This document shows positions 1 to 64,000 of a DNA stretch of 64,000 nucleotides, in pieces (positions within the stretch are counted from its first letter, which is position 1; the number at the start of each line of letters is the position of its first letter). Source of the DNA: Candidatus Woesearchaeota archaeon. GTDB taxonomy: Archaea > Nanobdellota > Nanobdellia > Woesearchaeales > UBA583. Both the position numbers and the translations under genes were made by a program. The stretch is from positions 832,001 through 896,000 of the forward strand of contig OZ242164.1 of assembly GCA_965205335.1 (NCBI GenBank), given 5' to 3'. Below the pieces are notes generated by a model that did not search any database, had not been told where the DNA came from, and saw only the letters and a program-made list of their open reading frames with translations.

Positions 1-1
1 G

Positions 2-1297
2 AAACTTCCTCAGAGACCAATAGATTGGAGAGAGACATTCAAAAAAGAATCAAAGCAAATGTTTGAAATAGTAAAGGCGAAGAAACTTTTATCAAAGATA
101 TTTGATTTTAATAGGAAGTACTTATATTGGTCTGAATTGATATATAAGATTGAAGATGAATCTCATAGGAAGTATATCTGGACATTTATGAAATTTTTAC
201 GTTCAGAAAAATATGAAGATTTCAAATTTAATTCAATAAAATTAAAGTATTCTTTAATTGCAGACTTCAATAGAAAATTACATAATTTTGATAAGTTTTT
301 AGCAGGAAATATTGAGATTCAGAGAAAAACATTGGGTTTACAAAAAAGAGATATGATTAGTTCTTTGATGGAGGAAGCTATAGCTTCGAGTGTTATTGAA
401 GGAGCCTCAACAACAAGAAAAGTTGCAAAATCTATGCTTCGGGAAAGAAGAAAGCCTAAAACTGAATCTGAGAAAATGATTGTGAATAATTATGAGGTTA
501 TGCAGTATGTCTTGAGTATTAAGGAAAAAAAATTAACGCCTGAAATATTACTAAACATCCAGAAAATAGTAACTAAAGATACACTTGATAATCCTGCTGA
601 TGAAGGAGCTTTTAGAAACAATAATGATATTTTTGTAGGTCCTCAAGAGGCTATTGCACATATTCCTCCTGATTATAAGAAGATTTCTAATTTAATAGAG
701 AAATTGTGTGATTTTGCAAATAAAGAATCTGATGAATTTATTCATCCAGTAATAAAAGGAATTATATTGCATTTTATGATAGGATATATCCATCCATTTA
801 ATGATGGCAATGGAAGATGTGCAAGAAGTGTGTTTTATTGGTATATGCTATCCCAGAGATACTGGCTTTTTGAGTACATATCAGTTTCAAGAATAATTGT
901 TCGTTCAAGAAAAAAATATGATTTATCTTATCTATATACAGAATATGATGAGATGGATTTGACATATTTTATAAAGTATAACATTGAATGTATAGATGAA
1001 TCTTTAAGTGAATTAATAGAATATATCAAGGTAAAGCAAAAAGAACAAAAGGAAACTAAAGAGATATTATATAAGAATCCTGATTTAAACTTAAGACAAG
1101 CAATGATTCTTGAGGAATTTATGAAAAATACTAATAAGATATTCTTAATTAAAGAAATTTGCGAAACTTATAAGGTTGCTTACCAGACAGCAAGAACCGA
1201 TTTGTTGTTATTAGCAGATAAAAGATTCATAAATAAAAAAATGGCAGGGAGAGCATTTGTATTCTCATTTAATGAAGAAGATGATATTCTCAGTTGA
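2..1297 (+). CDS. Fic family protein (class II, with inhibitory helix) with probable C-terminal wHTH; 5'-partial
   Basis: Fic motif HPFNDGNGRCAR and inhibitory (S/T)xxxEG motif SSVIEG. The frame is open from position 2 (KLPQRPIDW...), so the true start probably lies at or before the window edge rather than at 59. Confidence 0.9.
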   Translation, partial: KLPQRPIDWRETFKKESKQMFEIVKAKKLLSKIFDFNRKYLYWSELIYKIEDESHRKYIWTFMKFLRSEKYEDFKFNSIKLKYSLIADFNRKLHNFDKFLAGNIEIQRKTLGLQKRDMISSLMEEAIASSVIEGASTTRKVAKSMLRERRKPKTESEKMIVNNYEVMQYVLSIKEKKLTPEILLNIQKIVTKDTLDNPADEGAFRNNNDIFVGPQEAIAHIPPDYKKISNLIEKLCDFANKESDEFIHPVIKGIILHFMIGYIHPFNDGNGRCARSVFYWYMLSQRYWLFEYISVSRIIVRSRKKYDLSYLYTEYDEMDLTYFIKYNIECIDESLSELIEYIKVKQKEQKETKEILYKNPDLNLRQAMILEEFMKNTNKIFLIKEICETYKVAYQTARTDLLLLADKRFINKKMAGRAFVFSFNEEDDILS

Positions 1298-1402
1298 AGT
1301 TTAACTATTCAAAAATATATAGATTCCTTACTTTACAGAAGAAATTTTGCTTAGGATATATATCAAAACCTTTAAATAAAATTACTTAGAAATATATTTA
1401 AA

Positions 1403-2128
1403 ATGATTTGGAAAACAAAAATATCGAAAGCTACAAAAAACAAAACAGTGCTTAGAGGTTATGATTTAGATGAATTAACGAAGAAGCTAAATTTCACTCA
1501 GACAATATTTCTAACACTTAAAGGGGAATTGCCAACCAAAAAAGAAGAAAAAATGCTTGACGCAATACTTGTATCATCTGTTGAACATGGAATTGAGCCA
1601 TCATCAATTATCACTGCAAGATGCACAGCGGCCGCAGGCAATCCATTTAATTCATCAGTTGCGGCAGGAATTGGAACATTTGGGAAATATCATGGAGGAG
1701 CAGTTGAAGATTGCGCCAAAATATTAAACCAGAATAAATCTGCAAAAGAAATTGTATCAAAAGCAGTCTCAGAAAAGAAAAGATTATTTGGTTTTGGACA
1801 TAAAATATATACTAAAGACCCAAGAACACAGACATTATTGAAAATCGCAAAAGACAACAAAATCTATGGACAATACTGCAAGAAAGCACAGGAGATTGAA
1901 AAAGAACTTGAGAAGCAAAAAGGGAGAAAACTATGCTTAAACATTGACGGATGCATAGCCGCAATCATCTTGGATATGGGTTTCCCCCAAACTCTTGGCA
2001 ATGCATTCTTTATAATTTCAAGATGTGTTGGAATCTGTGCCCATGTTCACGAAGAACTAACAGAAGAAAAACCAGTAAGAAGATTAGAAGATACAAAATA
2101 CATAGGAAAAAAAAGCAGAAAACTCTAA
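1403..2128 (+). CDS. Citryl-CoA lyase / citrate synthase-family small subunit
   Basis: Citrate synthase-fold motifs EHG, HGGA, GFGHKIY..DPR and LNIDG; 241 aa; WKTKIS N-terminus typical of citryl-CoA lyase. Confidence 0.85.
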   Translation: MIWKTKISKATKNKTVLRGYDLDELTKKLNFTQTIFLTLKGELPTKKEEKMLDAILVSSVEHGIEPSSIITARCTAAAGNPFNSSVAAGIGTFGKYHGGAVEDCAKILNQNKSAKEIVSKAVSEKKRLFGFGHKIYTKDPRTQTLLKIAKDNKIYGQYCKKAQEIEKELEKQKGRKLCLNIDGCIAAIILDMGFPQTLGNAFFIISRCVGICAHVHEELTEEKPVRRLEDTKYIGKKSRKL

Positions 2129-2196
2129 ATTCCATTTCTCAAATTTCTATTGTAGATACCATAATATTTTTAATGCATAAGTTCTCATTTAATATT

Positions 2197-3393
2197 ATGC
2201 CATATAAATATGAGAACGTATATGAATTTGAAGAGGACTCAAAACTCATGTTAAACTGTTCTTTGCGTGAAATTGAAAAAATAAAAAAGAGTAATTTGAA
2301 AATCTGCGAAGTTGGTGTTGGCAGTGGTTTTGTTATTTCAAACATTGCAAAAAAATATTCAAAAAATCATTATTTTGGATGTGATATAAATTCTTACGCA
2401 GTTAATCTAACAAAAGAAGAATCATCAAAAACAGAAGTTAAATTTGAAATATTAGCATCAGATTTGCTTTCAGATTTTAATCAGAGATTTGATATGATTT
2501 TATTTAATGCTCCTTATCTGCCGTTTGAAAATAAAAATGATTCTTTTCAAAATATCTCAATTAAAGATAGGGCAATTTATGGAGGAAAAAAAGGATATGA
2601 AATTGCTTTAAGATTAATATATCAGATAAACGATAAACTAAACAATGAAGGAATCTGTTTAATTATTATAAGTTCTCAAACTAATTTAGATTACATTAAA
2701 GAAAGAATTGAAGAGAATTTTTTTGAGTGTAAATTATTAGAAAATAAAGATTCTTTCTTTGAGAAAATCCATTGCATAAAAATTACCAAATCAGAAATTT
2801 TGAAAGAACTAACAGACAAAGGCATTACACAGATCAAATACTTAGATTGTGGAAAACATTCAAAGGTCTTAGAAGGAGTTTACAGTAAAAATCCAGTAAT
2901 AATTAAAATTGGAAAATCACAGCACATTCAAAAAGAAATCGCCTTTGAGAAGAAACTTCAACAGGAATCCTTTGTTCCAAAGATGTTTCTTTATGAAGAT
3001 AATTTTATTGTTTGTGAAAAAATTGAAGGAGAATTAATCGTTGATTTTTTTGAGAACTGCAAGAGCAAAGAACTTCTAATTAAAATTCTAAATAAAATAT
3101 TAGATGCAACAATAAGACTTGATGAATTTGGAATTAATAAATTTGAAATGATTAATCCATACAAGCATATTTATATTTTAGACAGCGAAGAGATTAAATT
3201 CATTGATTTTGAGAGATGCATTTATACAGACAAACCAAAAAACACAACTCAGGTTCTTGAATTTTTCAGAAGACATTCCAAACAACTTTCAAGAAACAAA
3301 ATAAAAATTGATGAAAATAAAATATTCAGTATTTCAAAAAAATATAAAAAAAAGAATTTCAGGTTTGGAATAGAAGATGTTTTATGTGAATGA
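2197..3393 (+). CDS. HemK2/PrmC-like SAM methyltransferase fused to a COG2112-like atypical Ser/Thr kinase domain
   Basis: VYEFEEDS, EVGVGSG and FNAPY (NPPY-like) motifs; C-terminal GKHSKV..IIKI and IKFIDFER. Start moved from 1951, which overlaps the previous gene, to ATG 2197. Confidence 0.8.
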   Translation: MPYKYENVYEFEEDSKLMLNCSLREIEKIKKSNLKICEVGVGSGFVISNIAKKYSKNHYFGCDINSYAVNLTKEESSKTEVKFEILASDLLSDFNQRFDMILFNAPYLPFENKNDSFQNISIKDRAIYGGKKGYEIALRLIYQINDKLNNEGICLIIISSQTNLDYIKERIEENFFECKLLENKDSFFEKIHCIKITKSEILKELTDKGITQIKYLDCGKHSKVLEGVYSKNPVIIKIGKSQHIQKEIAFEKKLQQESFVPKMFLYEDNFIVCEKIEGELIVDFFENCKSKELLIKILNKILDATIRLDEFGINKFEMINPYKHIYILDSEEIKFIDFERCIYTDKPKNTTQVLEFFRRHSKQLSRNKIKIDENKIFSISKKYKKKNFRFGIEDVLCE

Positions 3394-3422
3394 GGATTAT
3401 ATCTTTAAATTTGCATTTAGTT
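3355..3422. repeat. 68-bp imperfect direct repeat, copy 1 (3' end of HemK-kinase gene plus downstream bases)
   Basis: Aligns without gaps to 5374-5441. Confidence 0.85.
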
Positions 3423-3430
3423 TGAGACAG

Positions 3431-3547
3431 GGCTTTGTACGAAAAGTAACAATTGCTTTAAAAAAGATTAAAACATTATATTATATATTGATAATTTTAA
3501 TTATTTCTAATTTATTATTAATTCTTAATGACTTTTCGTACAAAGCC
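3431..3547. mobile_element. MITE family A, copy 1 (117 bp)
   Basis: 17-bp perfect TIR GGCTTTGTACGAAAAGT; 9-bp TSD TTGAGACAG (3422-3430 and 3548-3556); identical to 5474-5590. Confidence 0.95.
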
Positions 3548-3562
3548 TTGAGACAGAAAAAG

Positions 3563-3570
3563 TTTATAAA
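3563..3570 (+). promoter_or_regulatory. TATA box (TTTATAAA) of the SBP gene, with purine-rich BRE upstream
   Basis: 24 nt upstream of ATG 3595. Confidence 0.7.
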
Positions 3571-3594
3571 AACAAGTACACTTATCACATTACT

Positions 3595-4761
3595 ATGAGA
3601 ATAAATAGAGTCATCATAATATTAATTGTTGGATTGAGTTTGCTCTTCGCTTCTTGTTCCAAGACAACATATACAGAAGTTCCCCAAGAGACTCCTAAAG
3701 TTGTAGAAGAAGAAATATTGGTTGAAGTCCCACTAACAAATGTAGGAGTAATTGCTCCACTTACAGGAAACTCCGCCCTTGATGGACAAGAAACACTAAA
3801 AGTTATACAACTTGCCCAAAGAGTTTTCGGAGAGAAAATAAATCTGATTATAGAAGATGGAAAATGTGAAGGTCCAAAAAGTGAGCAAGCCGCCAACAAA
3901 TTAGTAAATTTAGATGACGTAAAATACATTCTCGGAGGAATTTGTAGTGATGAAACTCTTGCAGCCGCACCTATCGTAGAAGAAGGAAAAGTCATTTTAA
4001 TTTCAAGTGCTTCAACTTCCCCAAAAATTACAAACGCTGGAGAATACATTTTTAGAACAGTCTCATCTGACACTTTCCAAGGAAGAGTTATGGCAGAATT
4101 CTCAAAAAAAATGAGATGGAACAGAATTTTCATCCTATACGAAAATACTAATTACGGACAAGCACTTGCCCAAGTTTTCAAAAATAGTGTTGAAGGGATG
4201 GGAACAGAAGTTACATCCTTTGAAAGTTTCAAAAAAGACGAAACAAATTTCGGGCCAATTATTGAAAAAATCATAAATTCAGAAATTGACGCTCTTTATT
4301 TCGTTCCACAAAATGCCAAAAACGCCCAAACATTTGGAGAACAATTAAGAGAGAAAAATGTAAAGATTCAGATTTTAGCAAGTGAAACATTTGAAAACAA
4401 TGAATTAGCACAAAGTCATGGAGATATCTATGATGGAGCTTTTGTAGCAAGTCCAAAAGTTGATGAAAATTCTCAAAAAGTAAAAGAATTCAAACAGTTA
4501 TGGGAAGAAAATTACGGAGAATTCAAAAATGAAATGGGAACTCTCCTATATTATCTGTCCGCATTTGAAAACTTCAAACTAATTTCCGAAAGCATTGAAA
4601 AGTGTGGAGAAGATACACAATGTGCCAAAGAAAACCTAAACTCCATAGAAAACAGAGAAGGTTACATCGGAACTTACTCAATAGATAAAAACGGAGATGT
4701 CTCAAACACCAAATACAACATCAAACAACTTAAAGAAAACAAATTCCAAATTTACGAATAA
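3595..4761 (+). CDS. Branched-chain amino acid ABC substrate-binding protein (LivJ/LivK-like lipoprotein)
   Basis: Lipobox-like LLFASC; VGVIAPLTG, IIEDGKC, ILGGICS, STSPKITNAGEYIFR motifs. Confidence 0.88.
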   Translation: MRINRVIIILIVGLSLLFASCSKTTYTEVPQETPKVVEEEILVEVPLTNVGVIAPLTGNSALDGQETLKVIQLAQRVFGEKINLIIEDGKCEGPKSEQAANKLVNLDDVKYILGGICSDETLAAAPIVEEGKVILISSASTSPKITNAGEYIFRTVSSDTFQGRVMAEFSKKMRWNRIFILYENTNYGQALAQVFKNSVEGMGTEVTSFESFKKDETNFGPIIEKIINSEIDALYFVPQNAKNAQTFGEQLREKNVKIQILASETFENNELAQSHGDIYDGAFVASPKVDENSQKVKEFKQLWEENYGEFKNEMGTLLYYLSAFENFKLISESIEKCGEDTQCAKENLNSIENREGYIGTYSIDKNGDVSNTKYNIKQLKENKFQIYE

Positions 4762-4978
4762 ACAAATAAATTTTTATTTTTTAATATTTTATGTTAGAAA
4801 ATTACGCATTATATATTATAATAACAATAAATATTTTTCTAATTTTGACAATAGGACAAAACATCACCATCGGAAATTTTGGAAGAGAATTTTCAAAGAA
4901 AATATTGCATAATTACAAACAGCGATGATAAAAAACAAAAAAATTCATTCAAATAAGTTAAAGTGATGCCCACATACA

Positions 4979-5328
4979 ATGGTAAGAATTAATATTATCA
5001 ACCCTGAACTTCTAAGTGATCAGCATCTGATTGATGAGTTTAACGAACTTTTAATGTTTAATCTCATATATCAAAAACTTTATACAAAAGACATCAGCAA
5101 CTTGCAGATGAAATGAAAAAAAGGAAATTTAATCCAACCAAACACAAATTCTGGAGCTTAAATGATTTTCCTATTGAACTTCAAAATGACTGGAAGTCCA
5201 CAAGAGAAGATGAAACTATCATAATTCAGAGAATAATAGAAAAACTTAATGAAAAAAGTGAATGGTATAAATATTATGGGGAGAAGAAAGTAGACAAACT
5301 CCTTATAAAAAAATTAAAAAATTATTAA
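4979..5328 (+). pseudogene. Pyrimidine-dimer DNA glycosylase (T4 endonuclease V-like) pseudogene
   Basis: ATG 4979 reads MVRINIINPELLSDQHLIDEF (compare T4 EndoV MTRINL...LADQHL). The frame then shifts to ...EMKKRKF...NDW...WYKYYG, and the central region is missing. Confidence 0.8.
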
Positions 5329-5373
5329 AATTTCTAAAGATAAACTAAATAATCATAGTAATCAAAACAGAAT

Positions 5374-5441
5374 AATTTCAAGTTTGGAATAGAGGAGGTT
5401 TTGTGTTAATGATAATTATTTCTTTAAATTTATTTTTAGTT
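5374..5441. repeat. 68-bp imperfect direct repeat, copy 2 (diverged duplicate of the kinase gene 3' end)
   Basis: Translates NFKFGIEEVLC* versus NFRFGIEDVLCE* in copy 1. Confidence 0.85.
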
Positions 5442-5473
5442 ATGGGAGTAAATATTTCACATATGAGAGAACA

Positions 5474-5590
5474 GGCTTTGTACGAAAAGTAACAATTGCT
5501 TTAAAAAAGATTAAAACATTATATTATATATTGATAATTTTAATTATTTCTAATTTATTATTAATTCTTAATGACTTTTCGTACAAAGCC
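5474..5590. mobile_element. MITE family A, copy 2 (117 bp)
   Basis: Same sequence as 3431-3547 but with a different 9-bp TSD, GAGAGAACA (5465-5473 and 5591-5599), so an independent insertion. Confidence 0.95.
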
Positions 5591-5760
5591 GAGAGAACAT
5601 AAACTTTTATAAAGTTTGGTTCTAGTGTAAATTCAGTTGGAGATAATTATTAATATTATGTGGGTAGTTTTAAAAAGAATAAAGGTATTAATAAATTATG
5701 AATTGGTTGTATCATAAAAATAAATTAACAAAAAATTTCTATCACAAAACATAAAAAAAG

Positions 5761-7002
5761 ATGTCAGACGAAAAAATACATTACAAAATAAACATTGAAA
5801 GAATAAACTTTCTAATTGACTTCTTTAAAATCACAAAAGAAAAATTCTTAGAATTGACCAATGAAGGATTAAAATCAGATAAAAACAAAATAAAATTTGA
5901 AGACTTTGAAAATAAAATTGAACTATCAAAAATCAAAAGAATAGACAAAATATTCAATAAGGGATTATGCTGGTACATAGACACTGAAAAACCAAACAAA
6001 AAAAATAATTCAAGCATATTCTTTAGAAAAAAAAGTTTCAACTCAAAAATAGGAATTGAAGACATAAAAATAATAGACGAATTTGAAAAAAAAAGAATAC
6101 TAACAAGTATTCTGTGCAATAACATAGACTTTAAACTCCATAGAAAAATCAAAAAATTTGAAGTTAATGATGATGTTAATGAAATTGTAGAAATAGTAAG
6201 ATACAAATTTAAGGAGATTGAAGAAGAACTGATAAAAGAGAAGAAAATAAAAAAAATCCACAACAAAAACACAAAAGAGAATGACAAAAATTACTTAAAG
6301 AACCTATTTAGAATTATTGAAGAATTTAATATATTTGTATTTGAATATTTAGAAAATCACAATAAGAAAGAAAAAGTTAATTTTGAAGGATTTTACATAA
6401 AAAATATCATAGTAGTAAAAAGACAAGAGAATTTAAGAAAAGAGATTTTCACACTGCTTCATGAATTTGCTCATTATCTCCTAGAAGAAGAAGAAATTGA
6501 TGAGAACATAGACAACAACTTAAAGGATATAAAAAATAATAAAGTAGAAAAATGGTGCAATGAATTTGCTTTCAAACTATTATTGGGCGATTACAAAGAG
6601 ACTTTTTATCAAAAACTTCCAAATAAACAAAACAACTTCTGCCAAGAAGAAATCATAAATTTAGTAAAAAAAACATATTTGAACCCAATTTCTTTTTATA
6701 CTAACTTTCTGATAAATAAGAAAATAGATTATAAATATTATACAGACAAAAGAGATGAAATAGACAGAAACTTTAAGAGAAAGATAGAGAGAGAAAAGAA
6801 ACAAAGAAAAGAAGAAAATAAATTGAAAAAATCAAGTGGACAAAAAATTTCTCCTATGATTCCAAAGGAAATAAAATCAGAATTATTTTATGATATTGTG
6901 AAAATAAACTTTGATAGAGGAAAAATTGATGATAGAGATTTCTGTAATTATCTAAACATAAAAAATGAAAAAAGCAGAATGGAGACTTTCTTGTCAAAAT
7001 GA
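5761..7002 (+). CDS. ImmA/IrrE (COG2856-like) metallopeptidase with putative N-terminal HTH
   Basis: FTLLHEFAH (HEXXH) followed by EKWCNEFA. Confidence 0.85.
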   Translation: MSDEKIHYKINIERINFLIDFFKITKEKFLELTNEGLKSDKNKIKFEDFENKIELSKIKRIDKIFNKGLCWYIDTEKPNKKNNSSIFFRKKSFNSKIGIEDIKIIDEFEKKRILTSILCNNIDFKLHRKIKKFEVNDDVNEIVEIVRYKFKEIEEELIKEKKIKKIHNKNTKENDKNYLKNLFRIIEEFNIFVFEYLENHNKKEKVNFEGFYIKNIIVVKRQENLRKEIFTLLHEFAHYLLEEEEIDENIDNNLKDIKNNKVEKWCNEFAFKLLLGDYKETFYQKLPNKQNNFCQEEIINLVKKTYLNPISFYTNFLINKKIDYKYYTDKRDEIDRNFKRKIEREKKQRKEENKLKKSSGQKISPMIPKEIKSELFYDIVKINFDRGKIDDRDFCNYLNIKNEKSRMETFLSK

Positions 7003-7571
7003 AATTTATGATTGACAGAAATTCTTTAATGAACTTAGAGAGATATTATCCATTTGATAAACAACATAATAAAACAGAATACGAAAAATTTAGAACGTTT
7101 TTCAAAAACAAATTCAAAAACAAAGAAATAATTATAATTGACAAAGTTGATAACGAAGGAATAAAGATGATTAAAAAAGAGTTTGAAATAGACAATAGAG
7201 TCATTACAAACACTGAAAATATCTTAGATACTTTAAATGAAATTTCCAATAATGAAAAAAATATAAACATCAATCACAATTTAAATAGTGAAGCAGAAAT
7301 TGAAAGAACAAAAGAAGATGAAAGAGAAAACAAAGTGGATTTAAGTTTAATCGCTTATTGTGTATATTTAAAAAGACAAAAGAAGTTAATTAATGAGGAA
7401 GTTATTCTAATTACAGATGAGACTAAAAATGAGAAATACAATACAAAACTATACAAGAAAATTCCTAATATTTGTAAGAACTATAGTATTGAATGTAAAA
7501 ATCTTCCTTATTTGATATTTGAATTTTTCAGAGATGAAATTCAATTTAAAATAAATCTTAACCAAAAATAA
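6999..7571 (+). CDS. DUF4411-like PIN-domain protein
   Basis: MIDRNSL..RYYPFD, VDLSLIAY, LITDE and KIPNICK motifs; ATGA overlap with the ImmA gene. Confidence 0.75.
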   Translation: MKFMIDRNSLMNLERYYPFDKQHNKTEYEKFRTFFKNKFKNKEIIIIDKVDNEGIKMIKKEFEIDNRVITNTENILDTLNEISNNEKNININHNLNSEAEIERTKEDERENKVDLSLIAYCVYLKRQKKLINEEVILITDETKNEKYNTKLYKKIPNICKNYSIECKNLPYLIFEFFRDEIQFKINLNQK

Positions 7572-7662
7572 AAATGTATGGTATTTTTCGCATTAATCTC
7601 TGTAATTTTTCCATACAATTCACCTAATCATTTTATATAAATTTATAAAGATTTAAATTTTA

Positions 7663-9939
7663 ATGTTCATTATGAAAAAAGCAATACTTAAACCGGACTT
7701 CTCCCCCAGAACTTACCAACAAAGTATTTTTGCTAAATCACTTGATAAAAACTCCTTAGTCGTTTTACCAACAGGACTTGGAAAAACCATAATTGCTTTA
7801 ATGCTTGCAGTTTACTATTACAACAAAACAAACAAAAAAATACTGTTCTTAGCCCCAACCAAACCCCTTGTAGAACAGCAGGAAAAAACATTTAAACAAT
7901 TCATCAAAAACGAAAACGAATTTAAATTCCAAACTCTTGTTGGGACAATCTCTCCTAAAAAAAGAATTAACTTATATGAAAACTCAGACTTTATCTTTTC
8001 AACTCCCCAACTCATTGAAAACGACTTAATCAATGAAATAATCAAACCCTCTGATTTCTGTTACATAATCTTTGATGAAGCCCACAGAGCAATTGGAAGT
8101 TATTCGTATTGTTTTATTGCAGATGACTTTTCTCGAGAATCAAATACAAGATTTTTAGCACTAAGCGCATCCCCGGGGACATCAAAAGATGAAATAAACA
8201 CAATCATTTCAAACCTGAAAATTGAAGAAGTTGTAGTCAAATCATGTGATGACCCTGACGTCTTATCATACGTTAACAAAACCAAAATTGAATACATTGA
8301 AGTTGATATGCCAAAAGCATTTGAAGAAATCAGAGACCTCCTTATGATTTCATACAACAAAAGACTATCAAAACTAAAAGAGATTGGAGTTCTACACAGG
8401 AAAAATTTAAACATAGTTACAAAAACTGATTTACTTAATTTGCAAAATGAACTAAGAGCCCAAATAGGAACAGGAAAGACCTCAAAAAGTGTATGGGATG
8501 CAATCTCAATCTCAGCAGCATTAATGAAACTTGGGCATGGCATTGAACTATTTGAATCAGAAGAAGTAAGCAGTGCTCACACTTATTTCCATAACATATT
8601 AAGACTAAATGGAGATAACTCAAAAGCCGCAAAAGAACTCTCAATTGATGCATCATTTAGACAAGCCTATGAAAAAATAACAAGACTAAAACAAAACTCA
8701 GTTCTACATCCCAAACTAATCAAACTAAAAGAATTAATTAACTCTGAAATCAGAAAGCATAAAGACCTAAAAATCATCATATTCAGCCAATATCGTGACA
8801 CCGTAACTAAAATAGTTTCTGAATTAGAATCAATTCCCAACATTAAACCAAGCATTTTTCTTGGGCAGGCAATGAAAGGAGGAATTAAAATGTCACAAAA
8901 AGAACAAAGAGAAATCTTGGATAGTTTTAGAGAAAGCAAATTTAACATTTTAGTCTCAACAAGCGTTGGAGAAGAAGGACTTGACATTCCAAAAGTAGAT
9001 TTAGTTATTTTCTATGAACCAGTTCCAAGTGCAATCAGAACCATTCAGAGAATTGGACGAACAGGAAGATTTAACGAAGGAAGAGTATACATTTTGCAAA
9101 CGGCAGGAACTCGTGACATAATTACAAGATACATTGCAGGAGCAAAAGAAAAACGAATGTACAAAGTCTTGGACGAAATAAAAAAGGCTATTAATTCTGA
9201 CACATCCGATTCAGGACTTAATAAATTTATCAGAGAAAAAAAATCTTCATTAGAAAATACAAACATAGAAAATTCTAACGATGCATTTGATTCAAGAATT
9301 CCAATCTACATAGACCAAAGAGAAAACACATCATTAATTAAACAATTGCACAAAATTGATGAAATAAAAACAATATCAAAACAACTTGAAGTAGGCGATA
9401 TAATAATTGACGAAAACATTGGAATTGAAAGAAAAGAAAAATCAGACTTTGTTAATTCCATTATAGATAAGAGATTATTTCCCCAGTTAATTAATTTAGT
9501 AAGAAACTATAGAAGACCCATATTAATTTTAGAAGGTTCATCTAACATCTTTTCACTTAGAAACGTAAACCCCAATGTCATAAGAGCCTCAATTTCTGCA
9601 ATCACAGTTGATTTAAGAATTCCAATAATTTACACTGACAACATAGAAGAGACAGCCAATATGATTCTAACAATAGCAAAAAGAACTAAAAGGCCTAAAA
9701 AGGAAGTCTCCTTGGCAGACAGTAAGAAATTCTTTTCTCAAAATGAAGAACTTGAAAAAGTTGTTTCAACAATCCCAAAATTAAATGTCGTAACTGCAAA
9801 AAGTCTTCTTGGAAAATTTAAATCACTAAAAAATTTAGCCAATGCAAGCGAGAAGGACTTACTTGAATGTGAAGGCATTGGAAAAACAAGAGCAAAATTT
9901 ATTTCTGAGTTTTTTAAAAGAAAGTACACTGAGATATAG
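7663..9939 (+). CDS. hef: Hef (FANCM-like) SF2 helicase-ERCC4 nuclease
   Basis: PTGLGKT, DEAH, SVGEEGLDIP and QRIGRTGR; C-terminal ERKxxxD nuclease motif and HhH (GIGKTRA). Confidence 0.95.
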   Translation: MFIMKKAILKPDFSPRTYQQSIFAKSLDKNSLVVLPTGLGKTIIALMLAVYYYNKTNKKILFLAPTKPLVEQQEKTFKQFIKNENEFKFQTLVGTISPKKRINLYENSDFIFSTPQLIENDLINEIIKPSDFCYIIFDEAHRAIGSYSYCFIADDFSRESNTRFLALSASPGTSKDEINTIISNLKIEEVVVKSCDDPDVLSYVNKTKIEYIEVDMPKAFEEIRDLLMISYNKRLSKLKEIGVLHRKNLNIVTKTDLLNLQNELRAQIGTGKTSKSVWDAISISAALMKLGHGIELFESEEVSSAHTYFHNILRLNGDNSKAAKELSIDASFRQAYEKITRLKQNSVLHPKLIKLKELINSEIRKHKDLKIIIFSQYRDTVTKIVSELESIPNIKPSIFLGQAMKGGIKMSQKEQREILDSFRESKFNILVSTSVGEEGLDIPKVDLVIFYEPVPSAIRTIQRIGRTGRFNEGRVYILQTAGTRDIITRYIAGAKEKRMYKVLDEIKKAINSDTSDSGLNKFIREKKSSLENTNIENSNDAFDSRIPIYIDQRENTSLIKQLHKIDEIKTISKQLEVGDIIIDENIGIERKEKSDFVNSIIDKRLFPQLINLVRNYRRPILILEGSSNIFSLRNVNPNVIRASISAITVDLRIPIIYTDNIEETANMILTIAKRTKRPKKEVSLADSKKFFSQNEELEKVVSTIPKLNVVTAKSLLGKFKSLKNLANASEKDLLECEGIGKTRAKFISEFFKRKYTEI

Positions 9940-9962
9940 TATATTGTATGTATCTCATGCTT

Positions 9963-12839
9963 TCATTCAGAAACAATGACGGTTCCAGTTGCCTGTGGGT
10001 TTATGTGATCATGGAATCGCCATGAACCAGGTGTATTGAAAACAAACGAATATGTTTCTCCCATGCCCTTTGCCTCACATGCGTCAAATATAGTATCTTT
10101 TTCAGAAGTGAAGCATTTTACGATATTAGATCCTGGGTATGCGGTGTGTGTGGGGTGGAGATTAGAGGCCGGCCAAAATGCCTGATCATCATTAACCCAG
10201 GTAACCTTTTGTCCAATTGAAATATGTACTGTGTTGGGAACATACTCACTATTAACATACCGAATTACACCATTATCAGTTTTCTGGACATCATTGGCAA
10301 CACCTGTTTCATTGCTTATAGAAAGCGGTAACGCCCAAGACGGTTTTTGTGTGTTACATCTGTCATTATGTTGTTTAGGTAACTTATTACAGAAATCATC
10401 CATCCCTTCAGGAGGAATGACCTGAGCCGCAATATTTATTAATTGATCATAACATTGGACACGAAAAGAGGAGTGATGATCCAGTTTACAGAATGCAATT
10501 GCCCTTTCTGCATGTGTCTGATCCCAAATTAAATCGGCAAGCACACCGCTTAAACATATATTCCTATTCTTTATATCCTGAATTGTCCCACATAACTCAA
10601 ATGATTGAACGGGATCCTGTAATACTGAACCTGAAATTGTTCTTCCCATGCTGCCGAAACAACTATGTTGAAATTGTTCTGGTATTTTCGCGCACTCATC
10701 TCCTATATGTCGTGGACTTCTCAGAAGTGTTAGCATGCGATCTGTCTGAAGAAAGTAACATGTATTTTTGTATTTATCATCAAGTATGGTGCATGGATAG
10801 TGTGGATCATCATTAAGATACTCAGTAATATGCTGTTCTTCATTTTCTGTGTCACTGCTCGCAAGACCACCGACAATGTTTTCCATAAAAACACCAGAAT
10901 AACATGAATTACGATGCTGTTTCTGTTCAATTAAATCACATGCATTCAATGCCCCATGAATATCATAATCAAACCATGCCATCAATCCGTGTCCAGTACC
11001 GTGAAGACATTGATGTAAACCAAAGGTTTCCTTTTCTTCCCTGCACAACAGTTTGATACTGTTTAGTAAGTTGTCAGTTCCCTTATCGGCAAAAAATGCC
11101 TCAGTAGCGCCGTGCCTGCATCCTGAATGGCACTCAACACCGCAACTTTTAAATGCAGTGCTGCCGAGCAATTCATACCCTCTTCTCCCTAATTCATGTG
11201 CGCGATTATGGCAATCAATGCCATTGGCATATCCGAGACGACTTAAGGATTGTGTGAGTGAACGAAGATTGTATGTTTTAATCATTTCATCCATAACCTC
11301 ATCATTATACAGCAACTTTTCAGAATCCTCTTCAGGTTTTAAAATTTTATTTGGTGTATCAATAGTTATTTTATCTATAACAGCATTATCATACAGCAAC
11401 TGCTCAGAATCCTCTTCAGATTTTAAAGTCTTATTTGGTGTATCAATAGTTTTCTCTTCAATTAGATCACTACCAGAAAATCCATCCAGTATCAGCTCAA
11501 AAGAGGCGCGAATGAGTATCCAAATCTTTCGCATTGAGTCTCTGATAAAAAAAATCAGTCCTGTTTCTTTCTGTTGATTTATATATGTGTGGTTATTCTT
11601 ATCCTGTATCTCCACATCTTCAGTTTCTAAGTGGTTATCCATATCCAGTACCTCTTTACTACTATGACTCAGACAGTCATCTTTAAATTCATCAGGTACA
11701 ATGTTACAAACCTTTTCGTATTCATCATAATCTGTAACTAAATTACCAACATTAGCACCAACCCATTTAAAACATTCTGAGGTCATATTAATTGCCGTGC
11801 AAAATTCTGATGATCTTTCAAGATTTAATGTGTCAAAATTAGCAAGATTAGCAACTGCTGCCCAGTAGCATTCTTGTATATATTCACTCGGAAACCTATC
11901 ACAGATATGAACAGCAGTTTCTATGAAATTTCCTTCAAATGATCCTCTTAGAACTTTCTGCCAACCCGGATTCGTTGTCATAAGTCCTATAGAACGAATA
12001 CAGAATGTAGTATGGTCCCCTGCATTCAGACATGCGTTTGTGGCATTTTCTAATGAATAATTAAAATAATCTATTAAATATCCCGCATGGTTTTCGTAGC
12101 ATTGCTGACGATATTTAGTATCAACAGTGTTACATGGCGCGAGCGGGTCATCTTTTTTAAAACCAAGCAACGCATCCGACTCTCCACTGAATTTTCCATT
12201 AACATTTTCCATAAAAACTCCCTGCCAACATCCTTCTTGAGCGGTTGGAGTTGACAGTGTATCACAAAGATTTAAGGCTTTTGTGAGATTATAACTTACA
12301 TAAAACATATAACCATGCCCAACACCATGATAGCAGTAAAATCTATCTTTAAGGGGGGTTGAGGGCAGACTTTCACATATACTTTCTGCGGCTTTCGCAG
12401 GCTCATTATGTTTTGCCAGTGCTTTTTCAAAAAATCCATGCTGGCAGCCGTAGTTAAAATCAGCAGGACATCGTAAAAAAGATTTTCCTGTTGCACCTAA
12501 GTGGTGAGATGCAGACCTTCCGATTGTATGCGCTAACTGATGTCCGTCTGTTTTTATTTCAAATAAAGAACTTGCCATAATGTCTTGTAAAACCACTATT
12601 GCCTTTTCCGGACCGTTTATTGAGACTATAGCATCAAGAATTTCTTCTGCGCAAAGATATGATTCATTTTTACAAACCTTAATGTAACATGTCTCTCTCT
12701 CTTCTGATTGAGATAGGCATGTTTTAATTACATCACGCATTTGTTGAGAATCAGAAATTGCGTGTTTCTCACCTTTATGTGCGAATCCATCTAAAATCAG
12801 TAACCCAATTATAACTATCAGTATAATTTTAAGTTTCAT
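9963..12839 (-). CDS. Exported Cys/His-rich repeat protein with C-terminal cupredoxin-like domain
   Basis: Signal peptide; two copies of a unit with HxxAHxxGR, GCxHG, CxHGxGHG and GVFMEN; C-terminal G.KVTWVN...PGSWRFHDH...GTVIV. Confidence 0.7.
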   Translation of the reverse strand: MKLKIILIVIIGLLILDGFAHKGEKHAISDSQQMRDVIKTCLSQSEERETCYIKVCKNESYLCAEEILDAIVSINGPEKAIVVLQDIMASSLFEIKTDGHQLAHTIGRSASHHLGATGKSFLRCPADFNYGCQHGFFEKALAKHNEPAKAAESICESLPSTPLKDRFYCYHGVGHGYMFYVSYNLTKALNLCDTLSTPTAQEGCWQGVFMENVNGKFSGESDALLGFKKDDPLAPCNTVDTKYRQQCYENHAGYLIDYFNYSLENATNACLNAGDHTTFCIRSIGLMTTNPGWQKVLRGSFEGNFIETAVHICDRFPSEYIQECYWAAVANLANFDTLNLERSSEFCTAINMTSECFKWVGANVGNLVTDYDEYEKVCNIVPDEFKDDCLSHSSKEVLDMDNHLETEDVEIQDKNNHTYINQQKETGLIFFIRDSMRKIWILIRASFELILDGFSGSDLIEEKTIDTPNKTLKSEEDSEQLLYDNAVIDKITIDTPNKILKPEEDSEKLLYNDEVMDEMIKTYNLRSLTQSLSRLGYANGIDCHNRAHELGRRGYELLGSTAFKSCGVECHSGCRHGATEAFFADKGTDNLLNSIKLLCREEKETFGLHQCLHGTGHGLMAWFDYDIHGALNACDLIEQKQHRNSCYSGVFMENIVGGLASSDTENEEQHITEYLNDDPHYPCTILDDKYKNTCYFLQTDRMLTLLRSPRHIGDECAKIPEQFQHSCFGSMGRTISGSVLQDPVQSFELCGTIQDIKNRNICLSGVLADLIWDQTHAERAIAFCKLDHHSSFRVQCYDQLINIAAQVIPPEGMDDFCNKLPKQHNDRCNTQKPSWALPLSISNETGVANDVQKTDNGVIRYVNSEYVPNTVHISIGQKVTWVNDDQAFWPASNLHPTHTAYPGSNIVKCFTSEKDTIFDACEAKGMGETYSFVFNTPGSWRFHDHINPQATGTVIVSE
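11300..11451. repeat. 84-bp imperfect tandem repeat within the Cys-rich gene
   Basis: TIDTPNKTLKSEEDSEQLLY / TIDTPNKILKPEEDSEKLLY; atacagcaac at 11307 and 11391. Confidence 0.85.
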
Positions 12840-12955
12840 ACTTTCAAATTCTCACATAGGTTTTATAAATTTACTGAAAAATACTTATAAAAAAATATTA
12901 TAACTATATCAAATAAAATAAAAAATTTAGAGCCGAAACAACATAACAATCAATC

Positions 12956-13426
12956 CTAAAAAGGTAACCATGGAATTGTTTGGGCTAAACCTTGCATAAC
13001 TCCACTTACATATAAAGGAGTTAGATAATACGGAGCAAATCCAATCGCAAGAGCAATAACTAATTTATGCCATAATTTCTCCTTAAACCCTCTTCCTGAA
13101 ATACCTTTTACAGCGTGAGATGTAACCATCTTAATCATCATAAACAAAGTTACTAAAATTGAAACAACTAAACTATTACCTGACTCATCAATAAGCAAAA
13201 ACCTAAGCACCCATTCAGGAAACCACTCCTGAGATAAAAGCCATGGGACATTACTGGCAATTAAAACACCAATTATGGAAAAAAGAAGCCCATGCCACAT
13301 ATCACCAAAGAACTGACGCCCAGATGTCATATTTTCATCTTCATATACAAAATATGCCTCAATTATCCCTATTATCACGCCTACAAAGAAAGGCAGAACA
13401 ATATGTATAGTTACTTCCTCAGCCAT
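12956..13426 (-). CDS. Hypothetical multi-pass membrane protein
   Basis: About four hydrophobic segments; starts 2 bp after the scpA stop. Confidence 0.7.
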   Translation of the reverse strand: MAEEVTIHIVLPFFVGVIIGIIEAYFVYEDENMTSGRQFFGDMWHGLLFSIIGVLIASNVPWLLSQEWFPEWVLRFLLIDESGNSLVVSILVTLFMMIKMVTSHAVKGISGRGFKEKLWHKLVIALAIGFAPYYLTPLYVSGVMQGLAQTIPWLPF

Positions 13427-13428
13427 TT

Positions 13429-14235
13429 TTAATCAGAATCCTCAACCTTATGAATCTCTATATCTCCAAGGTGCTCTTTTTGTTTTAAATAAACTTTGTT
13501 TTGATTATGCAGGTGTAAAAGAGGCATGAAAACCTCTAATAACTCAATTTTACTCCTTGCATTTTTTGAAATATGCCCAAATGTAACATGTCCTTTCTTA
13601 GATTTCCACTCACAAACAATTAAATCATGAAGTTCAGAAATTATTGTTTTTAAATCTTTTTTCTTCTTCTCAAAAATAGGTCCATCATATTCCCATTCAT
13701 GATTCTTGTAAAAAAAATTCTCACGACGTCTATTACTTTGCTTAAAAGTATTCTCTAATAACTTAACCAAGTCAAAAATATTAACCTTTCTCTTTCGGGC
13801 GATTGGATTTCTCACCTTAATTGCATACCTTTCTTTTCTCTTAAAATCAGAAATATCCTCTAAATGATTATCTATTTCTTCAAGAGATTCAATCTCCTCC
13901 ATAGAATCATCACTTCTCTGAGCCTGTGCAATCTGTTCCACAATTCCTCTCAAATCCTGCTCCACTAAATTTTCCGCCTTAGTCTTAAGCAAGAATACTG
14001 CAATTGTTAAGAACTTACCAGAAGAGTCAAAATCAACTTTTTTCAGATTTCTCATAACTTCAAGATACTTCTGAGTTAAAACCCCCAAATCAATATCCCA
14101 AGGGTTAAGATTTTCATCGTGAATTAACTGATACAAAAAACTCTTCCAATTAATTTCATTCTTATCATTTGCAACCTTTAAAATTCTCTCTTCTGGTCTT
14201 ATATAATCAGCAGTCTCACCATGTTGAATATCCAT
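13429..14235 (-). CDS. scpA: Segregation/condensation protein A (kleisin)
   Basis: LNPWDIDL, SGKFLTIAVFLLKTK and C-terminal FMPLLHL...LKQ..HLGDI; ATG 14235 lies 23 nt from TTTATAAA. Confidence 0.88.
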   Translation of the reverse strand: MDIQHGETADYIRPEERILKVANDKNEINWKSFLYQLIHDENLNPWDIDLGVLTQKYLEVMRNLKKVDFDSSGKFLTIAVFLLKTKAENLVEQDLRGIVEQIAQAQRSDDSMEEIESLEEIDNHLEDISDFKRKERYAIKVRNPIARKRKVNIFDLVKLLENTFKQSNRRRENFFYKNHEWEYDGPIFEKKKKDLKTIISELHDLIVCEWKSKKGHVTFGHISKNARSKIELLEVFMPLLHLHNQNKVYLKQKEHLGDIEIHKVEDSD

Positions 14236-14337
14236 ATATTTCCCAATCAAAATCCTAATTTATAAATCTCTGTATTCTTTATCAAGTAGCATAAACTGAA
14301 ACAATACTAAGACTAACTATAAAACGAAAACATACAA

Positions 14338-15531
14338 CTATTTCCCTGAAATTATCTCAATAACATCACCAAACTCTAAAACATGTTCCTTCCCAACTGA
14401 CATCTTTGTTTTAATATTATTTGCCCGAATAAAATTCTTACCAAAGTCTGTATGCAACCTGAAAGCAAAATCAAGAGCGGTTGCATTACTCTCCATTAAA
14501 AAACAATCAGGCAGGACATTTCCATTCTTATCCTCAAGTTTAACGCCCCCAGGGAAAATAAGTTTCATTTTAAGCAAATCAAACACAGCAGAATTTAATG
14601 CCTCCTGAACTCCTGTTGTTTTCATAACATCTAATGCCTTTCTTATTTTATCTAAACCTGCAATTTGTATATCACTTAACCCAGAACTATCTACAATTTC
14701 AAAACCTGAATCCCCAGGAACATACATTAAAATATTAGAATCATGACCCTTTCTCAAATTAAACTCATACTCTGCCATAACTGGAATAATATTATACATT
14801 GGAAACTGTTCTCTTAACTTATTTAACTTAGTCTCCCACAAATTATTTTCCAAAAGAACATCGCATTTATTTGCTGCAATAATCATTGGCTTTGAAACCT
14901 CTCTAAGTTTCTTGGCAAGTTCAAACAAATTATCAGAAATACTAACCTTATCAAGACTTAACTCATTTACAGCCCAAAGGATCTGCCTCTCTGAAATCTT
15001 AAGCCCTGATAAAACAGAACCTAAAGCAATCTCAATTTTCATATCCTGCATTTTAACCTTCTTTTCAATATTTTCCCAGTGTTTTGAAATAATATTAAAA
15101 TACCAGTGATTTAACTCATCCTCTAAAAACTCAATATCATTTGCAGGATTATATGAATTAATCTCAACAATTTCCCCTTTATCATTTGTTGCTCCAGACA
15201 AATCAATCACATGAATTAGAGAATCTGCCTGCCTTAAATCATCTAAAAACTTATTTCCAAGTCCTCTACCTTCATGTGCCTTCGGAACAAGCCCTGCAAC
15301 ATCAATTATTTCAACAGGAACAAACCTGTAATCCCCTATCACATACCCCTCTCTTGGATTTGAATGCTTATTAAAATCAAGGGCCGGATCTCTTACCTTA
15401 ACATATCCCATTGCAAAATTAGGTTCAATCGTTGTAAAAGGGAAATTTCCTGAAGGAGCATTTGCAAGAGTTAAACTTCTAAAAAAAGCAGACTTCCCAA
15501 CATTTGGCTTACCAACAATCCCTATAATCAT
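14338..15531 (-). CDS. ychF: YchF/Ygr210-like OBG-family NTPase with TGS domain
   Basis: GKPNVGKS, FPFTTIEPN, DVAGLV, GLGNKFL, NKCD and C-terminal TGS domain. Confidence 0.92.
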   Translation of the reverse strand: MIIGIVGKPNVGKSAFFRSLTLANAPSGNFPFTTIEPNFAMGYVKVRDPALDFNKHSNPREGYVIGDYRFVPVEIIDVAGLVPKAHEGRGLGNKFLDDLRQADSLIHVIDLSGATNDKGEIVEINSYNPANDIEFLEDELNHWYFNIISKHWENIEKKVKMQDMKIEIALGSVLSGLKISERQILWAVNELSLDKVSISDNLFELAKKLREVSKPMIIAANKCDVLLENNLWETKLNKLREQFPMYNIIPVMAEYEFNLRKGHDSNILMYVPGDSGFEIVDSSGLSDIQIAGLDKIRKALDVMKTTGVQEALNSAVFDLLKMKLIFPGGVKLEDKNGNVLPDCFLMESNATALDFAFRLHTDFGKNFIRANNIKTKMSVGKEHVLEFGDVIEIISGK

Positions 15532-15609
15532 AAAATAACATCACGCATATTTGTTTAAAAATATTTACATTTCCCCAAATTATTTAAACAAATAAATTAT
15601 AACATACAT

Positions 15610-15957
15610 ATGGGTGAATTAAAACAGGTAATCTTAGTCAGAACAGATATAAAGATGTCAAAAGGAAAAACAGCAGTTCAGGTAGCTCACGCATCAGTTG
15701 AAGCAGTATTTAACACAAACAAAAAATTAGTCTCAAACTGGCGAAAAGAAGGAATGAAAAAAATAACTCTAAAAGTTGATTCATTAGAAGAACTAAAAAA
15801 ATTTGAGAAACAAGCAACTGATAACAATTTACCCACTGCTTTAATTACAGATGCAGGACATACTGAATTACCTCCCAAAACAATAACTGCTCTTGCAATA
15901 GGTCCTGCTCCAAGCATTAAAATAGATAAAATAACGCAAGATTTACCAAACCTTTAA
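15610..15957 (+). CDS. pth2: Peptidyl-tRNA hydrolase Pth2
   Basis: KQVILVRTD.KMSKGK..VQVAHA, DAGHTE and IGP motifs. Confidence 0.95.
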   Translation: MGELKQVILVRTDIKMSKGKTAVQVAHASVEAVFNTNKKLVSNWRKEGMKKITLKVDSLEELKKFEKQATDNNLPTALITDAGHTELPPKTITALAIGPAPSIKIDKITQDLPNL

Positions 15958-16050
15958 ATTCCATCACTTACTTCATTTAGACTAAGCCTTCCTAATTCCC
16001 TTATACTCTAAAACTATACACAAATGCTACAAAACCTAAGATAATACTTA

Positions 16051-16446
16051 TTACTTCCCTTTTACCTGAGCTAAGATTCCATCATTTCTTCTAAAAAACA
16101 AACCGAACATAATCATAAAAGATATTAAAGATACTATAAAAATAGACACCCTAATCATACTCTGCAAATAATTCTGATTATCATGTCTTGCATCAAGTGC
16201 TTTCTCATATGAATCTCTCAAATTAGGATCATCAACACCATATATATTCTTATCACTTAAACTGGCATTAACATACTTCAACTCATCACTCCAGACATTA
16301 TCCTCAACTGCTATAATATAATAAGATATCTCTTCGTCAAATGCAGATAACATAAGACTAAACAGGAAAAGAAACAAAATCAAAATAAAACCCACTACAA
16401 CTAAGACATTATTCCTTTTTCTTATATTTCCTACTCCCTTCACCAT
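16051..16446 (-). CDS. Hypothetical two-TM membrane protein
   Basis: Two hydrophobic helices; TTTATATA box on the minus strand at 16475-16482. Confidence 0.6.
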   Translation of the reverse strand: MVKGVGNIRKRNNVLVVVGFILILFLFLFSLMLSAFDEEISYYIIAVEDNVWSDELKYVNASLSDKNIYGVDDPNLRDSYEKALDARHDNQNYLQSMIRVSIFIVSLISFMIMFGLFFRRNDGILAQVKGK

Positions 16447-16474
16447 TGTGATTAAACATATTTTGCAAAGCCAC

Positions 16475-16482
16475 TATATAAA
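16475..16482 (-). promoter_or_regulatory. TATA box (TTTATATA) of the 16446 gene
   Basis: 28 nt upstream of the start codon and 6 bp from the IS481 TSD. Confidence 0.6.
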
Positions 16483-16502
16483 TATTTGGATTATCTGTGA
16501 AT

Positions 16503-17444
16503 TGTGTAGTGCAGTGACATATGTCACCACCTCAACTTTCTCTGAAAGTTGTCAAACTCATAAGAAGGAGTTTGACCAAATAAGCCCTCATGAGGCCTAA
16601 AAGCATTGTATCTATATCTAAATAACTCTAAATCATTGTTGCAATACTTAATTTCTCTGTCAATTGTTCCAAACAAACGTTCCACTTTTCCATTTGTTTG
16701 AGGACGGTTAACTCTAGTTCTAATGTGCTTAATCCCTCTTCTTTGACGCCATTTATCAAACTTAGACTTCTTACTTGTGAGTCCATATGGTGCTCCATTG
16801 TCACTGATTATTTGATTAGGATTTCCAAATTTCTTGATTAAATTATCAAGAAACTGTGTTACAATTGGCGTTGTAACAGTTGGAACGTGTAAAATACCTA
16901 AACAATAACGAATGGCATCATCAATGACTGCAATTATTTTACCTTTTTCCCCAAATTCACTGTCATCAATATGCCAAAGTGAATTTGAGTGTTTACGTTC
17001 GAAACGAACGTATTTAACCTGAGACCCTCTATTTCCTTCTTTACGAGTTAAATTATTCTCTCTAAGAACTTTATTAATGGTTCTCTCTGAAATATCCAGA
17101 TTAGGTAGGATTTTATGAAGCTTTTTAGATCCCCAACCAGTTTTATATCGAAGATTTAAAATTGCTTTCTCATCTTCTAAAGTAACTTTGTAATAGATCT
17201 TGTTTGGTCTTGTAGACTTATCTTGATAATCCCATATTTCTTTATCAAAACGTTGTTGCCAACGTTTTAAAGTACGAATACTTACAAAGTATTTGCACTT
17301 CTCAGCAAGTATTTTCTTGCATTTAGAATAAGAGTTTTGTTTAACTCTTAGTTTTATGAAAACTTTCCTAATTTCGTATTTTTTCATAAAATTAACAAGA
17401 ATTGTTAATTTTTAGACTGGTGACATATGTCACTGCACTACACA
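16503..17444 (-). mobile_element. IS481-family insertion sequence, intact (942 bp)
   Basis: 27-bp perfect TIR TGTGTAGTGCAGTGACATATGTCACCA; 14-bp TSD GATTATCTGTGAAT (16489-16502 and 17445-17458); TGT...ACA ends. Confidence 0.93.
16524..17387 (-). CDS. IS481-family DDE transposase (rve integrase core)
   Basis: LWHID, IISDNG, PQTNGKVER and YN..RPH motifs. Confidence 0.93.
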   Translation of the reverse strand: MKKYEIRKVFIKLRVKQNSYSKCKKILAEKCKYFVSIRTLKRWQQRFDKEIWDYQDKSTRPNKIYYKVTLEDEKAILNLRYKTGWGSKKLHKILPNLDISERTINKVLRENNLTRKEGNRGSQVKYVRFERKHSNSLWHIDDSEFGEKGKIIAVIDDAIRYCLGILHVPTVTTPIVTQFLDNLIKKFGNPNQIISDNGAPYGLTSKKSKFDKWRQRRGIKHIRTRVNRPQTNGKVERLFGTIDREIKYCNNDLELFRYRYNAFRPHEGLFGQTPSYEFDNFQRKLRW

Positions 17445-17502
17445 GATTATCTGTGAATAATACAGACAAATAAAACCTTAAAACAACATTTCAAAACCAA
17501 AC

Positions 17503-17510
17503 TTTATAAA
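17503..17510 (+). promoter_or_regulatory. TATA box of thermosome gene (probably leaderless transcript)
   Basis: TTTATAAA 21 nt upstream of ATG 17532. Confidence 0.65.
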
Positions 17511-17531
17511 TAAATTACTCCCTGCTAAGTT

Positions 17532-19118
17532 ATGAACAACTCAAACACTGATATTTTAGATGAAAACACAAAAAGGACTACTGGCTCTAATGCAATAATT
17601 TCAAACATTGAAGCCGCAAAAGCAGTTGCAGGCATTGTCAAAACAACTCTTGGCCCTATGGGAATGGACAAAATGCTAATTGATTCAGTAGGCGATTCAA
17701 TAATAACAAATGATGGCGTTAAAATTCTAAAAGAAATGGAAATTGAACACCCTGGGGCAAAACTTCTTGTTGAAGTTGCAAAAACACAGGAATTTGAAGT
17801 TGGAGATGGAACAACAACAGCAGTTATACTTGCTGGTGAAATGCTTAAATCTGCTCAGGAATTACTTGACAAAAAAATCCATCCCACAACAATTACAAGA
17901 ACATATAAAAAAGCACAGGAAATGGCTCTTTCAATATTAAAAAAAGAAGCAATAAAAGTTGACCCGCATAATGAAACACTAATAAGAGATATTTGCGAGA
18001 CTGCAATGACAGGCAAAGTTGCTGAATTTTCAAAAGAGAGATTATCTGAATTAATCTGTACAATAACAAAACAAATCCAGGAAAAAAACTCAATAGATAT
18101 TTCAAGAATTAAAATTCAGAAAGCATCAGGAGGGGAAATTGAAGAAAGCTCACTAATCAAAGGAATTGTACTTGATAAGAATCTTGCAAACCCAAATATG
18201 CCTAAATCATTAAGAAATGCAAGAATACTTCTCTTGTCAAACCCTCTTGAAGTAAAAGAACTTGATTCCGATGCAAAGATAAATATTAATTCTCTAAAAG
18301 AATATGAAGAATTCATGAAAGGAGAAGAGAATTATCTCTCATCAATAGTTGATAAAATAATTGAATCTGGGGCGAACGTTGTAATCTGTCAGAAAGGAAT
18401 AGATGATGATGTTGCATATCAACTTGCAAAAAACAATATTCTTGCAGTAAGAAGAACAAGAAAATCTGATCTGGAAAAACTATCATACGCATTAAATAAG
18501 AATATAATTTCAGGAACTAATGATATTAAAACAGAAAATGTAGGTGTTGCCAAAGAAGTAAATGTTCGCAAAATTCTAAATGAGAATTATGTATTTATTG
18601 AAGGTTGCGAAAATCCCAAGGCAGTAACTTTATTTCTTAAAGCATCAACTAACCATATTCTTGATGAATTGGAAAGAGCAATTGAAGATGCATTAGGCGA
18701 TGTGAACTCAATTCTTAAATCAAAGCAGATTGTTGCAGGAGGTGGAGCAGTAGAACTTGAATTACACAAACAATTAAATGAATATTCAAAAGAATTTCAC
18801 GGCAAAGAGCAATTAATAATTGAAGCCTACTCTCGAAGTTTTTTATCCATCCCAAAAATACTCTGTGAAAATTCTGGATTTGATGAAATTGAAACAATCA
18901 CAAAACTAATTTCACAGCATGAAAAAGGAAAGTCCAAATCAGGAATAAATTCATTTGAAGGTGTTGTAATTGATACAATAAAACACAAAATAATTGAACC
19001 AATCAACATTAAATCTCAAGCGATAAAATCTGCAACTGAAACCTCATCTATGATATTAAGAATAGACGATATTATAGCCGCTAAAAAACTCTCAAACTCA
19101 GATATATCCAACCTCTAA
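17532..19118 (+). CDS. ths: Thermosome (group II chaperonin) subunit
   Basis: [28 protein letters not shown] and ILRIDDII. Confidence 0.96.
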
Positions 19119-19217
19119 GTTTTGTAAACTTTATCATGATGTTCATACTTACAAAAGTAAACAATGCTCTTGTTGTCTAATAAAAAATTATTTAAATGAA
19201 CTTCCTAAGATAATATT

Positions 19218-19925
19218 ATGACTAATATTCAAGGGGTTATATTTTTTGACTTAGATGATACACTTGTTAATAAAATAGAATTCTTCAATTATGCAGTTAA
19301 GACCTCCCTGCAAGAAGTAATTGAGAATGGATTTGATAGAGCCCCTCTTGATGCCATAGTAGAAGAATATCTAAGAATATACAGAAGAGATAAAAACGCT
19401 CAAAATCACTATGATTCACTTTTCTCTAAATACTTTGAAGATGAGGATTTGATACAAAAATACACAGAAATAGCAGTTGAAACGAGACATAGAATCAAAT
19501 CCCAGAAGTATAGAAAATACAGATACAAAAGAACCAAGCAAATCTTGGAAGAACTAATTGAAAGAAATTTTATAATAGGAATTATTTCTGATGGAATTTG
19601 CTCAAAACAAGAAGAGAAACTTAAATTACTGGGAATTGATGAATTATTTGATACTGAAAATATATGGATTACTAAAAAACAAGGATTTGAGAAATGCGAA
19701 GAATTTTACAGAACAATTTACGACACATACTCACAAAAATATAAAACACTAAATATATGGATGATTGGTGATAGAGAAGATAAAGACATAACATCTCCGA
19801 AAAGAGTTGGATTTAAAACTATTAAAGTAAGAGGAGAAAATGGCTTAGATGAACACACACAAACAATAGCAGATTACGAAATAGAAGCAATAGATGATTT
19901 GGATATTTCTGCATTTAGTGAATGA
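19218..19925 (+). CDS. HAD-superfamily hydrolase
   Basis: FDLDDTL and MIGDREDKDI motifs. Confidence 0.9.
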   Translation: MTNIQGVIFFDLDDTLVNKIEFFNYAVKTSLQEVIENGFDRAPLDAIVEEYLRIYRRDKNAQNHYDSLFSKYFEDEDLIQKYTEIAVETRHRIKSQKYRKYRYKRTKQILEELIERNFIIGIISDGICSKQEEKLKLLGIDELFDTENIWITKKQGFEKCEEFYRTIYDTYSQKYKTLNIWMIGDREDKDITSPKRVGFKTIKVRGENGLDEHTQTIADYEIEAIDDLDISAFSE

Positions 19926-19928
19926 AAT

Positions 19929-20354
19929 ATGGCAAGATACATAAAAAACAAAAAGGCGAAAGGAACTCTTACTGAGAATGAACTCCTTCATACATTCTGG
20001 GACAATAACTGGGTTTGTGTTCGCGTGGCAGGTTCAGGTTCAACAAAATACCCAGCACCAGATATCTTGGCATCAAACGGATTTCGCAAAATAGTTATGG
20101 AAGTAAAAATGGTAAACGAAACAAAAAAATACTTCCCAAAAAAAGAAATAGAAGATTTAGAATTCTTTGCCCAGAAATTCGGAGCTACATCTTGGATTGG
20201 CGTTAAATTCATACAAGCCCAATGGTTTTTCATACCAACATCAGAACTCAAACAAACAAAATCAGAAAACTTTGCAATTGACATTATCACCATGAAAAGA
20301 AAAGGATTCACATTTAAAGAAATGATTGGAGAAAACCAAAATGAAAACATTTAA
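19929..20354 (+). CDS. hjc: Holliday junction resolvase Hjc
   Basis: KG..TENEL, RVAGSG, PDILA and EVK motifs. Confidence 0.92.
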   Translation: MARYIKNKKAKGTLTENELLHTFWDNNWVCVRVAGSGSTKYPAPDILASNGFRKIVMEVKMVNETKKYFPKKEIEDLEFFAQKFGATSWIGVKFIQAQWFFIPTSELKQTKSENFAIDIITMKRKGFTFKEMIGENQNENI

Positions 20355-20670
20355 CGAAAAATGCTATGAATTGCTAAGAACTGTTCCGAAAGGAAAAATT
20401 ACAACTTACTCATCTATTGCTCATGCTCTTGGTTGCAGAGCATACAGAGCCGTAGGAAATGCCATGAATAAGAATCCCCATGATACAAATAAAGTCCCCT
20501 GTCACAGAGTTGTTAAATCAGATGGTAGATTAGGAGACTACGCCTTTGCTCCTGAAATAAAAGTAAAAAAATTAGAAGATGAAGGAATTCAAATAGAAAA
20601 ATTTGGTGGCACAATAAAAGATTGGAAAATTAAAAACTTTGAAAAAGTCCTATATGAATTCAAACTCTGA
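20341..20670 (+). CDS. ogt: Methylated-DNA-protein-cysteine methyltransferase (MGMT), C-terminal domain only
   Basis: VPKGKITTY, RAVGNA and PCHRV; start set to ATG 20341. Confidence 0.9.
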   Translation: MKTFNEKCYELLRTVPKGKITTYSSIAHALGCRAYRAVGNAMNKNPHDTNKVPCHRVVKSDGRLGDYAFAPEIKVKKLEDEGIQIEKFGGTIKDWKIKNFEKVLYEFKL

Positions 20671-20675
20671 TTACT

Positions 20676-21365
20676 TTATTTATCATCCACAACAACATCC
20701 AAATTCTTATTTTTCTTCTTTAAGTATCTTGACAAATAATAACTTCCAATAAGCAATATTGTAGAGAAAATTACATATGAAATAATTGTCTTTGTTTCAA
20801 TCTCAGAACCACTTCCTATCATATGTCCGATTAAAACAAAAATTATAAGCCCGGGGATAATTCCTATAAAAGTTCCAAGAGCAAATTCTCTTTGTTTCAT
20901 CTTAGTCAAACCTAAACCATAATTAACGGCATCAAAAGGAGCCCAAGCTAACCTTAAAATAAGAGTTGTTGTAAACCCATCCTCTGTTGCTCTTTTATCA
21001 ATTTTTTTTACCCATGAAATATTATAATCTCCATCCTTTCTGAAATACCTTGCAACAAAAAATGCTAGATTAGCTGATATGTTCTCACCAATTGTAGTAA
21101 TGATCATACCCCATACAGGTCCAAACAAAGCTCCTGCAAGAGTAGTTAAAATAGATGCTGGGAAAAAAATTAAAGGACGAATAGTATAAGCAATAATAAA
21201 GATGACCCCTGCCCAAATCCCTAAATCTGCCGCCCATCTATCAATTATATCCCCAACATGAGAATAAATATCAAATATTGAAACACCATTATAAATAAAA
21301 TACCCAAAAAAACTTCCAATAAGAATTAGCCATAAAATTCCTATCACAATTTTTGCCCTTTTCAT
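20676..21365 (-). CDS. TVP38/TMEM64 (DedA/VTT) family membrane protein
   Basis: PASILTTLAGALFG, LRL...PFD.VNY..G and GTFIGIIP. Confidence 0.9.
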   Translation of the reverse strand: MKRAKIVIGILWLILIGSFFGYFIYNGVSIFDIYSHVGDIIDRWAADLGIWAGVIFIIAYTIRPLIFFPASILTTLAGALFGPVWGMIITTIGENISANLAFFVARYFRKDGDYNISWVKKIDKRATEDGFTTTLILRLAWAPFDAVNYGLGLTKMKQREFALGTFIGIIPGLIIFVLIGHMIGSGSEIETKTIISYVIFSTILLIGSYYLSRYLKKKNKNLDVVVDDK

Positions 21366-22030
21366 TTTCTCTTAACACTGTCTGAATTTATATCAACATA
21401 ACCATTTGCTATAAGATTGCCAAGTTCGGTAAGCCTTATACAAATCCTCGATTTTGTCCTCTTAGTCTCAACCAAATTCATTGAAACCAAACCCATTGAA
21501 TCTCTATTTCCTCTAAGATGATATGCGATAAGAGGAAGAGACATCTTGGATTTCTTTGAAAGCATCTCCATAGAATCAAACTTTCCATTATCATTAATAA
21601 GTCTTAAAATCTCCATTTTCTTATCATTTACCGCATTATAATATGAAAATTTCATAATTGGATACGTTATAATCTCATCGCCTAAAATTCCAATTGCTGC
21701 AATCCCATTAACAAATGCAGAAGACAATGCAAGACATGAAGTCATATAATCACAATCTACATTAATTACAATAGTATCTCCTTTATATAAAGACTCAATA
21801 TCGCGAATCTTCATAAAAACCTCTTCAATATTAGGAAAATCTGAAATCTCATAAACATCAATATCTATATCATGTTTCTCTAAATTTCTCTCAATTCTTT
21901 TTGCAGATTTAATGTATTTACTCTTTACCAAAAGAACAATAACATCAGGATAAAATCTCTTAAAACCCTTAAATAAAATCTCTTCACAGTCCTTATCTTC
22001 CCCAACAATTCCAATTAAAACATTTGCCAT
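21362..22030 (-). CDS. CARF-like Rossmann domain + winged-HTH transcriptional regulator (Csa3/DUF6293-like)
   Basis: N-terminal alpha/beta pattern with IVINV..., ALSSAF and YP; C-terminal wHTH ending LTELG. Start set to MANVL. Confidence 0.6.
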   Translation of the reverse strand: MANVLIGIVGEDKDCEEILFKGFKRFYPDVIVLLVKSKYIKSAKRIERNLEKHDIDIDVYEISDFPNIEEVFMKIRDIESLYKGDTIVINVDCDYMTSCLALSSAFVNGIAAIGILGDEIITYPIMKFSYYNAVNDKKMEILRLINDNGKFDSMEMLSKKSKMSLPLIAYHLRGNRDSMGLVSMNLVETKRTKSRICIRLTELGNLIANGYVDINSDSVKRK

Positions 22031-22134
22031 TTTTCTTATTTTTATATGAACATACAATAAATACTTTAATTAAAAATATTATTTAATTTATAAATATTAG
22101 TTTTAATCCTTGACAAAACTATGATAAAGAAAAT

Positions 22135-23685
22135 CTATTGATAACTTAGATTTACATACTCCTCAAGATCATAATAATTAGATTCATTAATCCCCAAACT
22201 CTCCTCTAAACCATATAAATGATTATAAGAGCAAACACCTCTTCTCCAGATGCAACTCTCCTTATTATTACAAGCCTTCTCACTTTTAATATCATAACAA
22301 TTTAAGGCTACACACTCTCCATATCTGAAAGTACAATCAGACGAATTCTCGCAACTAATTTTATCATTAGACTTAGTAAAACACAAATAATCAACATCAC
22401 GAACACTGCAATAAAAATTCTCACAAATATCATCAATACATACATCTCCTGATAAAGTTCTATCCAAACCATTAAACCTATCAATTTCAACTAACTTAGT
22501 CTCACCACCTTTAATGCTAAAATCTGAAGACACAGTATCTAACACTTCATCACTATAAAGATCTCCATTATTAACAGAAACCTTTGAACTATGATCTACA
22601 ATACCTTCTAACATTACTCCTATCTTATCTTTACTGCATGCAGTATCAGAAACAATCACTTTAATAGGCAACTCAAACTCAGAATCATCAATATTTCTAT
22701 CAATAGATATTATATTAAACCCAAAAACTTTATTATATACATCTTCATTAGTTATCTTGGACTTTGTTGAAAGTTCAATGCTCATCTCAAGAGGTACACT
22801 TGTTTCTCTCTCAAAACAAATTCTTATAATACCCTTATCGGATTCATCTACATCTCCTGTATCTAAATCTCCCATTAAATCCTCATAAATACCATCCCTA
22901 CCTATTAATTCCAAATACCTGTTCCAATCACTAATATGAACAGTAAAACTATCACATGTCCATTCCTTTATCTTTTTAGAACCATTATATTCAATTCCAA
23001 CAGTGCCGTTTTCAAGTACTGTCTCAAATTCCTCTGGTGTAAAGACTTCCCTAAAATCTGGGGTGTCCATTGCTCCCAAAAAATCTAATGAGTTATCACT
23101 TTGACCATCATCACTTCTCTTACATGAATATGAACTCTCTCCTAAAAAGCCTCCCTCTGTGCAAGTAATATTAACATATCCAAGATTAAACTGGTCAAAA
23201 ATAATCTTTCCGGATTCACCTAAAAATGAAATTATGATCTCAGAAGTCATTCTCTCCTTACCATCCTTTGTGGCAAATCTGGCTTTCATGCTAAACCCCT
23301 CTGAAAGAATCCCAAGAAACCCAACATCTACATCATACGATAAAGCCACATTATCCATATCCCCAAAATTATTCACATGCATTATATATTCATCATAAGG
23401 ATTAACAAAATAATTTCTTATATCATCATAGAACAAATAACTAAAAACCCCAATTAATAATAAAAGAACTATAATTATCCCCCAAATCAAATTTGTATGT
23501 TTCCTCCTGCCAGAATCAGGAGATCCCAATTCAGACACACTCTCAAGTTCTCTGTATATCTTTTCAATTTGTTCTCTCTTTGCTCCTGCGCTAATTAATT
23601 TATCTATTATTACATCTTTTGAATATGAATCCTTGTATTTAGAAACATAATCTCTAATTATATTCTTATCCATACTCAAACTCAT
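22135..23685 (-). CDS. Hypothetical single-TM surface protein with Cys-rich C-terminus
   Basis: TM at about aa 66-85; acidic ectodomain; many C-terminal cysteines. Confidence 0.65.
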   Translation of the reverse strand: MSLSMDKNIIRDYVSKYKDSYSKDVIIDKLISAGAKREQIEKIYRELESVSELGSPDSGRRKHTNLIWGIIIVLLLLIGVFSYLFYDDIRNYFVNPYDEYIMHVNNFGDMDNVALSYDVDVGFLGILSEGFSMKARFATKDGKERMTSEIIISFLGESGKIIFDQFNLGYVNITCTEGGFLGESSYSCKRSDDGQSDNSLDFLGAMDTPDFREVFTPEEFETVLENGTVGIEYNGSKKIKEWTCDSFTVHISDWNRYLELIGRDGIYEDLMGDLDTGDVDESDKGIIRICFERETSVPLEMSIELSTKSKITNEDVYNKVFGFNIISIDRNIDDSEFELPIKVIVSDTACSKDKIGVMLEGIVDHSSKVSVNNGDLYSDEVLDTVSSDFSIKGGETKLVEIDRFNGLDRTLSGDVCIDDICENFYCSVRDVDYLCFTKSNDKISCENSSDCTFRYGECVALNCYDIKSEKACNNKESCIWRRGVCSYNHLYGLEESLGINESNYYDLEEYVNLSYQ

Positions 23686-23790
23686 ACAATCTTAATTTTT
23701 AAACATATCTTACTATTTATTAAGAGACATCATTTTAAGTTAAACAATAAGAAAATCATATATTCATAGTTATATTAAATCATACAGAAT

Positions 23791-24780
23791 TTACTTCTCA
23801 GATTCCTCTTGCTCCTTCTCATCCTCTTCCTTCTCTTTTTCTTTCTCTGGTTCTAATCTTTCACCTAAATAAATTTTATTTATCTTCCCAACTCTAATCC
23901 TATTTAATATCCTCTTAGAATTCAACTTTGTAATTATCTTGCTTAAATTTGACTTGGATATAGATGGAAGATGATTCAAAATATCATATTGTGAAATTCC
24001 ATTATTTTCCTTTACAATATCTGCTACATCTTTCTCATTCTCTGTTAAATACTTCTGAGTCACCTCCTCATACTTATCAGAAATCTCCTTTTCTTCATCC
24101 TTTGATACCCCTTCTGCCTTTGGCTTCTTCTTTACTCTATCCTTCCTTTTTAGTCTTATAAAAAACGTCAAAAACACTATCACAATTATTACAAAGACAG
24201 CTATTATAAGAATTGCTATTATTCTAAAATTCTTAGACCAGAAACTCTCTGAAACCTTTTCACTCCCGAAATTAACTAAAAATAAAATATCCGATGTTAC
24301 GTTTTCACTTTCCCACTCAACGTTATCCCTTGTTTGCGTGTAATCTCTTGGAAAAATTTCAGTTATATCCCCAAAATTTTCATACATTTCCATACGATGA
24401 ACTAATAATTCTACTGGGAAATCAAAATCGGAGTATATTGAAAATGATTTTTTGGAAACTACCTCCTCTGACACACTATATGAAATAAACCTAACTGAAA
24501 AATTATTATTTCTTATCTCATCGGGTCTTAGAATTAAATAATCCCCTACTGTTGTGTATTTTAAATCCTCTCCATCTTGATTTATTGCATAATCTATCTT
24601 TGCATCCTCACTTGGTTTTTCAAATGAAAATCTCTTATAATCATCCTCTTCATCAAAATAGAAATTATATGTAAATATAGTATTCTCTGAGAAAATATCA
24701 GACTTAATTTCCACAGTAACTCCAAATGCAGAACCTAAGCAGAAAAATAGCATTAATATCACAAAAATACGTGTATACAT
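23791..24780 (-). CDS. Membrane-anchored protein with extracellular beta domain and cytoplasmic wHTH (COG2512-like)
   Basis: Signal peptide, TM, then LTENEKDV...GISQ..I...SKSNLSKII..L...G.IN.IYL. Start set to MYTRIF, 25 nt from TTTATAAA. Confidence 0.75.
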   Translation of the reverse strand: MYTRIFVILMLFFCLGSAFGVTVEIKSDIFSENTIFTYNFYFDEEDDYKRFSFEKPSEDAKIDYAINQDGEDLKYTTVGDYLILRPDEIRNNNFSVRFISYSVSEEVVSKKSFSIYSDFDFPVELLVHRMEMYENFGDITEIFPRDYTQTRDNVEWESENVTSDILFLVNFGSEKVSESFWSKNFRIIAILIIAVFVIIVIVFLTFFIRLKRKDRVKKKPKAEGVSKDEEKEISDKYEEVTQKYLTENEKDVADIVKENNGISQYDILNHLPSISKSNLSKIITKLNSKRILNRIRVGKINKIYLGERLEPEKEKEKEEDEKEQEESEK

Positions 24781-24880
24781 ATTATTATTCATATAAGAAT
24801 GAAGATTTATAAATCTTTTCAAACTCTCTAGTATATAGCATTTCATCACTTAAGAAATATTAAAGTAGGAGAAAAGTTAA

Positions 24881-25618
24881 ATGGATGATAAAGACACAAA
24901 TATAAAGCATATTGGGTTTATAATGGATGGCAATAGACGTTATGCTAAAAAATTAGGTGTTGATAAATCGGAAGGTTATAAAGCAGGGCTAAACACATTT
25001 CTAAAATTTGTTTCATATCAGATTAAACATAATATTTACGAAACCAGTTTTTTTGCTCTCTCTGAGGATAATGTCCAGAAAAGAGGTTCTAATGAACTTG
25101 AGGTATTAGGGGATATTGTAAAATCTTTTTTTGAAGATGAGAATGTTAAAAATTTCTTCATATCAAATAAAATCAAAGTAAATTTAATTGGAGATATTGA
25201 AAAACTTGAAAATCATAAAAGTCTTAAAGGAAAAAAGATAAATAAGAAGGCTGTTAATTTATGGAATCTCAAAAATAAAAAACACAAATTTATTGTAAAT
25301 ATACTTATGAACTATGGCGGTGCAAGCGAGATAATTAATGCCACAAAAGAAATCTCTAAAAGAGTTTTAAATGGAGAAATTAAGATTGAATCTATTGATA
25401 ACAAACTAATGAAAAAATATATGTGGACATCTAACTCCCTACCCCCTCAGATAATTGTCAGAACAGGAGATTGCCCCCGTTTATCTGGATTTTTATTATG
25501 GGATTCAAAATATTCTGAAATTTATTTCACTCATAAACTATGGCCTCAGATGGATGAATCAGATTTTGTAGAAATTCTTGATTGGTATAAAAAAATTCAA
25601 AGAAACTTTGGCAAGTAA
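24881..25618 (+). CDS. uppS: Polyprenyl diphosphate synthase (UppS family cis-prenyltransferase)
   Basis: HIGFIMDGNRR, NYGG and RTG..RLSGFLLW. Confidence 0.93.
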   Translation: MDDKDTNIKHIGFIMDGNRRYAKKLGVDKSEGYKAGLNTFLKFVSYQIKHNIYETSFFALSEDNVQKRGSNELEVLGDIVKSFFEDENVKNFFISNKIKVNLIGDIEKLENHKSLKGKKINKKAVNLWNLKNKKHKFIVNILMNYGGASEIINATKEISKRVLNGEIKIESIDNKLMKKYMWTSNSLPPQIIVRTGDCPRLSGFLLWDSKYSEIYFTHKLWPQMDESDFVEILDWYKKIQRNFGK

Positions 25619-25662
25619 GTTCTTAAATTCAGAAAATAAAAAACTATTCTAAGAGAATTATT

Positions 25663-26814
25663 CTAATACAAGAATTCGTTCTTCTCAATTATAAATTCCT
25701 TAATTTCCACAGGTTTTGTTATTATCTTGATTTCATTTGTTCCAAACCTTAAATAAGATACAATTGATTTAATCTCATCACGTTTTAAACTCATAGTCTT
25801 TCCATTCAGCCTTATATCAATAACTTCCTTATCAAAATCCCCATACATTATCACATCAATTATATCATTAAACGAATTTATTGTAAACTTGTATACCTGC
25901 TGGTCATTAAAATAAACCTTATTAATTGAATACGCAACAGTATAGAAACCATTTGTTTCAAGTTCTAACACATTTGCATCTGGATTTAATATATTCTTAG
26001 GTACATTACCTGAAATTTTATTATACCTTGACAAGCAACGAGGATTTTCATTTGATATAGTATACCCATTAACAGTAATCTTAATTGCCTCAGAAACCTC
26101 TTTCTTTACATTACACTCAACTACTAAATCAATAAATACTCTCTCAAGAAACTTCTCATTATCGATCTGAAAATTGAAATCTCTTTTATTATTTTCCTGA
26201 TTATAAATAACCTCTGCAACTCTAAACTCTGAAATATCCATCTTATTCCAATTAATTATATTATACCATCTTGGCTTCTCTAATTCAAAAGATAAAGTTG
26301 TTTTCGTAAAATTTTCAGGATTTTGTATCCTTATTGGAACCCTGATGGGAATATCAGAATTTCTGGCAAGGGTTTTAATAAACTTCTTACCATCAACCTT
26401 AATTATCAAATGATTATCTCCCCAAACCCTGTCAGGATTAAAATACAGCAAAATATGCTTCACATCTTGAGGATTTAAAAAAGTTAAATCCATCTCATAA
26501 TTGTTAGCACCAATAAAATTAGCATTTAACCTAAATGAACTTCCTAAATAAATCACATTTGTAACTTCCTTTGAACCTAACTCTATATTTGGAAAACTCT
26601 CAGTTACTCTTCGTTGCCTTCCTATATCCGTATCATTTAAATAGAATAAATAAGAATCATAAGAATCAGAATCTCCCCCTTCTCCCTTTTTCTTTATGAA
26701 TGGGTTATCTGAATCATCTGAACCAAAAAAAATAGAGCCTACAACTAATAAAAGTGCCATAGCTATTATCCCTATAGCCACTTCATTTACACCTTTTTTA
26801 TTTCCTATATTCAT
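25663..26814 (-). CDS. Hypothetical exported protein with class III-like signal (KKG|VNE)
   Basis: Basic leader ending in KKG followed by a hydrophobic stretch; beta-rich body. Confidence 0.6.
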   Translation of the reverse strand: MNIGNKKGVNEVAIGIIAMALLLVVGSIFFGSDDSDNPFIKKKGEGGDSDSYDSYLFYLNDTDIGRQRRVTESFPNIELGSKEVTNVIYLGSSFRLNANFIGANNYEMDLTFLNPQDVKHILLYFNPDRVWGDNHLIIKVDGKKFIKTLARNSDIPIRVPIRIQNPENFTKTTLSFELEKPRWYNIINWNKMDISEFRVAEVIYNQENNKRDFNFQIDNEKFLERVFIDLVVECNVKKEVSEAIKITVNGYTISNENPRCLSRYNKISGNVPKNILNPDANVLELETNGFYTVAYSINKVYFNDQQVYKFTINSFNDIIDVIMYGDFDKEVIDIRLNGKTMSLKRDEIKSIVSYLRFGTNEIKIITKPVEIKEFIIEKNEFLY

Positions 26815-26815
26815 T

Positions 26816-27316
26816 TTAGATATTCACCACATGTTTTTGCATAATTGTCCTAATTGCCTTTATATCCTTCATAAGAATCATAGAACACTTAGTTATTTCA
26901 TCATTTGCAAAATACTTATCATATAACTTAGAACCGAATTCCATAAGTGCACTTCTAGTTCTCTTTTCCTGAAAATCAGGCAGAACATATGGATTAATTA
27001 TGATGCTCACATTTCCCTTTGCAAGAATTTTTGTTTTACCATTAACCTTAACTTCCGTACCCTTTCCTCGCATGCTAATTTTAAGAGATAGAATTAACAT
27101 ATAATAGTCTGTATATTCCAAATCAGCCTCAGCATATGAATCCATACGCTTTACTCCATCCGTATTTTTCTCAATATAGTTCTTCTCAGTCCAATCATAA
27201 TGTCTTTCATCCTCTATAAATCCTCTTATTTCATCATACAACTTATACATGTCAAAATAACCATCAAAAGAATACTGTTTCTGAGAACCTGCAGGAATTT
27301 TATCTAAGCTACCCAT
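26816..27316 (-). CDS. Hypothetical protein
   Basis: 166-aa ORF translationally coupled to the 26814 gene, with TATA upstream. Confidence 0.65.
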   Translation of the reverse strand: MGSLDKIPAGSQKQYSFDGYFDMYKLYDEIRGFIEDERHYDWTEKNYIEKNTDGVKRMDSYAEADLEYTDYYMLILSLKISMRGKGTEVKVNGKTKILAKGNVSIIINPYVLPDFQEKRTRSALMEFGSKLYDKYFANDEITKCSMILMKDIKAIRTIMQKHVVNI

Positions 27317-27425
27317 AATATCTGTTTATATAACATGTTTCTGTTTTATAAATATTTCTCTTAACGTTGCCGTTAGGTTTAAATAATTAGAAAATTTTTT
27401 AAAGAAGGTTTACTGTTTTTTTTAT

Positions 27426-28598
27426 ATGGTTCATATATGTCTTAGAAGGAACTTCAAGAAAACAACTGAAATGAGTCTAATTCGTTTGGTTACATCATCA
27501 TCTGTTGCTATTTTTGTAACTGTCTGGGCTTTATACTTAGCATCATTTAATTTACCTAATTCAGTAATAGGATTTATTGCAGGTGCTCTTATGTTAGTTT
27601 CATTTGTGTTTTCTTTTTATAGCCCTTTTATTCTTGAAAAATTTGGGGATTATGTAATCTTGAAACTTAGTGTTTTTATGATTTTTATCTCCTTTCTGTT
27701 AATATACTTCTTTGACAATTTGTATGCATTTTTAATTCTTAGTTTTGTCTATACATTATTATATGTTTTAAAAACGGATAGCTTTGACATATTATTTAGA
27801 GATGAATCTGATATTGACAGTCTTAACAAAGTTGAAGGATTAATGTATGCATTATTTAACTTTGGACTTTTTGTCGGGCCATTTATTGCAGGATATATTA
27901 TGCAGTTGTTTAACATTAGAAGTACTTTTCTTGTGGCAGGTTTACTAATGCTTGCAGCATATTTTATGTTTTATTCAATGAAAGCCCAAATACCATACAA
28001 AGAAAAAATTCAGAACTCTGAAAGTGCACTTCATTTAGCTAAAGCTTTTGTTGAATATAGAAAAACCATACTGCCATTTCTAATTGTTTGTGGAATGTAT
28101 ATCTGGTGGTCTATGATATACATATATATCCCATTGTATATTATAGATTCGGGTTTTGATACAAGTATAATAGGTTTTTTTATGGGCATTGTTTTATTGC
28201 CTCTTGTAATAAATGATTACTTTATAGGAGTTTTATCTCAGAAGTATGGTTTTAGAAAATTTTTCATTACTGGGTATTTTATGTTATTTGTCTTATCTCT
28301 TGTTATGTTCTTTCTACATGGTAATTTATATTATGTTTTAATTCTGTGTTTTATAGCATCATTTATGATATCTCTAATTGACCCTCTTCAAGACAGTTAT
28401 TTCTTTAAACAAATCACAAGAAGTTCTGATGAGGAGAGATTTTACCCAATCTTTGCAACCTCTGAATATTTTGGGCATTTTATAGGAAGAATTGCTCCTG
28501 CTGTTGTTCTATTATTTTTACCTGTCTATTACATCTTTTTATCAATTTCTTTTTTTATGTTCATTCTGTTTCTAATAAGTTTAAAAGTAAGAGATTAG
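27426..28598 (+). CDS. MFS transporter
   Basis: About 12 hydrophobic segments; GxLSQKYGFRK motif A-like; GLFVGPFIAG. Confidence 0.85.
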   Translation: MVHICLRRNFKKTTEMSLIRLVTSSSVAIFVTVWALYLASFNLPNSVIGFIAGALMLVSFVFSFYSPFILEKFGDYVILKLSVFMIFISFLLIYFFDNLYAFLILSFVYTLLYVLKTDSFDILFRDESDIDSLNKVEGLMYALFNFGLFVGPFIAGYIMQLFNIRSTFLVAGLLMLAAYFMFYSMKAQIPYKEKIQNSESALHLAKAFVEYRKTILPFLIVCGMYIWWSMIYIYIPLYIIDSGFDTSIIGFFMGIVLLPLVINDYFIGVLSQKYGFRKFFITGYFMLFVLSLVMFFLHGNLYYVLILCFIASFMISLIDPLQDSYFFKQITRSSDEERFYPIFATSEYFGHFIGRIAPAVVLLFLPVYYIFLSISFFMFILFLISLKVRD

Positions 28599-28722
28599 AT
28601 TTTGTAATATGAATTCCTTCAAGTCAAGTCCAACTTTTTATCCTAGATTTTAGTTTATCTCATTAGTTTCCTACTATGCAAGTACAAAAAGCATTTAAAA
28701 TATTACTCACTTGGGATATAGC

Positions 28723-29847
28723 ATGAAAAATCCAAAGGCAGTATTGGTTATGGTGGTTGTAATGACATTTCTTTTAATTCATACCTCATATCAGCATGGT
28801 AATCATGCAAGTGCAGAAACAATATTAAAACATACAGTGTATTCTCCATTTAATACTACATTAGTAGATACTGAGAATGAGTATATTAAGGGGGGAGGAG
28901 AGACAGAAGATGCGGGAATAACACCAATATCTGATAGATTCAAGGATTTAAATTATCCTAGTGGTCTTACAGATACACCTTTTTGTAAGATTGGTGGTTG
29001 GTATACAATAAATGTCTATAATGATCCAGGTGAACATGCGAGGGGTCCCCATGTTCATCCCCGTGCCTCTATATTCAATGAAAGTTTTGAATTATTTTAT
29101 TGTAAAACTACTCTTGACTTAGCAAAAAAAATAAAAATTCCAAGTTCTTGGGATACAACAAATGATCATTTGACATTGTATTGTAATGACGGAGAAGGAC
29201 TTGGCACAAATACTATCAACTTTGAAATATGGACAAGAAATTTAGGAGCATACAAACTATGCATATTAAAAAATCATGATAGAAGCGCAAATAACACAGT
29301 AATTTATGGTTTTGAAGTTGGAAACTCAGTCATTGATTCTAATTCAAATTATTTTTATGATAAAGATGACTTAGGTGATAATCATATTATGAAAGAATTT
29401 AGTACAGATTCTACTGAATCTAATAATTATACATTCTCTAATAAAAATTTTAAATTTGCATATGATCTGGAGGATAGTTTTTTCACATTAACAGATTCTA
29501 ATAAACCATTAGATAAAGATTTAGACTTACCAACCTCTCTTACTGATAATTTATCAAGGGTTTTAATTTTAAACAGAAGAAATGGTGTAACTGCATATGG
29601 ATATGAAACGGCACATAGATTATATAGCGGGGGAGGAAATTCAATAAAACCAGTATATGTTATTGATTTATCAGACTTCTCAGATGAAATGACACAGGAA
29701 AGATGTGAGCATATGTTAGCAAGTTATGGGAATGGAATTAAATGTGATGAATCAAAGAAAATTATAATAGACTCAACAGAATTTGATGAACCAAAAATTC
29801 CATTTAATCTATTCAAGAACATAGTCCTAAGTGCTCAAGATGGATAG
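28723..29847 (+). CDS. Hypothetical secreted protein
   Basis: N-terminal hydrophobic signal; start set to ATG 28723. Confidence 0.6.
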   Translation: MKNPKAVLVMVVVMTFLLIHTSYQHGNHASAETILKHTVYSPFNTTLVDTENEYIKGGGETEDAGITPISDRFKDLNYPSGLTDTPFCKIGGWYTINVYNDPGEHARGPHVHPRASIFNESFELFYCKTTLDLAKKIKIPSSWDTTNDHLTLYCNDGEGLGTNTINFEIWTRNLGAYKLCILKNHDRSANNTVIYGFEVGNSVIDSNSNYFYDKDDLGDNHIMKEFSTDSTESNNYTFSNKNFKFAYDLEDSFFTLTDSNKPLDKDLDLPTSLTDNLSRVLILNRRNGVTAYGYETAHRLYSGGGNSIKPVYVIDLSDFSDEMTQERCEHMLASYGNGIKCDESKKIIIDSTEFDEPKIPFNLFKNIVLSAQDG

Positions 29848-29911
29848 TACAACAAGATAAATATTCCACAACCACAAGAAACACCAAATAACTTTCCTTA
29901 AATTAATTAAA

Positions 29912-30097
29912 ATGAAAAAATTGAAGAACAATAAAAAGGCTATTGAATTAACATTTCAGACAATTGTAATATTTATTATACTAATAATTGTTCTAATATT
30001 TGTCATTGTGTTTTTCACAGAACACTTCACATCAAACAGTAATGTAGCAAAAAACATTAGTGATGGAGTAATTGATTCTGCAAGAAATCTAAACTAA
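29912..30097 (+). CDS. Small archaeal type IV pilin-like protein
   Basis: KKA|IELTFQTIVIFIILIIVL class III signal peptide. Confidence 0.7.
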   Translation: MKKLKNNKKAIELTFQTIVIFIILIIVLIFVIVFFTEHFTSNSNVAKNISDGVIDSARNLN

Positions 30098-30474
30098 TTC
30101 TCGTAATCAAAAGCTCCTTTTGAAAATGCATTTAACGATAATAAGGCACAGTTAACTCTATTTGGGCTTATTTTAATACCTACTAAATCAAAAATATCCT
30201 TCTCTGTTAAACTTTTTGCATCCTTAAAATCCATTCCAATTAACTTAGATGACAGAAGAGAAAAAGATGCAGTTGAAAGAGCGCAACCTTCCCCTTCAAA
30301 CTTAACATCTGAAATCTTTCCCCTATCAACCTTAACATAAATAGTAAACTCGTCACCACACAGAGCATTCTTCTCATATCTAAAAAAAGTATAGTCATCT
30401 AATTTACCGACATTTTGAGGATTCTTATAATTGTCCATCAACTGCTCTTTATAAAACTGCTCTTCATCATCCAT
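30094..30474 (-). CDS. IscU/SufU-type Fe-S cluster scaffold
   Basis: N..CGD, GCALS.AS and R..CALL (three Cys plus Asp). Confidence 0.92.
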   Translation of the reverse strand: MDDEEQFYKEQLMDNYKNPQNVGKLDDYTFFRYEKNALCGDEFTIYVKVDRGKISDVKFEGEGCALSTASFSLLSSKLIGMDFKDAKSLTEKDIFDLVGIKISPNRVNCALLSLNAFSKGAFDYEN

Positions 30475-30630
30475 TATACAAAAAGACTATCAAAGAACTA
30501 TTATAAAAGTTTTTATTTTAAATCTAAAACTTCTCATATCACTTGGAATTTTAAGTTCTTAAGCATTTAAGATTTTCTAAACGAATCCATCTATCTAAAC
30601 TTTATAAACTAAACTCAATTTCATCTCTAT

Positions 30631-31848
30631 ATGAAAAAAACATCTCTTAAAGACTACTTAAGTGAAACACTTGGAGAAGACTTGGCAAAAAAAGTAAACA
30701 GAGCATTTGAAGTAGTTGGAGACATTGCAATAATTGAAATAAATCCTGAGTTAGACAAATACTCAAAACAAATTGGAGAAGCCCTTCTAAAAACAAACAA
30801 ATCCATAAAGACAGTTCTAAAAAAATCAGGAATCCATCATGGGGAATTCAGAACTCAAGATTTAATATATGTTGCAGGAGAAAACAAAAAAGAGACTCAA
30901 TACACCGAAAACGGAATAAGACTTAAAATCAATCCCGTGGCAGTATACTTCTCAGCAAGACTTTCAACAGAAAGAGCCAATCTAATGGATAAATTAAAAC
31001 CTAATAAAAGAATTCTTGTAATGTTTTCAGGAATTGGACCTTACACATTTGTTGCCATGAAAAAACAACCTGACATTAAAAACATCACATCAATTGAAGT
31101 AAATCCAGAAGGACACAAATATGCATTAGAAAACCTAAAACTAAACAAAAACCTCATAAAAAAATCAAAAGATTACAAACAAGTAACACAATTTCTAAAA
31201 GATAACAACATCCTCTTTCACGAAAAAGAATTAATAAGATTAATTAACAATCTAAAATACACATTCATTAACGAAGATGTAAGAAAAGTCATACCAGAAT
31301 TAAAACTAAAAAAATACACAAGGGAAATTTCAAACTACCACAACGAACTCTTCACGATGTCACCAAAAGACATATCTGATTTCTTAAAAGATGCCAAATT
31401 CAAGGAAATATTCATTGACTTAGACAACTTAGAAGATAGAACAAAACTAAAAAACTTATTCATAATATTTTCAGAAAAATTTAATTATATACTAAAAACA
31501 AATAATAAAAAGTACATATTTGATGATTATATAACTAAAACATACCTATTAGACGTTCTAAGAGGCGATAACATTGAAGATATAAACAAATTTGATGAAA
31601 TATATATGCCCCTCCCAAAAGACTCCTCATTATTTCTTAATGTGGCATTCAAAGTTGCAAAACCCCAAACAATAATTCACACATATGATTTTGTTTCATA
31701 TAAAGATTTCCCAGATAAAACACAGAAATCAATTAAAGATATTGCCCAAAAAAATAACGTTAAAATACAAATAATTCAGACAAGAAAATTAGGACAATAC
31801 TCTCCAAGAAAATACAGGGTATGCTGTGACTTTAAAATCATCTCATAA
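30631..31848 (+). CDS. trm5: tRNA (guanine37-N1) methyltransferase Trm5 family, with insertions
   Basis: FEVVGDIAII, ENG, VYFSARLSTER, MFSGIGP and MPLPK. Confidence 0.85.
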   Translation: MKKTSLKDYLSETLGEDLAKKVNRAFEVVGDIAIIEINPELDKYSKQIGEALLKTNKSIKTVLKKSGIHHGEFRTQDLIYVAGENKKETQYTENGIRLKINPVAVYFSARLSTERANLMDKLKPNKRILVMFSGIGPYTFVAMKKQPDIKNITSIEVNPEGHKYALENLKLNKNLIKKSKDYKQVTQFLKDNNILFHEKELIRLINNLKYTFINEDVRKVIPELKLKKYTREISNYHNELFTMSPKDISDFLKDAKFKEIFIDLDNLEDRTKLKNLFIIFSEKFNYILKTNNKKYIFDDYITKTYLLDVLRGDNIEDINKFDEIYMPLPKDSSLFLNVAFKVAKPQTIIHTYDFVSYKDFPDKTQKSIKDIAQKNNVKIQIIQTRKLGQYSPRKYRVCCDFKIIS

Positions 31849-31876
31849 TTATTCCTTAGTTCATTTCTCTACAATG

Positions 31877-31974
31877 GTATAACTTATATCGGTGCACCGT
31901 CAAGGCATGGCATCCGTAGCCGCGAACAGTCGAAAAATTCTCTAAATTGTCTAGTGATGCTGATATGATTATAA
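31877..31974. other. GC-rich imperfect inverted repeat (attC-like or element remnant)
   Basis: tataacttatatcggtgcac ... gtgatgctgatatgattata can pair; the minus strand ends in GTTATAC. Confidence 0.3.
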
Positions 31975-32001
31975 TATACATATCTGATTTTCTATGCAAG
32001 A

Positions 32002-32949
32002 TCAAGCAGTCAAAGGACAACTACTTGATTTTTTAAATTGCTCCAAATTTCCCCAATTTTTCTTTTTATAATTCCATGTGGTAAATTTCAGCCGTATATC
32101 AATGTGTATGAACTCGGCTTCCTTGTTCACTCCCATACCTTTAAAACCATATTTGCGAGCAGAACATATAAATGCTTTCATTTTTTCATAACTCCACCCC
32201 CTGGTACTGATATCAACCGCTGTTCCTCTTAAATGTTCGGAATTCCTGGCATCCGACACATCATCGTTATGTTTGGGGGATCTATAGGCACTGTTGATGA
32301 TAAGTGGTTTATTCAAACCAATGTCTTGGTGCACTGCTTTAAGTTTGGACCATACAATATCTCTGACTCCCTCATACCTCTTTCCGGGTCTTTCATCAGT
32401 GTAACAACCTCTATTGCAGTTGCAACTCACCACACATTCGCTTAATTTTATCATGCCTCCTCTCTCTATCTCATCCTTTATTTTCTCTTTATTTGTATTC
32501 GTCTTATCCTCATCCTTCCTATCCTCATCTGTCCTGTCCCCATCAGTCCTATCTTTATCCGCCCTATTCTCATTTAATAAATTCTTGAACTTCTCATGTA
32601 ATTTACCACCGCAACCTAAATTTTCTTTCTTTTCATTATCTATATCAGAACTATCACATTGCTTAAAATACTTTTCCCACATTTCCCATCTCTTAAAATC
32701 TTTCTCCTCACAACTCTTCTCTAAAAGCATATCCTTAGTACATCTTTCAATATTACACAACTTATCTGTTCTCTCGCACTTCTCAATTGCCAAAGCTTGG
32801 GAAGGAGTTAAAATAACATTAGGAGAATCCTGAAAGAACTTACCAACAACTAAAATTATAACTAAAATAACCACTCCTATAATGATTAGTTCTATAACCT
32901 TTTGAAGGGACAACTCAACAGCTTTTTTATTACCTATTGGGCTTCTCAT
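32002..32949 (-). CDS. Pilin-type class III signal peptide fused to peptidase M15A (Peptidase_M15_3) zinc peptidoglycan peptidase domain
   Basis: KKA|VELSLQKVIELIIIGVVIL; SAYRS, HLRGTAVD (Hx6D) and FIHIDIR. Confidence 0.85.
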   Translation of the reverse strand: MRSPIGNKKAVELSLQKVIELIIIGVVILVIILVVGKFFQDSPNVILTPSQALAIEKCERTDKLCNIERCTKDMLLEKSCEEKDFKRWEMWEKYFKQCDSSDIDNEKKENLGCGGKLHEKFKNLLNENRADKDRTDGDRTDEDRKDEDKTNTNKEKIKDEIERGGMIKLSECVVSCNCNRGCYTDERPGKRYEGVRDIVWSKLKAVHQDIGLNKPLIINSAYRSPKHNDDVSDARNSEHLRGTAVDISTRGWSYEKMKAFICSARKYGFKGMGVNKEAEFIHIDIRLKFTTWNYKKKNWGNLEQFKKSSSCPLTA

Positions 32950-32957
32950 CTTAAACT

Positions 32958-34439
32958 CTATCCCTTAATCACTTCAAAAGAATGGAAATATCTTCTAATC
33001 TTCCCGTGGATTTTAGCTTCAATTTCCAAATCAGGAATCTTAATATCTCCTAAAATACCTTTCTTATTCACAAGTGCAAACCCAATAATTCTTGAATCAT
33101 TCTTTTCAAACCTCTTAAAATTCCAGACTAATTTGAACTGATTTCTCCCCTTCATAACATGATTTGGTTCAGTTAATAAAAAAGAATTATCCCTAATCTG
33201 AAGATACCCAGGCATTCTAAAAATAATCTTCAACAAATCAATCTCGGATTCCTTTATATTTTCAAACCCAATTTTAACCTTCATACTTTTAACACCCTCA
33301 TGCTCAACTTTCTCAACTTCATAAATATCAGTTTCAACATCTAAAGGATTTGATGATTTTCTAATATACCAATAAGTTGCAACACATAAAACAATTAAAA
33401 CCAAAAGATAAAGTGTCAGATAATTAACTGAATAAGTTATAGATTTAGTCTCCCCTTTTTCCAGAGGAATGTTAAATTTTATTCCCTTGTCTGTTTTTTC
33501 ATAATTATCCGAACCTGATGATGAAAATAAGAATCTTTCAAAAAACCCAAGTTTTACATCCCTAACATAAGTATCAAAAACATTACCATTATTTGTTACA
33601 GTAATCATAACCTCATCTTCAAGAAAATTTGATTTAGGTTCAACAACTTCATTTATTTGCCTAATTTCTACAACATTTATTAAACTATTCGCAAACCATT
33701 CTTGAGCAGTGTTTGTATTATTCTCTGTGTGTCTAATAATAACTCTCGCCTCGTACTCCTTTGGATCAATCTTAGGAGATATTTCTGCCTGATAAACTTT
33801 ATAATTTAAAGATTTTGAAAAAGTATCATCAAAGTTCGCAATCTCATGTTCACCTAATTCTACTCTTACATTAACTGAAATTTCCTCTCCCATATTTTTT
33901 ACTTCAATAGTATAATCCAAAGGAGATGCAGGGGACACATCACTTACTGCAAATCTTGGATTAAAAATTATTGGAACAGAATTAGGTTTCTCGATTTTAA
34001 CACGGAACTTCACTAAAACTTCTTCATTTTTTCCTACTACCTTAATAGGAAGATCAAATTCCCCATTATACTCATTATCCTGAGAAATAATTATCTCCTC
34101 AGGGGAAATAACATCAGTACTGTAATCAAACTCTGAATTAGCACTATAACTAAAAGTAATCAGCTTTTTTTTGTTAATTCCTAAATTGAATGTTTTATAA
34201 TTTACTTCAGTATCCCATCCTTTCTGATCAAAAATTACAACTTCAAAGTTCTGAGAAGAATCCAAATTATTATTAACTTCAAGTGCGAATTCTCCATTAA
34301 TATCATCATTAAATACAATACTTTCCTGAGTTTCAATTACTACAGAAAAATCTCCATTTTCATTCAAAGTTATAGCAAAAGCACTACAAATGCCAAATAA
34401 AATCACAAAAAATGTAATAATAAAGGATTTAAAAATCAT
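32958..34439 (-). CDS. Hypothetical surface/S-layer-associated Ig-like protein with signal peptide and internal TM
   Basis: Signal MIFKSFII...SAFA; TM near aa 340; start set to 34439, behind a GA-rich SD. Confidence 0.7.
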   Translation of the reverse strand: MIFKSFIITFFVILFGICSAFAITLNENGDFSVVIETQESIVFNDDINGEFALEVNNNLDSSQNFEVVIFDQKGWDTEVNYKTFNLGINKKKLITFSYSANSEFDYSTDVISPEEIIISQDNEYNGEFDLPIKVVGKNEEVLVKFRVKIEKPNSVPIIFNPRFAVSDVSPASPLDYTIEVKNMGEEISVNVRVELGEHEIANFDDTFSKSLNYKVYQAEISPKIDPKEYEARVIIRHTENNTNTAQEWFANSLINVVEIRQINEVVEPKSNFLEDEVMITVTNNGNVFDTYVRDVKLGFFERFLFSSSGSDNYEKTDKGIKFNIPLEKGETKSITYSVNYLTLYLLVLIVLCVATYWYIRKSSNPLDVETDIYEVEKVEHEGVKSMKVKIGFENIKESEIDLLKIIFRMPGYLQIRDNSFLLTEPNHVMKGRNQFKLVWNFKRFEKNDSRIIGFALVNKKGILGDIKIPDLEIEAKIHGKIRRYFHSFEVIKG

Positions 34440-35382
34440 TTTCTCCCCCTTCCTCTTCTTTTGATTTAGCTTTAATTTTTTTAATCTCATCTTCTAAATT
34501 TAATTTAGAAATTATTTCTTTATATCTGTTTCGTATAGTAACCTCCGTAACTCCTGAAACATCTGAAATATCTCTTTGGGTTTTCCTCTCTCCTTCAAGT
34601 AAGCCTGCGATGTATAAAGCCGCTGCTGCAATTCCTATAGGACCACGGCCAGAAGTTAATTCAAGAGATAAAGCCTTTGATAGAATCTCAACAGCTCTTG
34701 ACTGGGTTCCAGCCCCATAATTTAGAACAGATGCAAATCTTGATATGTAATCTACCGGATTTGAAGGCAAAATCTTAATTCTAAGTTCTCTTGTAATATA
34801 ACGATAAGACCTTCCGATTTCTTTTTTATCAATTCCGGATGCTTCCGCGATCTCATCTAATGTTCTGGGGATATTTTGTCTTCTGCATGCTGCATATACC
34901 ACACCTGCTACAACAGATTCAATACTTCTCCCCCTAACTAAGTTTTTCTGAACAGCTTCAGTATACACCTTTCCTGCTTCCTCTTCAATTGAGGATGGTA
35001 GATTCAGAAAAGATGATAACCTCCTAAGTTCTCCTAATGCAATTTTAAGATTCTTTTCCATAACTGTTGAAAGTCTCTTCTGCCACCTCTTTAATCTCTG
35101 AAGCTTATATCTTTGTTTCTTATCCAGAGAAAAAGCATCTGATTCAGAACCAATTGCAGTTCCCATACCCAAATCAAACTTAGTATATGATGTAGGTGCA
35201 CCAGACCTTCTCATCTCGGAATCATCACTTTCTTCAAAATCCCTCCATTCCTTTCCAAGCGAAATATTCTTTCCATCAATTAGAAGCCCACAACTTCTGC
35301 ATATTATTTCTCCCTTATCCTTGTTGTTGTAAAGATTAGAACTTGCACACTCAGGACATTTTTTAATATTATCTCCACTCAT
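34429..35382 (-). CDS. tfb: Transcription initiation factor IIB
   Basis: CPEC/CRSC zinc ribbon, EWR.F, RGRSIES, PRTLDEIA and GVTEVTIRNRYKE. Confidence 0.97.
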   Translation of the reverse strand: MSGDNIKKCPECASSNLYNNKDKGEIICRSCGLLIDGKNISLGKEWRDFEESDDSEMRRSGAPTSYTKFDLGMGTAIGSESDAFSLDKKQRYKLQRLKRWQKRLSTVMEKNLKIALGELRRLSSFLNLPSSIEEEAGKVYTEAVQKNLVRGRSIESVVAGVVYAACRRQNIPRTLDEIAEASGIDKKEIGRSYRYITRELRIKILPSNPVDYISRFASVLNYGAGTQSRAVEILSKALSLELTSGRGPIGIAAAALYIAGLLEGERKTQRDISDVSGVTEVTIRNRYKEIISKLNLEDEIKKIKAKSKEEEGGENDF

Positions 35383-35748
35383 TTGTTATAAACTGTAATC
35401 TTTTAAAAAATATTCAAAATTCAATTCTATTACCACAAAGTTTTTAAAGTTTACTAAAAACAAATGGTTTTCAATTTATAATACTCTGTAATTACTATTA
35501 GTGCTAATTATATGAATTAAAGACTATTACTCAAAATATTTATGCATGAATTCTGACCACCATAATCAAATAAAAAATGAAAAGAAACATAAGAATATAT
35601 AGTCAGAGTTTCTATCTAATGATGTACTAAATTCTTTCTTTAAAGCCATATTTCAATGGAGAAATAAAATTACAAGTAAATCAATTTAGAAAAGTCCTCA
35701 TCCCAATAATTTTTTAAACTATTATTTCTTTCCTTTTATGAAGTTGTA

Positions 35749-36288
35749 ATGAGTGATGTGCCAGACATAGACAGATTTTTCTTAGAAAAAGACAGAATTG
35801 CAGTTTTTATAGGGCGTAATGGTTCTTGGAAAAAAAAATTTGAAGAGACTTTTAACTGCAAAATAAACATTAATTCAGATAATGGCGAAGTAATAGTTGA
35901 AAGCAACAACCCAACATCTCGGTTTGTATTATCTAATATTATTCACGCAATAAACTATGGACATAACCCTCAGAGTGCAATAAAACTTGAAGACGAAAAC
36001 TATGTCTTAGACGTAATTGACATAAAAACTATGGTTCGCGATCACAACAGATTAAACACAATTATAGGAAGAATCATTGGAAAAAATGGTTCAACAAGAA
36101 AGTTAATTGAAGACATAACAAAATGCAACGTTAGTGTCTATAATAACTATGTAAGTATTATTGGACCTTATGAGAACACTACACTTGTACATGAAGCATT
36201 GGAAATGTTAATCAATGGAGCATCACACAAATCCTTTTATTTGTTCTTAGAAAGAAACAGGGTGAAAATGGACACAGGACTGCTATGA
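35749..36288 (+). CDS. KH-domain rRNA-processing protein (Pno1/Dim2-like)
   Basis: Two KH GxxG motifs: IGRNG and GRIIGKNG. Confidence 0.9.
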   Translation: MSDVPDIDRFFLEKDRIAVFIGRNGSWKKKFEETFNCKININSDNGEVIVESNNPTSRFVLSNIIHAINYGHNPQSAIKLEDENYVLDVIDIKTMVRDHNRLNTIIGRIIGKNGSTRKLIEDITKCNVSVYNNYVSIIGPYENTTLVHEALEMLINGASHKSFYLFLERNRVKMDTGLL

Positions 36289-36389
36289 ACTGCTCTCATT
36301 TATTCAAACACAGAAAAAATTTCTAATTCATCAATTCATAATATCAAGTAGTAACGAAAACATTAAATCATATTTCATTAGAAAATACT

Positions 36390-38825
36390 ATGGATGAACA
36401 AACATTAAGAACCAAAGAAGTTTTTATAGAAAGCGAGCTAAAAGAAGCCTATCTATCATATGCTATGAGTGTAATAATAGGACGTGCTCTGCCTGATGTG
36501 TGTGATGGGCTAAAACCAGTTCACAGAAGAATAATCTATGCAATGCAGGATTTAGGAAACACATTTAACAAACCTCATAAAAAATCTGCAAGAATTGTTG
36601 GAGAAGTAATAGGTAAATATCACCCTCACGGAGACTCCTCAGTTTATGATGCAATGGTAAGACTTGCTCAGGACTGGAATATGCGATACACCCTTGTAAA
36701 CGGACAGGGAAACTTTGGAAGCATTGATGGTGATAATCCTGCGGCTATGCGTTACACTGAAGCTAAAATGTCTAAAATTACAGAAAAATTCTTATTAGAC
36801 ATTGAAAAAGAAACAGTTGAGTGGAGACCAAACTTTGATGACTCACTAAAAGAGCCAGTTGTTCTTCCAACCCGAATCCCTGCCCTTTTAGTTAATGGTT
36901 CTTCGGGAATTGCTGTGGGTATGGCAACAAACATTCCTCCTCATAACCTAAGAGAAATATTAGATGCTGCAATTGATACTATTGATAACCCAGAGCAATC
37001 AGTTGAAGAATTAGTTAGAAAAAACCTCGTAAAAGGTCCTGATTTTCCAACAGGAGCATTAATGCTAAACTCTCCTCAGATTCAGGAAATATATATAAAT
37101 GGAGAAGGTGCTGTTACAATGAAAGCCATCTGTGACATAGAAGAAACAAATAAAGGACGTGAAATAATAGTAATTCATGCAATACCTTACCAATTAAACA
37201 AAGTAAACCTAATTAACCAAATGGTTGAAAATGTAAGAACTGGCAGAATAAAAGACATAACAGACATAAGAGATGAATCAAACAAAAAAGGCATAAGAGT
37301 TGTAATTGAGATAAAAAAGGATTCAGACCCTAATATAATCCTAAACCAATTATACAAATTTACAAATCTTCAGATGAATTTCAATGCAAGACTCTTAGCT
37401 ATCGTTAAAGGAGTTCCAACTATTCTAAACCTGAAATCATATCTTATGAACTTTATCAATTTTAGAAAAGAAATCATAGTAAGAAGAACTAAATTTGAAC
37501 TTAAAAAATCCCAAGAAAGACTGCACATCTTAGAAGGATTAACAATTGCGCTTGATGATATTGATGATGTAATCACTCTTATTAAAAGTTCCAGATCAGG
37601 AGTTGAAGCAAAAGAAGGTTTAATGGGCAGATACAACTTATCAGAAATCCAATCTCAGGCAATCTTGGATATGAGATTACAAAAACTAACAGGACTTGAA
37701 ATGGATAAAATAAGACTTGAATACAAAGAAATCCAAGAACAAATCAAAAGATTAAATTTCATCTTAGATAACGATTCCGAGCAATACAAAATAATCAAAT
37801 TTGAATTTGAAGAAATAAAAGAACAATTTGGTGACGAAAGAAAAACTAAAATAGTTGCAGATGAGGGGACTATGAGCATTGAAGACTTGATTAAAGATGA
37901 AGATTTTGTTGTAATGATTACTCAAAATGATTACATTAAAAAAGTTCCTCTTGAAGAATACAGATCTCAAAAAAGAGGAGGAAAAGGAGTTAATGCAAAC
38001 TTTAAAGGGGAAGATACGATTAAAAACTTATTTGTCTCAAATTCAAAAGATAACATCTTAATATTTACAAATGATGGAAACATAAACTGGATGAAAGCTT
38101 ATGAAGTTCCAACAGTTAAAACTACTATGAAAGGGCGTCCAATTGTAAACTACATTGATTTAAGAGGAAAAAAAATTACAAACATTATTAATGTATCAAA
38201 TCTGCAGGAAGGATATTTAATATTTTTAACAAAGAAAGGAATTATAAAGAAAACTGAAATGAAGAATTTCTGCAGGCCAAGGGCAGGAGGAATTAAAGCA
38301 ATCAATCTTGATGAAGGGGATACTGTTCTATCAGTAATCTATACAAAGGATGTATCACAGGATTTAATAATTCAGTCAAACGTTGGCATGGCAATTCGGT
38401 TCAGGCAGAATGATTTATCCGTTCTTGGAAGAACAGCAAGAGGGGTTAAATCTATGAATTTAAGAAATAATGAGGAAGTTGTAGGTATTGAATTAGCTCA
38501 GGCGGGAAAAACTCTTTTAACCGTCACAAGAAAAGGATTTGGAAAAAGAACTCTATTATCTGAATATCCAACCATTAAAAGAGCAGGACGCGGGGTAATT
38601 GACATTAAAACAGATGAGAGAAACGGAGAAGTTGTCCGGATGAATGCTGTTGGTGAAGATGATGAGATTTTAATTATTACAAAAAAGAAAATTGTACGAA
38701 CACATGTATCTGATTTTAGAATTATCGGAAGAAATACAAAAGGTGTAAAAGTTGTAAACCTTGAAGATGATGATGAGATTCTAAGTGTTGAAAAAATCAC
38801 TAATGAAGATAACAGTGAGGATTAA
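36390..38825 (+). CDS. gyrA: DNA gyrase subunit A
   Basis: [22 protein letters not shown] (catalytic Tyr), GyrA-box QKRGGKG and beta-pinwheel repeats. Confidence 0.97.
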
Positions 38826-38904
38826 TTTCATATTTATATCTTTATCTTTCATTTATAAGATGCTATTTTAAGAATATACTTATTAATTGAAGAATTTTAA
38901 TCCT

Positions 38905-39405
38905 TTATAGTTTCTTATTTCTTGGCTGTTCTCTTATTGCTGGTTTCTTTGAGAATTTATTGTCTAATTTACCTGATAAAAATTCCTCAATAATCTTAGT
39001 TAAAATCCCAATAAACTCCTCTTTTCCCTTTTCATATTCTTCACGGGTTACAAATTCTATAGGATTCCATAAATCAATATATTTCTCAAGTTTTGCAACC
39101 TCATCTCTTGTTGTCATAATCTTTAATTGCTTTGAAACTCTCAAGTTAAACTCCTTAATTGAATTAATATTCTCTCTTAGACTTAATATATCTGCTCTTA
39201 AGGATTTAATATCCGATGCAATTTTTTTAAAATTTGATATAGAATTATGATCAAGCAGTTCAATCTTTTCATCTGCTAAATCAATCTTTGATTCTAAATC
39301 CTTTTGTCTCTGGGTTACTGATAACAGGGCTTTTGAGTGAGTATCAACTTTATCATAGAATGCTTCCTTATTCTTGTCATCACCGCCAAATATATTTGTA
39401 GGCAT
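38905..39405 (-). CDS. Hypothetical coiled-coil protein
   Basis: Heptad pattern; LEKYIDLWNPIEFVTRE motif. Confidence 0.7.
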   Translation of the reverse strand: MPTNIFGGDDKNKEAFYDKVDTHSKALLSVTQRQKDLESKIDLADEKIELLDHNSISNFKKIASDIKSLRADILSLRENINSIKEFNLRVSKQLKIMTTRDEVAKLEKYIDLWNPIEFVTREEYEKGKEEFIGILTKIIEEFLSGKLDNKFSKKPAIREQPRNKKL

Positions 39406-39539
39406 ATATCCAATCTATCTCTAAATACATTTTAAATATTATAGTTGTAACTATGGGATTAAAAATAAATGATGGAGAGTTACCTCTAAAAGTAGAATAC
39501 AAAATCTTAAAAAACCAAGAAATCAAAAGAGGGTAGATA

Positions 39540-40421
39540 ATGGCTTTTTTAGCAGATAGTTTTGATAGATTTGGAATAGACATAGCAGGATTTTTAAGTG
39601 ATGAGTATTTTGTTATTGGTTTATTGTTTATTGCATTTCTTCTTGGAACTTTTGCTATGTTTAAGGGTCTTTTAAGATTTTCATTCAAAAATTCTGGTCA
39701 GTTTCAGAAAAAAGAAATAAATGTTATTGCATTAATGCTATCAATTATTAGTTCTGCTGGGATTTTCTTTATTTTCAGAGATAGCCCTTCTACAATGATT
39801 TATCTCTTTGGGGGATTTGGTGGTTTGTTTATTGTAATGTTTTTGATAATCTTTTTGATGCATACAATGTATACATTTGCAGAACATTTTAAGGATGAAG
39901 ATGGTCTTTTGGGCAAGGGAGTTGGATGGATTTTCATAATGTCTTTAGGAGTTGTTCTTAGTAGTTATCTGCTTCTTGGATATTCAAATCAAGTTATAAA
40001 AGGACTTACGAACAGTGGTTTATTTAGCTGGATTTCTAATATAGTTGGTGTTGTTACTGAACTTGCATTACTTGCTGCAATTATTTTTGGTTTTATATGG
40101 CTTTTTAAAGGCAATGGTTCGGAAAATAATGATAGTAATGCACATCCCTCATCTGATAATGATTCAGGAGAAGGAATTTTTGGTATTTCAAAGAAGAAAC
40201 AGAAGAATAGAAAGGATGCTGGGGAGATTAAAGGTGTTATGGGGGATATGGTAAAAGGGATTCAAAGGGCAGACAGTGCATTTCGTGAAAAACAGGAAAA
40301 GTTGCAGGAATTAAGTAGAATGGTTCAAGCGCAAGCAGATAACTCTCTTCCTCAACAAAACGAGCAACAAGAAGGAAGTTCTCAAGGAGGTGAAAATAAT
40401 GGAAGTAATCAAAGTGGTTAG
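39540..40421 (+). CDS. Multi-TM membrane protein A with C-terminal coiled coil and low-complexity tail
   Basis: About 5-6 TMs; KEINVIALMLSIISSAGIFFI segment shared with 43805-44596. Confidence 0.8.
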   Translation: MAFLADSFDRFGIDIAGFLSDEYFVIGLLFIAFLLGTFAMFKGLLRFSFKNSGQFQKKEINVIALMLSIISSAGIFFIFRDSPSTMIYLFGGFGGLFIVMFLIIFLMHTMYTFAEHFKDEDGLLGKGVGWIFIMSLGVVLSSYLLLGYSNQVIKGLTNSGLFSWISNIVGVVTELALLAAIIFGFIWLFKGNGSENNDSNAHPSSDNDSGEGIFGISKKKQKNRKDAGEIKGVMGDMVKGIQRADSAFREKQEKLQELSRMVQAQADNSLPQQNEQQEGSSQGGENNGSNQSG

Positions 40422-40446
40422 TTGTGAATTAGGAGGTGATTTTTGA
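40399..40446 (+). CDS. Putative 15-aa mini-ORF (MEVIKVVSCELGGDF)
   Basis: Perfect SD GGAGGTGA at 40386-40393, 5 nt before ATG; stop 2 nt before the next ATG. Confidence 0.35.
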   Translation: MEVIKVVSCELGGDF

Positions 40447-40448
40447 AA

Positions 40449-41777
40449 ATGTCAAGACGAAGAAGAGATAATGTAAAACTTATTATTGTTCAGAGAATAA
40501 TCCAACTTAATGATACTCTTATAACTGAAGTTACAAGATGGATTAGACAGATTAATGATATAGATGAAATTTTAAAAAAAGATGAGAATTTGGAAATTGA
40601 AGAGAAGGATATGAGTATGAGTTTTGGAAGAAGGAATTTTTCCAAGAAATACAAAGATTTATTTAAATCAATTCAAATGTATGATAACGATTTAAAAAAG
40701 AGACTTAACAAACTAGAGGAATCATTAGAACGTGAAAATAAAGTACTTGCAAAAGTTTTATCAGAAGTTAGTGTTAGAGAAGTTACAATATCTGCAAGTC
40801 TTTTTACAAGCATTGTAGAACATAACAAAGAACAGGTTAGAATTTACACAGATTTGCATAGAAATTATTGGAATTCATTCTTTGGCAATATTCAACAAGT
40901 AGTTGGAGCTTTTGAAGAGGAGGTTTCAGAAGATTCACGTTTGTTTGTAGAGAAGTTTAGCCATTTGTGTGATGTACTTAGAAATGAACATAGAGAAGGA
41001 AAACCTAATGTTGAGGACTTGTTTCTTCATCTCATAGAATGTGTCGACATATTAAACAGATATATACCAGATAATAATTCAAAAGAAGTATTCATACAAG
41101 GTATTGAAGAGAAATCACATGCAAAAAAATTTGCAGATAATTATTTCAATAGTAGAAATGTTCGAAATCAAATCTTTTCAAATAAAAACAAAATTCATAA
41201 ATTGATTTTAAAGGCGAGAGATGGATTTAAGGCCGAAGGGATTGATAAAGATGGTAGAAAGAAAATTAAGAAATTTACAAATGATGTACTTAAAATCCTA
41301 TTTAGAGGGATTGAGGAATTTAAGGATAGGATTGATGATTTGGGAGGAAGTGATAGTAGTTCAAGTGAAGGGACAGGAAGTCTTACCCGAGAAGAGAAAC
41401 AGAAAATAAAAGAGGCATGGAATCAGATATATAGTCGGATACCTAGTGGAACATTTAATACAAGTGGTATTGTACCAGAAGATAAAGTTACCTTAAAATC
41501 TCATTTGATGAATCTAATGGACACATTATTTGGAGGAGAGGAGAAAATTAAGGAGAATAATGGAAGTTATAAGTGTGCACAGTTTTCAAAAGTATGTAAA
41601 GAAATTAGCTCATCAATAGAAGGTAGGGCTAAGCAAAGTAATGTATGGAATGATTTACTTGATTATGCAAAAAAGAATTATCTCAGTATCACCGATTGTA
41701 ATGATCAAAATGTCAATGAATTTCTCCAACGTTTACATTATGTAATATTAGATTTACAGAATCTTGAGAGGTTCTAA
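40449..41777 (+). CDS. Hypothetical alpha-helical/coiled-coil protein B
   Basis: SD GGAGGTGA at 40432-40439; helical heptad patterns; TTG 40443 is an alternative start. Confidence 0.75.
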   Translation: MSRRRRDNVKLIIVQRIIQLNDTLITEVTRWIRQINDIDEILKKDENLEIEEKDMSMSFGRRNFSKKYKDLFKSIQMYDNDLKKRLNKLEESLERENKVLAKVLSEVSVREVTISASLFTSIVEHNKEQVRIYTDLHRNYWNSFFGNIQQVVGAFEEEVSEDSRLFVEKFSHLCDVLRNEHREGKPNVEDLFLHLIECVDILNRYIPDNNSKEVFIQGIEEKSHAKKFADNYFNSRNVRNQIFSNKNKIHKLILKARDGFKAEGIDKDGRKKIKKFTNDVLKILFRGIEEFKDRIDDLGGSDSSSSEGTGSLTREEKQKIKEAWNQIYSRIPSGTFNTSGIVPEDKVTLKSHLMNLMDTLFGGEEKIKENNGSYKCAQFSKVCKEISSSIEGRAKQSNVWNDLLDYAKKNYLSITDCNDQNVNEFLQRLHYVILDLQNLERF

Positions 41778-43740
41778 AAATAGTAAGATGATCTTTTCAT
41801 TTAAGCATAAAAATCTGTATTCTGATGTAGGGAATGGGCAATGTGTGTTTATTCCATTTAATTTTAATTATATAAAAATAGAATCTTTGTATATTAAAAA
41901 TGAAGCAGGAAATCAGTTCAGTTACAGAATATATTTAGATTTGAATTGCCCATTCACACTTACTCAAAAAGGAGTGTATAGATTTAGAATTCAAAAACTA
42001 AGAACTTCAGGAAATGTAGTTTATCATTATTATTTGCTTAAAGAATGTGTTCAATTGCTAAAAGAAATATTAGAACCAATTCTTCTTGAAATTATTAAAG
42101 GTTCTGGAGATAGACACGCTGACAAACTAACAACACTTGATGAAATAAAAAGAATAAATTCTAAGAAAGAAGATAAAGGAAATGATAAGATTAGATATAC
42201 TGTTTTACACGTTGAAATAGATTCTGTACCTCAAGGGGAGGAACGAAACCCATTTTATTTTATTCAAAGCCCTGACGAAGAATTATTAACACAACTTTCG
42301 GATTTTTCTGAAATGGCAAATGTTATTTATAGCCGTAAAACAATAATGGAAGGCAATGAGGCAAAGAATAAGGTTAAAGAAATATTTAATAAATATGATA
42401 TACCTGAAGATCTTCAAATGCAATTAAGATCTGCATTCAAGATTGATGCTTTTATAGATAGGGATATGAAGAAAATTCAAGTTGGGTGCGGTGGTATTCT
42501 ATATGGTCCTTTTGGAACAGGAAAGACTTTTATTATTCAAAACCCAATTAGAGAAATTTTTGAAGGAGTTTTAGGTTTTGGATATGAAGAGGTTAATCTG
42601 GTTGAAAATGTAGGTACAGACGATAGTATGTATTGGGGAGCAGCAATGAGAACAGTAAATAGGGTCTTCATGCCTATATTTAAGAAAATTCAAACAGAGC
42701 AAAAGCCTTATTTCTACTTTGTTGATGAAGGAGATAAATTTGCCAAGACTCCATCGCATGCAGATGATGATGAAGGGGCAGCGGGTATTAAGAATCTATT
42801 AAATCCTAAGGCGTATCCGGGATTAATATTATGTTTGAACACAAATCTTAAGTCTTCTGAGTTAAATATGGCTTTAATTGGTAGAAGATTAGAAGGTGTT
42901 GAGATTGGGTATCCTAATGAGGAAACTTGTTTTAAAATGTGGAAGATATATAAAAGACTCGTTTTTGGTGAAGATAATGAAGGGAATATTACAGATGAAC
43001 AATACAGAGAATTAGCAAAAATTGTTGCTGGTAGAATTGGTATTGATGCTATTGAAAGTTTTTGTTCACATTATAGAACGCTTACACAATCCGAGATAAA
43101 TGAGGATGTGGATTTTATTGAGTTTAAAAATAAATTTTTTAGGTATGTCTTAAAAAGAGTAAATGATAGAATGGAAAATGACATAAATAAGATAACTTCC
43201 AATCCTGCCACTAATCGTATGAGTGATAGTGAAATTGAGAGTATTAGAAGAGATGCACAGGAGCAAATAAGGAGTATAACAGCAGCATTTTCTGGAAAGG
43301 ATTCAACAGCTATAAATTCTGAATTAATAGAAAAACTTGCTGAGAGTGGAGAGAAGAATCTCTATTTTAAAAATTACAAAATGTTTCGTAAATTACTTTG
43401 TGAGGGTGGAGTGAAGGATGCTATTTTTAAGTACTATAATAATAAATCAGAAATAGATGATGAAGATATAAGCAAGTTAGAAGAATGTTTCGGAAATATA
43501 GATTTTATTATAAGATTTTATGAATATGCACCTTCTGATGTTAAAAATAAATTATTGCCTCTTATTAATAGCATAAATACACTTAGAAATTACATGATTC
43601 ATATTCTATTAGATTTGAATTCTAACAGATTTCGAACAGAGTTTCCACATCTTATAACTGAGAGTGGAAAAAATTTAAGTAGTGAACAAATTGTGGGAAT
43701 TACTACATACCTTATGAGGGAATTGCCAAGTCTTGAATAA
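41764..43740 (+). CDS. Divergent classical-clade AAA ATPase (CDC48/Vps4/PAN-like module) with unknown N- and C-terminal domains
   Basis: Walker A GPFGTGKT, pore-loop-like SMYWG, Walker B YFVDEGD, SRH-like NTN...LNMALIGRRL, then YPNEE. Confidence 0.85.
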   Translation: MRGSKNSKMIFSFKHKNLYSDVGNGQCVFIPFNFNYIKIESLYIKNEAGNQFSYRIYLDLNCPFTLTQKGVYRFRIQKLRTSGNVVYHYYLLKECVQLLKEILEPILLEIIKGSGDRHADKLTTLDEIKRINSKKEDKGNDKIRYTVLHVEIDSVPQGEERNPFYFIQSPDEELLTQLSDFSEMANVIYSRKTIMEGNEAKNKVKEIFNKYDIPEDLQMQLRSAFKIDAFIDRDMKKIQVGCGGILYGPFGTGKTFIIQNPIREIFEGVLGFGYEEVNLVENVGTDDSMYWGAAMRTVNRVFMPIFKKIQTEQKPYFYFVDEGDKFAKTPSHADDDEGAAGIKNLLNPKAYPGLILCLNTNLKSSELNMALIGRRLEGVEIGYPNEETCFKMWKIYKRLVFGEDNEGNITDEQYRELAKIVAGRIGIDAIESFCSHYRTLTQSEINEDVDFIEFKNKFFRYVLKRVNDRMENDINKITSNPATNRMSDSEIESIRRDAQEQIRSITAAFSGKDSTAINSELIEKLAESGEKNLYFKNYKMFRKLLCEGGVKDAIFKYYNNKSEIDDEDISKLEECFGNIDFIIRFYEYAPSDVKNKLLPLINSINTLRNYMIHILLDLNSNRFRTEFPHLITESGKNLSSEQIVGITTYLMRELPSLE

Positions 43741-43804
43741 TTTTATTGATTAATCCTAAGAAGTGAAAGCAAATTTTTATAAGTCATTAAGATAAGGAAA
43801 GGAT

Positions 43805-44596
43805 ATGTTTAGAAAATATTATTTAGCTCTTTTTGGTTTTCTCTTAGCAATAGAGAATTCTTTCGCTAATACCATTACAGAAACTCTCGTGGACACCATT
43901 AGCAGTATTCTTGGTGAAAGGGGCTTGTCAAGTTTAATAACTAATAAATATGTTGTTTTTGCTCTAATATTTATAGGAGTTTTAGTAGGAACTTATAGTA
44001 TTCTTAAAATTCCTCTGTCTATGGCATTTAAAAGCCATCAAAAAGAAGCCAATGTAATTTCAATAATGATATCATTAATATCAACTACTGGGATGTTTTT
44101 TATTCTTACTAACGGAGAACCTTCTCGAGTAGAAGCCGCAATTGCTATTTTTGGAGGAACAATTGGTCTTATAGTTCTATCCATATTTGGAATTTTACTT
44201 TTGGTTTTAGTTGATTATATACTCGTAAATACACTTGAGAGAGAAAGACTATCTCGCTGGTGGGTTGCTGGAATGATTGGTACAGGACTTTTAGTAACTT
44301 CCGTGTTATTAGTAGTTATAGACAAAACAGTAGAATTATATACTGAAACTTCCATGACTCAGTGGTTAAGTGGGTTACTTTTATCATTAGAAAATATATT
44401 TACTATTATCTTAATTTTAACGTTCATCTATATTATTTTCCGAAGTAGGAGAAAAAGCAAAGAAGGGCAAGAATTATTAAAAAGCAATCCTAATATTAGA
44501 AAAGCACAAAATATTATTAAAAAGATTAATAAGAACAATAAAAAAATGAAAGAAATACTAAGGGATATTAAACATAAAGTTGGAGGAGGTTCATAA
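43805..44596 (+). CDS. Multi-TM membrane protein A' (paralog of 39540)
   Basis: KEANVISIMISLISTTGMFFI, IFGG..GL and WLS..L motifs; signal peptide; C-terminal coiled coil. Confidence 0.8.
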   Translation: MFRKYYLALFGFLLAIENSFANTITETLVDTISSILGERGLSSLITNKYVVFALIFIGVLVGTYSILKIPLSMAFKSHQKEANVISIMISLISTTGMFFILTNGEPSRVEAAIAIFGGTIGLIVLSIFGILLLVLVDYILVNTLERERLSRWWVAGMIGTGLLVTSVLLVVIDKTVELYTETSMTQWLSGLLLSLENIFTIILILTFIYIIFRSRRKSKEGQELLKSNPNIRKAQNIIKKINKNNKKMKEILRDIKHKVGGGS

Positions 44597-44597
44597 A

Positions 44598-45641
44598 ATG
44601 GCAGGAAATTTAATAGCGGATTTAATCGAAGATTTTAAAAGTTTAGGGACATTGGCTGAAGTAACTCAAGATGATTTAAAAACTCTTGAAGGTTTATCTG
44701 TAAATCCTGATGAGTTAGATGAAGGTCCACTGGCAAGTATAATTTCACCATTTAAAAAAATGTATCGTAATAATCACTTAAAACTAACAAGTGATGTAAA
44801 TGGAGCTATTGAACACCTTAAAGGAGTTAGTAAGTATAGTGATGAAATAGTAAAATGGCTTGGAGACTTTAGAGTTATAAGAGAACATTCTGAATTAATG
44901 AAGTTATTTAATAATCCTAATCAAGAAGGTGCTACGTTCTCAAGTCAAATTGAAGGATTGTCTCGAAATTTTGATTTATATGTCCAAAAGGTAGGTATGT
45001 CTTTAGAAAAAGAAGAAAATTTAATAGGTGAATCTGCTGAAATAGAACATATGTCTACTTATCGTGATAAAATAGTTAAGAAATTAGAAGAAATTAAAAG
45101 TATTCAAGGGGAGAATAATTATAAAGACATTAAGGAAATGTTTATAGAGTATGCTACAGGAGAGATAGGTAGGAGAATTAGAGATAGTACATCTATAAGT
45201 AAAGTAGTAAGAGAAGTTCTTCCTCAAATTAATCAGTTAATACTTCTGGCAGAAGATGAAATTTTTAAGAAACTTAATGGAAATTTTGATAGTTATAGGA
45301 GGGGAATTATTAGAGGTTTCTTTGTAATATTTTTTGGAGATTTAGAAAAGTTTAAAGAAGAAAATTCTAATGAATATCTAGAAAATTGCCTTAAAGAAAT
45401 TAATGGTCTAGAAACATTGAAATATGGGAATTTTGAAGTAAATATTAAAGACCCAAGTAGAATTGAATATAAAGGTAAGCCCAATGAAATCTTCAAACTT
45501 TCTTCTACCACGTTATTGCATTCAGTTCTTATAAGTCCAGATGGTCTTTCTTTAAGGTTTAAAGATACAAATGATGGAAAAGAAGTGACTAAAAAGATTT
45601 CTACATTAAACCTAAGGACACCTCCTCCCCAAAAGATGTGA
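44598..45641 (+). CDS. Hypothetical helical protein B'
   Basis: SD GGAGGT at 44585-44590 before ATG 44598; Pro-rich C-terminus LRTPPPQKM. Confidence 0.75.
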   Translation: MAGNLIADLIEDFKSLGTLAEVTQDDLKTLEGLSVNPDELDEGPLASIISPFKKMYRNNHLKLTSDVNGAIEHLKGVSKYSDEIVKWLGDFRVIREHSELMKLFNNPNQEGATFSSQIEGLSRNFDLYVQKVGMSLEKEENLIGESAEIEHMSTYRDKIVKKLEEIKSIQGENNYKDIKEMFIEYATGEIGRRIRDSTSISKVVREVLPQINQLILLAEDEIFKKLNGNFDSYRRGIIRGFFVIFFGDLEKFKEENSNEYLENCLKEINGLETLKYGNFEVNIKDPSRIEYKGKPNEIFKLSSTTLLHSVLISPDGLSLRFKDTNDGKEVTKKISTLNLRTPPPQKM

Positions 45642-45784
45642 CATCTCAAAGAGAGCAGTAAGTTTGGGATGTTGAAGTTTCAACGTCTATTTCTGTTAAG
45701 GTTAATAATAATGAAAATAAAAATGATTACTAATGAGTAGTTAAAAAGGAAAGATTTATAAATAAAAGTCTCTTACTCCTTTAC

Positions 45785-46507
45785 ATGGAAAGTTCAGGTA
45801 TTAAAAGAAAAGCTAGCGAGTCAGGCACTCCTAATGGTAGTGATAGAGAAAATAGGTTAACAGAAATCATAGGTTATGTAACCATTGGTAATTTAAATTC
45901 ATATCGGAAGAAACATCCTAAAATAGCAACAGGAGTATTGGCTCTAGCATTAGCAGGTGGTATATTAGGAATTAAATATTGTGGTAATAATGAAGCAGTT
46001 AATGTTCCTCCTACTGTTCAAGAGATCTATACTGAAAGATCAAAGGAGAAAAAACCTGATGAAGTAACAATTTTAGAGGATACATCTAAAGGATCTGATG
46101 TTCCAGCTACTCCACAAACACCTAGTGTTCCAAGTAAAAGTGTTGAGAGGCAACCATATAGTAAAGGACCAGAGAAAGAACCAACAAAGGTCCTCTTACA
46201 AAAAAAAAGCCATTTAGAAGAAATGTGTCCTAACTATAATCCATCTGAAGAGGACAGAGATGATATACTTAGATGTATAAATAAGGAAGCACGTTATTTA
46301 GTTCACGGTAAGCGTGAAGACCAACAATATTTAACAAGTATATCTGGAGTAGTTAATCTTTTAGAAGATGAAAGAATAAGAGGAATTAAGAAAAGAGCAA
46401 TTCTTAGTCCTTATGCTCAAAGATGTGGAATTTCAGAAGATGAAATAAGAAGTTCGAATATAGAAGATTTAGAAGAAAAGGTAAATAGTTGTTATACCTC
46501 AAAATAA
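45785..46507 (+). CDS. Single-TM protein with Pro/Lys/Glu-rich linker and small Cys-containing domain
   Basis: TM ATGVLALALAGGILGI; own TATA at 45755-45762. Confidence 0.7.
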   Translation: MESSGIKRKASESGTPNGSDRENRLTEIIGYVTIGNLNSYRKKHPKIATGVLALALAGGILGIKYCGNNEAVNVPPTVQEIYTERSKEKKPDEVTILEDTSKGSDVPATPQTPSVPSKSVERQPYSKGPEKEPTKVLLQKKSHLEEMCPNYNPSEEDRDDILRCINKEARYLVHGKREDQQYLTSISGVVNLLEDERIRGIKKRAILSPYAQRCGISEDEIRSSNIEDLEEKVNSCYTSK

Positions 46508-46871
46508 AATAATTAATTCTATAATTCTTTAGATAATGTAATTCTTATAGTGGAATCTTTTAATAAGTATTACCATAATTTTACAGTGCAAGATAACTAA
46601 ATTTATAAGAAAATATCTTATAAATTTTATCCTTCTCAGAAATAAGTAAATCAATAAATAAAGAGACAGTGTTTTTGAAAAAACAAAACTATGGATATAT
46701 TTTTACATATAAAATTGATTATGTACATACAATTAGGATAGAGTCTCTCTTTAATAAAATTATGTCAGAAAAGGCACTTAATTGTTTGCTTAAATTTATC
46801 CTTACTTGGAAGTAACAAATACAAAAGCTTTATAAATAATAAGATATTATTACTATTTAACAGTAAAGAAA

Positions 46872-48296
46872 ATGAAAATGAAAACAAATTTAGAGGGTTT
46901 GTGTATACGAGGACTTGCATCCTCATTTAAAAAAAGTATAACGACTGCCGCATTAGCGGCAATGATGGCATCGGGTCCACAAGTTTCCGCACAACAAGCG
47001 GCAATGATGGCATCGGGTCCACAAGTTTCCGCACAACAATATAATCTCGCAGAAAGAACAGATTGTGTTAGTGAAAATGTGGAAGTAGTTTCTCTTGATG
47101 ATAAACAAGGATATTCAGTTGCAAAAACATATTGTCCTAGTAAAGGTAAACCAGTTGGACAATTTAGTGATAGACTTCGAGAGTCTTTGGGTTTGGAACA
47201 GGATGAAAGTAAAGTAATAGAGGCATATTATCTTGATGATTCAGGAAAGCCTGCACTTTCTCCTATTGGTGTGTATTGTACTTTGAATGATTCTCATATG
47301 ACTGACTTAACTCATTTAGGAAGAGATCATCCTTCAGGTGTCCCACTTGGAGTTAGAGTTAGAGAATCTACAGAAGAAGATGGATGTGCTGTTGAATCAG
47401 AGGTTCATTATGCGATTGAAAATGATTTCAATGAAAAATTTGAGGATTTAACTGGTAGAATTAGAAAATTAGAAGAGATTGGTAGTAGTCGCCCACAATC
47501 AGAAAAATCATCGGAAGCACCAGTAGAACCACCTGAGGTACAAGCAGTTCCTGCAGAACCAGTAGAACCACCAACGGAAGTTGTACAAATTCCTCATTTC
47601 GTAGTACCATTAAGAGGTAACAGCACTAAGAATTTACCAGTTGTAGTTTACGAAGATAATTTAGTTAAATCAGTTATAGGATTAGATCCAAGGAATGGAT
47701 ATTCTCCAGAATATGGTAATGCAAGTTATGACTCATTCCAGCTTTCTAATGAAGAAATTGCGAAAGAGTTATTAAGACAAGCAAATTTGGAAAAATTAAT
47801 ACATTCTGTTTCCTCAAAGATAGGTGCTATGGCTGTTAAAGAACATTATGGAGGTGCCCCTGAATTAGGAAGAGATATAATTTTACATGAAACTTTAGGT
47901 GATCTTGGTCTCTCTAAAAAAGAGTTACTTAATGGTGGGTTCAATTACGGAGCAGATTCGGCTGCAGCAGACTTAGTAGTAGAAAGAGCTAAGGAGGGAG
48001 GAATATATACAATGCAAGATCTTGCTGGACTTACAGACAAAAATCTTCTTTCAAAGTTTCTGGATCTTGGATATAAATTTATAACGGTTAAACGTATTGT
48101 CCCCGGCAGTTCTTTTAATCATGTGCGTACTAAAGGAACAAGAAGAGCATTAAACAAAGAGATTAAACGTGCTAAGAAGGATGTTTTTAAAACATGTGGA
48201 TCTTTAGGCTCCCAGAATGGGAGGATAGCATGTGCTTTTGATAGAGGATATCGTGTAATAGGAGAAATTGTTGGGAACAGAGGTAATAGAAAATGA
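46872..48296 (+). CDS. Hypothetical secreted protein
   Basis: Signal-like N-terminus; Pro/Glu-rich linker; ATGA overlap with the next gene. Confidence 0.7.
   Translation: MKMKTNLEGLCIRGLASSFKKSITTAALAAMMASGPQVSAQQAAMMASGPQVSAQQYNLAERTDCVSENVEVVSLDDKQGYSVAKTYCPSKGKPVGQFSDRLRESLGLEQDESKVIEAYYLDDSGKPALSPIGVYCTLNDSHMTDLTHLGRDHPSGVPLGVRVRESTEEDGCAVESEVHYAIENDFNEKFEDLTGRIRKLEEIGSSRPQSEKSSEAPVEPPEVQAVPAEPVEPPTEVVQIPHFVVPLRGNSTKNLPVVVYEDNLVKSVIGLDPRNGYSPEYGNASYDSFQLSNEEIAKELLRQANLEKLIHSVSSKIGAMAVKEHYGGAPELGRDIILHETLGDLGLSKKELLNGGFNYGADSAAADLVVERAKEGGIYTMQDLAGLTDKNLLSKFLDLGYKFITVKRIVPGSSFNHVRTKGTRRALNKEIKRAKKDVFKTCGSLGSQNGRIACAFDRGYRVIGEIVGNRGNRK
46956..47039. repeat. Perfect 42-bp tandem duplication (AAMMASGPQVSAQQ x2)
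   Basis: gcggcaatgatggcatcgggtccacaagtttccgcacaacaa occurs twice. Confidence 0.97.
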
Positions 48297-48871
48297 ATAA
48301 AAAATTAATTAAAATAGTAGGTGCTGCAGCGTTATTATATGGCGCATCTACATTAGAGGCAGGACCACTTCATACTGGTTATGTTGCTAATTTGGAGAAA
48401 AAATATGTAAAAAGAATGTGTAAAGATAACAAAGGATTAAGGGCTAAATATAGAAATAATCTAGAACAGTGTGTACAAGATGTTAATGGAAGTTTCAATC
48501 AAAAAGCTCAGGTAGTTAAGAGGTTAATGGATTTCAATGTTGCAACAGGATATCTTGGTGATAGTCTGCCTCGTCTACCTCAATATTCTATGGTAAGTGC
48601 TTCTGAAGAAGACAAACTTAGAATAGCAGCAAAAGTAGCAATAGATGTGACTCCAGAAACATTGTCATACTTTAATGCCACAATGCTAGAAGTCAAAGGA
48701 CACAATAAAATTAAGGGAGACCTTAATGAAGCAATAAGAGATGATATAATTGCAACGGGAGTACTTACTGCTGTGGGTTCGTTTTTCTTAGGAAATGGTG
48801 TAGCGAAAGCAGTTGAAGGAGTTAGTCATAAATCCCCTAAGATTATGATAAGAGCACCGGGTGTAAATTAA
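48293..48871 (+). CDS. Hypothetical secreted protein with hydrophobic Gly/Ala-rich C-terminal helix
   Basis: Signal MNKKLIKIVGAAALLYGASTLEA; C-terminal IIATGVLTAVGSFFLG. Confidence 0.7.
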   Translation: MNKKLIKIVGAAALLYGASTLEAGPLHTGYVANLEKKYVKRMCKDNKGLRAKYRNNLEQCVQDVNGSFNQKAQVVKRLMDFNVATGYLGDSLPRLPQYSMVSASEEDKLRIAAKVAIDVTPETLSYFNATMLEVKGHNKIKGDLNEAIRDDIIATGVLTAVGSFFLGNGVAKAVEGVSHKSPKIMIRAPGVN

Positions 48872-48895
48872 AAGTTAGAAAGAGGAAAAAATAAA

Positions 48896-51800
48896 ATGAA
48901 AAAACAATTACTACTGATGCTGTTTGCAATCTTATTATCTTTAGGATTTGCATTTGCTTCAGAGACACAAGGTGAACAATATCATGTTTTCCAGATGAAC
49001 TTTGCAGATGAAGTTCCAAATTCAGTATTTGTAACAGGTGGAGAATGTGCCAATACTCTGTGTAGTACATTTAAACCATCATCACAAGTTGAAGTGTACA
49101 ATGGCGCACAAGCATTTGAATGTGACAGATTATATTCAAATAATGTGAATGACTTCAAATCATGTATGGCGAGAGCTAAACTGAGTTCAAACATTCATCC
49201 AATACAAAATAATGGAGATTATGTTGCAGTTAAAGTTAATATACCTAACAATTATGCATTTGGACACTTACTATGGTTCTCAACAGAAGGAGACACATAC
49301 ATACCTTGGTATGCTCAGGTAACATATGACTGTTCAGGTGGAGAAGTATGTTTTTATCCAGCGGCAAGTAGCAAGGGAAATGCAACAGACATTAACTTTG
49401 ACAAATTTCAAAGAATTGCAATTGCTGAAGTAAGTCAAGTTAACATAAAAAACCTTGACGATGACACAAAACCAATTCAAATAGAGGTTCCAGTTCAAAT
49501 AGAAGAAACTGTTTGTTCAGCTTATAGAGCAGCTAATGGTAACTATGAAGTTCCAAACTTCCCCCAAGGATACTCTGATCTTAGTGCTAACACAAACATT
49601 AAACTAACTATTAAAAACAATCATAACAGCGAAGTGCTATTAACAGAAGATGTTAACTTACCTATTGAAGCAGACACATGTGCAGCGCTTCATGCATTTA
49701 CATGGACTCCTCCAGAAGATTTACTTGACACAGAAATTAAATTTAGAGTGGAAACAGATGTTGTTGACAAACAAGTAAGTGAGTCCAAAAAAGACTTCCA
49801 CGAAGTAATTGAAACAATCTACCCAGAAGACCTTACCGGACAATGTTGGAGTAGAGCTTACGATTTAGTATTAACAAATGATCCATATGAAGAATTATCA
49901 ACAAGTATAGTTGAAATAACTAAAGGAGAGAAAGTATATGCAATATTTAATGCAGGAACATGGAAAGGTAATGAAATAACTCCTCTTGAAACATCTTGGC
50001 AAATTAAATTTAACAGTACAGTAGTTAAAGAGGGAGAATTTCAGACTCAAACAAATGATGTGCAGAAAATTACAGTTGATCTAACAGAGGCTATCTCAGT
50101 TGTTGATGCAGGAAATTATAGAGTTCAATTAATAACAAGAGCATCAAGTACTCAGAATTGTGATGTGAGTGTACCTGTAGTTCAGAATGTGAACTTAGAC
50201 GTTCGTGAAATTGATATGTTTGAAGTTGAATTTGAAGTAATGGAAGAAGGAGACCAATACAACAAAATAGATGGAGCAAACATTAGCTTAGTATTAACCG
50301 AGTCTCACGAGTACTTTGCAAGCAAACCAGAATATGACAAAAGTCAAACAACTGACACGCAAGGAAAAACTACATTTAACGAAGCTACAAGAGGAGAATA
50401 CACGTACACAATAACAAAAAGTGGATTCCAGAGAGTTACAAACAATGTAATTGTTGGTTCAGACACAACGGTAACAATCTCTCTACCAAAAAATAACAAT
50501 GCACCTACAATTGATTTACCTCACAACAGAACAGTAGATATTAAGAGCACATTAGAACTAGATTTAGAAGATTATGTACATGACTTTGAAGATGCATTTA
50601 GTGATTTAAATCTTAGCGTAAGAAAAGCATCAGGAAACGCGCAAGTGCAAATAGAGAACTCAAAATTAATAGTAAAAAAGAATTCAGTTGGAAATGTTGA
50701 CCTTGAAGTAACAGTAACTGACAGTCAAGGGGCATCAGCTAGTGATTCAATGTTAGTTAGTTTCATTGATAACAATGCTCCTGTAATTAATTCATTTGTT
50801 GCAAATCCTACTAACGGAGATGCTCCATTTACAACTACATTTGAAATAGATGTTCATGATGCTGATGGAGATACTCTAAGATGTACTATAAACTATGATG
50901 ATAGAAGTACAAATAAAGAAGGTAACTGTGATGAAATTGATGGAATAACTCACACATACAACACAGTTGGAACATACAATGTAGTTTTAACAGTAAGTGA
51001 TGGCAAAAATGATCCTGTTAAACAAACTGAGCAGGTATTTGTATTTGAAAGAAACTACTCATCACCTCATATTGGGTTTTTCACATTAGAATCAAGCAAT
51101 GGTGATTATATACCAACTGATTTAACATTAGTTTGGGAAGTAACTCACCCTGACAACCTTGATACAAAATGTTTCCTTAGAATTAATGGAGTTTCAGAGA
51201 GCGTTAATTGTAAAGATACAAAGAATATAAACAACTTTGACAGATTAGGAGAATCCAGATTCATATTGCTTGCAGATGATGGGGAACACCAAGTATCAAG
51301 AAAACACATTAAAGTATTTTATAGAGAAGAAGATGAGGAAAACACACCACCAGTAATTGATGAATTCACAGTTAATACAACAAAAAGCACATTAGGTATG
51401 ATTGCACAATTTACCACAGCAGTATCAGATGCTGATGGAGATAGTTTAAGATGCTCTATTAACTTTGGAGATGGAGTTACAATACAAGACTCAGAATGTG
51501 ATCCATTAAGAAGTGTAGAACATCAATATAATGGAGTAGAAGACTTCACTGCAATATTTAGTGTAACAGATGGAGTAGACACAACATCAGAATCTATTAC
51601 AGTTGCATTAGAAGAAGATAAAGTAGAAGTGAATAACACACCTCCAGTAATTGAAGAATTCACAGCAGATCCAACAGAAGGCTCGGTAGGAGTGGAAGTA
51701 ACATTTACTACAAGAGTATCAGATGTTGATGAAGATAGTTTAAAATGTTCTATTGACTTTGGAGATAGCGTTACAGAAGATGATACATACTGTACATTTT

Positions 51801-53446
51801 TAGAAACAATAAAACATCAATACAACAGTTTAGGAACATACACCGCAACATTTAATGTAACAGATGGAACAGACACAGCATCAGAATCTATTACAATCAC
51901 AGTAACTGATGAGGAAAACTCACGTCCAGTAATTGAAGAATTCACAGCAGATCCAACAGAAGGCTCAGTAGGAGTGGAAGTAACATTTACTACAAGAGTA
52001 TCAGATGTTGATGAAGATAGTTTAAAATGCTCTATTGACTTTGGAGATGGAGTTGCAGAAGATGACACATATTGTGTCTTCTTAGAAACAGTAGAACATC
52101 AATATAACACTGTGGGAACATTCACTGTAAGATTTAGTGTAACAGATGGGACAAACACAGTCTCAGAATCTATTGCAATCAATGTAAGAGAAAACAACGC
52201 ACCTGTTATAAACCGATTTGAAGCAAGCCCTAGCGGAGGACGTTCACCTCTTATTGCTTCATTTTATGTGGACGTAACTGATTCAGATGGAGATAGTGTA
52301 TCATGTAGAATTGATTTTGGAGATGGAACATTATCACATCAGGATGATTGTTACTTATTAAATGGAGTGACTCACCAATACATAGGAATTGGTAAATATA
52401 CTGCAAAATTAGTTGCAGAAGATGAGTTTGGTAAGGAAATTTATGCAACAGAAACAATTAGAGTAATATCTCAAGAACCTTTAGTTGAGTTCTTTACTCT
52501 AAGCACATCAACAGGAAGTTATATCCTTCCAAATGACATAACACTGCAATGGAAAGCAACTCACCCTGATGAAGTGCCAGTTACATGTGACTTAATAGTT
52601 AACGGTGCTAAAACATCTAATGTTGGATGTCAGAACTCAAAAACACTCTCAAACTACAATGTTGAAGGAACTGCAAAATTCGAGATAGTTGTAAGAGATG
52701 GATATGGAAACTCAGATAGCAAGAGCATTGAACAATTATTTGCGAAAGTTCCGTTAACTCATGAAAATTTAGACTTGGAAATTGACTCTGTAATTGAACC
52801 GGGAGATTTCAGATTCTACTTAGAAGTTAGTGACGAGAGTATTGCAAGAAGACAATTGTACTTAGAACCACAAATCAGATGTAATGGAGTTACAAGCCCG
52901 CTATCTAACAGCAGAAAATTAGAAACTTCCGCTAAATCAAGTGTATACATTGGTTCAGTTACAAGATTTGAATTTATAACAAATACACTTGATTACCGTT
53001 CAAATATTCCAAAAGAAACTCAGTGTGTATTCTCTGTAAGAGTTACAGACAAATATGGAACAGACCTTGAGTTAAATGAGGATGTAAGATTTGAATACGG
53101 AGTGGGTCAGACTCAAATCCAATCAATTAGAGGAAGTGGAACTGACATTGCAAATTACATGCAAACAGCTCTTAGTGGCAATATTGAACCAGGATTTAAT
53201 TCAGTAGAGTTCAATTTGATAAATAATGAAGTAGAGGACAAAAGAATTACAGTCTCACTATTGAGCAGAGAACTTGGAATCAATTATGTATTGGATAGAA
53301 GATTAGAACCAGATACATTACTGAGAGTTCAAATTCCAATATACATTTCAGATAATGTAGAATCAGGAATGTATCCTGTTAGAATTAGTTTCACTGATGA
53401 AAACGAAGGAAGACAAACAAGATACACTTACATAAACATTGAATAA
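48896..53446 (+). CDS. Large secreted PKD/Ig-like repeat surface protein (putative adhesin)
   Basis: Signal peptide; repeated NxxPVIxxF...D.DGD.L.C.IDFGDG...H.Y...G.Y...V.DG PKD units. Confidence 0.88.
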   Translation: MKKQLLLMLFAILLSLGFAFASETQGEQYHVFQMNFADEVPNSVFVTGGECANTLCSTFKPSSQVEVYNGAQAFECDRLYSNNVNDFKSCMARAKLSSNIHPIQNNGDYVAVKVNIPNNYAFGHLLWFSTEGDTYIPWYAQVTYDCSGGEVCFYPAASSKGNATDINFDKFQRIAIAEVSQVNIKNLDDDTKPIQIEVPVQIEETVCSAYRAANGNYEVPNFPQGYSDLSANTNIKLTIKNNHNSEVLLTEDVNLPIEADTCAALHAFTWTPPEDLLDTEIKFRVETDVVDKQVSESKKDFHEVIETIYPEDLTGQCWSRAYDLVLTNDPYEELSTSIVEITKGEKVYAIFNAGTWKGNEITPLETSWQIKFNSTVVKEGEFQTQTNDVQKITVDLTEAISVVDAGNYRVQLITRASSTQNCDVSVPVVQNVNLDVREIDMFEVEFEVMEEGDQYNKIDGANISLVLTESHEYFASKPEYDKSQTTDTQGKTTFNEATRGEYTYTITKSGFQRVTNNVIVGSDTTVTISLPKNNNAPTIDLPHNRTVDIKSTLELDLEDYVHDFEDAFSDLNLSVRKASGNAQVQIENSKLIVKKNSVGNVDLEVTVTDSQGASASDSMLVSFIDNNAPVINSFVANPTNGDAPFTTTFEIDVHDADGDTLRCTINYDDRSTNKEGNCDEIDGITHTYNTVGTYNVVLTVSDGKNDPVKQTEQVFVFERNYSSPHIGFFTLESSNGDYIPTDLTLVWEVTHPDNLDTKCFLRINGVSESVNCKDTKNINNFDRLGESRFILLADDGEHQVSRKHIKVFYREEDEENTPPVIDEFTVNTTKSTLGMIAQFTTAVSDADGDSLRCSINFGDGVTIQDSECDPLRSVEHQYNGVEDFTAIFSVTDGVDTTSESITVALEEDKVEVNNTPPVIEEFTADPTEGSVGVEVTFTTRVSDVDEDSLKCSIDFGDSVTEDDTYCTFLETIKHQYNSLGTYTATFNVTDGTDTASESITITVTDEENSRPVIEEFTADPTEGSVGVEVTFTTRVSDVDEDSLKCSIDFGDGVAEDDTYCVFLETVEHQYNTVGTFTVRFSVTDGTNTVSESIAINVRENNAPVINRFEASPSGGRSPLIASFYVDVTDSDGDSVSCRIDFGDGTLSHQDDCYLLNGVTHQYIGIGKYTAKLVAEDEFGKEIYATETIRVISQEPLVEFFTLSTSTGSYILPNDITLQWKATHPDEVPVTCDLIVNGAKTSNVGCQNSKTLSNYNVEGTAKFEIVVRDGYGNSDSKSIEQLFAKVPLTHENLDLEIDSVIEPGDFRFYLEVSDESIARRQLYLEPQIRCNGVTSPLSNSRKLETSAKSSVYIGSVTRFEFITNTLDYRSNIPKETQCVFSVRVTDKYGTDLELNEDVRFEYGVGQTQIQSIRGSGTDIANYMQTALSGNIEPGFNSVEFNLINNEVEDKRITVSLLSRELGINYVLDRRLEPDTLLRVQIPIYISDNVESGMYPVRISFTDENEGRQTRYTYINIE
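51350..52190. repeat. Tandem PKD-coding repeats (periods 294 and 282 bp)
   Basis: ccagtaattga at 51350, 51644 and 51926; the last two units are nearly identical at DNA level. Confidence 0.9.
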
Positions 53447-53505
53447 TCCTTTCAATTTCATCATTTTCTTTAACAAATACCTCTAAATTCAAGTTAAACT
53501 TTTTT

Positions 53506-54633
53506 TTAATCTAAATCTAACACAATCTCATTATTTTTGTAATTCAATTTAGAAACCACCTTTTTTAACTTCTCATCAGAATTAATCATTTCTTTAACAT
53601 AATCCCACCCTTTTTCTTTCCCAGTTTTACTTATGCGTTCAAGCAATTGCTCAACTAAAGAATAATTCTCATATATCTTATTCCCATACAAATTATATCT
53701 CTCATAATCCCTTAGAACTTCCTCTTTTAATTTTTCCTGTTTAGAAAGCCTATTTTGAAGTTTTTTAAACTCAGTGCTCAATTGCTCCACTTTACTATCT
53801 TTCTGCTCAATATGTTGCTCAAAATAGCCCTTAATTGCATCATTAAAAGAATTAACTCTCTCTAAATTACTCACTGACTTAAATCTAATAGGAAAAAAAT
53901 CTAAAATCATGCCATTCTCCCTTAAAACACATGGTTCTTCCTTAGAACTTAAAACAGAATTAACTGAACTAATCAACTTCTTAACGTCCTTAAACTCACT
54001 GCATAAAACATCCTTATTAACTTCCAACCTAAAACAAACCTCCTCAGAGAATTTCCCACCAAGTCCTAAATTAATTGCTAAAAACTTAACTAAACTCAAA
54101 TCAGAACCTCTCAGTTCATCACTTAATTTCATCTCATCTGTATTCATATAAGAAATATCCTTTTTAGGAGGCAACTTGTAAACATCATGAACCATCACAT
54201 TTCTTGCTTTAAACTTTCTTTTAACCAAAGAATTCAAAATCACATTATCACTATCACAAACTATAATGTTCCCCTTAGCAAAAAGTTCTAAATAAACATA
54301 ATATGTCTCTATCTTTTCCAATCTTTTCTGCTCAAAACTAATCTTAATAATACGTTCATTTGGAATTAAAGAAATCTCTCTAATAAAAGATGATTTCAAA
54401 TACTTACGCAGATAAGACACAAAGGAATCAGGCGTGGAACTATCAACCTTGGAATCACCGAGATAAATATACTTAGAGACTTTATTTATCAAATATCTAT
54501 GCCCAACTCCGCGAACATAAACCCTTATATAGAAAATCCCCTCATCATAATAAAAACTATCCACACGGTTATTCTCAAAGACTTTAAACTCACGAACCAA
54601 ATAAAATAAATCAACTGATGAAATCTGTTTCAT
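53506..54633 (-). CDS. NFACT/Rqc2 (FbpA-N) family protein lacking the C-terminal NFACT-R domain
   Basis: SSVDL, F..YLRKYL, ERII, LELFAKGNII and GLGGKFSEE; ends after the coiled coil. Confidence 0.85.
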   Translation of the reverse strand: MKQISSVDLFYLVREFKVFENNRVDSFYYDEGIFYIRVYVRGVGHRYLINKVSKYIYLGDSKVDSSTPDSFVSYLRKYLKSSFIREISLIPNERIIKISFEQKRLEKIETYYVYLELFAKGNIIVCDSDNVILNSLVKRKFKARNVMVHDVYKLPPKKDISYMNTDEMKLSDELRGSDLSLVKFLAINLGLGGKFSEEVCFRLEVNKDVLCSEFKDVKKLISSVNSVLSSKEEPCVLRENGMILDFFPIRFKSVSNLERVNSFNDAIKGYFEQHIEQKDSKVEQLSTEFKKLQNRLSKQEKLKEEVLRDYERYNLYGNKIYENYSLVEQLLERISKTGKEKGWDYVKEMINSDEKLKKVVSKLNYKNNEIVLDLD

Positions 54634-54640
54634 TTGTCCT

Positions 54641-54703
54641 CTAAACTTCGGAATTGTTCCCCTCTTTCATTTTATCTTCCTTTTCAATCTCCCCAATTAT
54701 CAT
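54641..54703 (-). CDS. Putative leaderless 20-aa uORF upstream of the NFACT gene
   Basis: MIIGEIEKEDKMKEGNNSEV*; TTTATATA (54725-54732, minus strand) lies 21 nt upstream. Confidence 0.35.
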   Translation of the reverse strand: MIIGEIEKEDKMKEGNNSEV

Positions 54704-54797
54704 AACTTAGCCACAGTTTAACCTTATATAAAAGTTTGTTTTAAGAACAAAAAAATCAAATGTTAATATTTATAAATTCCCCATTCCAGATAAAAAT

Positions 54798-56048
54798 ATG
54801 AAAGATTTTGAAATACTCAAAGGAACAAAGGATTCCTCATTTAGTGAACAGATTAAAATCAACGAGATATTACAGACAATAAGAACCAATTTTGAAAAAT
54901 ATGGATTTAGACCCTTTGATACTCCAAGCATTGAATATATGGATACTCTAATGAATAAATACAAAGAAGACGATGAAATTGTTCAGGAGATATTTAAAGT
55001 AAAAGATAGAGGAGATAGGGATTTAGGTTTAAGATATGATTTAACTGTTCCTCTATGCCGTTATATTGCATCTTCAAAACAGCCCAAACTTCCATTTAAA
55101 AGATATGCAATTGGAAATGTGTTTCGAGATGGTCCTATTAAATCAGGTAGATTAAGAGAATTTACCCAGTGCGATGCAGATATTATAGGTATAAAGGATA
55201 TTTGCGCAGAAGCTGAAACTCTTAAAATGTTTTATGATACATATAAAGAAATTGGAATTGATGCAGTAATTGAACTAAACAATAATAAAATCTTAAGAGG
55301 GGCTTTATTACAGGAGGGATTTAAAGAAGAGGAATTGCAGGGATTAATCTTAAGCATTGACAAATTGAAAAAAATAGGCGAAAGAGGAATTCTTGATGAA
55401 ATCAAACAAAGAAATTTAGATGAGAACAAAGTTAAATCAGCCATTTTCACCCTATCATTAAAAACATTTGAAGAACTTGACAAGAAAGCATCCAATAACG
55501 AACTAAATGAAGGAATATCCCAATTAAAAGAACTAGTTAAATATCTTGATAATTTGAAAGTTAAATACAGACTTAATTTCTCAATGTCAAGAGGGCTTGC
55601 AATTTATACTGGTAATATTTGGGAAGCATACGACACTAAAAAAAGAATTGAATCTTCAATTGGTTCTGGTGGGAGATATGATAAGATAATTGGGGATTAT
55701 ATACAAGATGGGCGGGAGTATTCTGCATTTGGAGTTTCATTTGGTTTGGCTCCTATTCTAAAATGCATTAAATCAGAAGACAATAAAATTAGTAATACAG
55801 AGATTTTAGTTGCTCCGTTAAATTCAAATGAAAAATTGATAAACACTGCATTAAACTTAGCTCAAAATCTAAGAGGAAAGGGTAAAAACACAGAAATATG
55901 TTATGATTTCAAGTTAAAAAAAGCATTTGATTATGCGGATTACATAGGAGCAAAAGAGCTTGCAATAATTGGCAGAAAGGACTTAGAGAAAGAAGTTTAC
56001 ACATTAAAAAATCTTAGTACAAAAGAAGAAAAAGAAGTTAAATTATAA
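54798..56048 (+). CDS. hisS: Histidine-tRNA ligase
   Basis: KGTKD, LRYDLTVP, FRD....GRLREFTQCD, RGL..YTG and GGRYD. Confidence 0.96.
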   Translation: MKDFEILKGTKDSSFSEQIKINEILQTIRTNFEKYGFRPFDTPSIEYMDTLMNKYKEDDEIVQEIFKVKDRGDRDLGLRYDLTVPLCRYIASSKQPKLPFKRYAIGNVFRDGPIKSGRLREFTQCDADIIGIKDICAEAETLKMFYDTYKEIGIDAVIELNNNKILRGALLQEGFKEEELQGLILSIDKLKKIGERGILDEIKQRNLDENKVKSAIFTLSLKTFEELDKKASNNELNEGISQLKELVKYLDNLKVKYRLNFSMSRGLAIYTGNIWEAYDTKKRIESSIGSGGRYDKIIGDYIQDGREYSAFGVSFGLAPILKCIKSEDNKISNTEILVAPLNSNEKLINTALNLAQNLRGKGKNTEICYDFKLKKAFDYADYIGAKELAIIGRKDLEKEVYTLKNLSTKEEKEVKL

Positions 56049-56159
56049 TCATTATTTTCTAAAGTTAATTGTGTTTTTCTTGGCTTTAGATGTTCATTTT
56101 CGTCCGATTAATTTATAAATAAGAAAGCATTTACTTAGAATAGTAACAAGTAGATACTA

Positions 56160-58475
56160 TTGAAAGTGACAAATCAAGACAATTCTAGAGAAGAAGGACA
56201 AGAGAATTTAGAAGAGAAAATAGGGCTCTTTGGTAAATTCAGAGGACGAGGGAAGAAGAAAAAAGCAATAGTTGATGTGAGTTTTATGTCTTTACCAGGT
56301 CATAAAATTAATCTCAATGAAGGAGGAGGTGTTGATATTAATTCTGAAGAAGGTAAGGGTGTATCTTTGAAAATTCACAAAGAGAGGGGAAAGACTAGTA
56401 TTAATCCTACAGATGATCCGAACATTGCACATGTAAATTCTGATAGAGAGACTATTTTTGAGTCTTCTTTCCCTGGCATGGATGTTTTTGTTGGTAAAGG
56501 AGGGAATCGTTTTAAACCTATTGATGATAGAAATATTTCTTTTAACCTATTAGACAGGATGTTTTTGAATTTTGGTGGTAATATGAAAAATTATTTTCTT
56601 GCTAGACCTACATCCAGAAAAGGTATAAATTATATCATTAATGGTGTGATTGGGGTGGTTGAAGCTATCATTCCAAGAGGTGGAGGATTGCTTACTAAGT
56701 ATGGTGAGAAGGATACTAAATTAGTTCCTGTCTCCGAGTCAGGTACATCTGTTGAAGTAGGTAAGGAAGTTAAGGTGGTTGTTCCAAAAGATAGAGGATT
56801 GCTTACTAAGTATAGTGAGAAGGATACTAAATTAGTTCCTGTCTCCGAGCCAGGTACATCTGTTGAAGTAGGTAGGAAAGTTAAGGTGGTTACTCCAAAA
56901 AGAAAAAATTTATCTGCGAAATTTGGAGGAGATGGTACTGATACAATAAGTCCCACAGATAATTCTGTTCCAGTTGTTAATGCAGGTAGAGAATTTGAAG
57001 CTAGAACTTTAGAGGAGGAGATATTATCAGTGGAACTTGGCAGGAATTGGGCTATATTTAGACCTAAAGGCAAAGGGGATGATAACCCATCTGTAACTTT
57101 GCATGATAAGATAGAAGTTACGCCTCTGAAAAGTAGAGGTATAATTTGGAATGTGATAAAGAAAGGAAGATCAGCGGTGGTGACCGCTGAACCTATAAAA
57201 AAGGGAGGAAAATTTCTTAGAATGCCCAATGGAATACTTAATCTTAATAATTTTAAATATAAGTTGAGTGATGGGGGAATATTTGATTTTAATAAAGAAA
57301 AATGGAAGAAAAGATGGGTTAAAGGACTTTCTTTGATGGTATTAGGTAGCGCATTAGCAGGCGGAGTATTAAAATATCAATACCTAATGAATAATAATGA
57401 AGGGAGTTCTCCACAACAACCTCGTTCCAAGCGATTTGATAGTATACCAGAATTAGTAGAGGCAAATGGTATTTATATTTATCATAAGGGTGCTTTTGAT
57501 AGATGGACAGATGTCTGGTATGATATTAATACATCGCAAGGATTGTGTGAAAAAGATACTTATGTAACAGATAGAGTAAAAAGCAGACATCTTCTAGTAA
57601 GACTTGATGGGCGTGTCCCAAGGATTGTAAATACAAATGGGAACAATCAGAAAGAGAAAAAAAACCGAGGAAGAATGGTAGTTTCTCGTGAGATTCTAAT
57701 GAATTATGATTTGAGAATAGGTCATGGAGGAGATTTTGTTCTCCCTATAAGAAAAGGTGAACAAGGATATCCTTTTGCATTATATTGTAATGGAAGTAAA
57801 ATGGGAAAAGCAGTTGAGAGGTATCTTTCAGGAACGATACCACCTAATCAATGGTGGAAGGGGGCAGGATTGAAGAACAAGGAACTTAAATATGGTTCAG
57901 CATTTGAAGGAATTTTTAAAGATTTTAAAGATAATGAGGGAAATCCTACACTGCCCCAAGAACTTACACACTTACTTAAAGCACAAGCACTTGTTGAGAG
58001 TAGATTTATACCAGAGTCTATATCTCCTTCTGGTGCGAGGGGAATTCTGCAATTATTAAGAGGTACTCTTAGTCATTATGGTGTCAAGAGAGAGAATGAT
58101 TTTAAAATCCCTTATCAAATCAGATGTGCTTATGCACACTATGAAGATAAAATTAAGGAATTCAAACGATCATTGGGAGATATAAGAGCATCTGATGAAG
58201 ACAAAGCAAAACTTGCACTTTATTTAGCGATGCAGGCATATCATAGTGGGGAAGGTAATGTAAGTGGGATATTAAAAAAACCAGAATCAAAAGGAATCTT
58301 AGAAAAACTATTATCTGAAAACAGAAGTCCTCAAGAAGTAGTGCATGGATTGATAATATCAAATTATGGATTTGGAAAAATTTCTAATCGCAAAATAGGA
58401 GAAGAGTCCATAAATTACTTACCAAAGATCTTTGCCGCAGAAAGATTTCTATCAGAGAATGAATTGAGAAAGTAG
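56160..58475 (+). CDS. Membrane-anchored lytic transglycosylase (SLT/GH23-like) with long N-terminal repeat region
   Basis: ALVESRF (catalytic Glu), SGARGILQL, AYHSGEGNV and ESINYLPKI; TM at about aa 390-405. Confidence 0.85.
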   Translation: MKVTNQDNSREEGQENLEEKIGLFGKFRGRGKKKKAIVDVSFMSLPGHKINLNEGGGVDINSEEGKGVSLKIHKERGKTSINPTDDPNIAHVNSDRETIFESSFPGMDVFVGKGGNRFKPIDDRNISFNLLDRMFLNFGGNMKNYFLARPTSRKGINYIINGVIGVVEAIIPRGGGLLTKYGEKDTKLVPVSESGTSVEVGKEVKVVVPKDRGLLTKYSEKDTKLVPVSEPGTSVEVGRKVKVVTPKRKNLSAKFGGDGTDTISPTDNSVPVVNAGREFEARTLEEEILSVELGRNWAIFRPKGKGDDNPSVTLHDKIEVTPLKSRGIIWNVIKKGRSAVVTAEPIKKGGKFLRMPNGILNLNNFKYKLSDGGIFDFNKEKWKKRWVKGLSLMVLGSALAGGVLKYQYLMNNNEGSSPQQPRSKRFDSIPELVEANGIYIYHKGAFDRWTDVWYDINTSQGLCEKDTYVTDRVKSRHLLVRLDGRVPRIVNTNGNNQKEKKNRGRMVVSREILMNYDLRIGHGGDFVLPIRKGEQGYPFALYCNGSKMGKAVERYLSGTIPPNQWWKGAGLKNKELKYGSAFEGIFKDFKDNEGNPTLPQELTHLLKAQALVESRFIPESISPSGARGILQLLRGTLSHYGVKRENDFKIPYQIRCAYAHYEDKIKEFKRSLGDIRASDEDKAKLALYLAMQAYHSGEGNVSGILKKPESKGILEKLLSENRSPQEVVHGLIISNYGFGKISNRKIGEESINYLPKIFAAERFLSENELRK
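56683..56900. repeat. 111-bp (37-aa) tandem repeat in the SLT1 N-terminal region
   Basis: GLLTKY(G/S)EKDTKLVPVSE(S/P)GTSVEVG.. twice; gaggatt at 56683 and 56794. Confidence 0.93.
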
Positions 58476-58484
58476 TTAATAAAA

Positions 58485-59747
58485 ATGGATAATAAAAACC
58501 TTTACAGTAAAATAAAAAAATATGGAGCTTCGGCAGGACTGCTGTTTGGGCTCTTTTTAGGAGGTTGTGATTACAATTTTCATGATAAAAATAACTCTTC
58601 AGATGCTCAAACTAATAAAGTTACAAAAACCCTTCCTTTAGAGTATTCCAAAAGACATCCATCAATACAAGCCTTAATTAAAGATAGAGGTGTTGAATAC
58701 TACCCTCCTAGTTCTTTTCAAACATGGACTCATTCATTAGTTGATATTTGTACAGGCACAGGTATTTGCTCAAAAGACGAATATAAGAGGCAAAGGTACA
58801 GACGAGTTTTTATAAGACTTGATGGAAAACTTGCAGGAACTGTAAATAGTAATACATTACCAGCAAGTATTAGAGGAGGTCAGCCCAGACGATTTAATGA
58901 AACAGAATGGAAACAAGTTGACGTGAGAATTAAAAGTGGACATGATTATGTTATTCCTTTTAATCAAGGTGATAAAGGATATCCATTTGGATTTAAATGT
59001 AATGGAAACATATTAAGAATCGGAATTGAGAGATACCTAAGGGGAGATATTAGAGGAGAGTATGGAGAATATGGGGAATATAATGTAGATTTTTACGAAG
59101 CATCATGGGGTGTTTATGTTGAAAATGGATTTCGGAAAAGAGGGATATTGCCAGAAGAGATATTTTATATAGTTAATGGTATGGCAAATGTTGAGAGTAA
59201 TTTCCTAAGAAGTGCAGAAAATAGTTCAACGGGTGCAAGGGGAATACTTCAACAGATGCCCAAAACTCTTCAAGATTGTGGAGTTCCTCAAAGTATGCAT
59301 AAAGATAGACTTGCTCAACTTGATTGTGCTTATAGATATTTTGAAGATAGATTTTCTCATTATGAACCACTAATAAATAATATAAAGATTAGTTCAGAAC
59401 AAAGAAATGAATTCTTGCTTTATCTGGCTGTTCAGGCTTATCATACAGGACAAGGTAATATAGAAAAAATATTAAAAGACCCAGAATCAATTAAAATTGC
59501 AAATAGATTTGTAGAAGAAGGAAGAGACCCTATTGAAATAGTACATGGGTTAACGATATTAAATTATGGACTTGGAAATAATGGGACTAAGGTAGGATTA
59601 GTATCTAGTTCTTATCTTCCCAAAGTAATAGCATCAGTTAGAATCTTAGAAGAAGTTAGACGAAAAAGAAGAAAAGAAGGGAATAGGATTAAAGGATATT
59701 CACTCCCTCCTCTACTCTTTCCTGAAGAAGAGGAAGGTAATAAATAA
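58485..59747 (+). CDS. Lytic transglycosylase (SLT/GH23-like), putative lipoprotein; paralog of 56160
   Basis: LFLGGC lipobox-like; ANVESNF, TGARGILQQMP, AYHTGQGNI and SYLPKV. Confidence 0.87.
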   Translation: MDNKNLYSKIKKYGASAGLLFGLFLGGCDYNFHDKNNSSDAQTNKVTKTLPLEYSKRHPSIQALIKDRGVEYYPPSSFQTWTHSLVDICTGTGICSKDEYKRQRYRRVFIRLDGKLAGTVNSNTLPASIRGGQPRRFNETEWKQVDVRIKSGHDYVIPFNQGDKGYPFGFKCNGNILRIGIERYLRGDIRGEYGEYGEYNVDFYEASWGVYVENGFRKRGILPEEIFYIVNGMANVESNFLRSAENSSTGARGILQQMPKTLQDCGVPQSMHKDRLAQLDCAYRYFEDRFSHYEPLINNIKISSEQRNEFLLYLAVQAYHTGQGNIEKILKDPESIKIANRFVEEGRDPIEIVHGLTILNYGLGNNGTKVGLVSSSYLPKVIASVRILEEVRRKRRKEGNRIKGYSLPPLLFPEEEEGNK

Positions 59748-59760
59748 TCATAACTAACCC

Positions 59761-59888
59761 GGCTCTGTCCGGAAATTGCTTTTTCCAAAATCTATGCTAA
59801 CTATATTCAATCAAAGAAAAAAATTATTCGTCAAAAGTTGCTTTATTGATACAATATTTTAAGTTCTCTTGAATTTCCGGACAGAGCC
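59761..59888. mobile_element. MITE family B (128 bp)
   Basis: 17-bp perfect TIR GGCTCTGTCCGGAAATT; 8-bp TSD ACTAACCC (59753-59760 and 59889-59896). Confidence 0.92.
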
Positions 59889-59902
59889 ACTAACCCAAAA
59901 CT

Positions 59903-59910
59903 TTTATATA
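59903..59910 (+). promoter_or_regulatory. TATA box (TTTATATA) of aIF2-gamma
   Basis: 21 nt upstream of ATG 59932. Confidence 0.7.
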
Positions 59911-59931
59911 AGAACTTGAATTTATTTTTTT

Positions 59932-61146
59932 ATGTCATCAGATAACCTTCCAGTTCAACCGACAATTAATATGGGAATTGTTGGACATGTAGACCATGGA
60001 AAAACAACATTAACTAAACTTCTCTCGGGAAAATGGACTGATACGCACTCAGAAGAAATCAAAAGAGGAATTACAATAAAATTAGGATATACTAACTTTA
60101 CAATATATGAAAACTCAGATACATATTCAACAAAAAAAGAAGAGGGAGTACCTGTCAGGAAAATCTCAATAGTAGATGCCCCAGGTCACGAATCATTTAT
60201 GGCTACAATGATTTCAGGAGCCGCTGTTATGGATTGCGCCTTATTAGTCATTGCCGCAAACGAAAAATGTCCTCAGGCTCAAACAATTGAACACCTCAAA
60301 ACACTTGAAATCGCAGATGCAAAAAACATAATCATTGTCCAGAATAAAATAGATTTAGTTACAAAAGAAGAAGCCCTTGAAAATTTCAGGCAAATTAAAG
60401 CCTTTCTTAAAGGGACAATGGTGGAAAATGCTCCCATAATCCCAATCTCAGCCCAGCACGGAGCTAACCTATCAAACCTATTAAAATACATCTACAAAAC
60501 ATTTGAAAACCCAATCAGGGACACATCAGGAAATCCGAATATGAATATAATACGTTCATTTGACATTAACAAACCTGGAGAATCATATAAAAACCTAAAG
60601 GGGGGAATTCTTGGTGGAGCGATTAAATCAGGAACACTAAAAGTAGGAGATGAACTTGAAATAAAACCGGGACTTCAAAAATCAAAAGAAGGAAGAGTAA
60701 TCTGCACTCCAATAATTGCAAAAGTTGAGGACTTAATGTCAGACAAAGATAAACTAGAAAATGCAATCCCAGGAGGTTCCATCGCAATTATGACGGAATT
60801 AGACCCATACATAACCAAAACAGATTCATTAGTTGGTCAAATTGTAGGAATTAAAGACACTCTGCCTGAACCCTTATCTGAATTAACATTTGAACTGCAT
60901 ATGTTTGATAAAATAACCACATCCTCAGGAGAACACCCAGTTAAACCAATAATATTAGGAGAACCGTTAATGCTAATTGTTAATTCAATGACAACAGTTG
61001 GAGTTACCATTAAAGTAAACCCAAAAGAAGCATCAGTTAAATTAAAAAGACCGATTATGGCATTTGGGAATGATAGAGTAGTTATTTTCAGAAGATTTGA
61101 AGGAAACAAATGGAAAATAATGGGCTATGGAATAATTAAGAGTTAA
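59932..61146 (+). CDS. eif2g: Translation initiation factor aIF2 gamma subunit
   Basis: GHVDHGKTT, HSEEIKRGITIKLGY, DAPGHE, QNKID and RSFDINKPG. Confidence 0.97.
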   Translation: MSSDNLPVQPTINMGIVGHVDHGKTTLTKLLSGKWTDTHSEEIKRGITIKLGYTNFTIYENSDTYSTKKEEGVPVRKISIVDAPGHESFMATMISGAAVMDCALLVIAANEKCPQAQTIEHLKTLEIADAKNIIIVQNKIDLVTKEEALENFRQIKAFLKGTMVENAPIIPISAQHGANLSNLLKYIYKTFENPIRDTSGNPNMNIIRSFDINKPGESYKNLKGGILGGAIKSGTLKVGDELEIKPGLQKSKEGRVICTPIIAKVEDLMSDKDKLENAIPGGSIAIMTELDPYITKTDSLVGQIVGIKDTLPEPLSELTFELHMFDKITTSSGEHPVKPIILGEPLMLIVNSMTTVGVTIKVNPKEASVKLKRPIMAFGNDRVVIFRRFEGNKWKIMGYGIIKS

Positions 61147-61166
61147 ATGTATCTTCAGTCACAAAA

Positions 61167-62041
61167 TGTGTAGTATTATGACATATGTCACCACCTCAAC
61201 TTTCTCTGAAAGTTGTCAAACTCATAAGGAGGAGTTCGACCAAATAAGCTCTCATGAGGCCTAAAAGCATTGTATCTATATCTAAATAACTCTAAATCAT
61301 TGTTGCAATACCTAATTTCTCTGTCAATTGTTCCAAACAAACGTTCCACTTTTCCATTTGTTTGAGGACGGTTAACTCTAGTTCTAATGTGCTTAATCTT
61401 TCTTCTTTGGCACCATTTATCAAACTTAGACTTCTTACTTGTGAGTCCATATGGTGCTCCATTGTCACTGATTATTTGATTAGGATTTCCAAATTTCTTG
61501 ATTAAATTATCAAGAAATTGTGTTACAATTGGTGTTGTAACAGTTGGAACATGTAAAATACCTAAACAATAACAGGTGGCATCATCAATGACTGCAATTA
61601 TTTTACCTTTTTCACCAAATTCACTGTCATCAATATGCCAGAGTGAATTTGAGTGTTTACGTTCAAAACGAACGTATTTAACAAGAGACCCTCTATTTCC
61701 TTCTTTACGAGTTAAATTATTCTCTCTAAGAACTTTATTAATGGTTCTCTCTGAAATATCCAGATTAGGTAGGATTTTATGAAGCTTTAATAGATCTTGT
61801 TTGGTCTTGTAGACTTATCTTGATAATCCCATATTTCTTTATCAAAACGTTGTTGCCAACGTTTTAAAGTACGAATACTTACAAAGTATTTGCACTTCTC
61901 AGCAAGTATTTTCTTGCATTTTGAATAAGAGTTTTGTTTAACTCTTAGTTTTATGAAAACTTTCCTAATTTCGTATTTTTTCATAAAATTAACAAGAATT
62001 GTTAATTTTTAGACTGGTGACATATGTCATGATACTACACA
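61167..62041 (-). mobile_element. IS481-family copy 2 with 67-bp internal deletion (frameshifted transposase pseudogene)
   Basis: Near-identical to 16503-17444 (875 versus 942 bp); deletion junction gaagctttaatagatc near 61787; no TSD visible. Confidence 0.92.
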
Positions 62042-62057
62042 TTATTATAATTAAAAT

Positions 62058-62378
62058 TTATTTACAATATTTTTTTTGAAATTTCTTTTCATCCATACAT
62101 AATAATATTATACCCTCAATAAAACCAACTATTGCAGGAATAATAGTCCAAAAAAATACTAAGTATAATATACCCATTCCTGTTTGTCCTAAATAAAATT
62201 TATGAACTCCAAGACCACCAAATAAAATTCCAAACCATCCTGCTTTTTTTCTACTTAATTCTTTTCCTTCATCTATATGTTGTTTCACACCACAATGAGG
62301 ACATATCTCTGCTTGTTTCTTAATTGCATCTCCACAAGATGAACAATATACTTCATCAAATTTCTTTTCTTTTACCAT
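62058..62378 (-). CDS. TM2/NINE-domain membrane protein with N-terminal zinc ribbon
   Basis: CSSCG...CPHCG; GGLGVHKFYLGQ..GILYLVFFWT.IP. Confidence 0.9.
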   Translation of the reverse strand: MVKEKKFDEVYCSSCGDAIKKQAEICPHCGVKQHIDEGKELSRKKAGWFGILFGGLGVHKFYLGQTGMGILYLVFFWTIIPAIVGFIEGIILLCMDEKKFQKKYCK

Positions 62379-62446
62379 TTTTATTGTTTATTTTTCTATG
62401 TATATGTGGGAATTTCTTTATATTTTATAAGTTTTTCTATGTATAT

Positions 62447-62602
62447 ATGGTAAAAAAATATGTAGGAATATCACTTCCTCAAACTTTAGTAGATAAATTA
62501 GATTTATTTTTAAAACATAATAAAGAATATCAGAATCGTTCAGATTTTATTAAAGAAGCAGTCAGAATCAGAATACAACAAATAGAAAATAATAAAAAAT
62601 AA
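62447..62602 (+). CDS. Ribbon-helix-helix (CopG/NikR-N) protein
   Basis: GISLPQTLVDKLD...NRSDFIKEAVR; start set to ATG 62447. Confidence 0.8.
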   Translation: MVKKYVGISLPQTLVDKLDLFLKHNKEYQNRSDFIKEAVRIRIQQIENNKK

Positions 62603-62686
62603 CCTTAATTTAGGTGACGTTAACTTAACAACTCAAAAAATAATTACCTTTATAAACCTTTTCGGATTAACTAAAACTATATTAAA

Positions 62687-62968
62687 ATGGTATCAGGAAG
62701 ACTAAAATCGCACAGACTAAGAAGAGTTCAGGTTAAAACATCTAAGGGAACTAAAACTCATTACAGACAAAGAAACAGAAGCATTCCAAAATGTGCTATA
62801 ACCAAAAAACCGCTTAAAGGAATTCCCAGACTGACAAATCGCAAATTTAAAAATTTAAACAAATCGCAGAAAACCGTGTCAAGAGCATACGGAGGATATA
62901 TGAGTGCAGAAGCACTAAAACAAAAAATCCTAAACGAAATAGTTCTAAACTCAGAAAATAAAAACTAA
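62687..62968 (+). CDS. rpl34e: 50S ribosomal protein L34e
   Basis: RRVQVKT, HY, L.GIPR and SR.YGG motifs. Confidence 0.92.
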   Translation: MVSGRLKSHRLRRVQVKTSKGTKTHYRQRNRSIPKCAITKKPLKGIPRLTNRKFKNLNKSQKTVSRAYGGYMSAEALKQKILNEIVLNSENKN

Positions 62969-62970
62969 AC

Positions 62971-63990
62971 TCAATACCTTAAAATTGCTCCAATTCCTCC
63001 CAGACCATCAATTATCTTTCCGCTCTCGTTTTTTGAATTCACTATAACCAAATCACCATTTAACTTCTCACAGGTATTCATCAAATCATTTAACTCATTA
63101 TATGCATTCTCATCTCTTTTTCTGCTAATCAAATCAGTTGTAACAATTAATACCTCACATGAACCCTGAGTTACTTTCTGGGAAGTATTCAAAAACCCAT
63201 AAACATACTTATCGCCCTTATTCACATTCTCAAGAAACTTAGAAACAATTTCATTTTCAAAACCTAAATTTGAATTTAGCACTAACCCCTTCTCATTAAT
63301 CTCCTTAATAACCCTTGAAACTGAACTTGCTGAAACATCCGGAAAGCTATAAACCAAAACACTCAAACCAATCTTATCTTTAACATACTTAGCCAACTTA
63401 TCTTTAAAATGCCCTGCGCCTGCCAAAACGAAATTAGAATAATCCCTTTTCAGATACTCCTCAATTATATTAAACTTCTCCTCTTCCTCATCTACCTCGC
63501 TATGATATCCTTTCTTAGAACCAAGTCCCCTCTTCTCAAACAAAACACTAAAATTAAAATCAGTAAACTCAGTTACTATTAAATCATCCTTATCAAGCAA
63601 AACCAAAAGATTCTTGGACTTTTTAGATTCCATTGAACGCTTAAGAATTTTCTCCTCAAACTTTAAAACTCTTATCTTTTCAACTTTAACCTTATCATTA
63701 ACATTAAAACTAAGCGAATGTGCCTGCCCAATTGCGGTAAACTCTGTTTCATTTTGAATCTCTCCCCAAACTCTTAAAGTATCGCTTTGAAAAGATGTTT
63801 TTAAAACTTTCAGAACCACAAAAATAACCTTTCTTACCTGCTTTGTGTTGTTATCTCCTATCTTAACTTTTCTCTCTGTTGTGGCAAAAACCTTATCCTC
63901 AGGAGCAATAAACTGAGATAAAACCCATAAATCTTCAAGACTCTCAATTAACAATTCAAAATTAAGACTTTTCCGATTAATCAACTTCAT
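62971..63990 (-). CDS. pelA: Pelota/Dom34 ribosome rescue factor
   Basis: EDLWVL..I...D.V...TERK; C-terminal GLGGIGAILRY. Confidence 0.9.
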   Translation of the reverse strand: MKLINRKSLNFELLIESLEDLWVLSQFIAPEDKVFATTERKVKIGDNNTKQVRKVIFVVLKVLKTSFQSDTLRVWGEIQNETEFTAIGQAHSLSFNVNDKVKVEKIRVLKFEEKILKRSMESKKSKNLLVLLDKDDLIVTEFTDFNFSVLFEKRGLGSKKGYHSEVDEEEEKFNIIEEYLKRDYSNFVLAGAGHFKDKLAKYVKDKIGLSVLVYSFPDVSASSVSRVIKEINEKGLVLNSNLGFENEIVSKFLENVNKGDKYVYGFLNTSQKVTQGSCEVLIVTTDLISRKRDENAYNELNDLMNTCEKLNGDLVIVNSKNESGKIIDGLGGIGAILRY

Positions 63991-64000
63991 AAAATATCCT

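What the first reader, a model, noticed from the sequence alone, without database searches (positions are those of the whole stretch)
39540..45641. Uncharacterised duplicated membrane module around a divergent AAA unfoldase (A-B-AAA-A'-B')
Seen: A and A' are paralogous multi-TM proteins (KEINVIALMLSIISSAGIFFI / KEANVISIMISLISTTGMFFI) with C-terminal coiled coils, each followed by a strong SD and a large helical protein. B and B' show weak shared patterns (EVTRWI..FSKKYKDL..SLERENKVL / EIVKWL..FSSQIEGL..SLEKEENLI). The ATPase has Walker A/B, an aromatic pore loop (SMYWG) and tandem arginines (GRRL). Established: such AAA proteins thread polypeptides (Vps4, Cdc48, PAN). Inference: a membrane-remodelling, fusion or protein-translocation machine, possibly forming host contact channels. 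No MIT domain was recognised, so it is not a canonical ESCRT/Cdv system.
Basis: partly seen in the sequence, partly recalled or inferred. Interest (0 to 1): 0.75.

Follow-up and report, generated by a model that had tools for sequence, protein, structure and literature searches.

The report
Lineage-specific membrane-linked AAA gene cluster
A small symbiont-type archaeon carries a conserved, fast-evolving set of genes for a five-helix membrane protein, a large helical protein and an unusual protein-unfolding ATPase, whose partner proteins resemble nothing known and whose function has not been tested.

Summary
The five genes are real and form one co-directional, tightly spaced cluster in a 1.2 Mb, about 30% GC archaeal genome whose relatives are titled Nanoarchaeales/Nanoarchaeia (DPANN). 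A and A' are true paralogues (BLASTP E 7e-15). The ATPase is a single-ring classical AAA with Walker A/B, a YWG pore loop and an invariant arginine. The claimed B/B' similarity is not supported (BLASTP E 1.0; hhalign probability about 0.1%). The conserved unit is the triad A-B-AAA, kept in the same order in 13 of 13 loci with enough sequence, in at least five different neighbourhoods. A'-B' follows in 5 of 10 loci that could be judged. Module proteins are 20-48% identical between genomes whose GyrA is 71-78% identical. A, B, B' and the ATPase N-domain match no Pfam, NCBIfam, PADLOC or PDB family, and only weak PHROGs families of unknown or generic function. One relative has lost the ATPase domain but keeps A, B, A' and B'. 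Another has a reduced A-AAA form. My best reading, at moderate confidence, is a membrane-anchored A-B assembly that the AAA hexamer remodels or disassembles. The role may concern the cell envelope or host contact, but this is untested. Binding could not be tested because the complex-prediction queue stayed full.

The parts
39540..40421 (+). A: 293-aa membrane protein. It has 5 predicted TM segments, a conserved cytoplasmic loop, a Gly-rich TM3 (G91 invariant) and a cytoplasmic amphipathic tail. It lacks the signal/lipobox-like N-terminus seen in most orthologues.
   Evidence: orthologues
40432..40439 (+). Shine-Dalgarno-like GGAGGTGA ahead of B
   Evidence: sequence read directly
40443..41777 (+). 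B: 444-aa cytoplasmic all-helical protein (start TTG 40443 or ATG 40449). It has an N-terminal long three-helix bundle (3-180), a middle helical domain, an acidic/Ser linker (about 301-315) and a C-terminal domain that differs between close relatives.
41764..43740 (+). Divergent single-ring classical AAA ATPase (658 aa from TTG 41764; the database copy P0001 is 650 aa, which fits ATG 41788). It has a family-specific beta/alpha N-domain (about 20-235), an AAA module (about 240-445) and a helical C-extension (about 450-655).
43805..44596 (+). A': 263-aa paralogue of A, with a signal-like N-terminus, 5 TM segments and a basic amphipathic tail
44582..44590 (+). Shine-Dalgarno-like GGAGGAGGT ahead of the ATG of B' at 44598, inside the end of A'
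44580..45641 (+). B': 353-aa cytoplasmic protein (likely start ATG 44598). It belongs to a family of its own, linked to the same-position proteins of L063, L049 and L050. No homology to B was detected.
45667..45688 (+). Terminator-like hairpin followed by a T-rich run, after B'. It may mark the end of the five-gene unit.
   Evidence: consistent with chance: 6 found against 4.9 expected
45785..48871 (+). Neighbours whose link to the module is uncertain: a TM-anchored 240-aa protein, a secreted 474-aa protein and a 192-aa protein with a signal peptide and a C-terminal hydrophobic segment. Proteins of similar size and layout hold the same positions in L049, L050, L051 and L063, without demonstrable sequence homology.
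48896..53446 (+). Neighbour: 1516-aa secreted PKD-domain surface protein. It lies next to the module in 6 genomes but is also present in genomes where no full module was found.

Best explanation
This is a lineage-specific, membrane-anchored AAA machine of a DPANN (Nanoarchaeia-type) archaeon. The core is a three-gene unit. A is a five-helix membrane protein (N-terminus outside) with conserved cytoplasmic loops and an amphipathic cytoplasmic tail. B is a large soluble all-helical protein. The third gene is a single-ring classical AAA ATPase with its own N-domain and a long helical C-extension. In this genome an old duplicate of A (A'), paired with an unrelated-looking partner (B'), follows the ATPase.

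Proposed mechanism (inferred): A and A' hold B and B' at the cytoplasmic face of the membrane. The ATPase forms a hexamer, docks through its N-domain and threads a cytoplasmic tail of B or A through its Tyr-Trp/Val-Gly pore loops. This disassembles, resets or remodels the A-B assemblies, with the same logic as Vps4 on ESCRT-III, NSF on SNAREs or Pex1/Pex6 at the peroxisome membrane.

The module is accessory and evolves fast. Its role is most likely at the cell envelope or cell-cell contact, but that step is the weakest.

Shown: the genes, the A/A' paralogy, the ATPase motifs and fold, the conserved gene order, the restricted distribution and the rapid divergence. Inferred: hexamer formation, threading, A-B-AAA binding and the biological role.
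For: - Gene order A-B-AAA on one strand, with gaps of 0-25 nt, holds in 13 of 13 loci from 12 genomes with enough upstream sequence: window, L048-L052, L063, L064, L072-L076.
- These loci sit in at least five neighbourhoods: glycogen genes/PKD protein; YecM...TatD/UvrA; DP2 polymerase; ligase/UvrC; UDP-glucose dehydrogenase.
- In the 20 genomes of the genus, 11 have A with the family AAA 2-3.5 kb downstream on the same strand, and 6 have neither at the thresholds used.
- All 14 same-position B proteins form one phmmer-linked set.
- The AAA profile hits AFG2, VAT, Vps4, Rix7 and Cdc48 at E 4e-20 to 1e-12. The AlphaFold2 model has pLDDT 85.2. The AAA module aligns to Yta7, NVL, Pex1/6 and Mpa at Z 14.6-14.2 and to FtsH, p97 and Rpt subunits by Foldseek at E about 1e-8 to 1e-7.
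- Walker A Gly-Lys, Walker B Asp-Glu, N361 and R375 are invariant in 34 sequences. The pore-loop aromatic residue is present in 9 of 11 aligned members.
- Topology: basic loops and a K-rich tail lie inside. Cys pairs lie in the TM4-TM5 loop of orthologues. Most orthologues have a signal/lipobox-like N-terminus.
- A' sequences fall on one side of a branch (support 89/72; 87% of bootstrap trees), so the duplication is old.
- GyrA is 71-78% identical across five of these genomes, against 20-48% for the module proteins.
- A reduced form in G007 puts a split A directly upstream of a related 439-aa AAA.
Against: - No binding, localisation or expression evidence exists. The complex prediction never ran.
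- In L063/L067 the gene at the AAA position keeps the N-domain but has no AAA module, while A, B, A' and B' stay intact. ATP-driven threading by this protein is therefore not always needed.
- Two of 11 members lack the pore-loop aromatic residue, and three have an altered first Walker A glycine.
- The B model is only moderately confident (pLDDT 62.5). Its best fold matches (Z 11.7 or less) are within the noise for helical bundles.
- The N-domain fold was not tested on its own.
- Adjacency to the PKD surface protein holds in only 6 genomes. That protein also occurs in 17 of 20 genomes of the genus, including G008, G009, G015 and G018, where no module was found, and G007, which has only the reduced form.
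- The other triad loci sit among housekeeping genes, which gives no support to an envelope role.
Confidence: 0.4

Rival explanations
1. AAA-driven export or injection translocon. A/A' oligomers form the membrane pore, the ATPase unfolds cargo and pushes it through, and B/B' are cargo or effectors (or adaptors) with exchangeable C-terminal domains. Functionally this would resemble PTEX (HSP101-PTEX150-EXP2), which I cite from memory, or ATPase-fed secretion of helical effectors.
For: - B of close relatives keeps 72-74% identity over the first 77% of its length but carries a different C-terminal domain of roughly 100-130 aa after the acidic/Ser linker (P0006 and P0007 against the window and P0005).
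- B and B' evolve fastest (about 20-25% identity).
- A has a Gly-rich TM3 with an invariant Gly.
- In 6 genomes the module lies upstream of secreted proteins and a giant PKD protein. An SLT protein follows directly in L051, and two SLT proteins lie in the window.
- Castelle et al. 2021 (passages read) propose that such SLT proteins act on bacterial hosts.
Against: - There is no evidence that A forms a pore or that B leaves the cell. B has no signal sequence and no known toxin or effector domain.
- Half of the loci that could be judged have no surface-protein context.
- The L063 locus without an ATPase domain keeps A and B intact.
Confidence: 0.15
2. Antiviral defence or conflict system. An ATPase sensor or motor is coupled to a membrane effector (A), and membrane damage or signalling follows infection.
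For: - Distribution is patchy within one genus: 11 of 20 genomes have the full triad.
- Divergence is very fast relative to GyrA.
- Decay or reduced forms occur in L063 and G007.
- B has variable C-terminal cassettes.
- Many defence systems pair an ATPase with TM proteins (general knowledge).
Against: - No PADLOC model matches. The best hits are TRIP13 at E 0.052 and ZorB at E 0.0098, which are noise.
- No nuclease, protease or other effector domain is present.
- The neighbours are housekeeping or surface genes rather than defence islands.
- PADLOC is built mostly from bacterial systems, so its silence is weak evidence.
Confidence: 0.12
3. Dedicated membrane-protein quality control or extraction. 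The ATPase pulls A-type proteins (or their clients) out of the membrane, as Msp1/ATAD1, Cdc48 or FtsH do, with B as adaptor.
For: The module is a classical AAA with a threading pore loop. It is always encoded next to a polytopic membrane protein with a cytoplasmic tail. ATAD1 and FtsH are among the fold matches.
Against: A housekeeping quality-control role would be expected to be conserved and slow-evolving. This module was not found in full in 6 of 20 genomes of the genus, and no full-length member was found in 296 other genomes of the order. The genome already has two Cdc48-like proteins and one PAN-like protein. There is no protease domain or partner.
Confidence: 0.1
4. Analogue of the CdvA-CdvB-CdvC (ESCRT-type) division or vesicle-budding machinery.
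For: The gene order is the same: membrane-binding protein, then helical protein, then single-ring AAA. Vps4/CdvC are among the best sequence and fold matches of the ATPase domain. The N-terminal bundle of B aligns weakly to CHMP3 and BAR domains (Z 8-10).
Against: There is no MIT domain. The CdvC model scores 15.7 bits against a cut-off of 650. No Snf7 match occurs in the genome. Two FtsZ genes are present. The module is patchy within the genus. The fold matches of B are within the noise for helical proteins.
Confidence: 0.04
5. Part of an integrated virus or other mobile element.
For: The ATPase gives weak hits to two PHROGs of unknown function (E 3.5e-8 and 7.4e-6, over the AAA region). One locus (L073) has a phage-type integrase about 1 kb from A.
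Against: tblastn of the ATPase finds no match in 50,697 phage records. No capsid, terminase or replication genes are nearby. The integrase appears in 1 of 13 loci only. GC content is the same as in the flanks. Synteny with chromosomal genes is kept in several genomes.
Confidence: 0.03

Closest known systems
Vps4/CdvC with ESCRT-III/CdvB and CdvA (archaeal Cdv operon)
   Same: Both have a single-ring classical AAA that threads polypeptides. The ATPase-domain profile hits Vps4/CdvC at E 3e-15 to 4e-12 and at fold Z 11-13. The operon logic is the same: membrane-associated protein, then helical protein, then AAA.
   Different: There is no MIT domain; the N-domain is beta-rich plus helices. No Snf7/ESCRT-III is present. 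A is a polytopic membrane protein, not a PRC-barrel protein. The ATPase has a long helical C-extension. FtsZ is present.
Cdc48/VAT/AFG2(Drg1)/Rix7 type II AAA unfoldases
   Same: These are the best sequence matches of the ATPase module (E 4e-20 to 1e-12). They share the pore-loop motif and arginine finger.
   Different: Only one AAA module is present, against two in those proteins. The N-domain profile finds nothing in the PDB at E<=10. The genome has its own two Cdc48-like genes, and the family's ATPase modules do not group with them in a quick tree.
Membrane-directed AAA machines: Pex1/Pex6-Pex15, Msp1/ATAD1, NSF-SNAP-SNARE
   Same: These classical AAA rings act on cytoplasmic tails or coiled coils of membrane-anchored proteins. 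Pex1/6, ATAD1 and Sec18 are among the fold matches (Z 11.3-14.2).
   Different: There is no homology outside the ATPase module. The partners A and B have no detectable relatives among solved structures or Pfam families.
TRIP13/Pch2 (with HORMA partners)
   Same: These are weak leads only. The protein-atlas features of the N-domain point to TRIP13_N at 0.82. The bacterial Trip13 fold match is Z 13.9 over the ATPase module. PADLOC TRIP13 scores E 0.052.
   Different: A score of 0.82 is within chance. No Pfam TRIP13_N hit occurs in 34 members. No HORMA-like partner is present, since B is all-helical.
PTEX translocon of Plasmodium (HSP101-PTEX150-EXP2), recalled from memory as a functional analogy
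   Same: It combines an AAA+ unfoldase, a helical adaptor and a membrane pore, and a host-dependent organism uses it to move proteins across a membrane.
   Different: There is no homology. HSP101 is a two-ring ClpB-type ATPase. Nothing here shows a pore or export.

Membership tests
Classical AAA ATPases (Pfam PF00004 clade) | Match to PF00004 above the curated cut-off | tested here: met
   33.9 bits against a cut-off of 21.2, E 5.1e-8. 34 of 34 family members match.
Classical AAA ATPases (Pfam PF00004 clade) | Walker A GxxGxGK[ST] and Walker B hhhhDE | tested here: met
   GPFGTGKT 248-255 and FVDEGD 318-323. G253, K254, D321 and E322 are invariant in 34 sequences. Three relatives have D in place of the first Gly, and L063 lacks the whole module.
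Classical AAA ATPases (Pfam PF00004 clade) | Pore loop 1: aromatic-hydrophobic-Gly | tested here: met
   Y290-W291-G292 in the window. An aromatic residue is present in 9 of 11 aligned members.
Classical AAA ATPases (Pfam PF00004 clade) | Sensor-1 Asn and second-region-of-homology arginine | tested here: met
   N361 and R375 are invariant in 34 sequences. Their assignment as sensor-1 and Arg finger comes from alignment to VAT/PAN and general knowledge.
Classical AAA ATPases (Pfam PF00004 clade) | Hexameric ring with ATPase and unfolding activity | not testable with these tools
   Needs biochemistry or a multimer model.
Vps4/CdvC (ESCRT) | N-terminal MIT domain | tested here: not met
   No MIT family in Pfam. 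NCBIfam CdvC scores 15.7 bits against a cut-off of 650. The modelled N-domain has five strands at 27-91.
Vps4/CdvC (ESCRT) | ESCRT-III (Snf7) partner encoded in the genome | tested here: not met
   PF03357 gives 0 matches in G000 at E<=0.01. The control rang only in Sulfolobus and below the cut-off, so sensitivity is limited. B and B' have no Snf7 hit.
Cdc48/VAT type II AAA | Two tandem AAA modules (D1, D2) | tested here: not met
   One PF00004 stretch and one AAA module in the model.
Cdc48/VAT type II AAA | Double-psi barrel N-domain | tested here: inconclusive
   The N-domain profile finds nothing in PDB sequences. Fold searches of the whole model barely tested residues 1-190.
TRIP13/Pch2 | TRIP13_N domain and a HORMA partner | tested here: inconclusive
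   Atlas score 0.82 is a lead only. No Pfam TRIP13_N in 34 members. No HORMA family among the neighbours.
Known anti-phage defence systems (PADLOC-DB 2.0) | Significant match of any component to a PADLOC model | tested here: not met
   The best hits are E 0.052 (TRIP13) and 0.0098 (ZorB) among the five module proteins. Nine proteins, including four neighbours, were scanned.
Provirus / mobile element | Virus hallmark genes, an integrase at the borders, or similarity to phage records | tested here: not met
   PHROGs gives only two AAA-region hits of unknown function. No tblastn match in 50,697 phage records. An integrase lies next to 1 of 13 loci.

The most novel reading that the evidence does not exclude
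The triad is a previously unknown type of AAA-powered membrane machine. An episymbiotic DPANN archaeon would use it to move proteins (B-type cargo with exchangeable C-terminal domains) or membrane material across its own envelope toward a host cell. In other words, it would be a minimal archaeal translocon or cell-contact device with no homologue among known secretion, fusion or ESCRT systems.
Probability: 0.12. Interest if true: 0.9.

Novelty: new variant of a known kind. Interest (0 to 1): 0.55.

Why it matters
How DPANN archaea attach to hosts, exchange material with them or defend themselves is largely unknown at the gene level. Most of their lineage-specific genes have no annotation. This work defines a compact, recurrent three-gene unit with a clearly mechanical component (a threading AAA ring) tied to a new membrane protein family and a new helical protein family. 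It gives concrete, clonable targets: ATPase assays, trap mutants, co-purification and cryo-EM. It also provides natural comparison cases: a lineage without the ATPase domain, a reduced A-AAA form, and exchangeable B C-termini. If the unit acts at the cell surface, it would be a new kind of AAA-driven envelope machine. If it is a defence system, it would add an archaeal-specific type.

Tried and rejected
No binding test exists.
- The genome-contig scan with AAA alignment A1 used Walker A patterns and returned only generic AAA genes in 39 loci.
The smaller A8 gave 5 loci, and 3 in metagenome contigs.
- Foldseek of the B model against the PDB: best E 0.53.
- VIA wide search for B: best Z 11.7 (a de novo bundle); BAR/F-BAR Z 9-10; CHMP3 Z 8.1. 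All are below the tool's stated noise level for helical proteins.
- Protein atlas for B: no usable hit. For the N-domain: TRIP13_N at 0.82, a lead only.
- Profiles of the N-domain, B and A against PDB sequences: 0 hits, 5 hits and 39 hits respectively at E<=10, none significant.
- Pfam on all members of A7, A6 and A9: only P-loop families for the ATPase, and nothing consistent for A or B.
- The AAA C-extension against B and against B' by hhalign: probability 0.13% and 0.04%.
- The downstream proteins of about 420-520 aa and about 190-230 aa that hold the same positions could not be shown to be homologous. Only L063 against L051 for the short one reached E 8.5e-4 in a 20-sequence set.
- Sequencing runs: no RNA holder was listed.
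- Literature keyword searches and passages of PMC8204110 and PMC6393860 gave no description of this cluster. Keyword searches cannot find an unnamed family.
- The supplementary tables of PMC8204110 (lineage-specific family modules) were not opened and might list these families.

Full report
**Setting.** The window is G000:C1:832001-896000 of a single-contig 1.2 Mb genome with about 30% GC throughout. It encodes a thermosome, TFIIB, Hjc, Hef, eIF2-gamma and aRF1, so it is an archaeon. Public records that hold the closest relatives of the finding's genes are titled Nanoarchaeales, Candidatus Nanoarchaeia or 'archaeon UBA583', and one protein is labelled Woesearchaeota. That makes it a DPANN archaeon. 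No tRNA or Rfam family lies in the window.

**The observation.** Five co-directional ORFs lie exactly where stated:
- A, 39540-40421
- B, 40443-41777
- the ATPase, 41764-43740
- A', 43805-44596
- B', 44580-45641

Gaps are small. A to B is 21 nt, with GGAGGTGA ahead of B. B to AAA overlaps, or leaves 10 nt if the ATG at 41788 is used, as in the 650-aa database copy P0001. A' to B' leaves 1 nt to the ATG at 44598, preceded by GGAGGAGGT. A terminator-like hairpin follows B' at 45667-45688, although such hits are no more frequent here than in shuffles.

A and A' are paralogues (BLASTP E 7e-15, 33% over 125 aa). They are the only two copies in the genome. A has five hydrophobic segments. A' has a signal-like segment plus five. 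B, the ATPase and B' have none.

Alignment with orthologues shows several features:
- a signal/lipobox-like N-terminus in most orthologues, which the window's A and its closest relatives lack
- basic cytoplasmic loops
- a Gly-rich third helix
- Cys pairs in the outside loop between helices 4 and 5
- a K-rich cytoplasmic tail with a heptad-like amphipathic stretch of about 30 residues (a crude score of my own)

The claimed weak similarity of B and B' is not supported. The best BLASTP E is 1.0. hhalign probability is 0.12% and 0.08% with larger profiles. No phmmer link appears at E<=1e-3. B' proteins do form a family of their own: L063 links to the window at 1e-7, to L049 at 1e-15 and to L050 at 1e-9, while L051 is marginal.

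**The ATPase.** PF00004 is the only Pfam family found (33.9 bits).
- A single-sequence search of the PDB gives VAT and PAN at E about 1e-3.
- A nine-sequence profile gives AFG2/Drg1 (4e-20), VAT (2e-18), Vps4 (3e-15), Rix7 and Cdc48, always over the ATPase module only.
- With 34 family sequences, G243, G248, P249, G253, K254, D321, E322, K343, N361 and R375 are invariant.
- The AlphaFold2 model is good (pLDDT 85.2, pTM 0.74). It shows a beta-rich N-domain (strands at 27-91) followed by helices, one AAA module (about 240-445), and a helical extension of about 200 residues.
- Foldseek and VIA-align match only residues about 190-510 to classical AAA proteins: Yta7 Z 14.6, NVL 14.4, Pex1/6 14.2, Mpa 14.2, Vps4 12.9.
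- The N-domain was barely tested by those searches. Its profile finds nothing among PDB sequences at E<=10. No Pfam family appears in any of 34 members. A protein-atlas lead to TRIP13_N (0.82) is within chance.
- The genome also has two Cdc48-like genes and one PAN-like gene. In a quick tree the family's ATPase modules do not group with them.

**B.** The model is all-helical but only moderately confident (pLDDT 62.5). It has a long three-helix bundle (3-180), a better-defined middle domain, an acidic/Ser linker and a poorly modelled C-terminal domain. Foldseek finds nothing (best E 0.53). VIA matches to designed bundles, BAR/F-BAR domains and CHMP3 (Z 8-11.7) are within the noise that the tool states for helical proteins.

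Close relatives of the window's B exist. P0005 is 84% identical over its full length. P0006 and P0007 are 72-74% identical over the first 77% but carry a different C-terminal domain after the linker, of the type seen in L050 and L051. The C-terminal domain is therefore exchanged between close strains.

**Conservation and distribution.**

*Gene order.* Using the ATPase, A and B as probes I collected loci from 12 genomes of the same GTDB genus. In 13 of 13 loci with enough upstream sequence (window, L048-L052, L063, L064, L072-L076) the order is A-B-AAA on one strand. In L053 the contig starts just before B, and A was not detected. All 14 same-position B proteins fall into one phmmer-linked set, although L052 and L053 join it only at E 0.001.

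*The A'-B' pair.* A'-B' follows the ATPase in 5 of the 10 loci with at least 2 kb downstream (window, L049, L050, L051, L063). A' sequences lie on one side of a branch (89/72; 87% of bootstrap trees), so the duplication predates these species. One genome has two triads (L049 and L064).

*Neighbourhoods.* They differ between loci:
- glycogen genes upstream and secreted proteins plus a giant PKD protein downstream
- YecM...TatD/UvrA
- DP2 polymerase
- ligase/UvrC
- UDP-glucose dehydrogenase

*Range.*
- In the 20 genomes of the genus, 11 have A with the family ATPase 2-3.5 kb downstream, and 6 have neither at the thresholds used.
- In 301 genomes of the order, full-length ATPase matches occur only in the genus (G000 and G001 among those sampled). 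Four other genomes give AAA-module-only matches in ORFs of 410-441 aa.
- An A-family profile finds only weak partial matches in 5 of 394 genomes outside the genus.
- Among 1.84 billion representative proteins, 26 of the 150 best hits (one is the window's own) have a best stretch that starts within the first 27 profile positions. That means they include the family N-domain.
- The A family has 27 clusters at 90% identity, all named hypothetical where named.

**Rate of change.** GyrA of G000 is 71-78% identical to that of five module-bearing relatives. By comparison:

| Protein | Identity between genomes |
|---|---|
| A | 27-48% |
| ATPase | 23-33% |
| B | 23-25% over long BLASTP alignments (30% over a 69-aa local hit) |
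| A' | 28-31% |
| B' | about 20% |

**Natural variants.**
- In L063 (and the identical L067), the gene at the ATPase position encodes 444 aa with the family N-domain but no AAA module. A, B, A' and B' are intact there.
- Three members have Asp in place of the first Walker A glycine, and two lack the pore-loop aromatic residue.
- In G007, which scored as module-free, a 439-aa AAA groups inside the family in a quick tree (SH-aLRT 89). Directly upstream of it lie two ORFs that match the N- and C-halves of A, separated by a frame change at a lysine-rich run. No B is present (E 2e-5 and 1e-6 in a 15-ORF set).
- G013 has an A-like gene followed by a short B-like gene.

'Absent' therefore means 'not found with these profiles'.

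**Surroundings.** Downstream of B' lie a TM-anchored 240-aa protein, a secreted 474-aa protein, a 192-aa protein with a signal peptide and a C-terminal hydrophobic segment, and a 1516-aa secreted PKD protein. The PKD protein is 35-45% identical in relatives. It lies a few genes downstream of the module in G000, G001, G002, G011, G012 and G017. It is also present in 17 of 20 genomes of the genus, including G008, G009, G015 and G018, where no module was found, and G007, which has only the reduced form. It therefore does not depend on the module. The small proteins between them keep position and layout but not detectable sequence similarity. An SLT lytic transglycosylase follows B' in L051, and two SLT proteins and an M15 peptidase lie elsewhere in the window. 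Castelle et al. 2021 (PMC8204110; abstract and one passage read) proposed that such SLT proteins of Woese-/Pacearchaeota act on bacterial cell walls.

**Known systems excluded or not reached.**
- PADLOC gives nothing significant.
- NCBIfam gives nothing near its cut-offs.
- PHROGs gives two AAA-region hits of unknown function.
- tblastn of the ATPase finds no phage match.
- The genome has two FtsZ genes and no Snf7 match.

**Interpretation.** What is shown is a recurrent, tightly linked triad of a new membrane protein family, a new helical protein family and a new subfamily of classical AAA ATPase. The triad is restricted to a narrow DPANN clade, evolves fast, and is sometimes duplicated, reduced or partly lost.

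From what is established for classical AAA proteins, the ATPase most likely forms a hexamer that threads a polypeptide. Its constant partners A and B are the obvious substrates or adaptors. I therefore favour ATP-driven remodelling or disassembly of membrane-anchored A-B assemblies (confidence 0.4).

The biological role is open. Envelope or host-contact functions, export of B-type cargo, antiviral defence and membrane-protein extraction all remain possible. The relative without an ATPase domain cautions that A and B can persist without this motor.

**Literature.** Keyword searches and the passages read gave no description of this cluster. Supplementary tables were not opened.

Noticed in passing
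window 56160-58475, 58485-59747 and 32002-32949: Two SLT lytic-transglycosylase-domain proteins (771 and 420 aa) and an M15 peptidase sit in an archaeal genome. These are peptidoglycan-directed enzymes of the kind that Castelle et al. 2021 linked to possible bacterial hosts of Woese-/Pacearchaeota.
   Followed up: partly
P0005-P0007 against window 40443-41777: Close strain-level relatives of B share 72-85% identity over the first roughly 300 residues but carry one of two unrelated C-terminal domains after an acidic/Ser linker. This points to cassette exchange.
   Followed up: partly
L063:12246-13580 (identical in L067): At the ATPase position, a 444-aa protein keeps the family N-domain but has no AAA module. 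A, B, A' and B' around it are intact.
   Followed up: partly
L093:5226-7715 (G007): A reduced variant: an A-like gene split by a frame change at a lysine-rich run lies directly upstream of a 439-aa AAA that groups with the family. No B gene is present.
   Followed up: partly
window 39453-39536: A 27-codon ORF lies in the same frame as A and ends at a TAG three bases before A's ATG. The window's A and its closest relatives lack the signal/lipobox-like N-terminus that most orthologues have.
   Followed up: no
window 46872-47050 (start of the 474-aa secreted protein): There is an exact tandem duplication of a 14-residue stretch (AAMMASGPQVSAQQ twice) at the signal-peptide end.
   Followed up: no
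window 1403-2128 and 1951-3393: A 241-aa ORF matches only the C-terminal part of citrate synthase and overlaps the start of a 480-aa methyltransferase ORF. It may be a truncated or fragmented gene.
   Followed up: no
window 59-1297, 5761-7571 and 16524-17387: A Fic/DOC protein, an M78-peptidase (IrrE-like) plus DUF4411 gene pair, and an rve-type integrase lie in the upstream part of the window. These are accessory or mobile-type genes.
   Followed up: no
window 38905-39405 (- strand): A 166-aa coiled-coil-like protein is 57-65% identical in relatives (L050, L051, L063, L068). There it lies a few kb upstream of the module, separated from it by glycogen-metabolism genes that the window lacks at this place.
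   Followed up: partly
L084:490-1866 and L083:754-1932: Distant A-like proteins occur outside the genus. One has a signal peptide, A-like TM helices and a charged coiled-coil tail of about 200 residues. The other has a Gly/Ser-rich linker and a C-terminal beta-rich domain.
   Followed up: no

Follow-up and report, generated by a model that had tools for sequence, protein, structure and literature searches.

Two tandem, putatively membrane-tethered SLT-family proteins inserted between hisS and aIF2-gamma in a Woesearchaeota-type archaeon

Two adjacent genes of a Woesearchaeota-type archaeon, p1 and p2, encode proteins of the SLT family. We put at roughly 0.6 the probability that they form a membrane-tethered lytic transglycosylase (LT) pair, inserted as a block, that cleaves the peptidoglycan of bacteria touching the archaeal surface. 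SLT/GH23 enzymes cleave MurNAc-GlcNAc bonds and often open local holes for secretion machines. In the proposed mechanism, the pair would cut these bonds non-hydrolytically in the peptidoglycan of contacting bacteria, with the conserved Glu acting as acid/base, so that a bacterium serving as partner or prey would have its wall opened or weakened.

The window (the whole 64,000-nt stretch of DNA that was analysed) contains both open reading frames exactly where the preliminary description had placed them. The features of the locus are as follows.

56112..56121, plus strand: TATA-box-like TTTATAAATA, 48 nt 5' of the p1 start (pattern match)
56160..58475, plus strand: p1, ORF for a 771-aa membrane-anchored SLT-family protein (Pfam SLT, E 4.9e-9)
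56160..57323, plus strand: p1 residues 1-388, orphan N-terminal region with 37-aa repeats, no Pfam match
56670..56900, plus strand: 111-nt tandem repeat in p1, 2.1 copies, 91% matches
57324..57371, plus strand: predicted single membrane helix of p1, residues 389-404, GLSLMVLGSALAGGVL (hydrophobicity scan)
57426..57773, plus strand: p1 N-module, residues 423-538 (W..G.C.KD.Y, RLDG), no Pfam match at E<=10
57774..58454, plus strand: p1 catalytic LT-like domain (GYPF..C, VES with Glu613, GARGILQ, QAYHSG, YLPK)
58485..59747, plus strand: p2, ORF for a second SLT-family protein of 420 aa, signal peptide lipoprotein-like (Pfam SLT, E 2.2e-7)
58485..58568, plus strand: p2 residues 1-28, n-region rich in Lys, then a hydrophobic core closing with LGGC, whose Cys28 is lipobox-like
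58647..58985, plus strand: p2 N-module, residues 55-167, pLDDT 52-96 in the p2 model
58986..59666, plus strand: p2 catalytic domain, residues 168-394, superposing on family-1 LTs
59193-59198, plus strand: p2 catalytic Glu237-Ser238

The TTG start of p1 is uncertain, and the gene-caller version (P0007) begins two codons downstream and is 769 aa long. TTTATAAATA could possibly serve as the archaeal promoter of the pair. Since p2 starts 9 nt past the p1 stop codon, the two genes are probably co-transcribed. The proteins share 37% identity (127 of 346 aligned residues, E 2e-63), with the alignment extending across the upstream module as well as the SLT part; on this sequence comparison, p1 and p2 are tandem paralogues in the same orientation.

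Both proteins exceeded the Pfam SLT (PF01464) gathering cut-off of 21.3 bits, p1 with 36.2 bits over residues 604-711 and p2 with 30.9 bits over residues 218-338, bearing out the initial family assignment, and a match at E<=0.01 was obtained for 22 of the 25 family members scanned. The motifs that had been picked out by eye, VES, GARGILQ, QAYHxG, W..G.C.KD.Y, RLDG and GYPF...C, are all present at matching positions in p1 and p2, and YLPK is likewise retained. Three motif classes are shared with family-1 bacterial LTs: Glu-Ser, G-L/I-M/L-Q and the C-terminal Tyr motif. The Glu-Ser of motif I (E237-S238 in p2, E613-S614 in p1) is invariant in 25/25 aligned sequences and aligns with the IES of MltC and EmtA; together with G-I-L-Q, it falls on the catalytic motifs of MltC, EmtA/MltE and Slt70 in profile alignments. 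Motif II takes the form GARGILQ in both proteins, with G253 and Q256 invariant in the family. Motif III of family-1 LTs is A-Y-N-x-G, whereas the pair has AYH, within QAYHTG or QAYHSG (the latter in p1), and His replaces Asn in at least 90% of the family. Alignment of the family profile with E. coli MltC by hhalign covered the whole catalytic domain (MltC 210-353, E 2.6e-4). Residues invariant in the family are C95, Y166-P167, C172, E237-S238, G253, Q256, Q278, C281 and G322 (p2 numbering); invariant cysteines such as C95, C172 and C281 usually mark extracytoplasmic proteins, suggesting that p1 and p2 are exported.

The AlphaFold model of p2 (pLDDT 83.9, pTM 0.86) shows a lysozyme-like, alpha-helical catalytic fold. 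A Foldseek search, proposed earlier as a check, recovered the LT fold with 21 matches at E<=0.001, of which MltF came first and the top ones were all LTs. Superposition with VIA-align likewise gave MltF as the closest solved fold (Z 15.8, rmsd 3.0 Å, 178 residues, model residues 123-349), followed by MltE (Z 13.9), MltC (13.8), MltD (12.9) and Slt70 (11.1). Profile matches, motifs and predicted fold together support the assignment of p1 and p2 to proteins with an SLT/GH23-type, family-1 LT catalytic domain, the boundaries of this domain in p1 being taken from homology to the p2 model.

GH23-like folds include chitinases, an observation that counts against the peptidoglycan reading. The SLT fold may have been re-used on another glycan, such as chitin or chito-oligosaccharides, the surface of an archaeal host or the cell's own surface glycan. 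Lower in the VIA-align results come two chitinases at Z 8.3 each, the GH23 enzyme of Ralstonia and one from an archaeon, the motif III deviation is family-wide, and the DPANN hosts known from culture are all archaea. However, peptidoglycan LTs match the model far better (Z 11-16 versus about 8), and family-1 LTs carry the very Glu-Ser and GxxQ motifs seen here. We therefore regard a different glycan substrate as improbable and retain peptidoglycan as the favored one.

The unfamiliar domain described upstream of the SLT part in both proteins was borne out as an N-module, except that GYPF...C, at first counted with it, belongs to the catalytic region. This motif opens the LT-superposing region (model residue 123 is p2 residue 168), so that the unassigned module comprises only about residues 55-167 of p2. 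It is modelled as two helices, a beta hairpin and further helices, and holds the family-invariant Cys95. The N-modules of p1, p2 and six family members gave no Pfam match even at E<=10, NCBIfam gave nothing above cut-off and Atlas no usable match, and no peptidoglycan-binding domain was recognisable in these three resources; fold searches with the p2 model were dominated by the catalytic domain and barely probed the N-module. An accessory N-terminal module followed by a catalytic domain is a layout common to family-1 LTs and the pair, and the catalytic motif of MltC lies at nearly the same distance from the N-terminus. However, the N-module resembles none of the known LT accessory modules, with no Mltc_N, LysM or other Pfam match. 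The Mltc_N module (PF11873/DUF3393) that precedes SLT in MltC-type proteins is thus missing from p1 and p2, and hhalign left the N-module unaligned to E. coli MltC.

Topology signals differ between the two proteins. A lipobox has the pattern L-[ASTG]-[GA]-C and closes an N-terminal hydrophobic core. The p2 signal peptide matches this pattern: residues 14-28 (GASAGLLFGLFLGGC) form one N-terminal hydrophobic stretch ending in LGGC. The lipobox-like Cys first noticed in p2 is also kept in position in relatives, with P0003 ending in LGGC and P0002 in LKGC. By this sequence pattern, p2 would be tethered through its lipoprotein-like signal peptide. In p1, the membrane anchor proposed earlier was found as a single helix at residues 389-404, the strongest hydrophobic stretch of the protein, flanked N-terminally by a run of positive charges (KEKWKKRWVK); the helix is conserved in P0008. 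Thus p1 would be tethered by one membrane helix following a large orphan repeat region (residues 1-388), which is probably cytoplasmic and sets p1 apart from family-1 LTs. A homologue search with this region returned only itself, and direct comparison showed the N-terminus of P0008 to be homologous (E 7e-21). Its AlphaFold model, built on a two-sequence alignment, is unusable (pLDDT 30.1). The 111-nt repeat within it encodes GLLTKY..VPVSE..TSVEVG..VKVV.

The pair is flanked by archaeal core genes, hisS (PF13393, E 8e-42) and aIF2-gamma (GTP_EFTU plus eIF2_C in Pfam), and the best named homologues of the latter carry the labels Nanoarchaeota or Candidatus Woesearchaeota. In five of the 12 same-genus loci examined, hisS lies directly upstream of aIF2-gamma with no SLT gene and a gap of about 50-590 nt. 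The 3.8-kb p1-p2 block is therefore read as an insertion, which would have taken place in one Woesearchaeota-type lineage.

SLT domains are typical of bacteria, so an assembly chimera or bacterial contamination was considered. Short-read contigs in X1 and X2 show 0 differences from the window over 54500-56733 and 56820-59789, and break at two repeats within the locus, the 111-nt repeat being one place where they end. Of the two junctions at which the preliminary description wanted read coverage, hisS-p1 is spanned by a 0-difference contig; the breaks would speak for a chimera. The source genome, however, is one 1.2-Mb contig, 95% complete and of Woesearchaeota-type DPANN origin. A contig of 7964 nt from a different study (run X4) is colinear in hisS, SLT patches and aIF2-gamma, orthologues P0008 and P0002 apparently share one 24,105-bp contig, and the GC content of the block (0.33-0.35) lies within the window's range of 0.24-0.38. 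The original argument from the archaeal flanks therefore stands, and we consider a chimera or contamination extremely improbable.

The 7964-nt contig also revealed uneven divergence. Its flanks are close to the window, at about 90% nucleotide identity in hisS and 94.5% in aIF2-gamma, while just about 454 of the 3829 nt of the SLT block reach 80% likeness, some of these patches lying at catalytic motifs. The p1-p2 locus diverges much faster than its neighbours, in an arms-race-like pattern.

Unlike the hosts of family-1 LTs, the host of the pair is an archaeon without murein. Genome-wide searches gave 0 matches to Mur_ligase_M, Transpeptidase and FtsW/RodA, with positive controls detected. The genome thus lacks Mur ligase, PBP and SEDS proteins, and no genes for peptidoglycan or pseudomurein synthesis were found in it. 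Judging from this gene content, the archaeon appears to make no peptidoglycan of its own, and we infer a bacterial wall as the substrate, in agreement with the missing synthesis genes. M23, Amidase_2, Amidase_3, NlpC/P60 and LysM were also not found in the genome, so the pair does not belong to a full lytic toolkit.

The same catalytic evidence (Pfam SLT, motif alignment and fold) would equally serve a nutrient-scavenging role, in which the enzymes solubilise free peptidoglycan or necromass for uptake of sugars and peptides without attacking cells, and DPANN are described in PMC9723730 as dependent on external cell components. However, searches of the genome found neither AnmK nor GH3/NagZ, leaving 1,6-anhydro products without a recognised entry route. 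In addition, both enzymes appear to be membrane-tethered instead of freely secreted, and the fast divergence of the locus is not expected of an enzyme acting on a bulk polymer. We give scavenging as little weight as a non-peptidoglycan substrate. It is far less probable still that p1 and p2 are hole punchers of the VirB1/EtgA kind, serving an archaeal pilus or secretion apparatus. EtgA is among the VIA-align fold matches (Z 7.6 and 6.5), and a third SLT gene of the genome (G000:C1:957328-959769), unrelated to the pair, adjoins genes for a HerA/DUF87 ATPase and a pilin-like DUF7287 protein. However, p1 and p2 lie outside any secretion, pilus or conjugation cluster, with hisS and aIF2-gamma as neighbours and no adjoining machine genes, and there is no murein in the cell itself for them to pierce.

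Cleavage of bacterial walls by the pair, the reading we favor, has published parallels. SLT- or LT-domain proteins with a proposed bacterial-wall target are described in Woesearchaeota and Pacearchaeota by Castelle et al. 2021 (PMC8204110, fam00969) and Vigneron et al. 2022 (PMC9723730), which cite Rinke 2013 and Castelle 2015 for earlier reports. These proteins share with the pair the phylum-level host group, the domain and the proposed target. They are large, however, reaching 3,000 aa according to those papers, compared with 771 aa for p1 and 420 aa for p2, and the pair appears to belong to a separate two-module family. In Strock et al. 2025 (PMC12352652), archaeal peptidoglycan hydrolases are reported to kill bacteria; they are patchy and secreted, are read as weapons, and have homologues that are especially prominent in Nanoarchaeota. 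The concept of bacterial-type wall hydrolases in archaea is the same, but the enzymes tested there are M23 peptidases with PG_binding_1 domains from a haloarchaeon. The survey required a known wall-binding domain, of which p1 and p2 have none, and the pair is thus probably uncounted in it. The finding is therefore well supported but not new in kind, and fits the published idea of DPANN attacking or attaching to bacteria.

A more specific version of the favored reading is that the pair serves an archaeon dwelling or preying on bacteria as a rapidly evolving wall key. The tethered LTs would open the sacculus at contact, variable parts, the N-module among them, would follow the wall chemistry or the inhibitors of particular bacterial partners, and the p1 repeats would couple outside to inside. 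We offer this tentatively and hold it to be rather unlikely in full. If true, it would provide sequence-level evidence for archaeon-on-bacterium, cross-domain episymbiosis, which PMC8204110 still describes as an open question. The published case that DPANN use bacteria as hosts or prey rests largely on SLT-domain genes. The present pair offers a compact and tractable case, since a 420-aa protein and an ectodomain of about 360 aa lend themselves better to expression and assay than the published giants. Its catalytic motifs are intact and its export signals clear, in a closed genome lacking its own murein. The result of such an assay would test current thinking, not overturn it.

The two-module family is rare, with 29 matches among 1.84 billion representatives, and is common to Marinobacter and a few DPANN genomes. 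Among 401 genomes sampled from the phylum, four contain full-length members and 76 carry at least the SLT core. In the JGI metagenomes, p2 had no relative. A mobile-element origin was considered and rejected: no relatives were found among viral contigs, plasmids or phages, with PHROGs giving only weak, generic LT matches. Uncharacterised periplasmic proteins of about 365 aa from Marinobacter and further Gammaproteobacteria (WP_271977181.1 and WP_368420196.1 among them) have the same two modules and invariant residues, at about 20-25% identity to p2, and one assay would annotate both groups. These bacterial genes occur in single copy per locus in the genome scan, whereas the pair consists of tandem archaeal copies. 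The scan found 212 relatives, and 76 of the 80 loci kept were named Marinobacter; it shows the gammaproteobacterial branch only, owing to the narrower bacterial alignment used. The neighbourhoods of the Marinobacter loci were uninformative, and the family gene there is chromosomal, with no aggressive role known for it in these bacteria.

Phylogeny, from which a donor was initially expected, could name none: trees of 35 and 21 rows left the backbone unresolved, and one split between archaea and bacteria was not rejected by an AU test (p 0.11). Within the tree, p1-type and p2-type clades each contain orthologues with 100/100 support, indicating that both copies are under purifying selection.

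Two tandem ORFs, p1 and p2, were located between the genes for histidyl-tRNA synthetase (hisS) and aIF2-gamma, with 9 nt between them:

54798-56048: hisS, the upstream flank
56160-58475, + strand: p1, 771-aa ORF
58485-59747, + strand: p2, 420-aa ORF
59932-61146: aIF2-gamma gene, the downstream flank

Both match the Pfam lytic transglycosylase (LT) domain SLT (PF01464) above its gathering score of 21.3, with 36.2 bits for p1 and 30.9 bits for p2. The preliminary description of tandem LTs between these genes is correct and well supported, and all the motifs that it quoted were found in both proteins at matching positions. p1 and p2 align at 37% identity along 346 residues (E 2e-63), a stretch that takes in the SLT part plus the 170 or so residues preceding it, bearing out a shared upstream domain.

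The two proteins are anchored differently, as had been described. p2 has a single N-terminal hydrophobic stretch ending in LGGC, a lipobox-like site whose Cys is kept at the same place in the homologues P0003 (LGGC) and P0002 (LKGC). No signal peptide was found in p1. Its strongest hydrophobic stretch, the transmembrane anchor at residues 389-404, follows a Lys/Arg cluster, which predicts an N-in orientation: some 388 aa would be cytoplasmic, and the enzyme would lie outside the cell. The p1 N-terminal region contains 37-aa repeats, and has homology only to the N-terminus of the p1-type homologue P0008 (E 7e-21). Separately, the p2-type proteins (p2, P0002 and P0003) end in a basic tail bearing a conserved GNRIKxYxLPPxxF motif (window 59664-59744, p2 residues 394-420), absent from p1-type proteins and every other family member.

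The p2 core (residues 46-400) was modelled from a 23-sequence alignment, with mean pLDDT of 83.9 and pTM of 0.86. Foldseek, one of the checks proposed earlier, returned 21 matches at E<=0.001 with MltF first. An exhaustive structural search with the same model gave MltF (Z 15.8; rmsd 3.0 Å over 178 residues, model 123-349), MltE (13.9), MltC (13.8), LT entry 5o2n (12.9), MltD (12.9), Slt70 (11.1), g-type lysozyme (10.6), and, at 8.3 each, a Ralstonia GH23 chitinase and an archaeal chitinase. A glycan other than peptidoglycan is a less favoured candidate substrate. Since the structural match covers model residues 123-349, the catalytic domain starts near p2 residue 168, at GYPF...C. The preceding N-module (about residues 55-167) was modelled as helices and a beta hairpin with mixed confidence. 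In the family profile, the Glu-Ser and GxxQ motifs line up with their counterparts in MltC, EmtA and Slt70. With hhalign, the catalytic domain matched E. coli MltC over its whole length (MltC 210-353, E 2.6e-4), but the N-module, in which the family differs from MltC, was left out.

When p2 was searched with phmmer against the full set of 1.84 billion representatives, there were just 29 hits at E<=0.001, only four of them, including p1 and p2 themselves, at E<=1e-30. Members are mostly about 340-390 aa, with a signal peptide, the N-module and an SLT-like domain; 22 of 25 match Pfam SLT and no other Pfam model, and NCBIfam has no model for the two-module family. Invariant residues (p2 numbering) are C95, Y166, P167, C172, E237, S238, G253, Q256, Q278, C281 and G322. 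One branch runs through Marinobacter and related Gammaproteobacteria, where 212 relatives were found; of the 80 loci retained, 76 bear the name Marinobacter, and the single Marinobacter locus examined had no informative neighbour genes. Further branches belong to DPANN genomes, where archaeal genes such as eIF-6, FtsY and Hjc are neighbours. In a sample of 401 genomes of the phylum, four (the present genome, G174, G056 and G145) have near-full-length matches and 76 match at least the SLT core; within the genus, 13 of the 19 other genomes carry some SLT-domain gene.

The phylogenetic tree joins p1 to P0008 in one group and p2 to P0002 and P0003 in another. These groups are sisters with 100/100 support, indicating a duplication older than these lineages. 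For P0008 and P0002 alike the source is a contig of 24,105 bp, probably one and the same, so the tandem arrangement appears conserved. The deeper backbone is without resolution and a single archaeal/bacterial split is not rejected (AU test p 0.11); no donor, as sought in the preliminary description, can be named.

An assembly artefact would offer another account of LT genes in an archaeon. The host genome is a single contig of 1,199,749 bp (GC about 30%), 95% complete and 0.97% contaminated. Archaeal genes near p1-p2 include aIF2-gamma, NFACT and an eRF1/Pelota-type protein; the nearest named homologues of aIF2-gamma, at 70-71% identity, carry the labels Nanoarchaeota or Candidatus Woesearchaeota archaeon. 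The GC content of the p1-p2 block (0.33-0.35) is inside the window's range. Logan contigs from X1 and X2, two runs of one sample that is possibly the source of the assembly, showed 0 differences over 54500-56733, joining hisS to p1, and over 56820-59789, containing the remaining p1 and the whole of p2. Their only breaks fall at a 111-nt tandem repeat within p1 and at a multi-copy element of 128 bp downstream of p2; of the two junctions to be checked, the one between hisS and p1 is spanned exactly. Another study (X4) supplies a contig of 7,964 nt that is colinear with the window from hisS through p1 and p2 to aIF2-gamma. On the hisS side it shows 133 differences and 5 gaps over 1,346 nt, on the aIF2-gamma side 70 differences over 1,276 nt, and within p1 and p2 five short matching patches (inter-flank distance 3,553 nt, versus 3,829 nt in the window). 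Together, the GC content, exact matches and colinearity make chimerism or contamination very unlikely, the latter in agreement with the earlier assessment.

aIF2-gamma was found in 18 of the 19 other genus genomes, and its upstream side was compared in 12 (leaving out G003, G005, G006, G014, G016 and G018). hisS lies directly upstream in five, with gaps of about 60 (G011), 51 (G002), 406 (G009), 121 (G001) and 586 nt (G015), and no p1/p2 match; as in the window, NFACT lies upstream in four of these and a large PKD-repeat protein in three. The other seven gave no hisS in the approximately 8 kb compared. Because hisS lies next to aIF2-gamma in five relatives, the p1-p2 block is a lineage-specific insertion into a conserved neighbourhood. 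Only about 454 of its 3,829 nt match X4 at 80% likeness or more, against 90-94.5% identity for the flanks. Of the five patches, those at 57921-58002 and 58193-58246 overlap the Glu-Ser and QAYH motifs of p1, and the one at 59309-59524 includes the p2 QAYH motif. Identity is 98% for the aIF2-gamma homologue P0054 but only 43-49% for P0003, consistent with fast divergence of the block; each comes from a 100,733-bp ENA contig, probably one and the same. The divergence may reflect fast evolution in situ or allele replacement.

Mur_ligase_M, Transpeptidase (PBP) and FtsW/RodA gave 0 matches in the whole genome, with control genomes positive, indicating no recognisable murein or pseudomurein synthesis. 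Peptidase_M23, Amidase_2, Amidase_3, NlpC/P60, LysM, AnmK and GH3 likewise gave 0 matches. p1 and p2 are surface-tethered, catalytically plausible LTs in a cell without murein, gained through insertion, retained as two diverging copies and evolving faster than neighbour genes. The best reading, to which we give a probability of roughly 60%, is that at the cell surface they act on bacterial peptidoglycan; scavenging of free peptidoglycan, or service to a surface machine, is less probable.

The bacterial-wall interpretation is plausible and, as a hypothesis, already published. Castelle et al. 2021 (PMC8204110), citing earlier notes (Rinke 2013, Castelle 2015), describe proteins with an LT domain, some as long as 3,000 aa, as typical of Pace- and Woesearchaeota and propose bacterial-wall binding and degradation. 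Predation is the proposal of Vigneron et al. 2022 (PMC9723730), who report that Woesearchaeota MAGs contain GH23 genes, and Strock et al. 2025 (PMC12352652) report killing of a bacterium by archaeal M23 hydrolases, with many hydrolase homologues in Nanoarchaeota. We found no published description of the two-module family or assay of a DPANN SLT protein, though supplements might list such proteins. To this the present analysis adds, as new points, a distinct small two-module family, a dated insertion, a differently anchored tandem pair and the hypervariability of the locus.

The third of the genome's three SLT-domain genes (G000:C1:957328-959769, in locus L123, 948000-960000, outside the window) is unrelated in architecture: it encodes 813 aa with a K/E-rich N-terminus, several membrane helices and SLT at residues 664-754. 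It adjoins a divergently oriented HerA/DUF87 ATPase gene, close to genes for a pilin-like DUF7287 protein and a 795-aa Laminin_G_3 lectin-like protein. The products of this locus could form an apparatus for surface or transfer functions that includes a wall-cutting subunit of its own.

Between p2 and aIF2-gamma lies a MITE-like element (59761-59888; 127-129 bp) with perfect 17-nt terminal inverted repeats. Other copies are at G000:C1 189848, 238777, 381193, 484107, 494809, 664537 and 963255, and an 8-bp direct target duplication flanks each of the 8 paired copies. Read depth is 250-330x on the element versus 4-9x on its flanks. X4 has 244 nt where the window has 367 nt including the element, and with 123 nt fewer the element is probably absent there. 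A degenerate IS-like copy (61163-62050, about 890 bp, terminal inverted repeats) contains broken minus-strand ORF pieces, one matching the integrase core rve_3 below cut-off (E 3.9e-5); the genome holds at least 7 more copies at 93-99% identity. Upstream, nine consecutive + strand ORFs (39540-53446), seven without a Pfam match, include an AAA ATPase (41764-43740) and end with a PKD-repeat surface protein of 1,516 aa, which three same-genus genomes keep in synteny with NFACT, hisS and aIF2-gamma. Finally, 62058-62378 (- strand) encodes a small protein in which an N-terminal zinc ribbon is fused to a TM2 domain (PF05154, E 4.4e-14).
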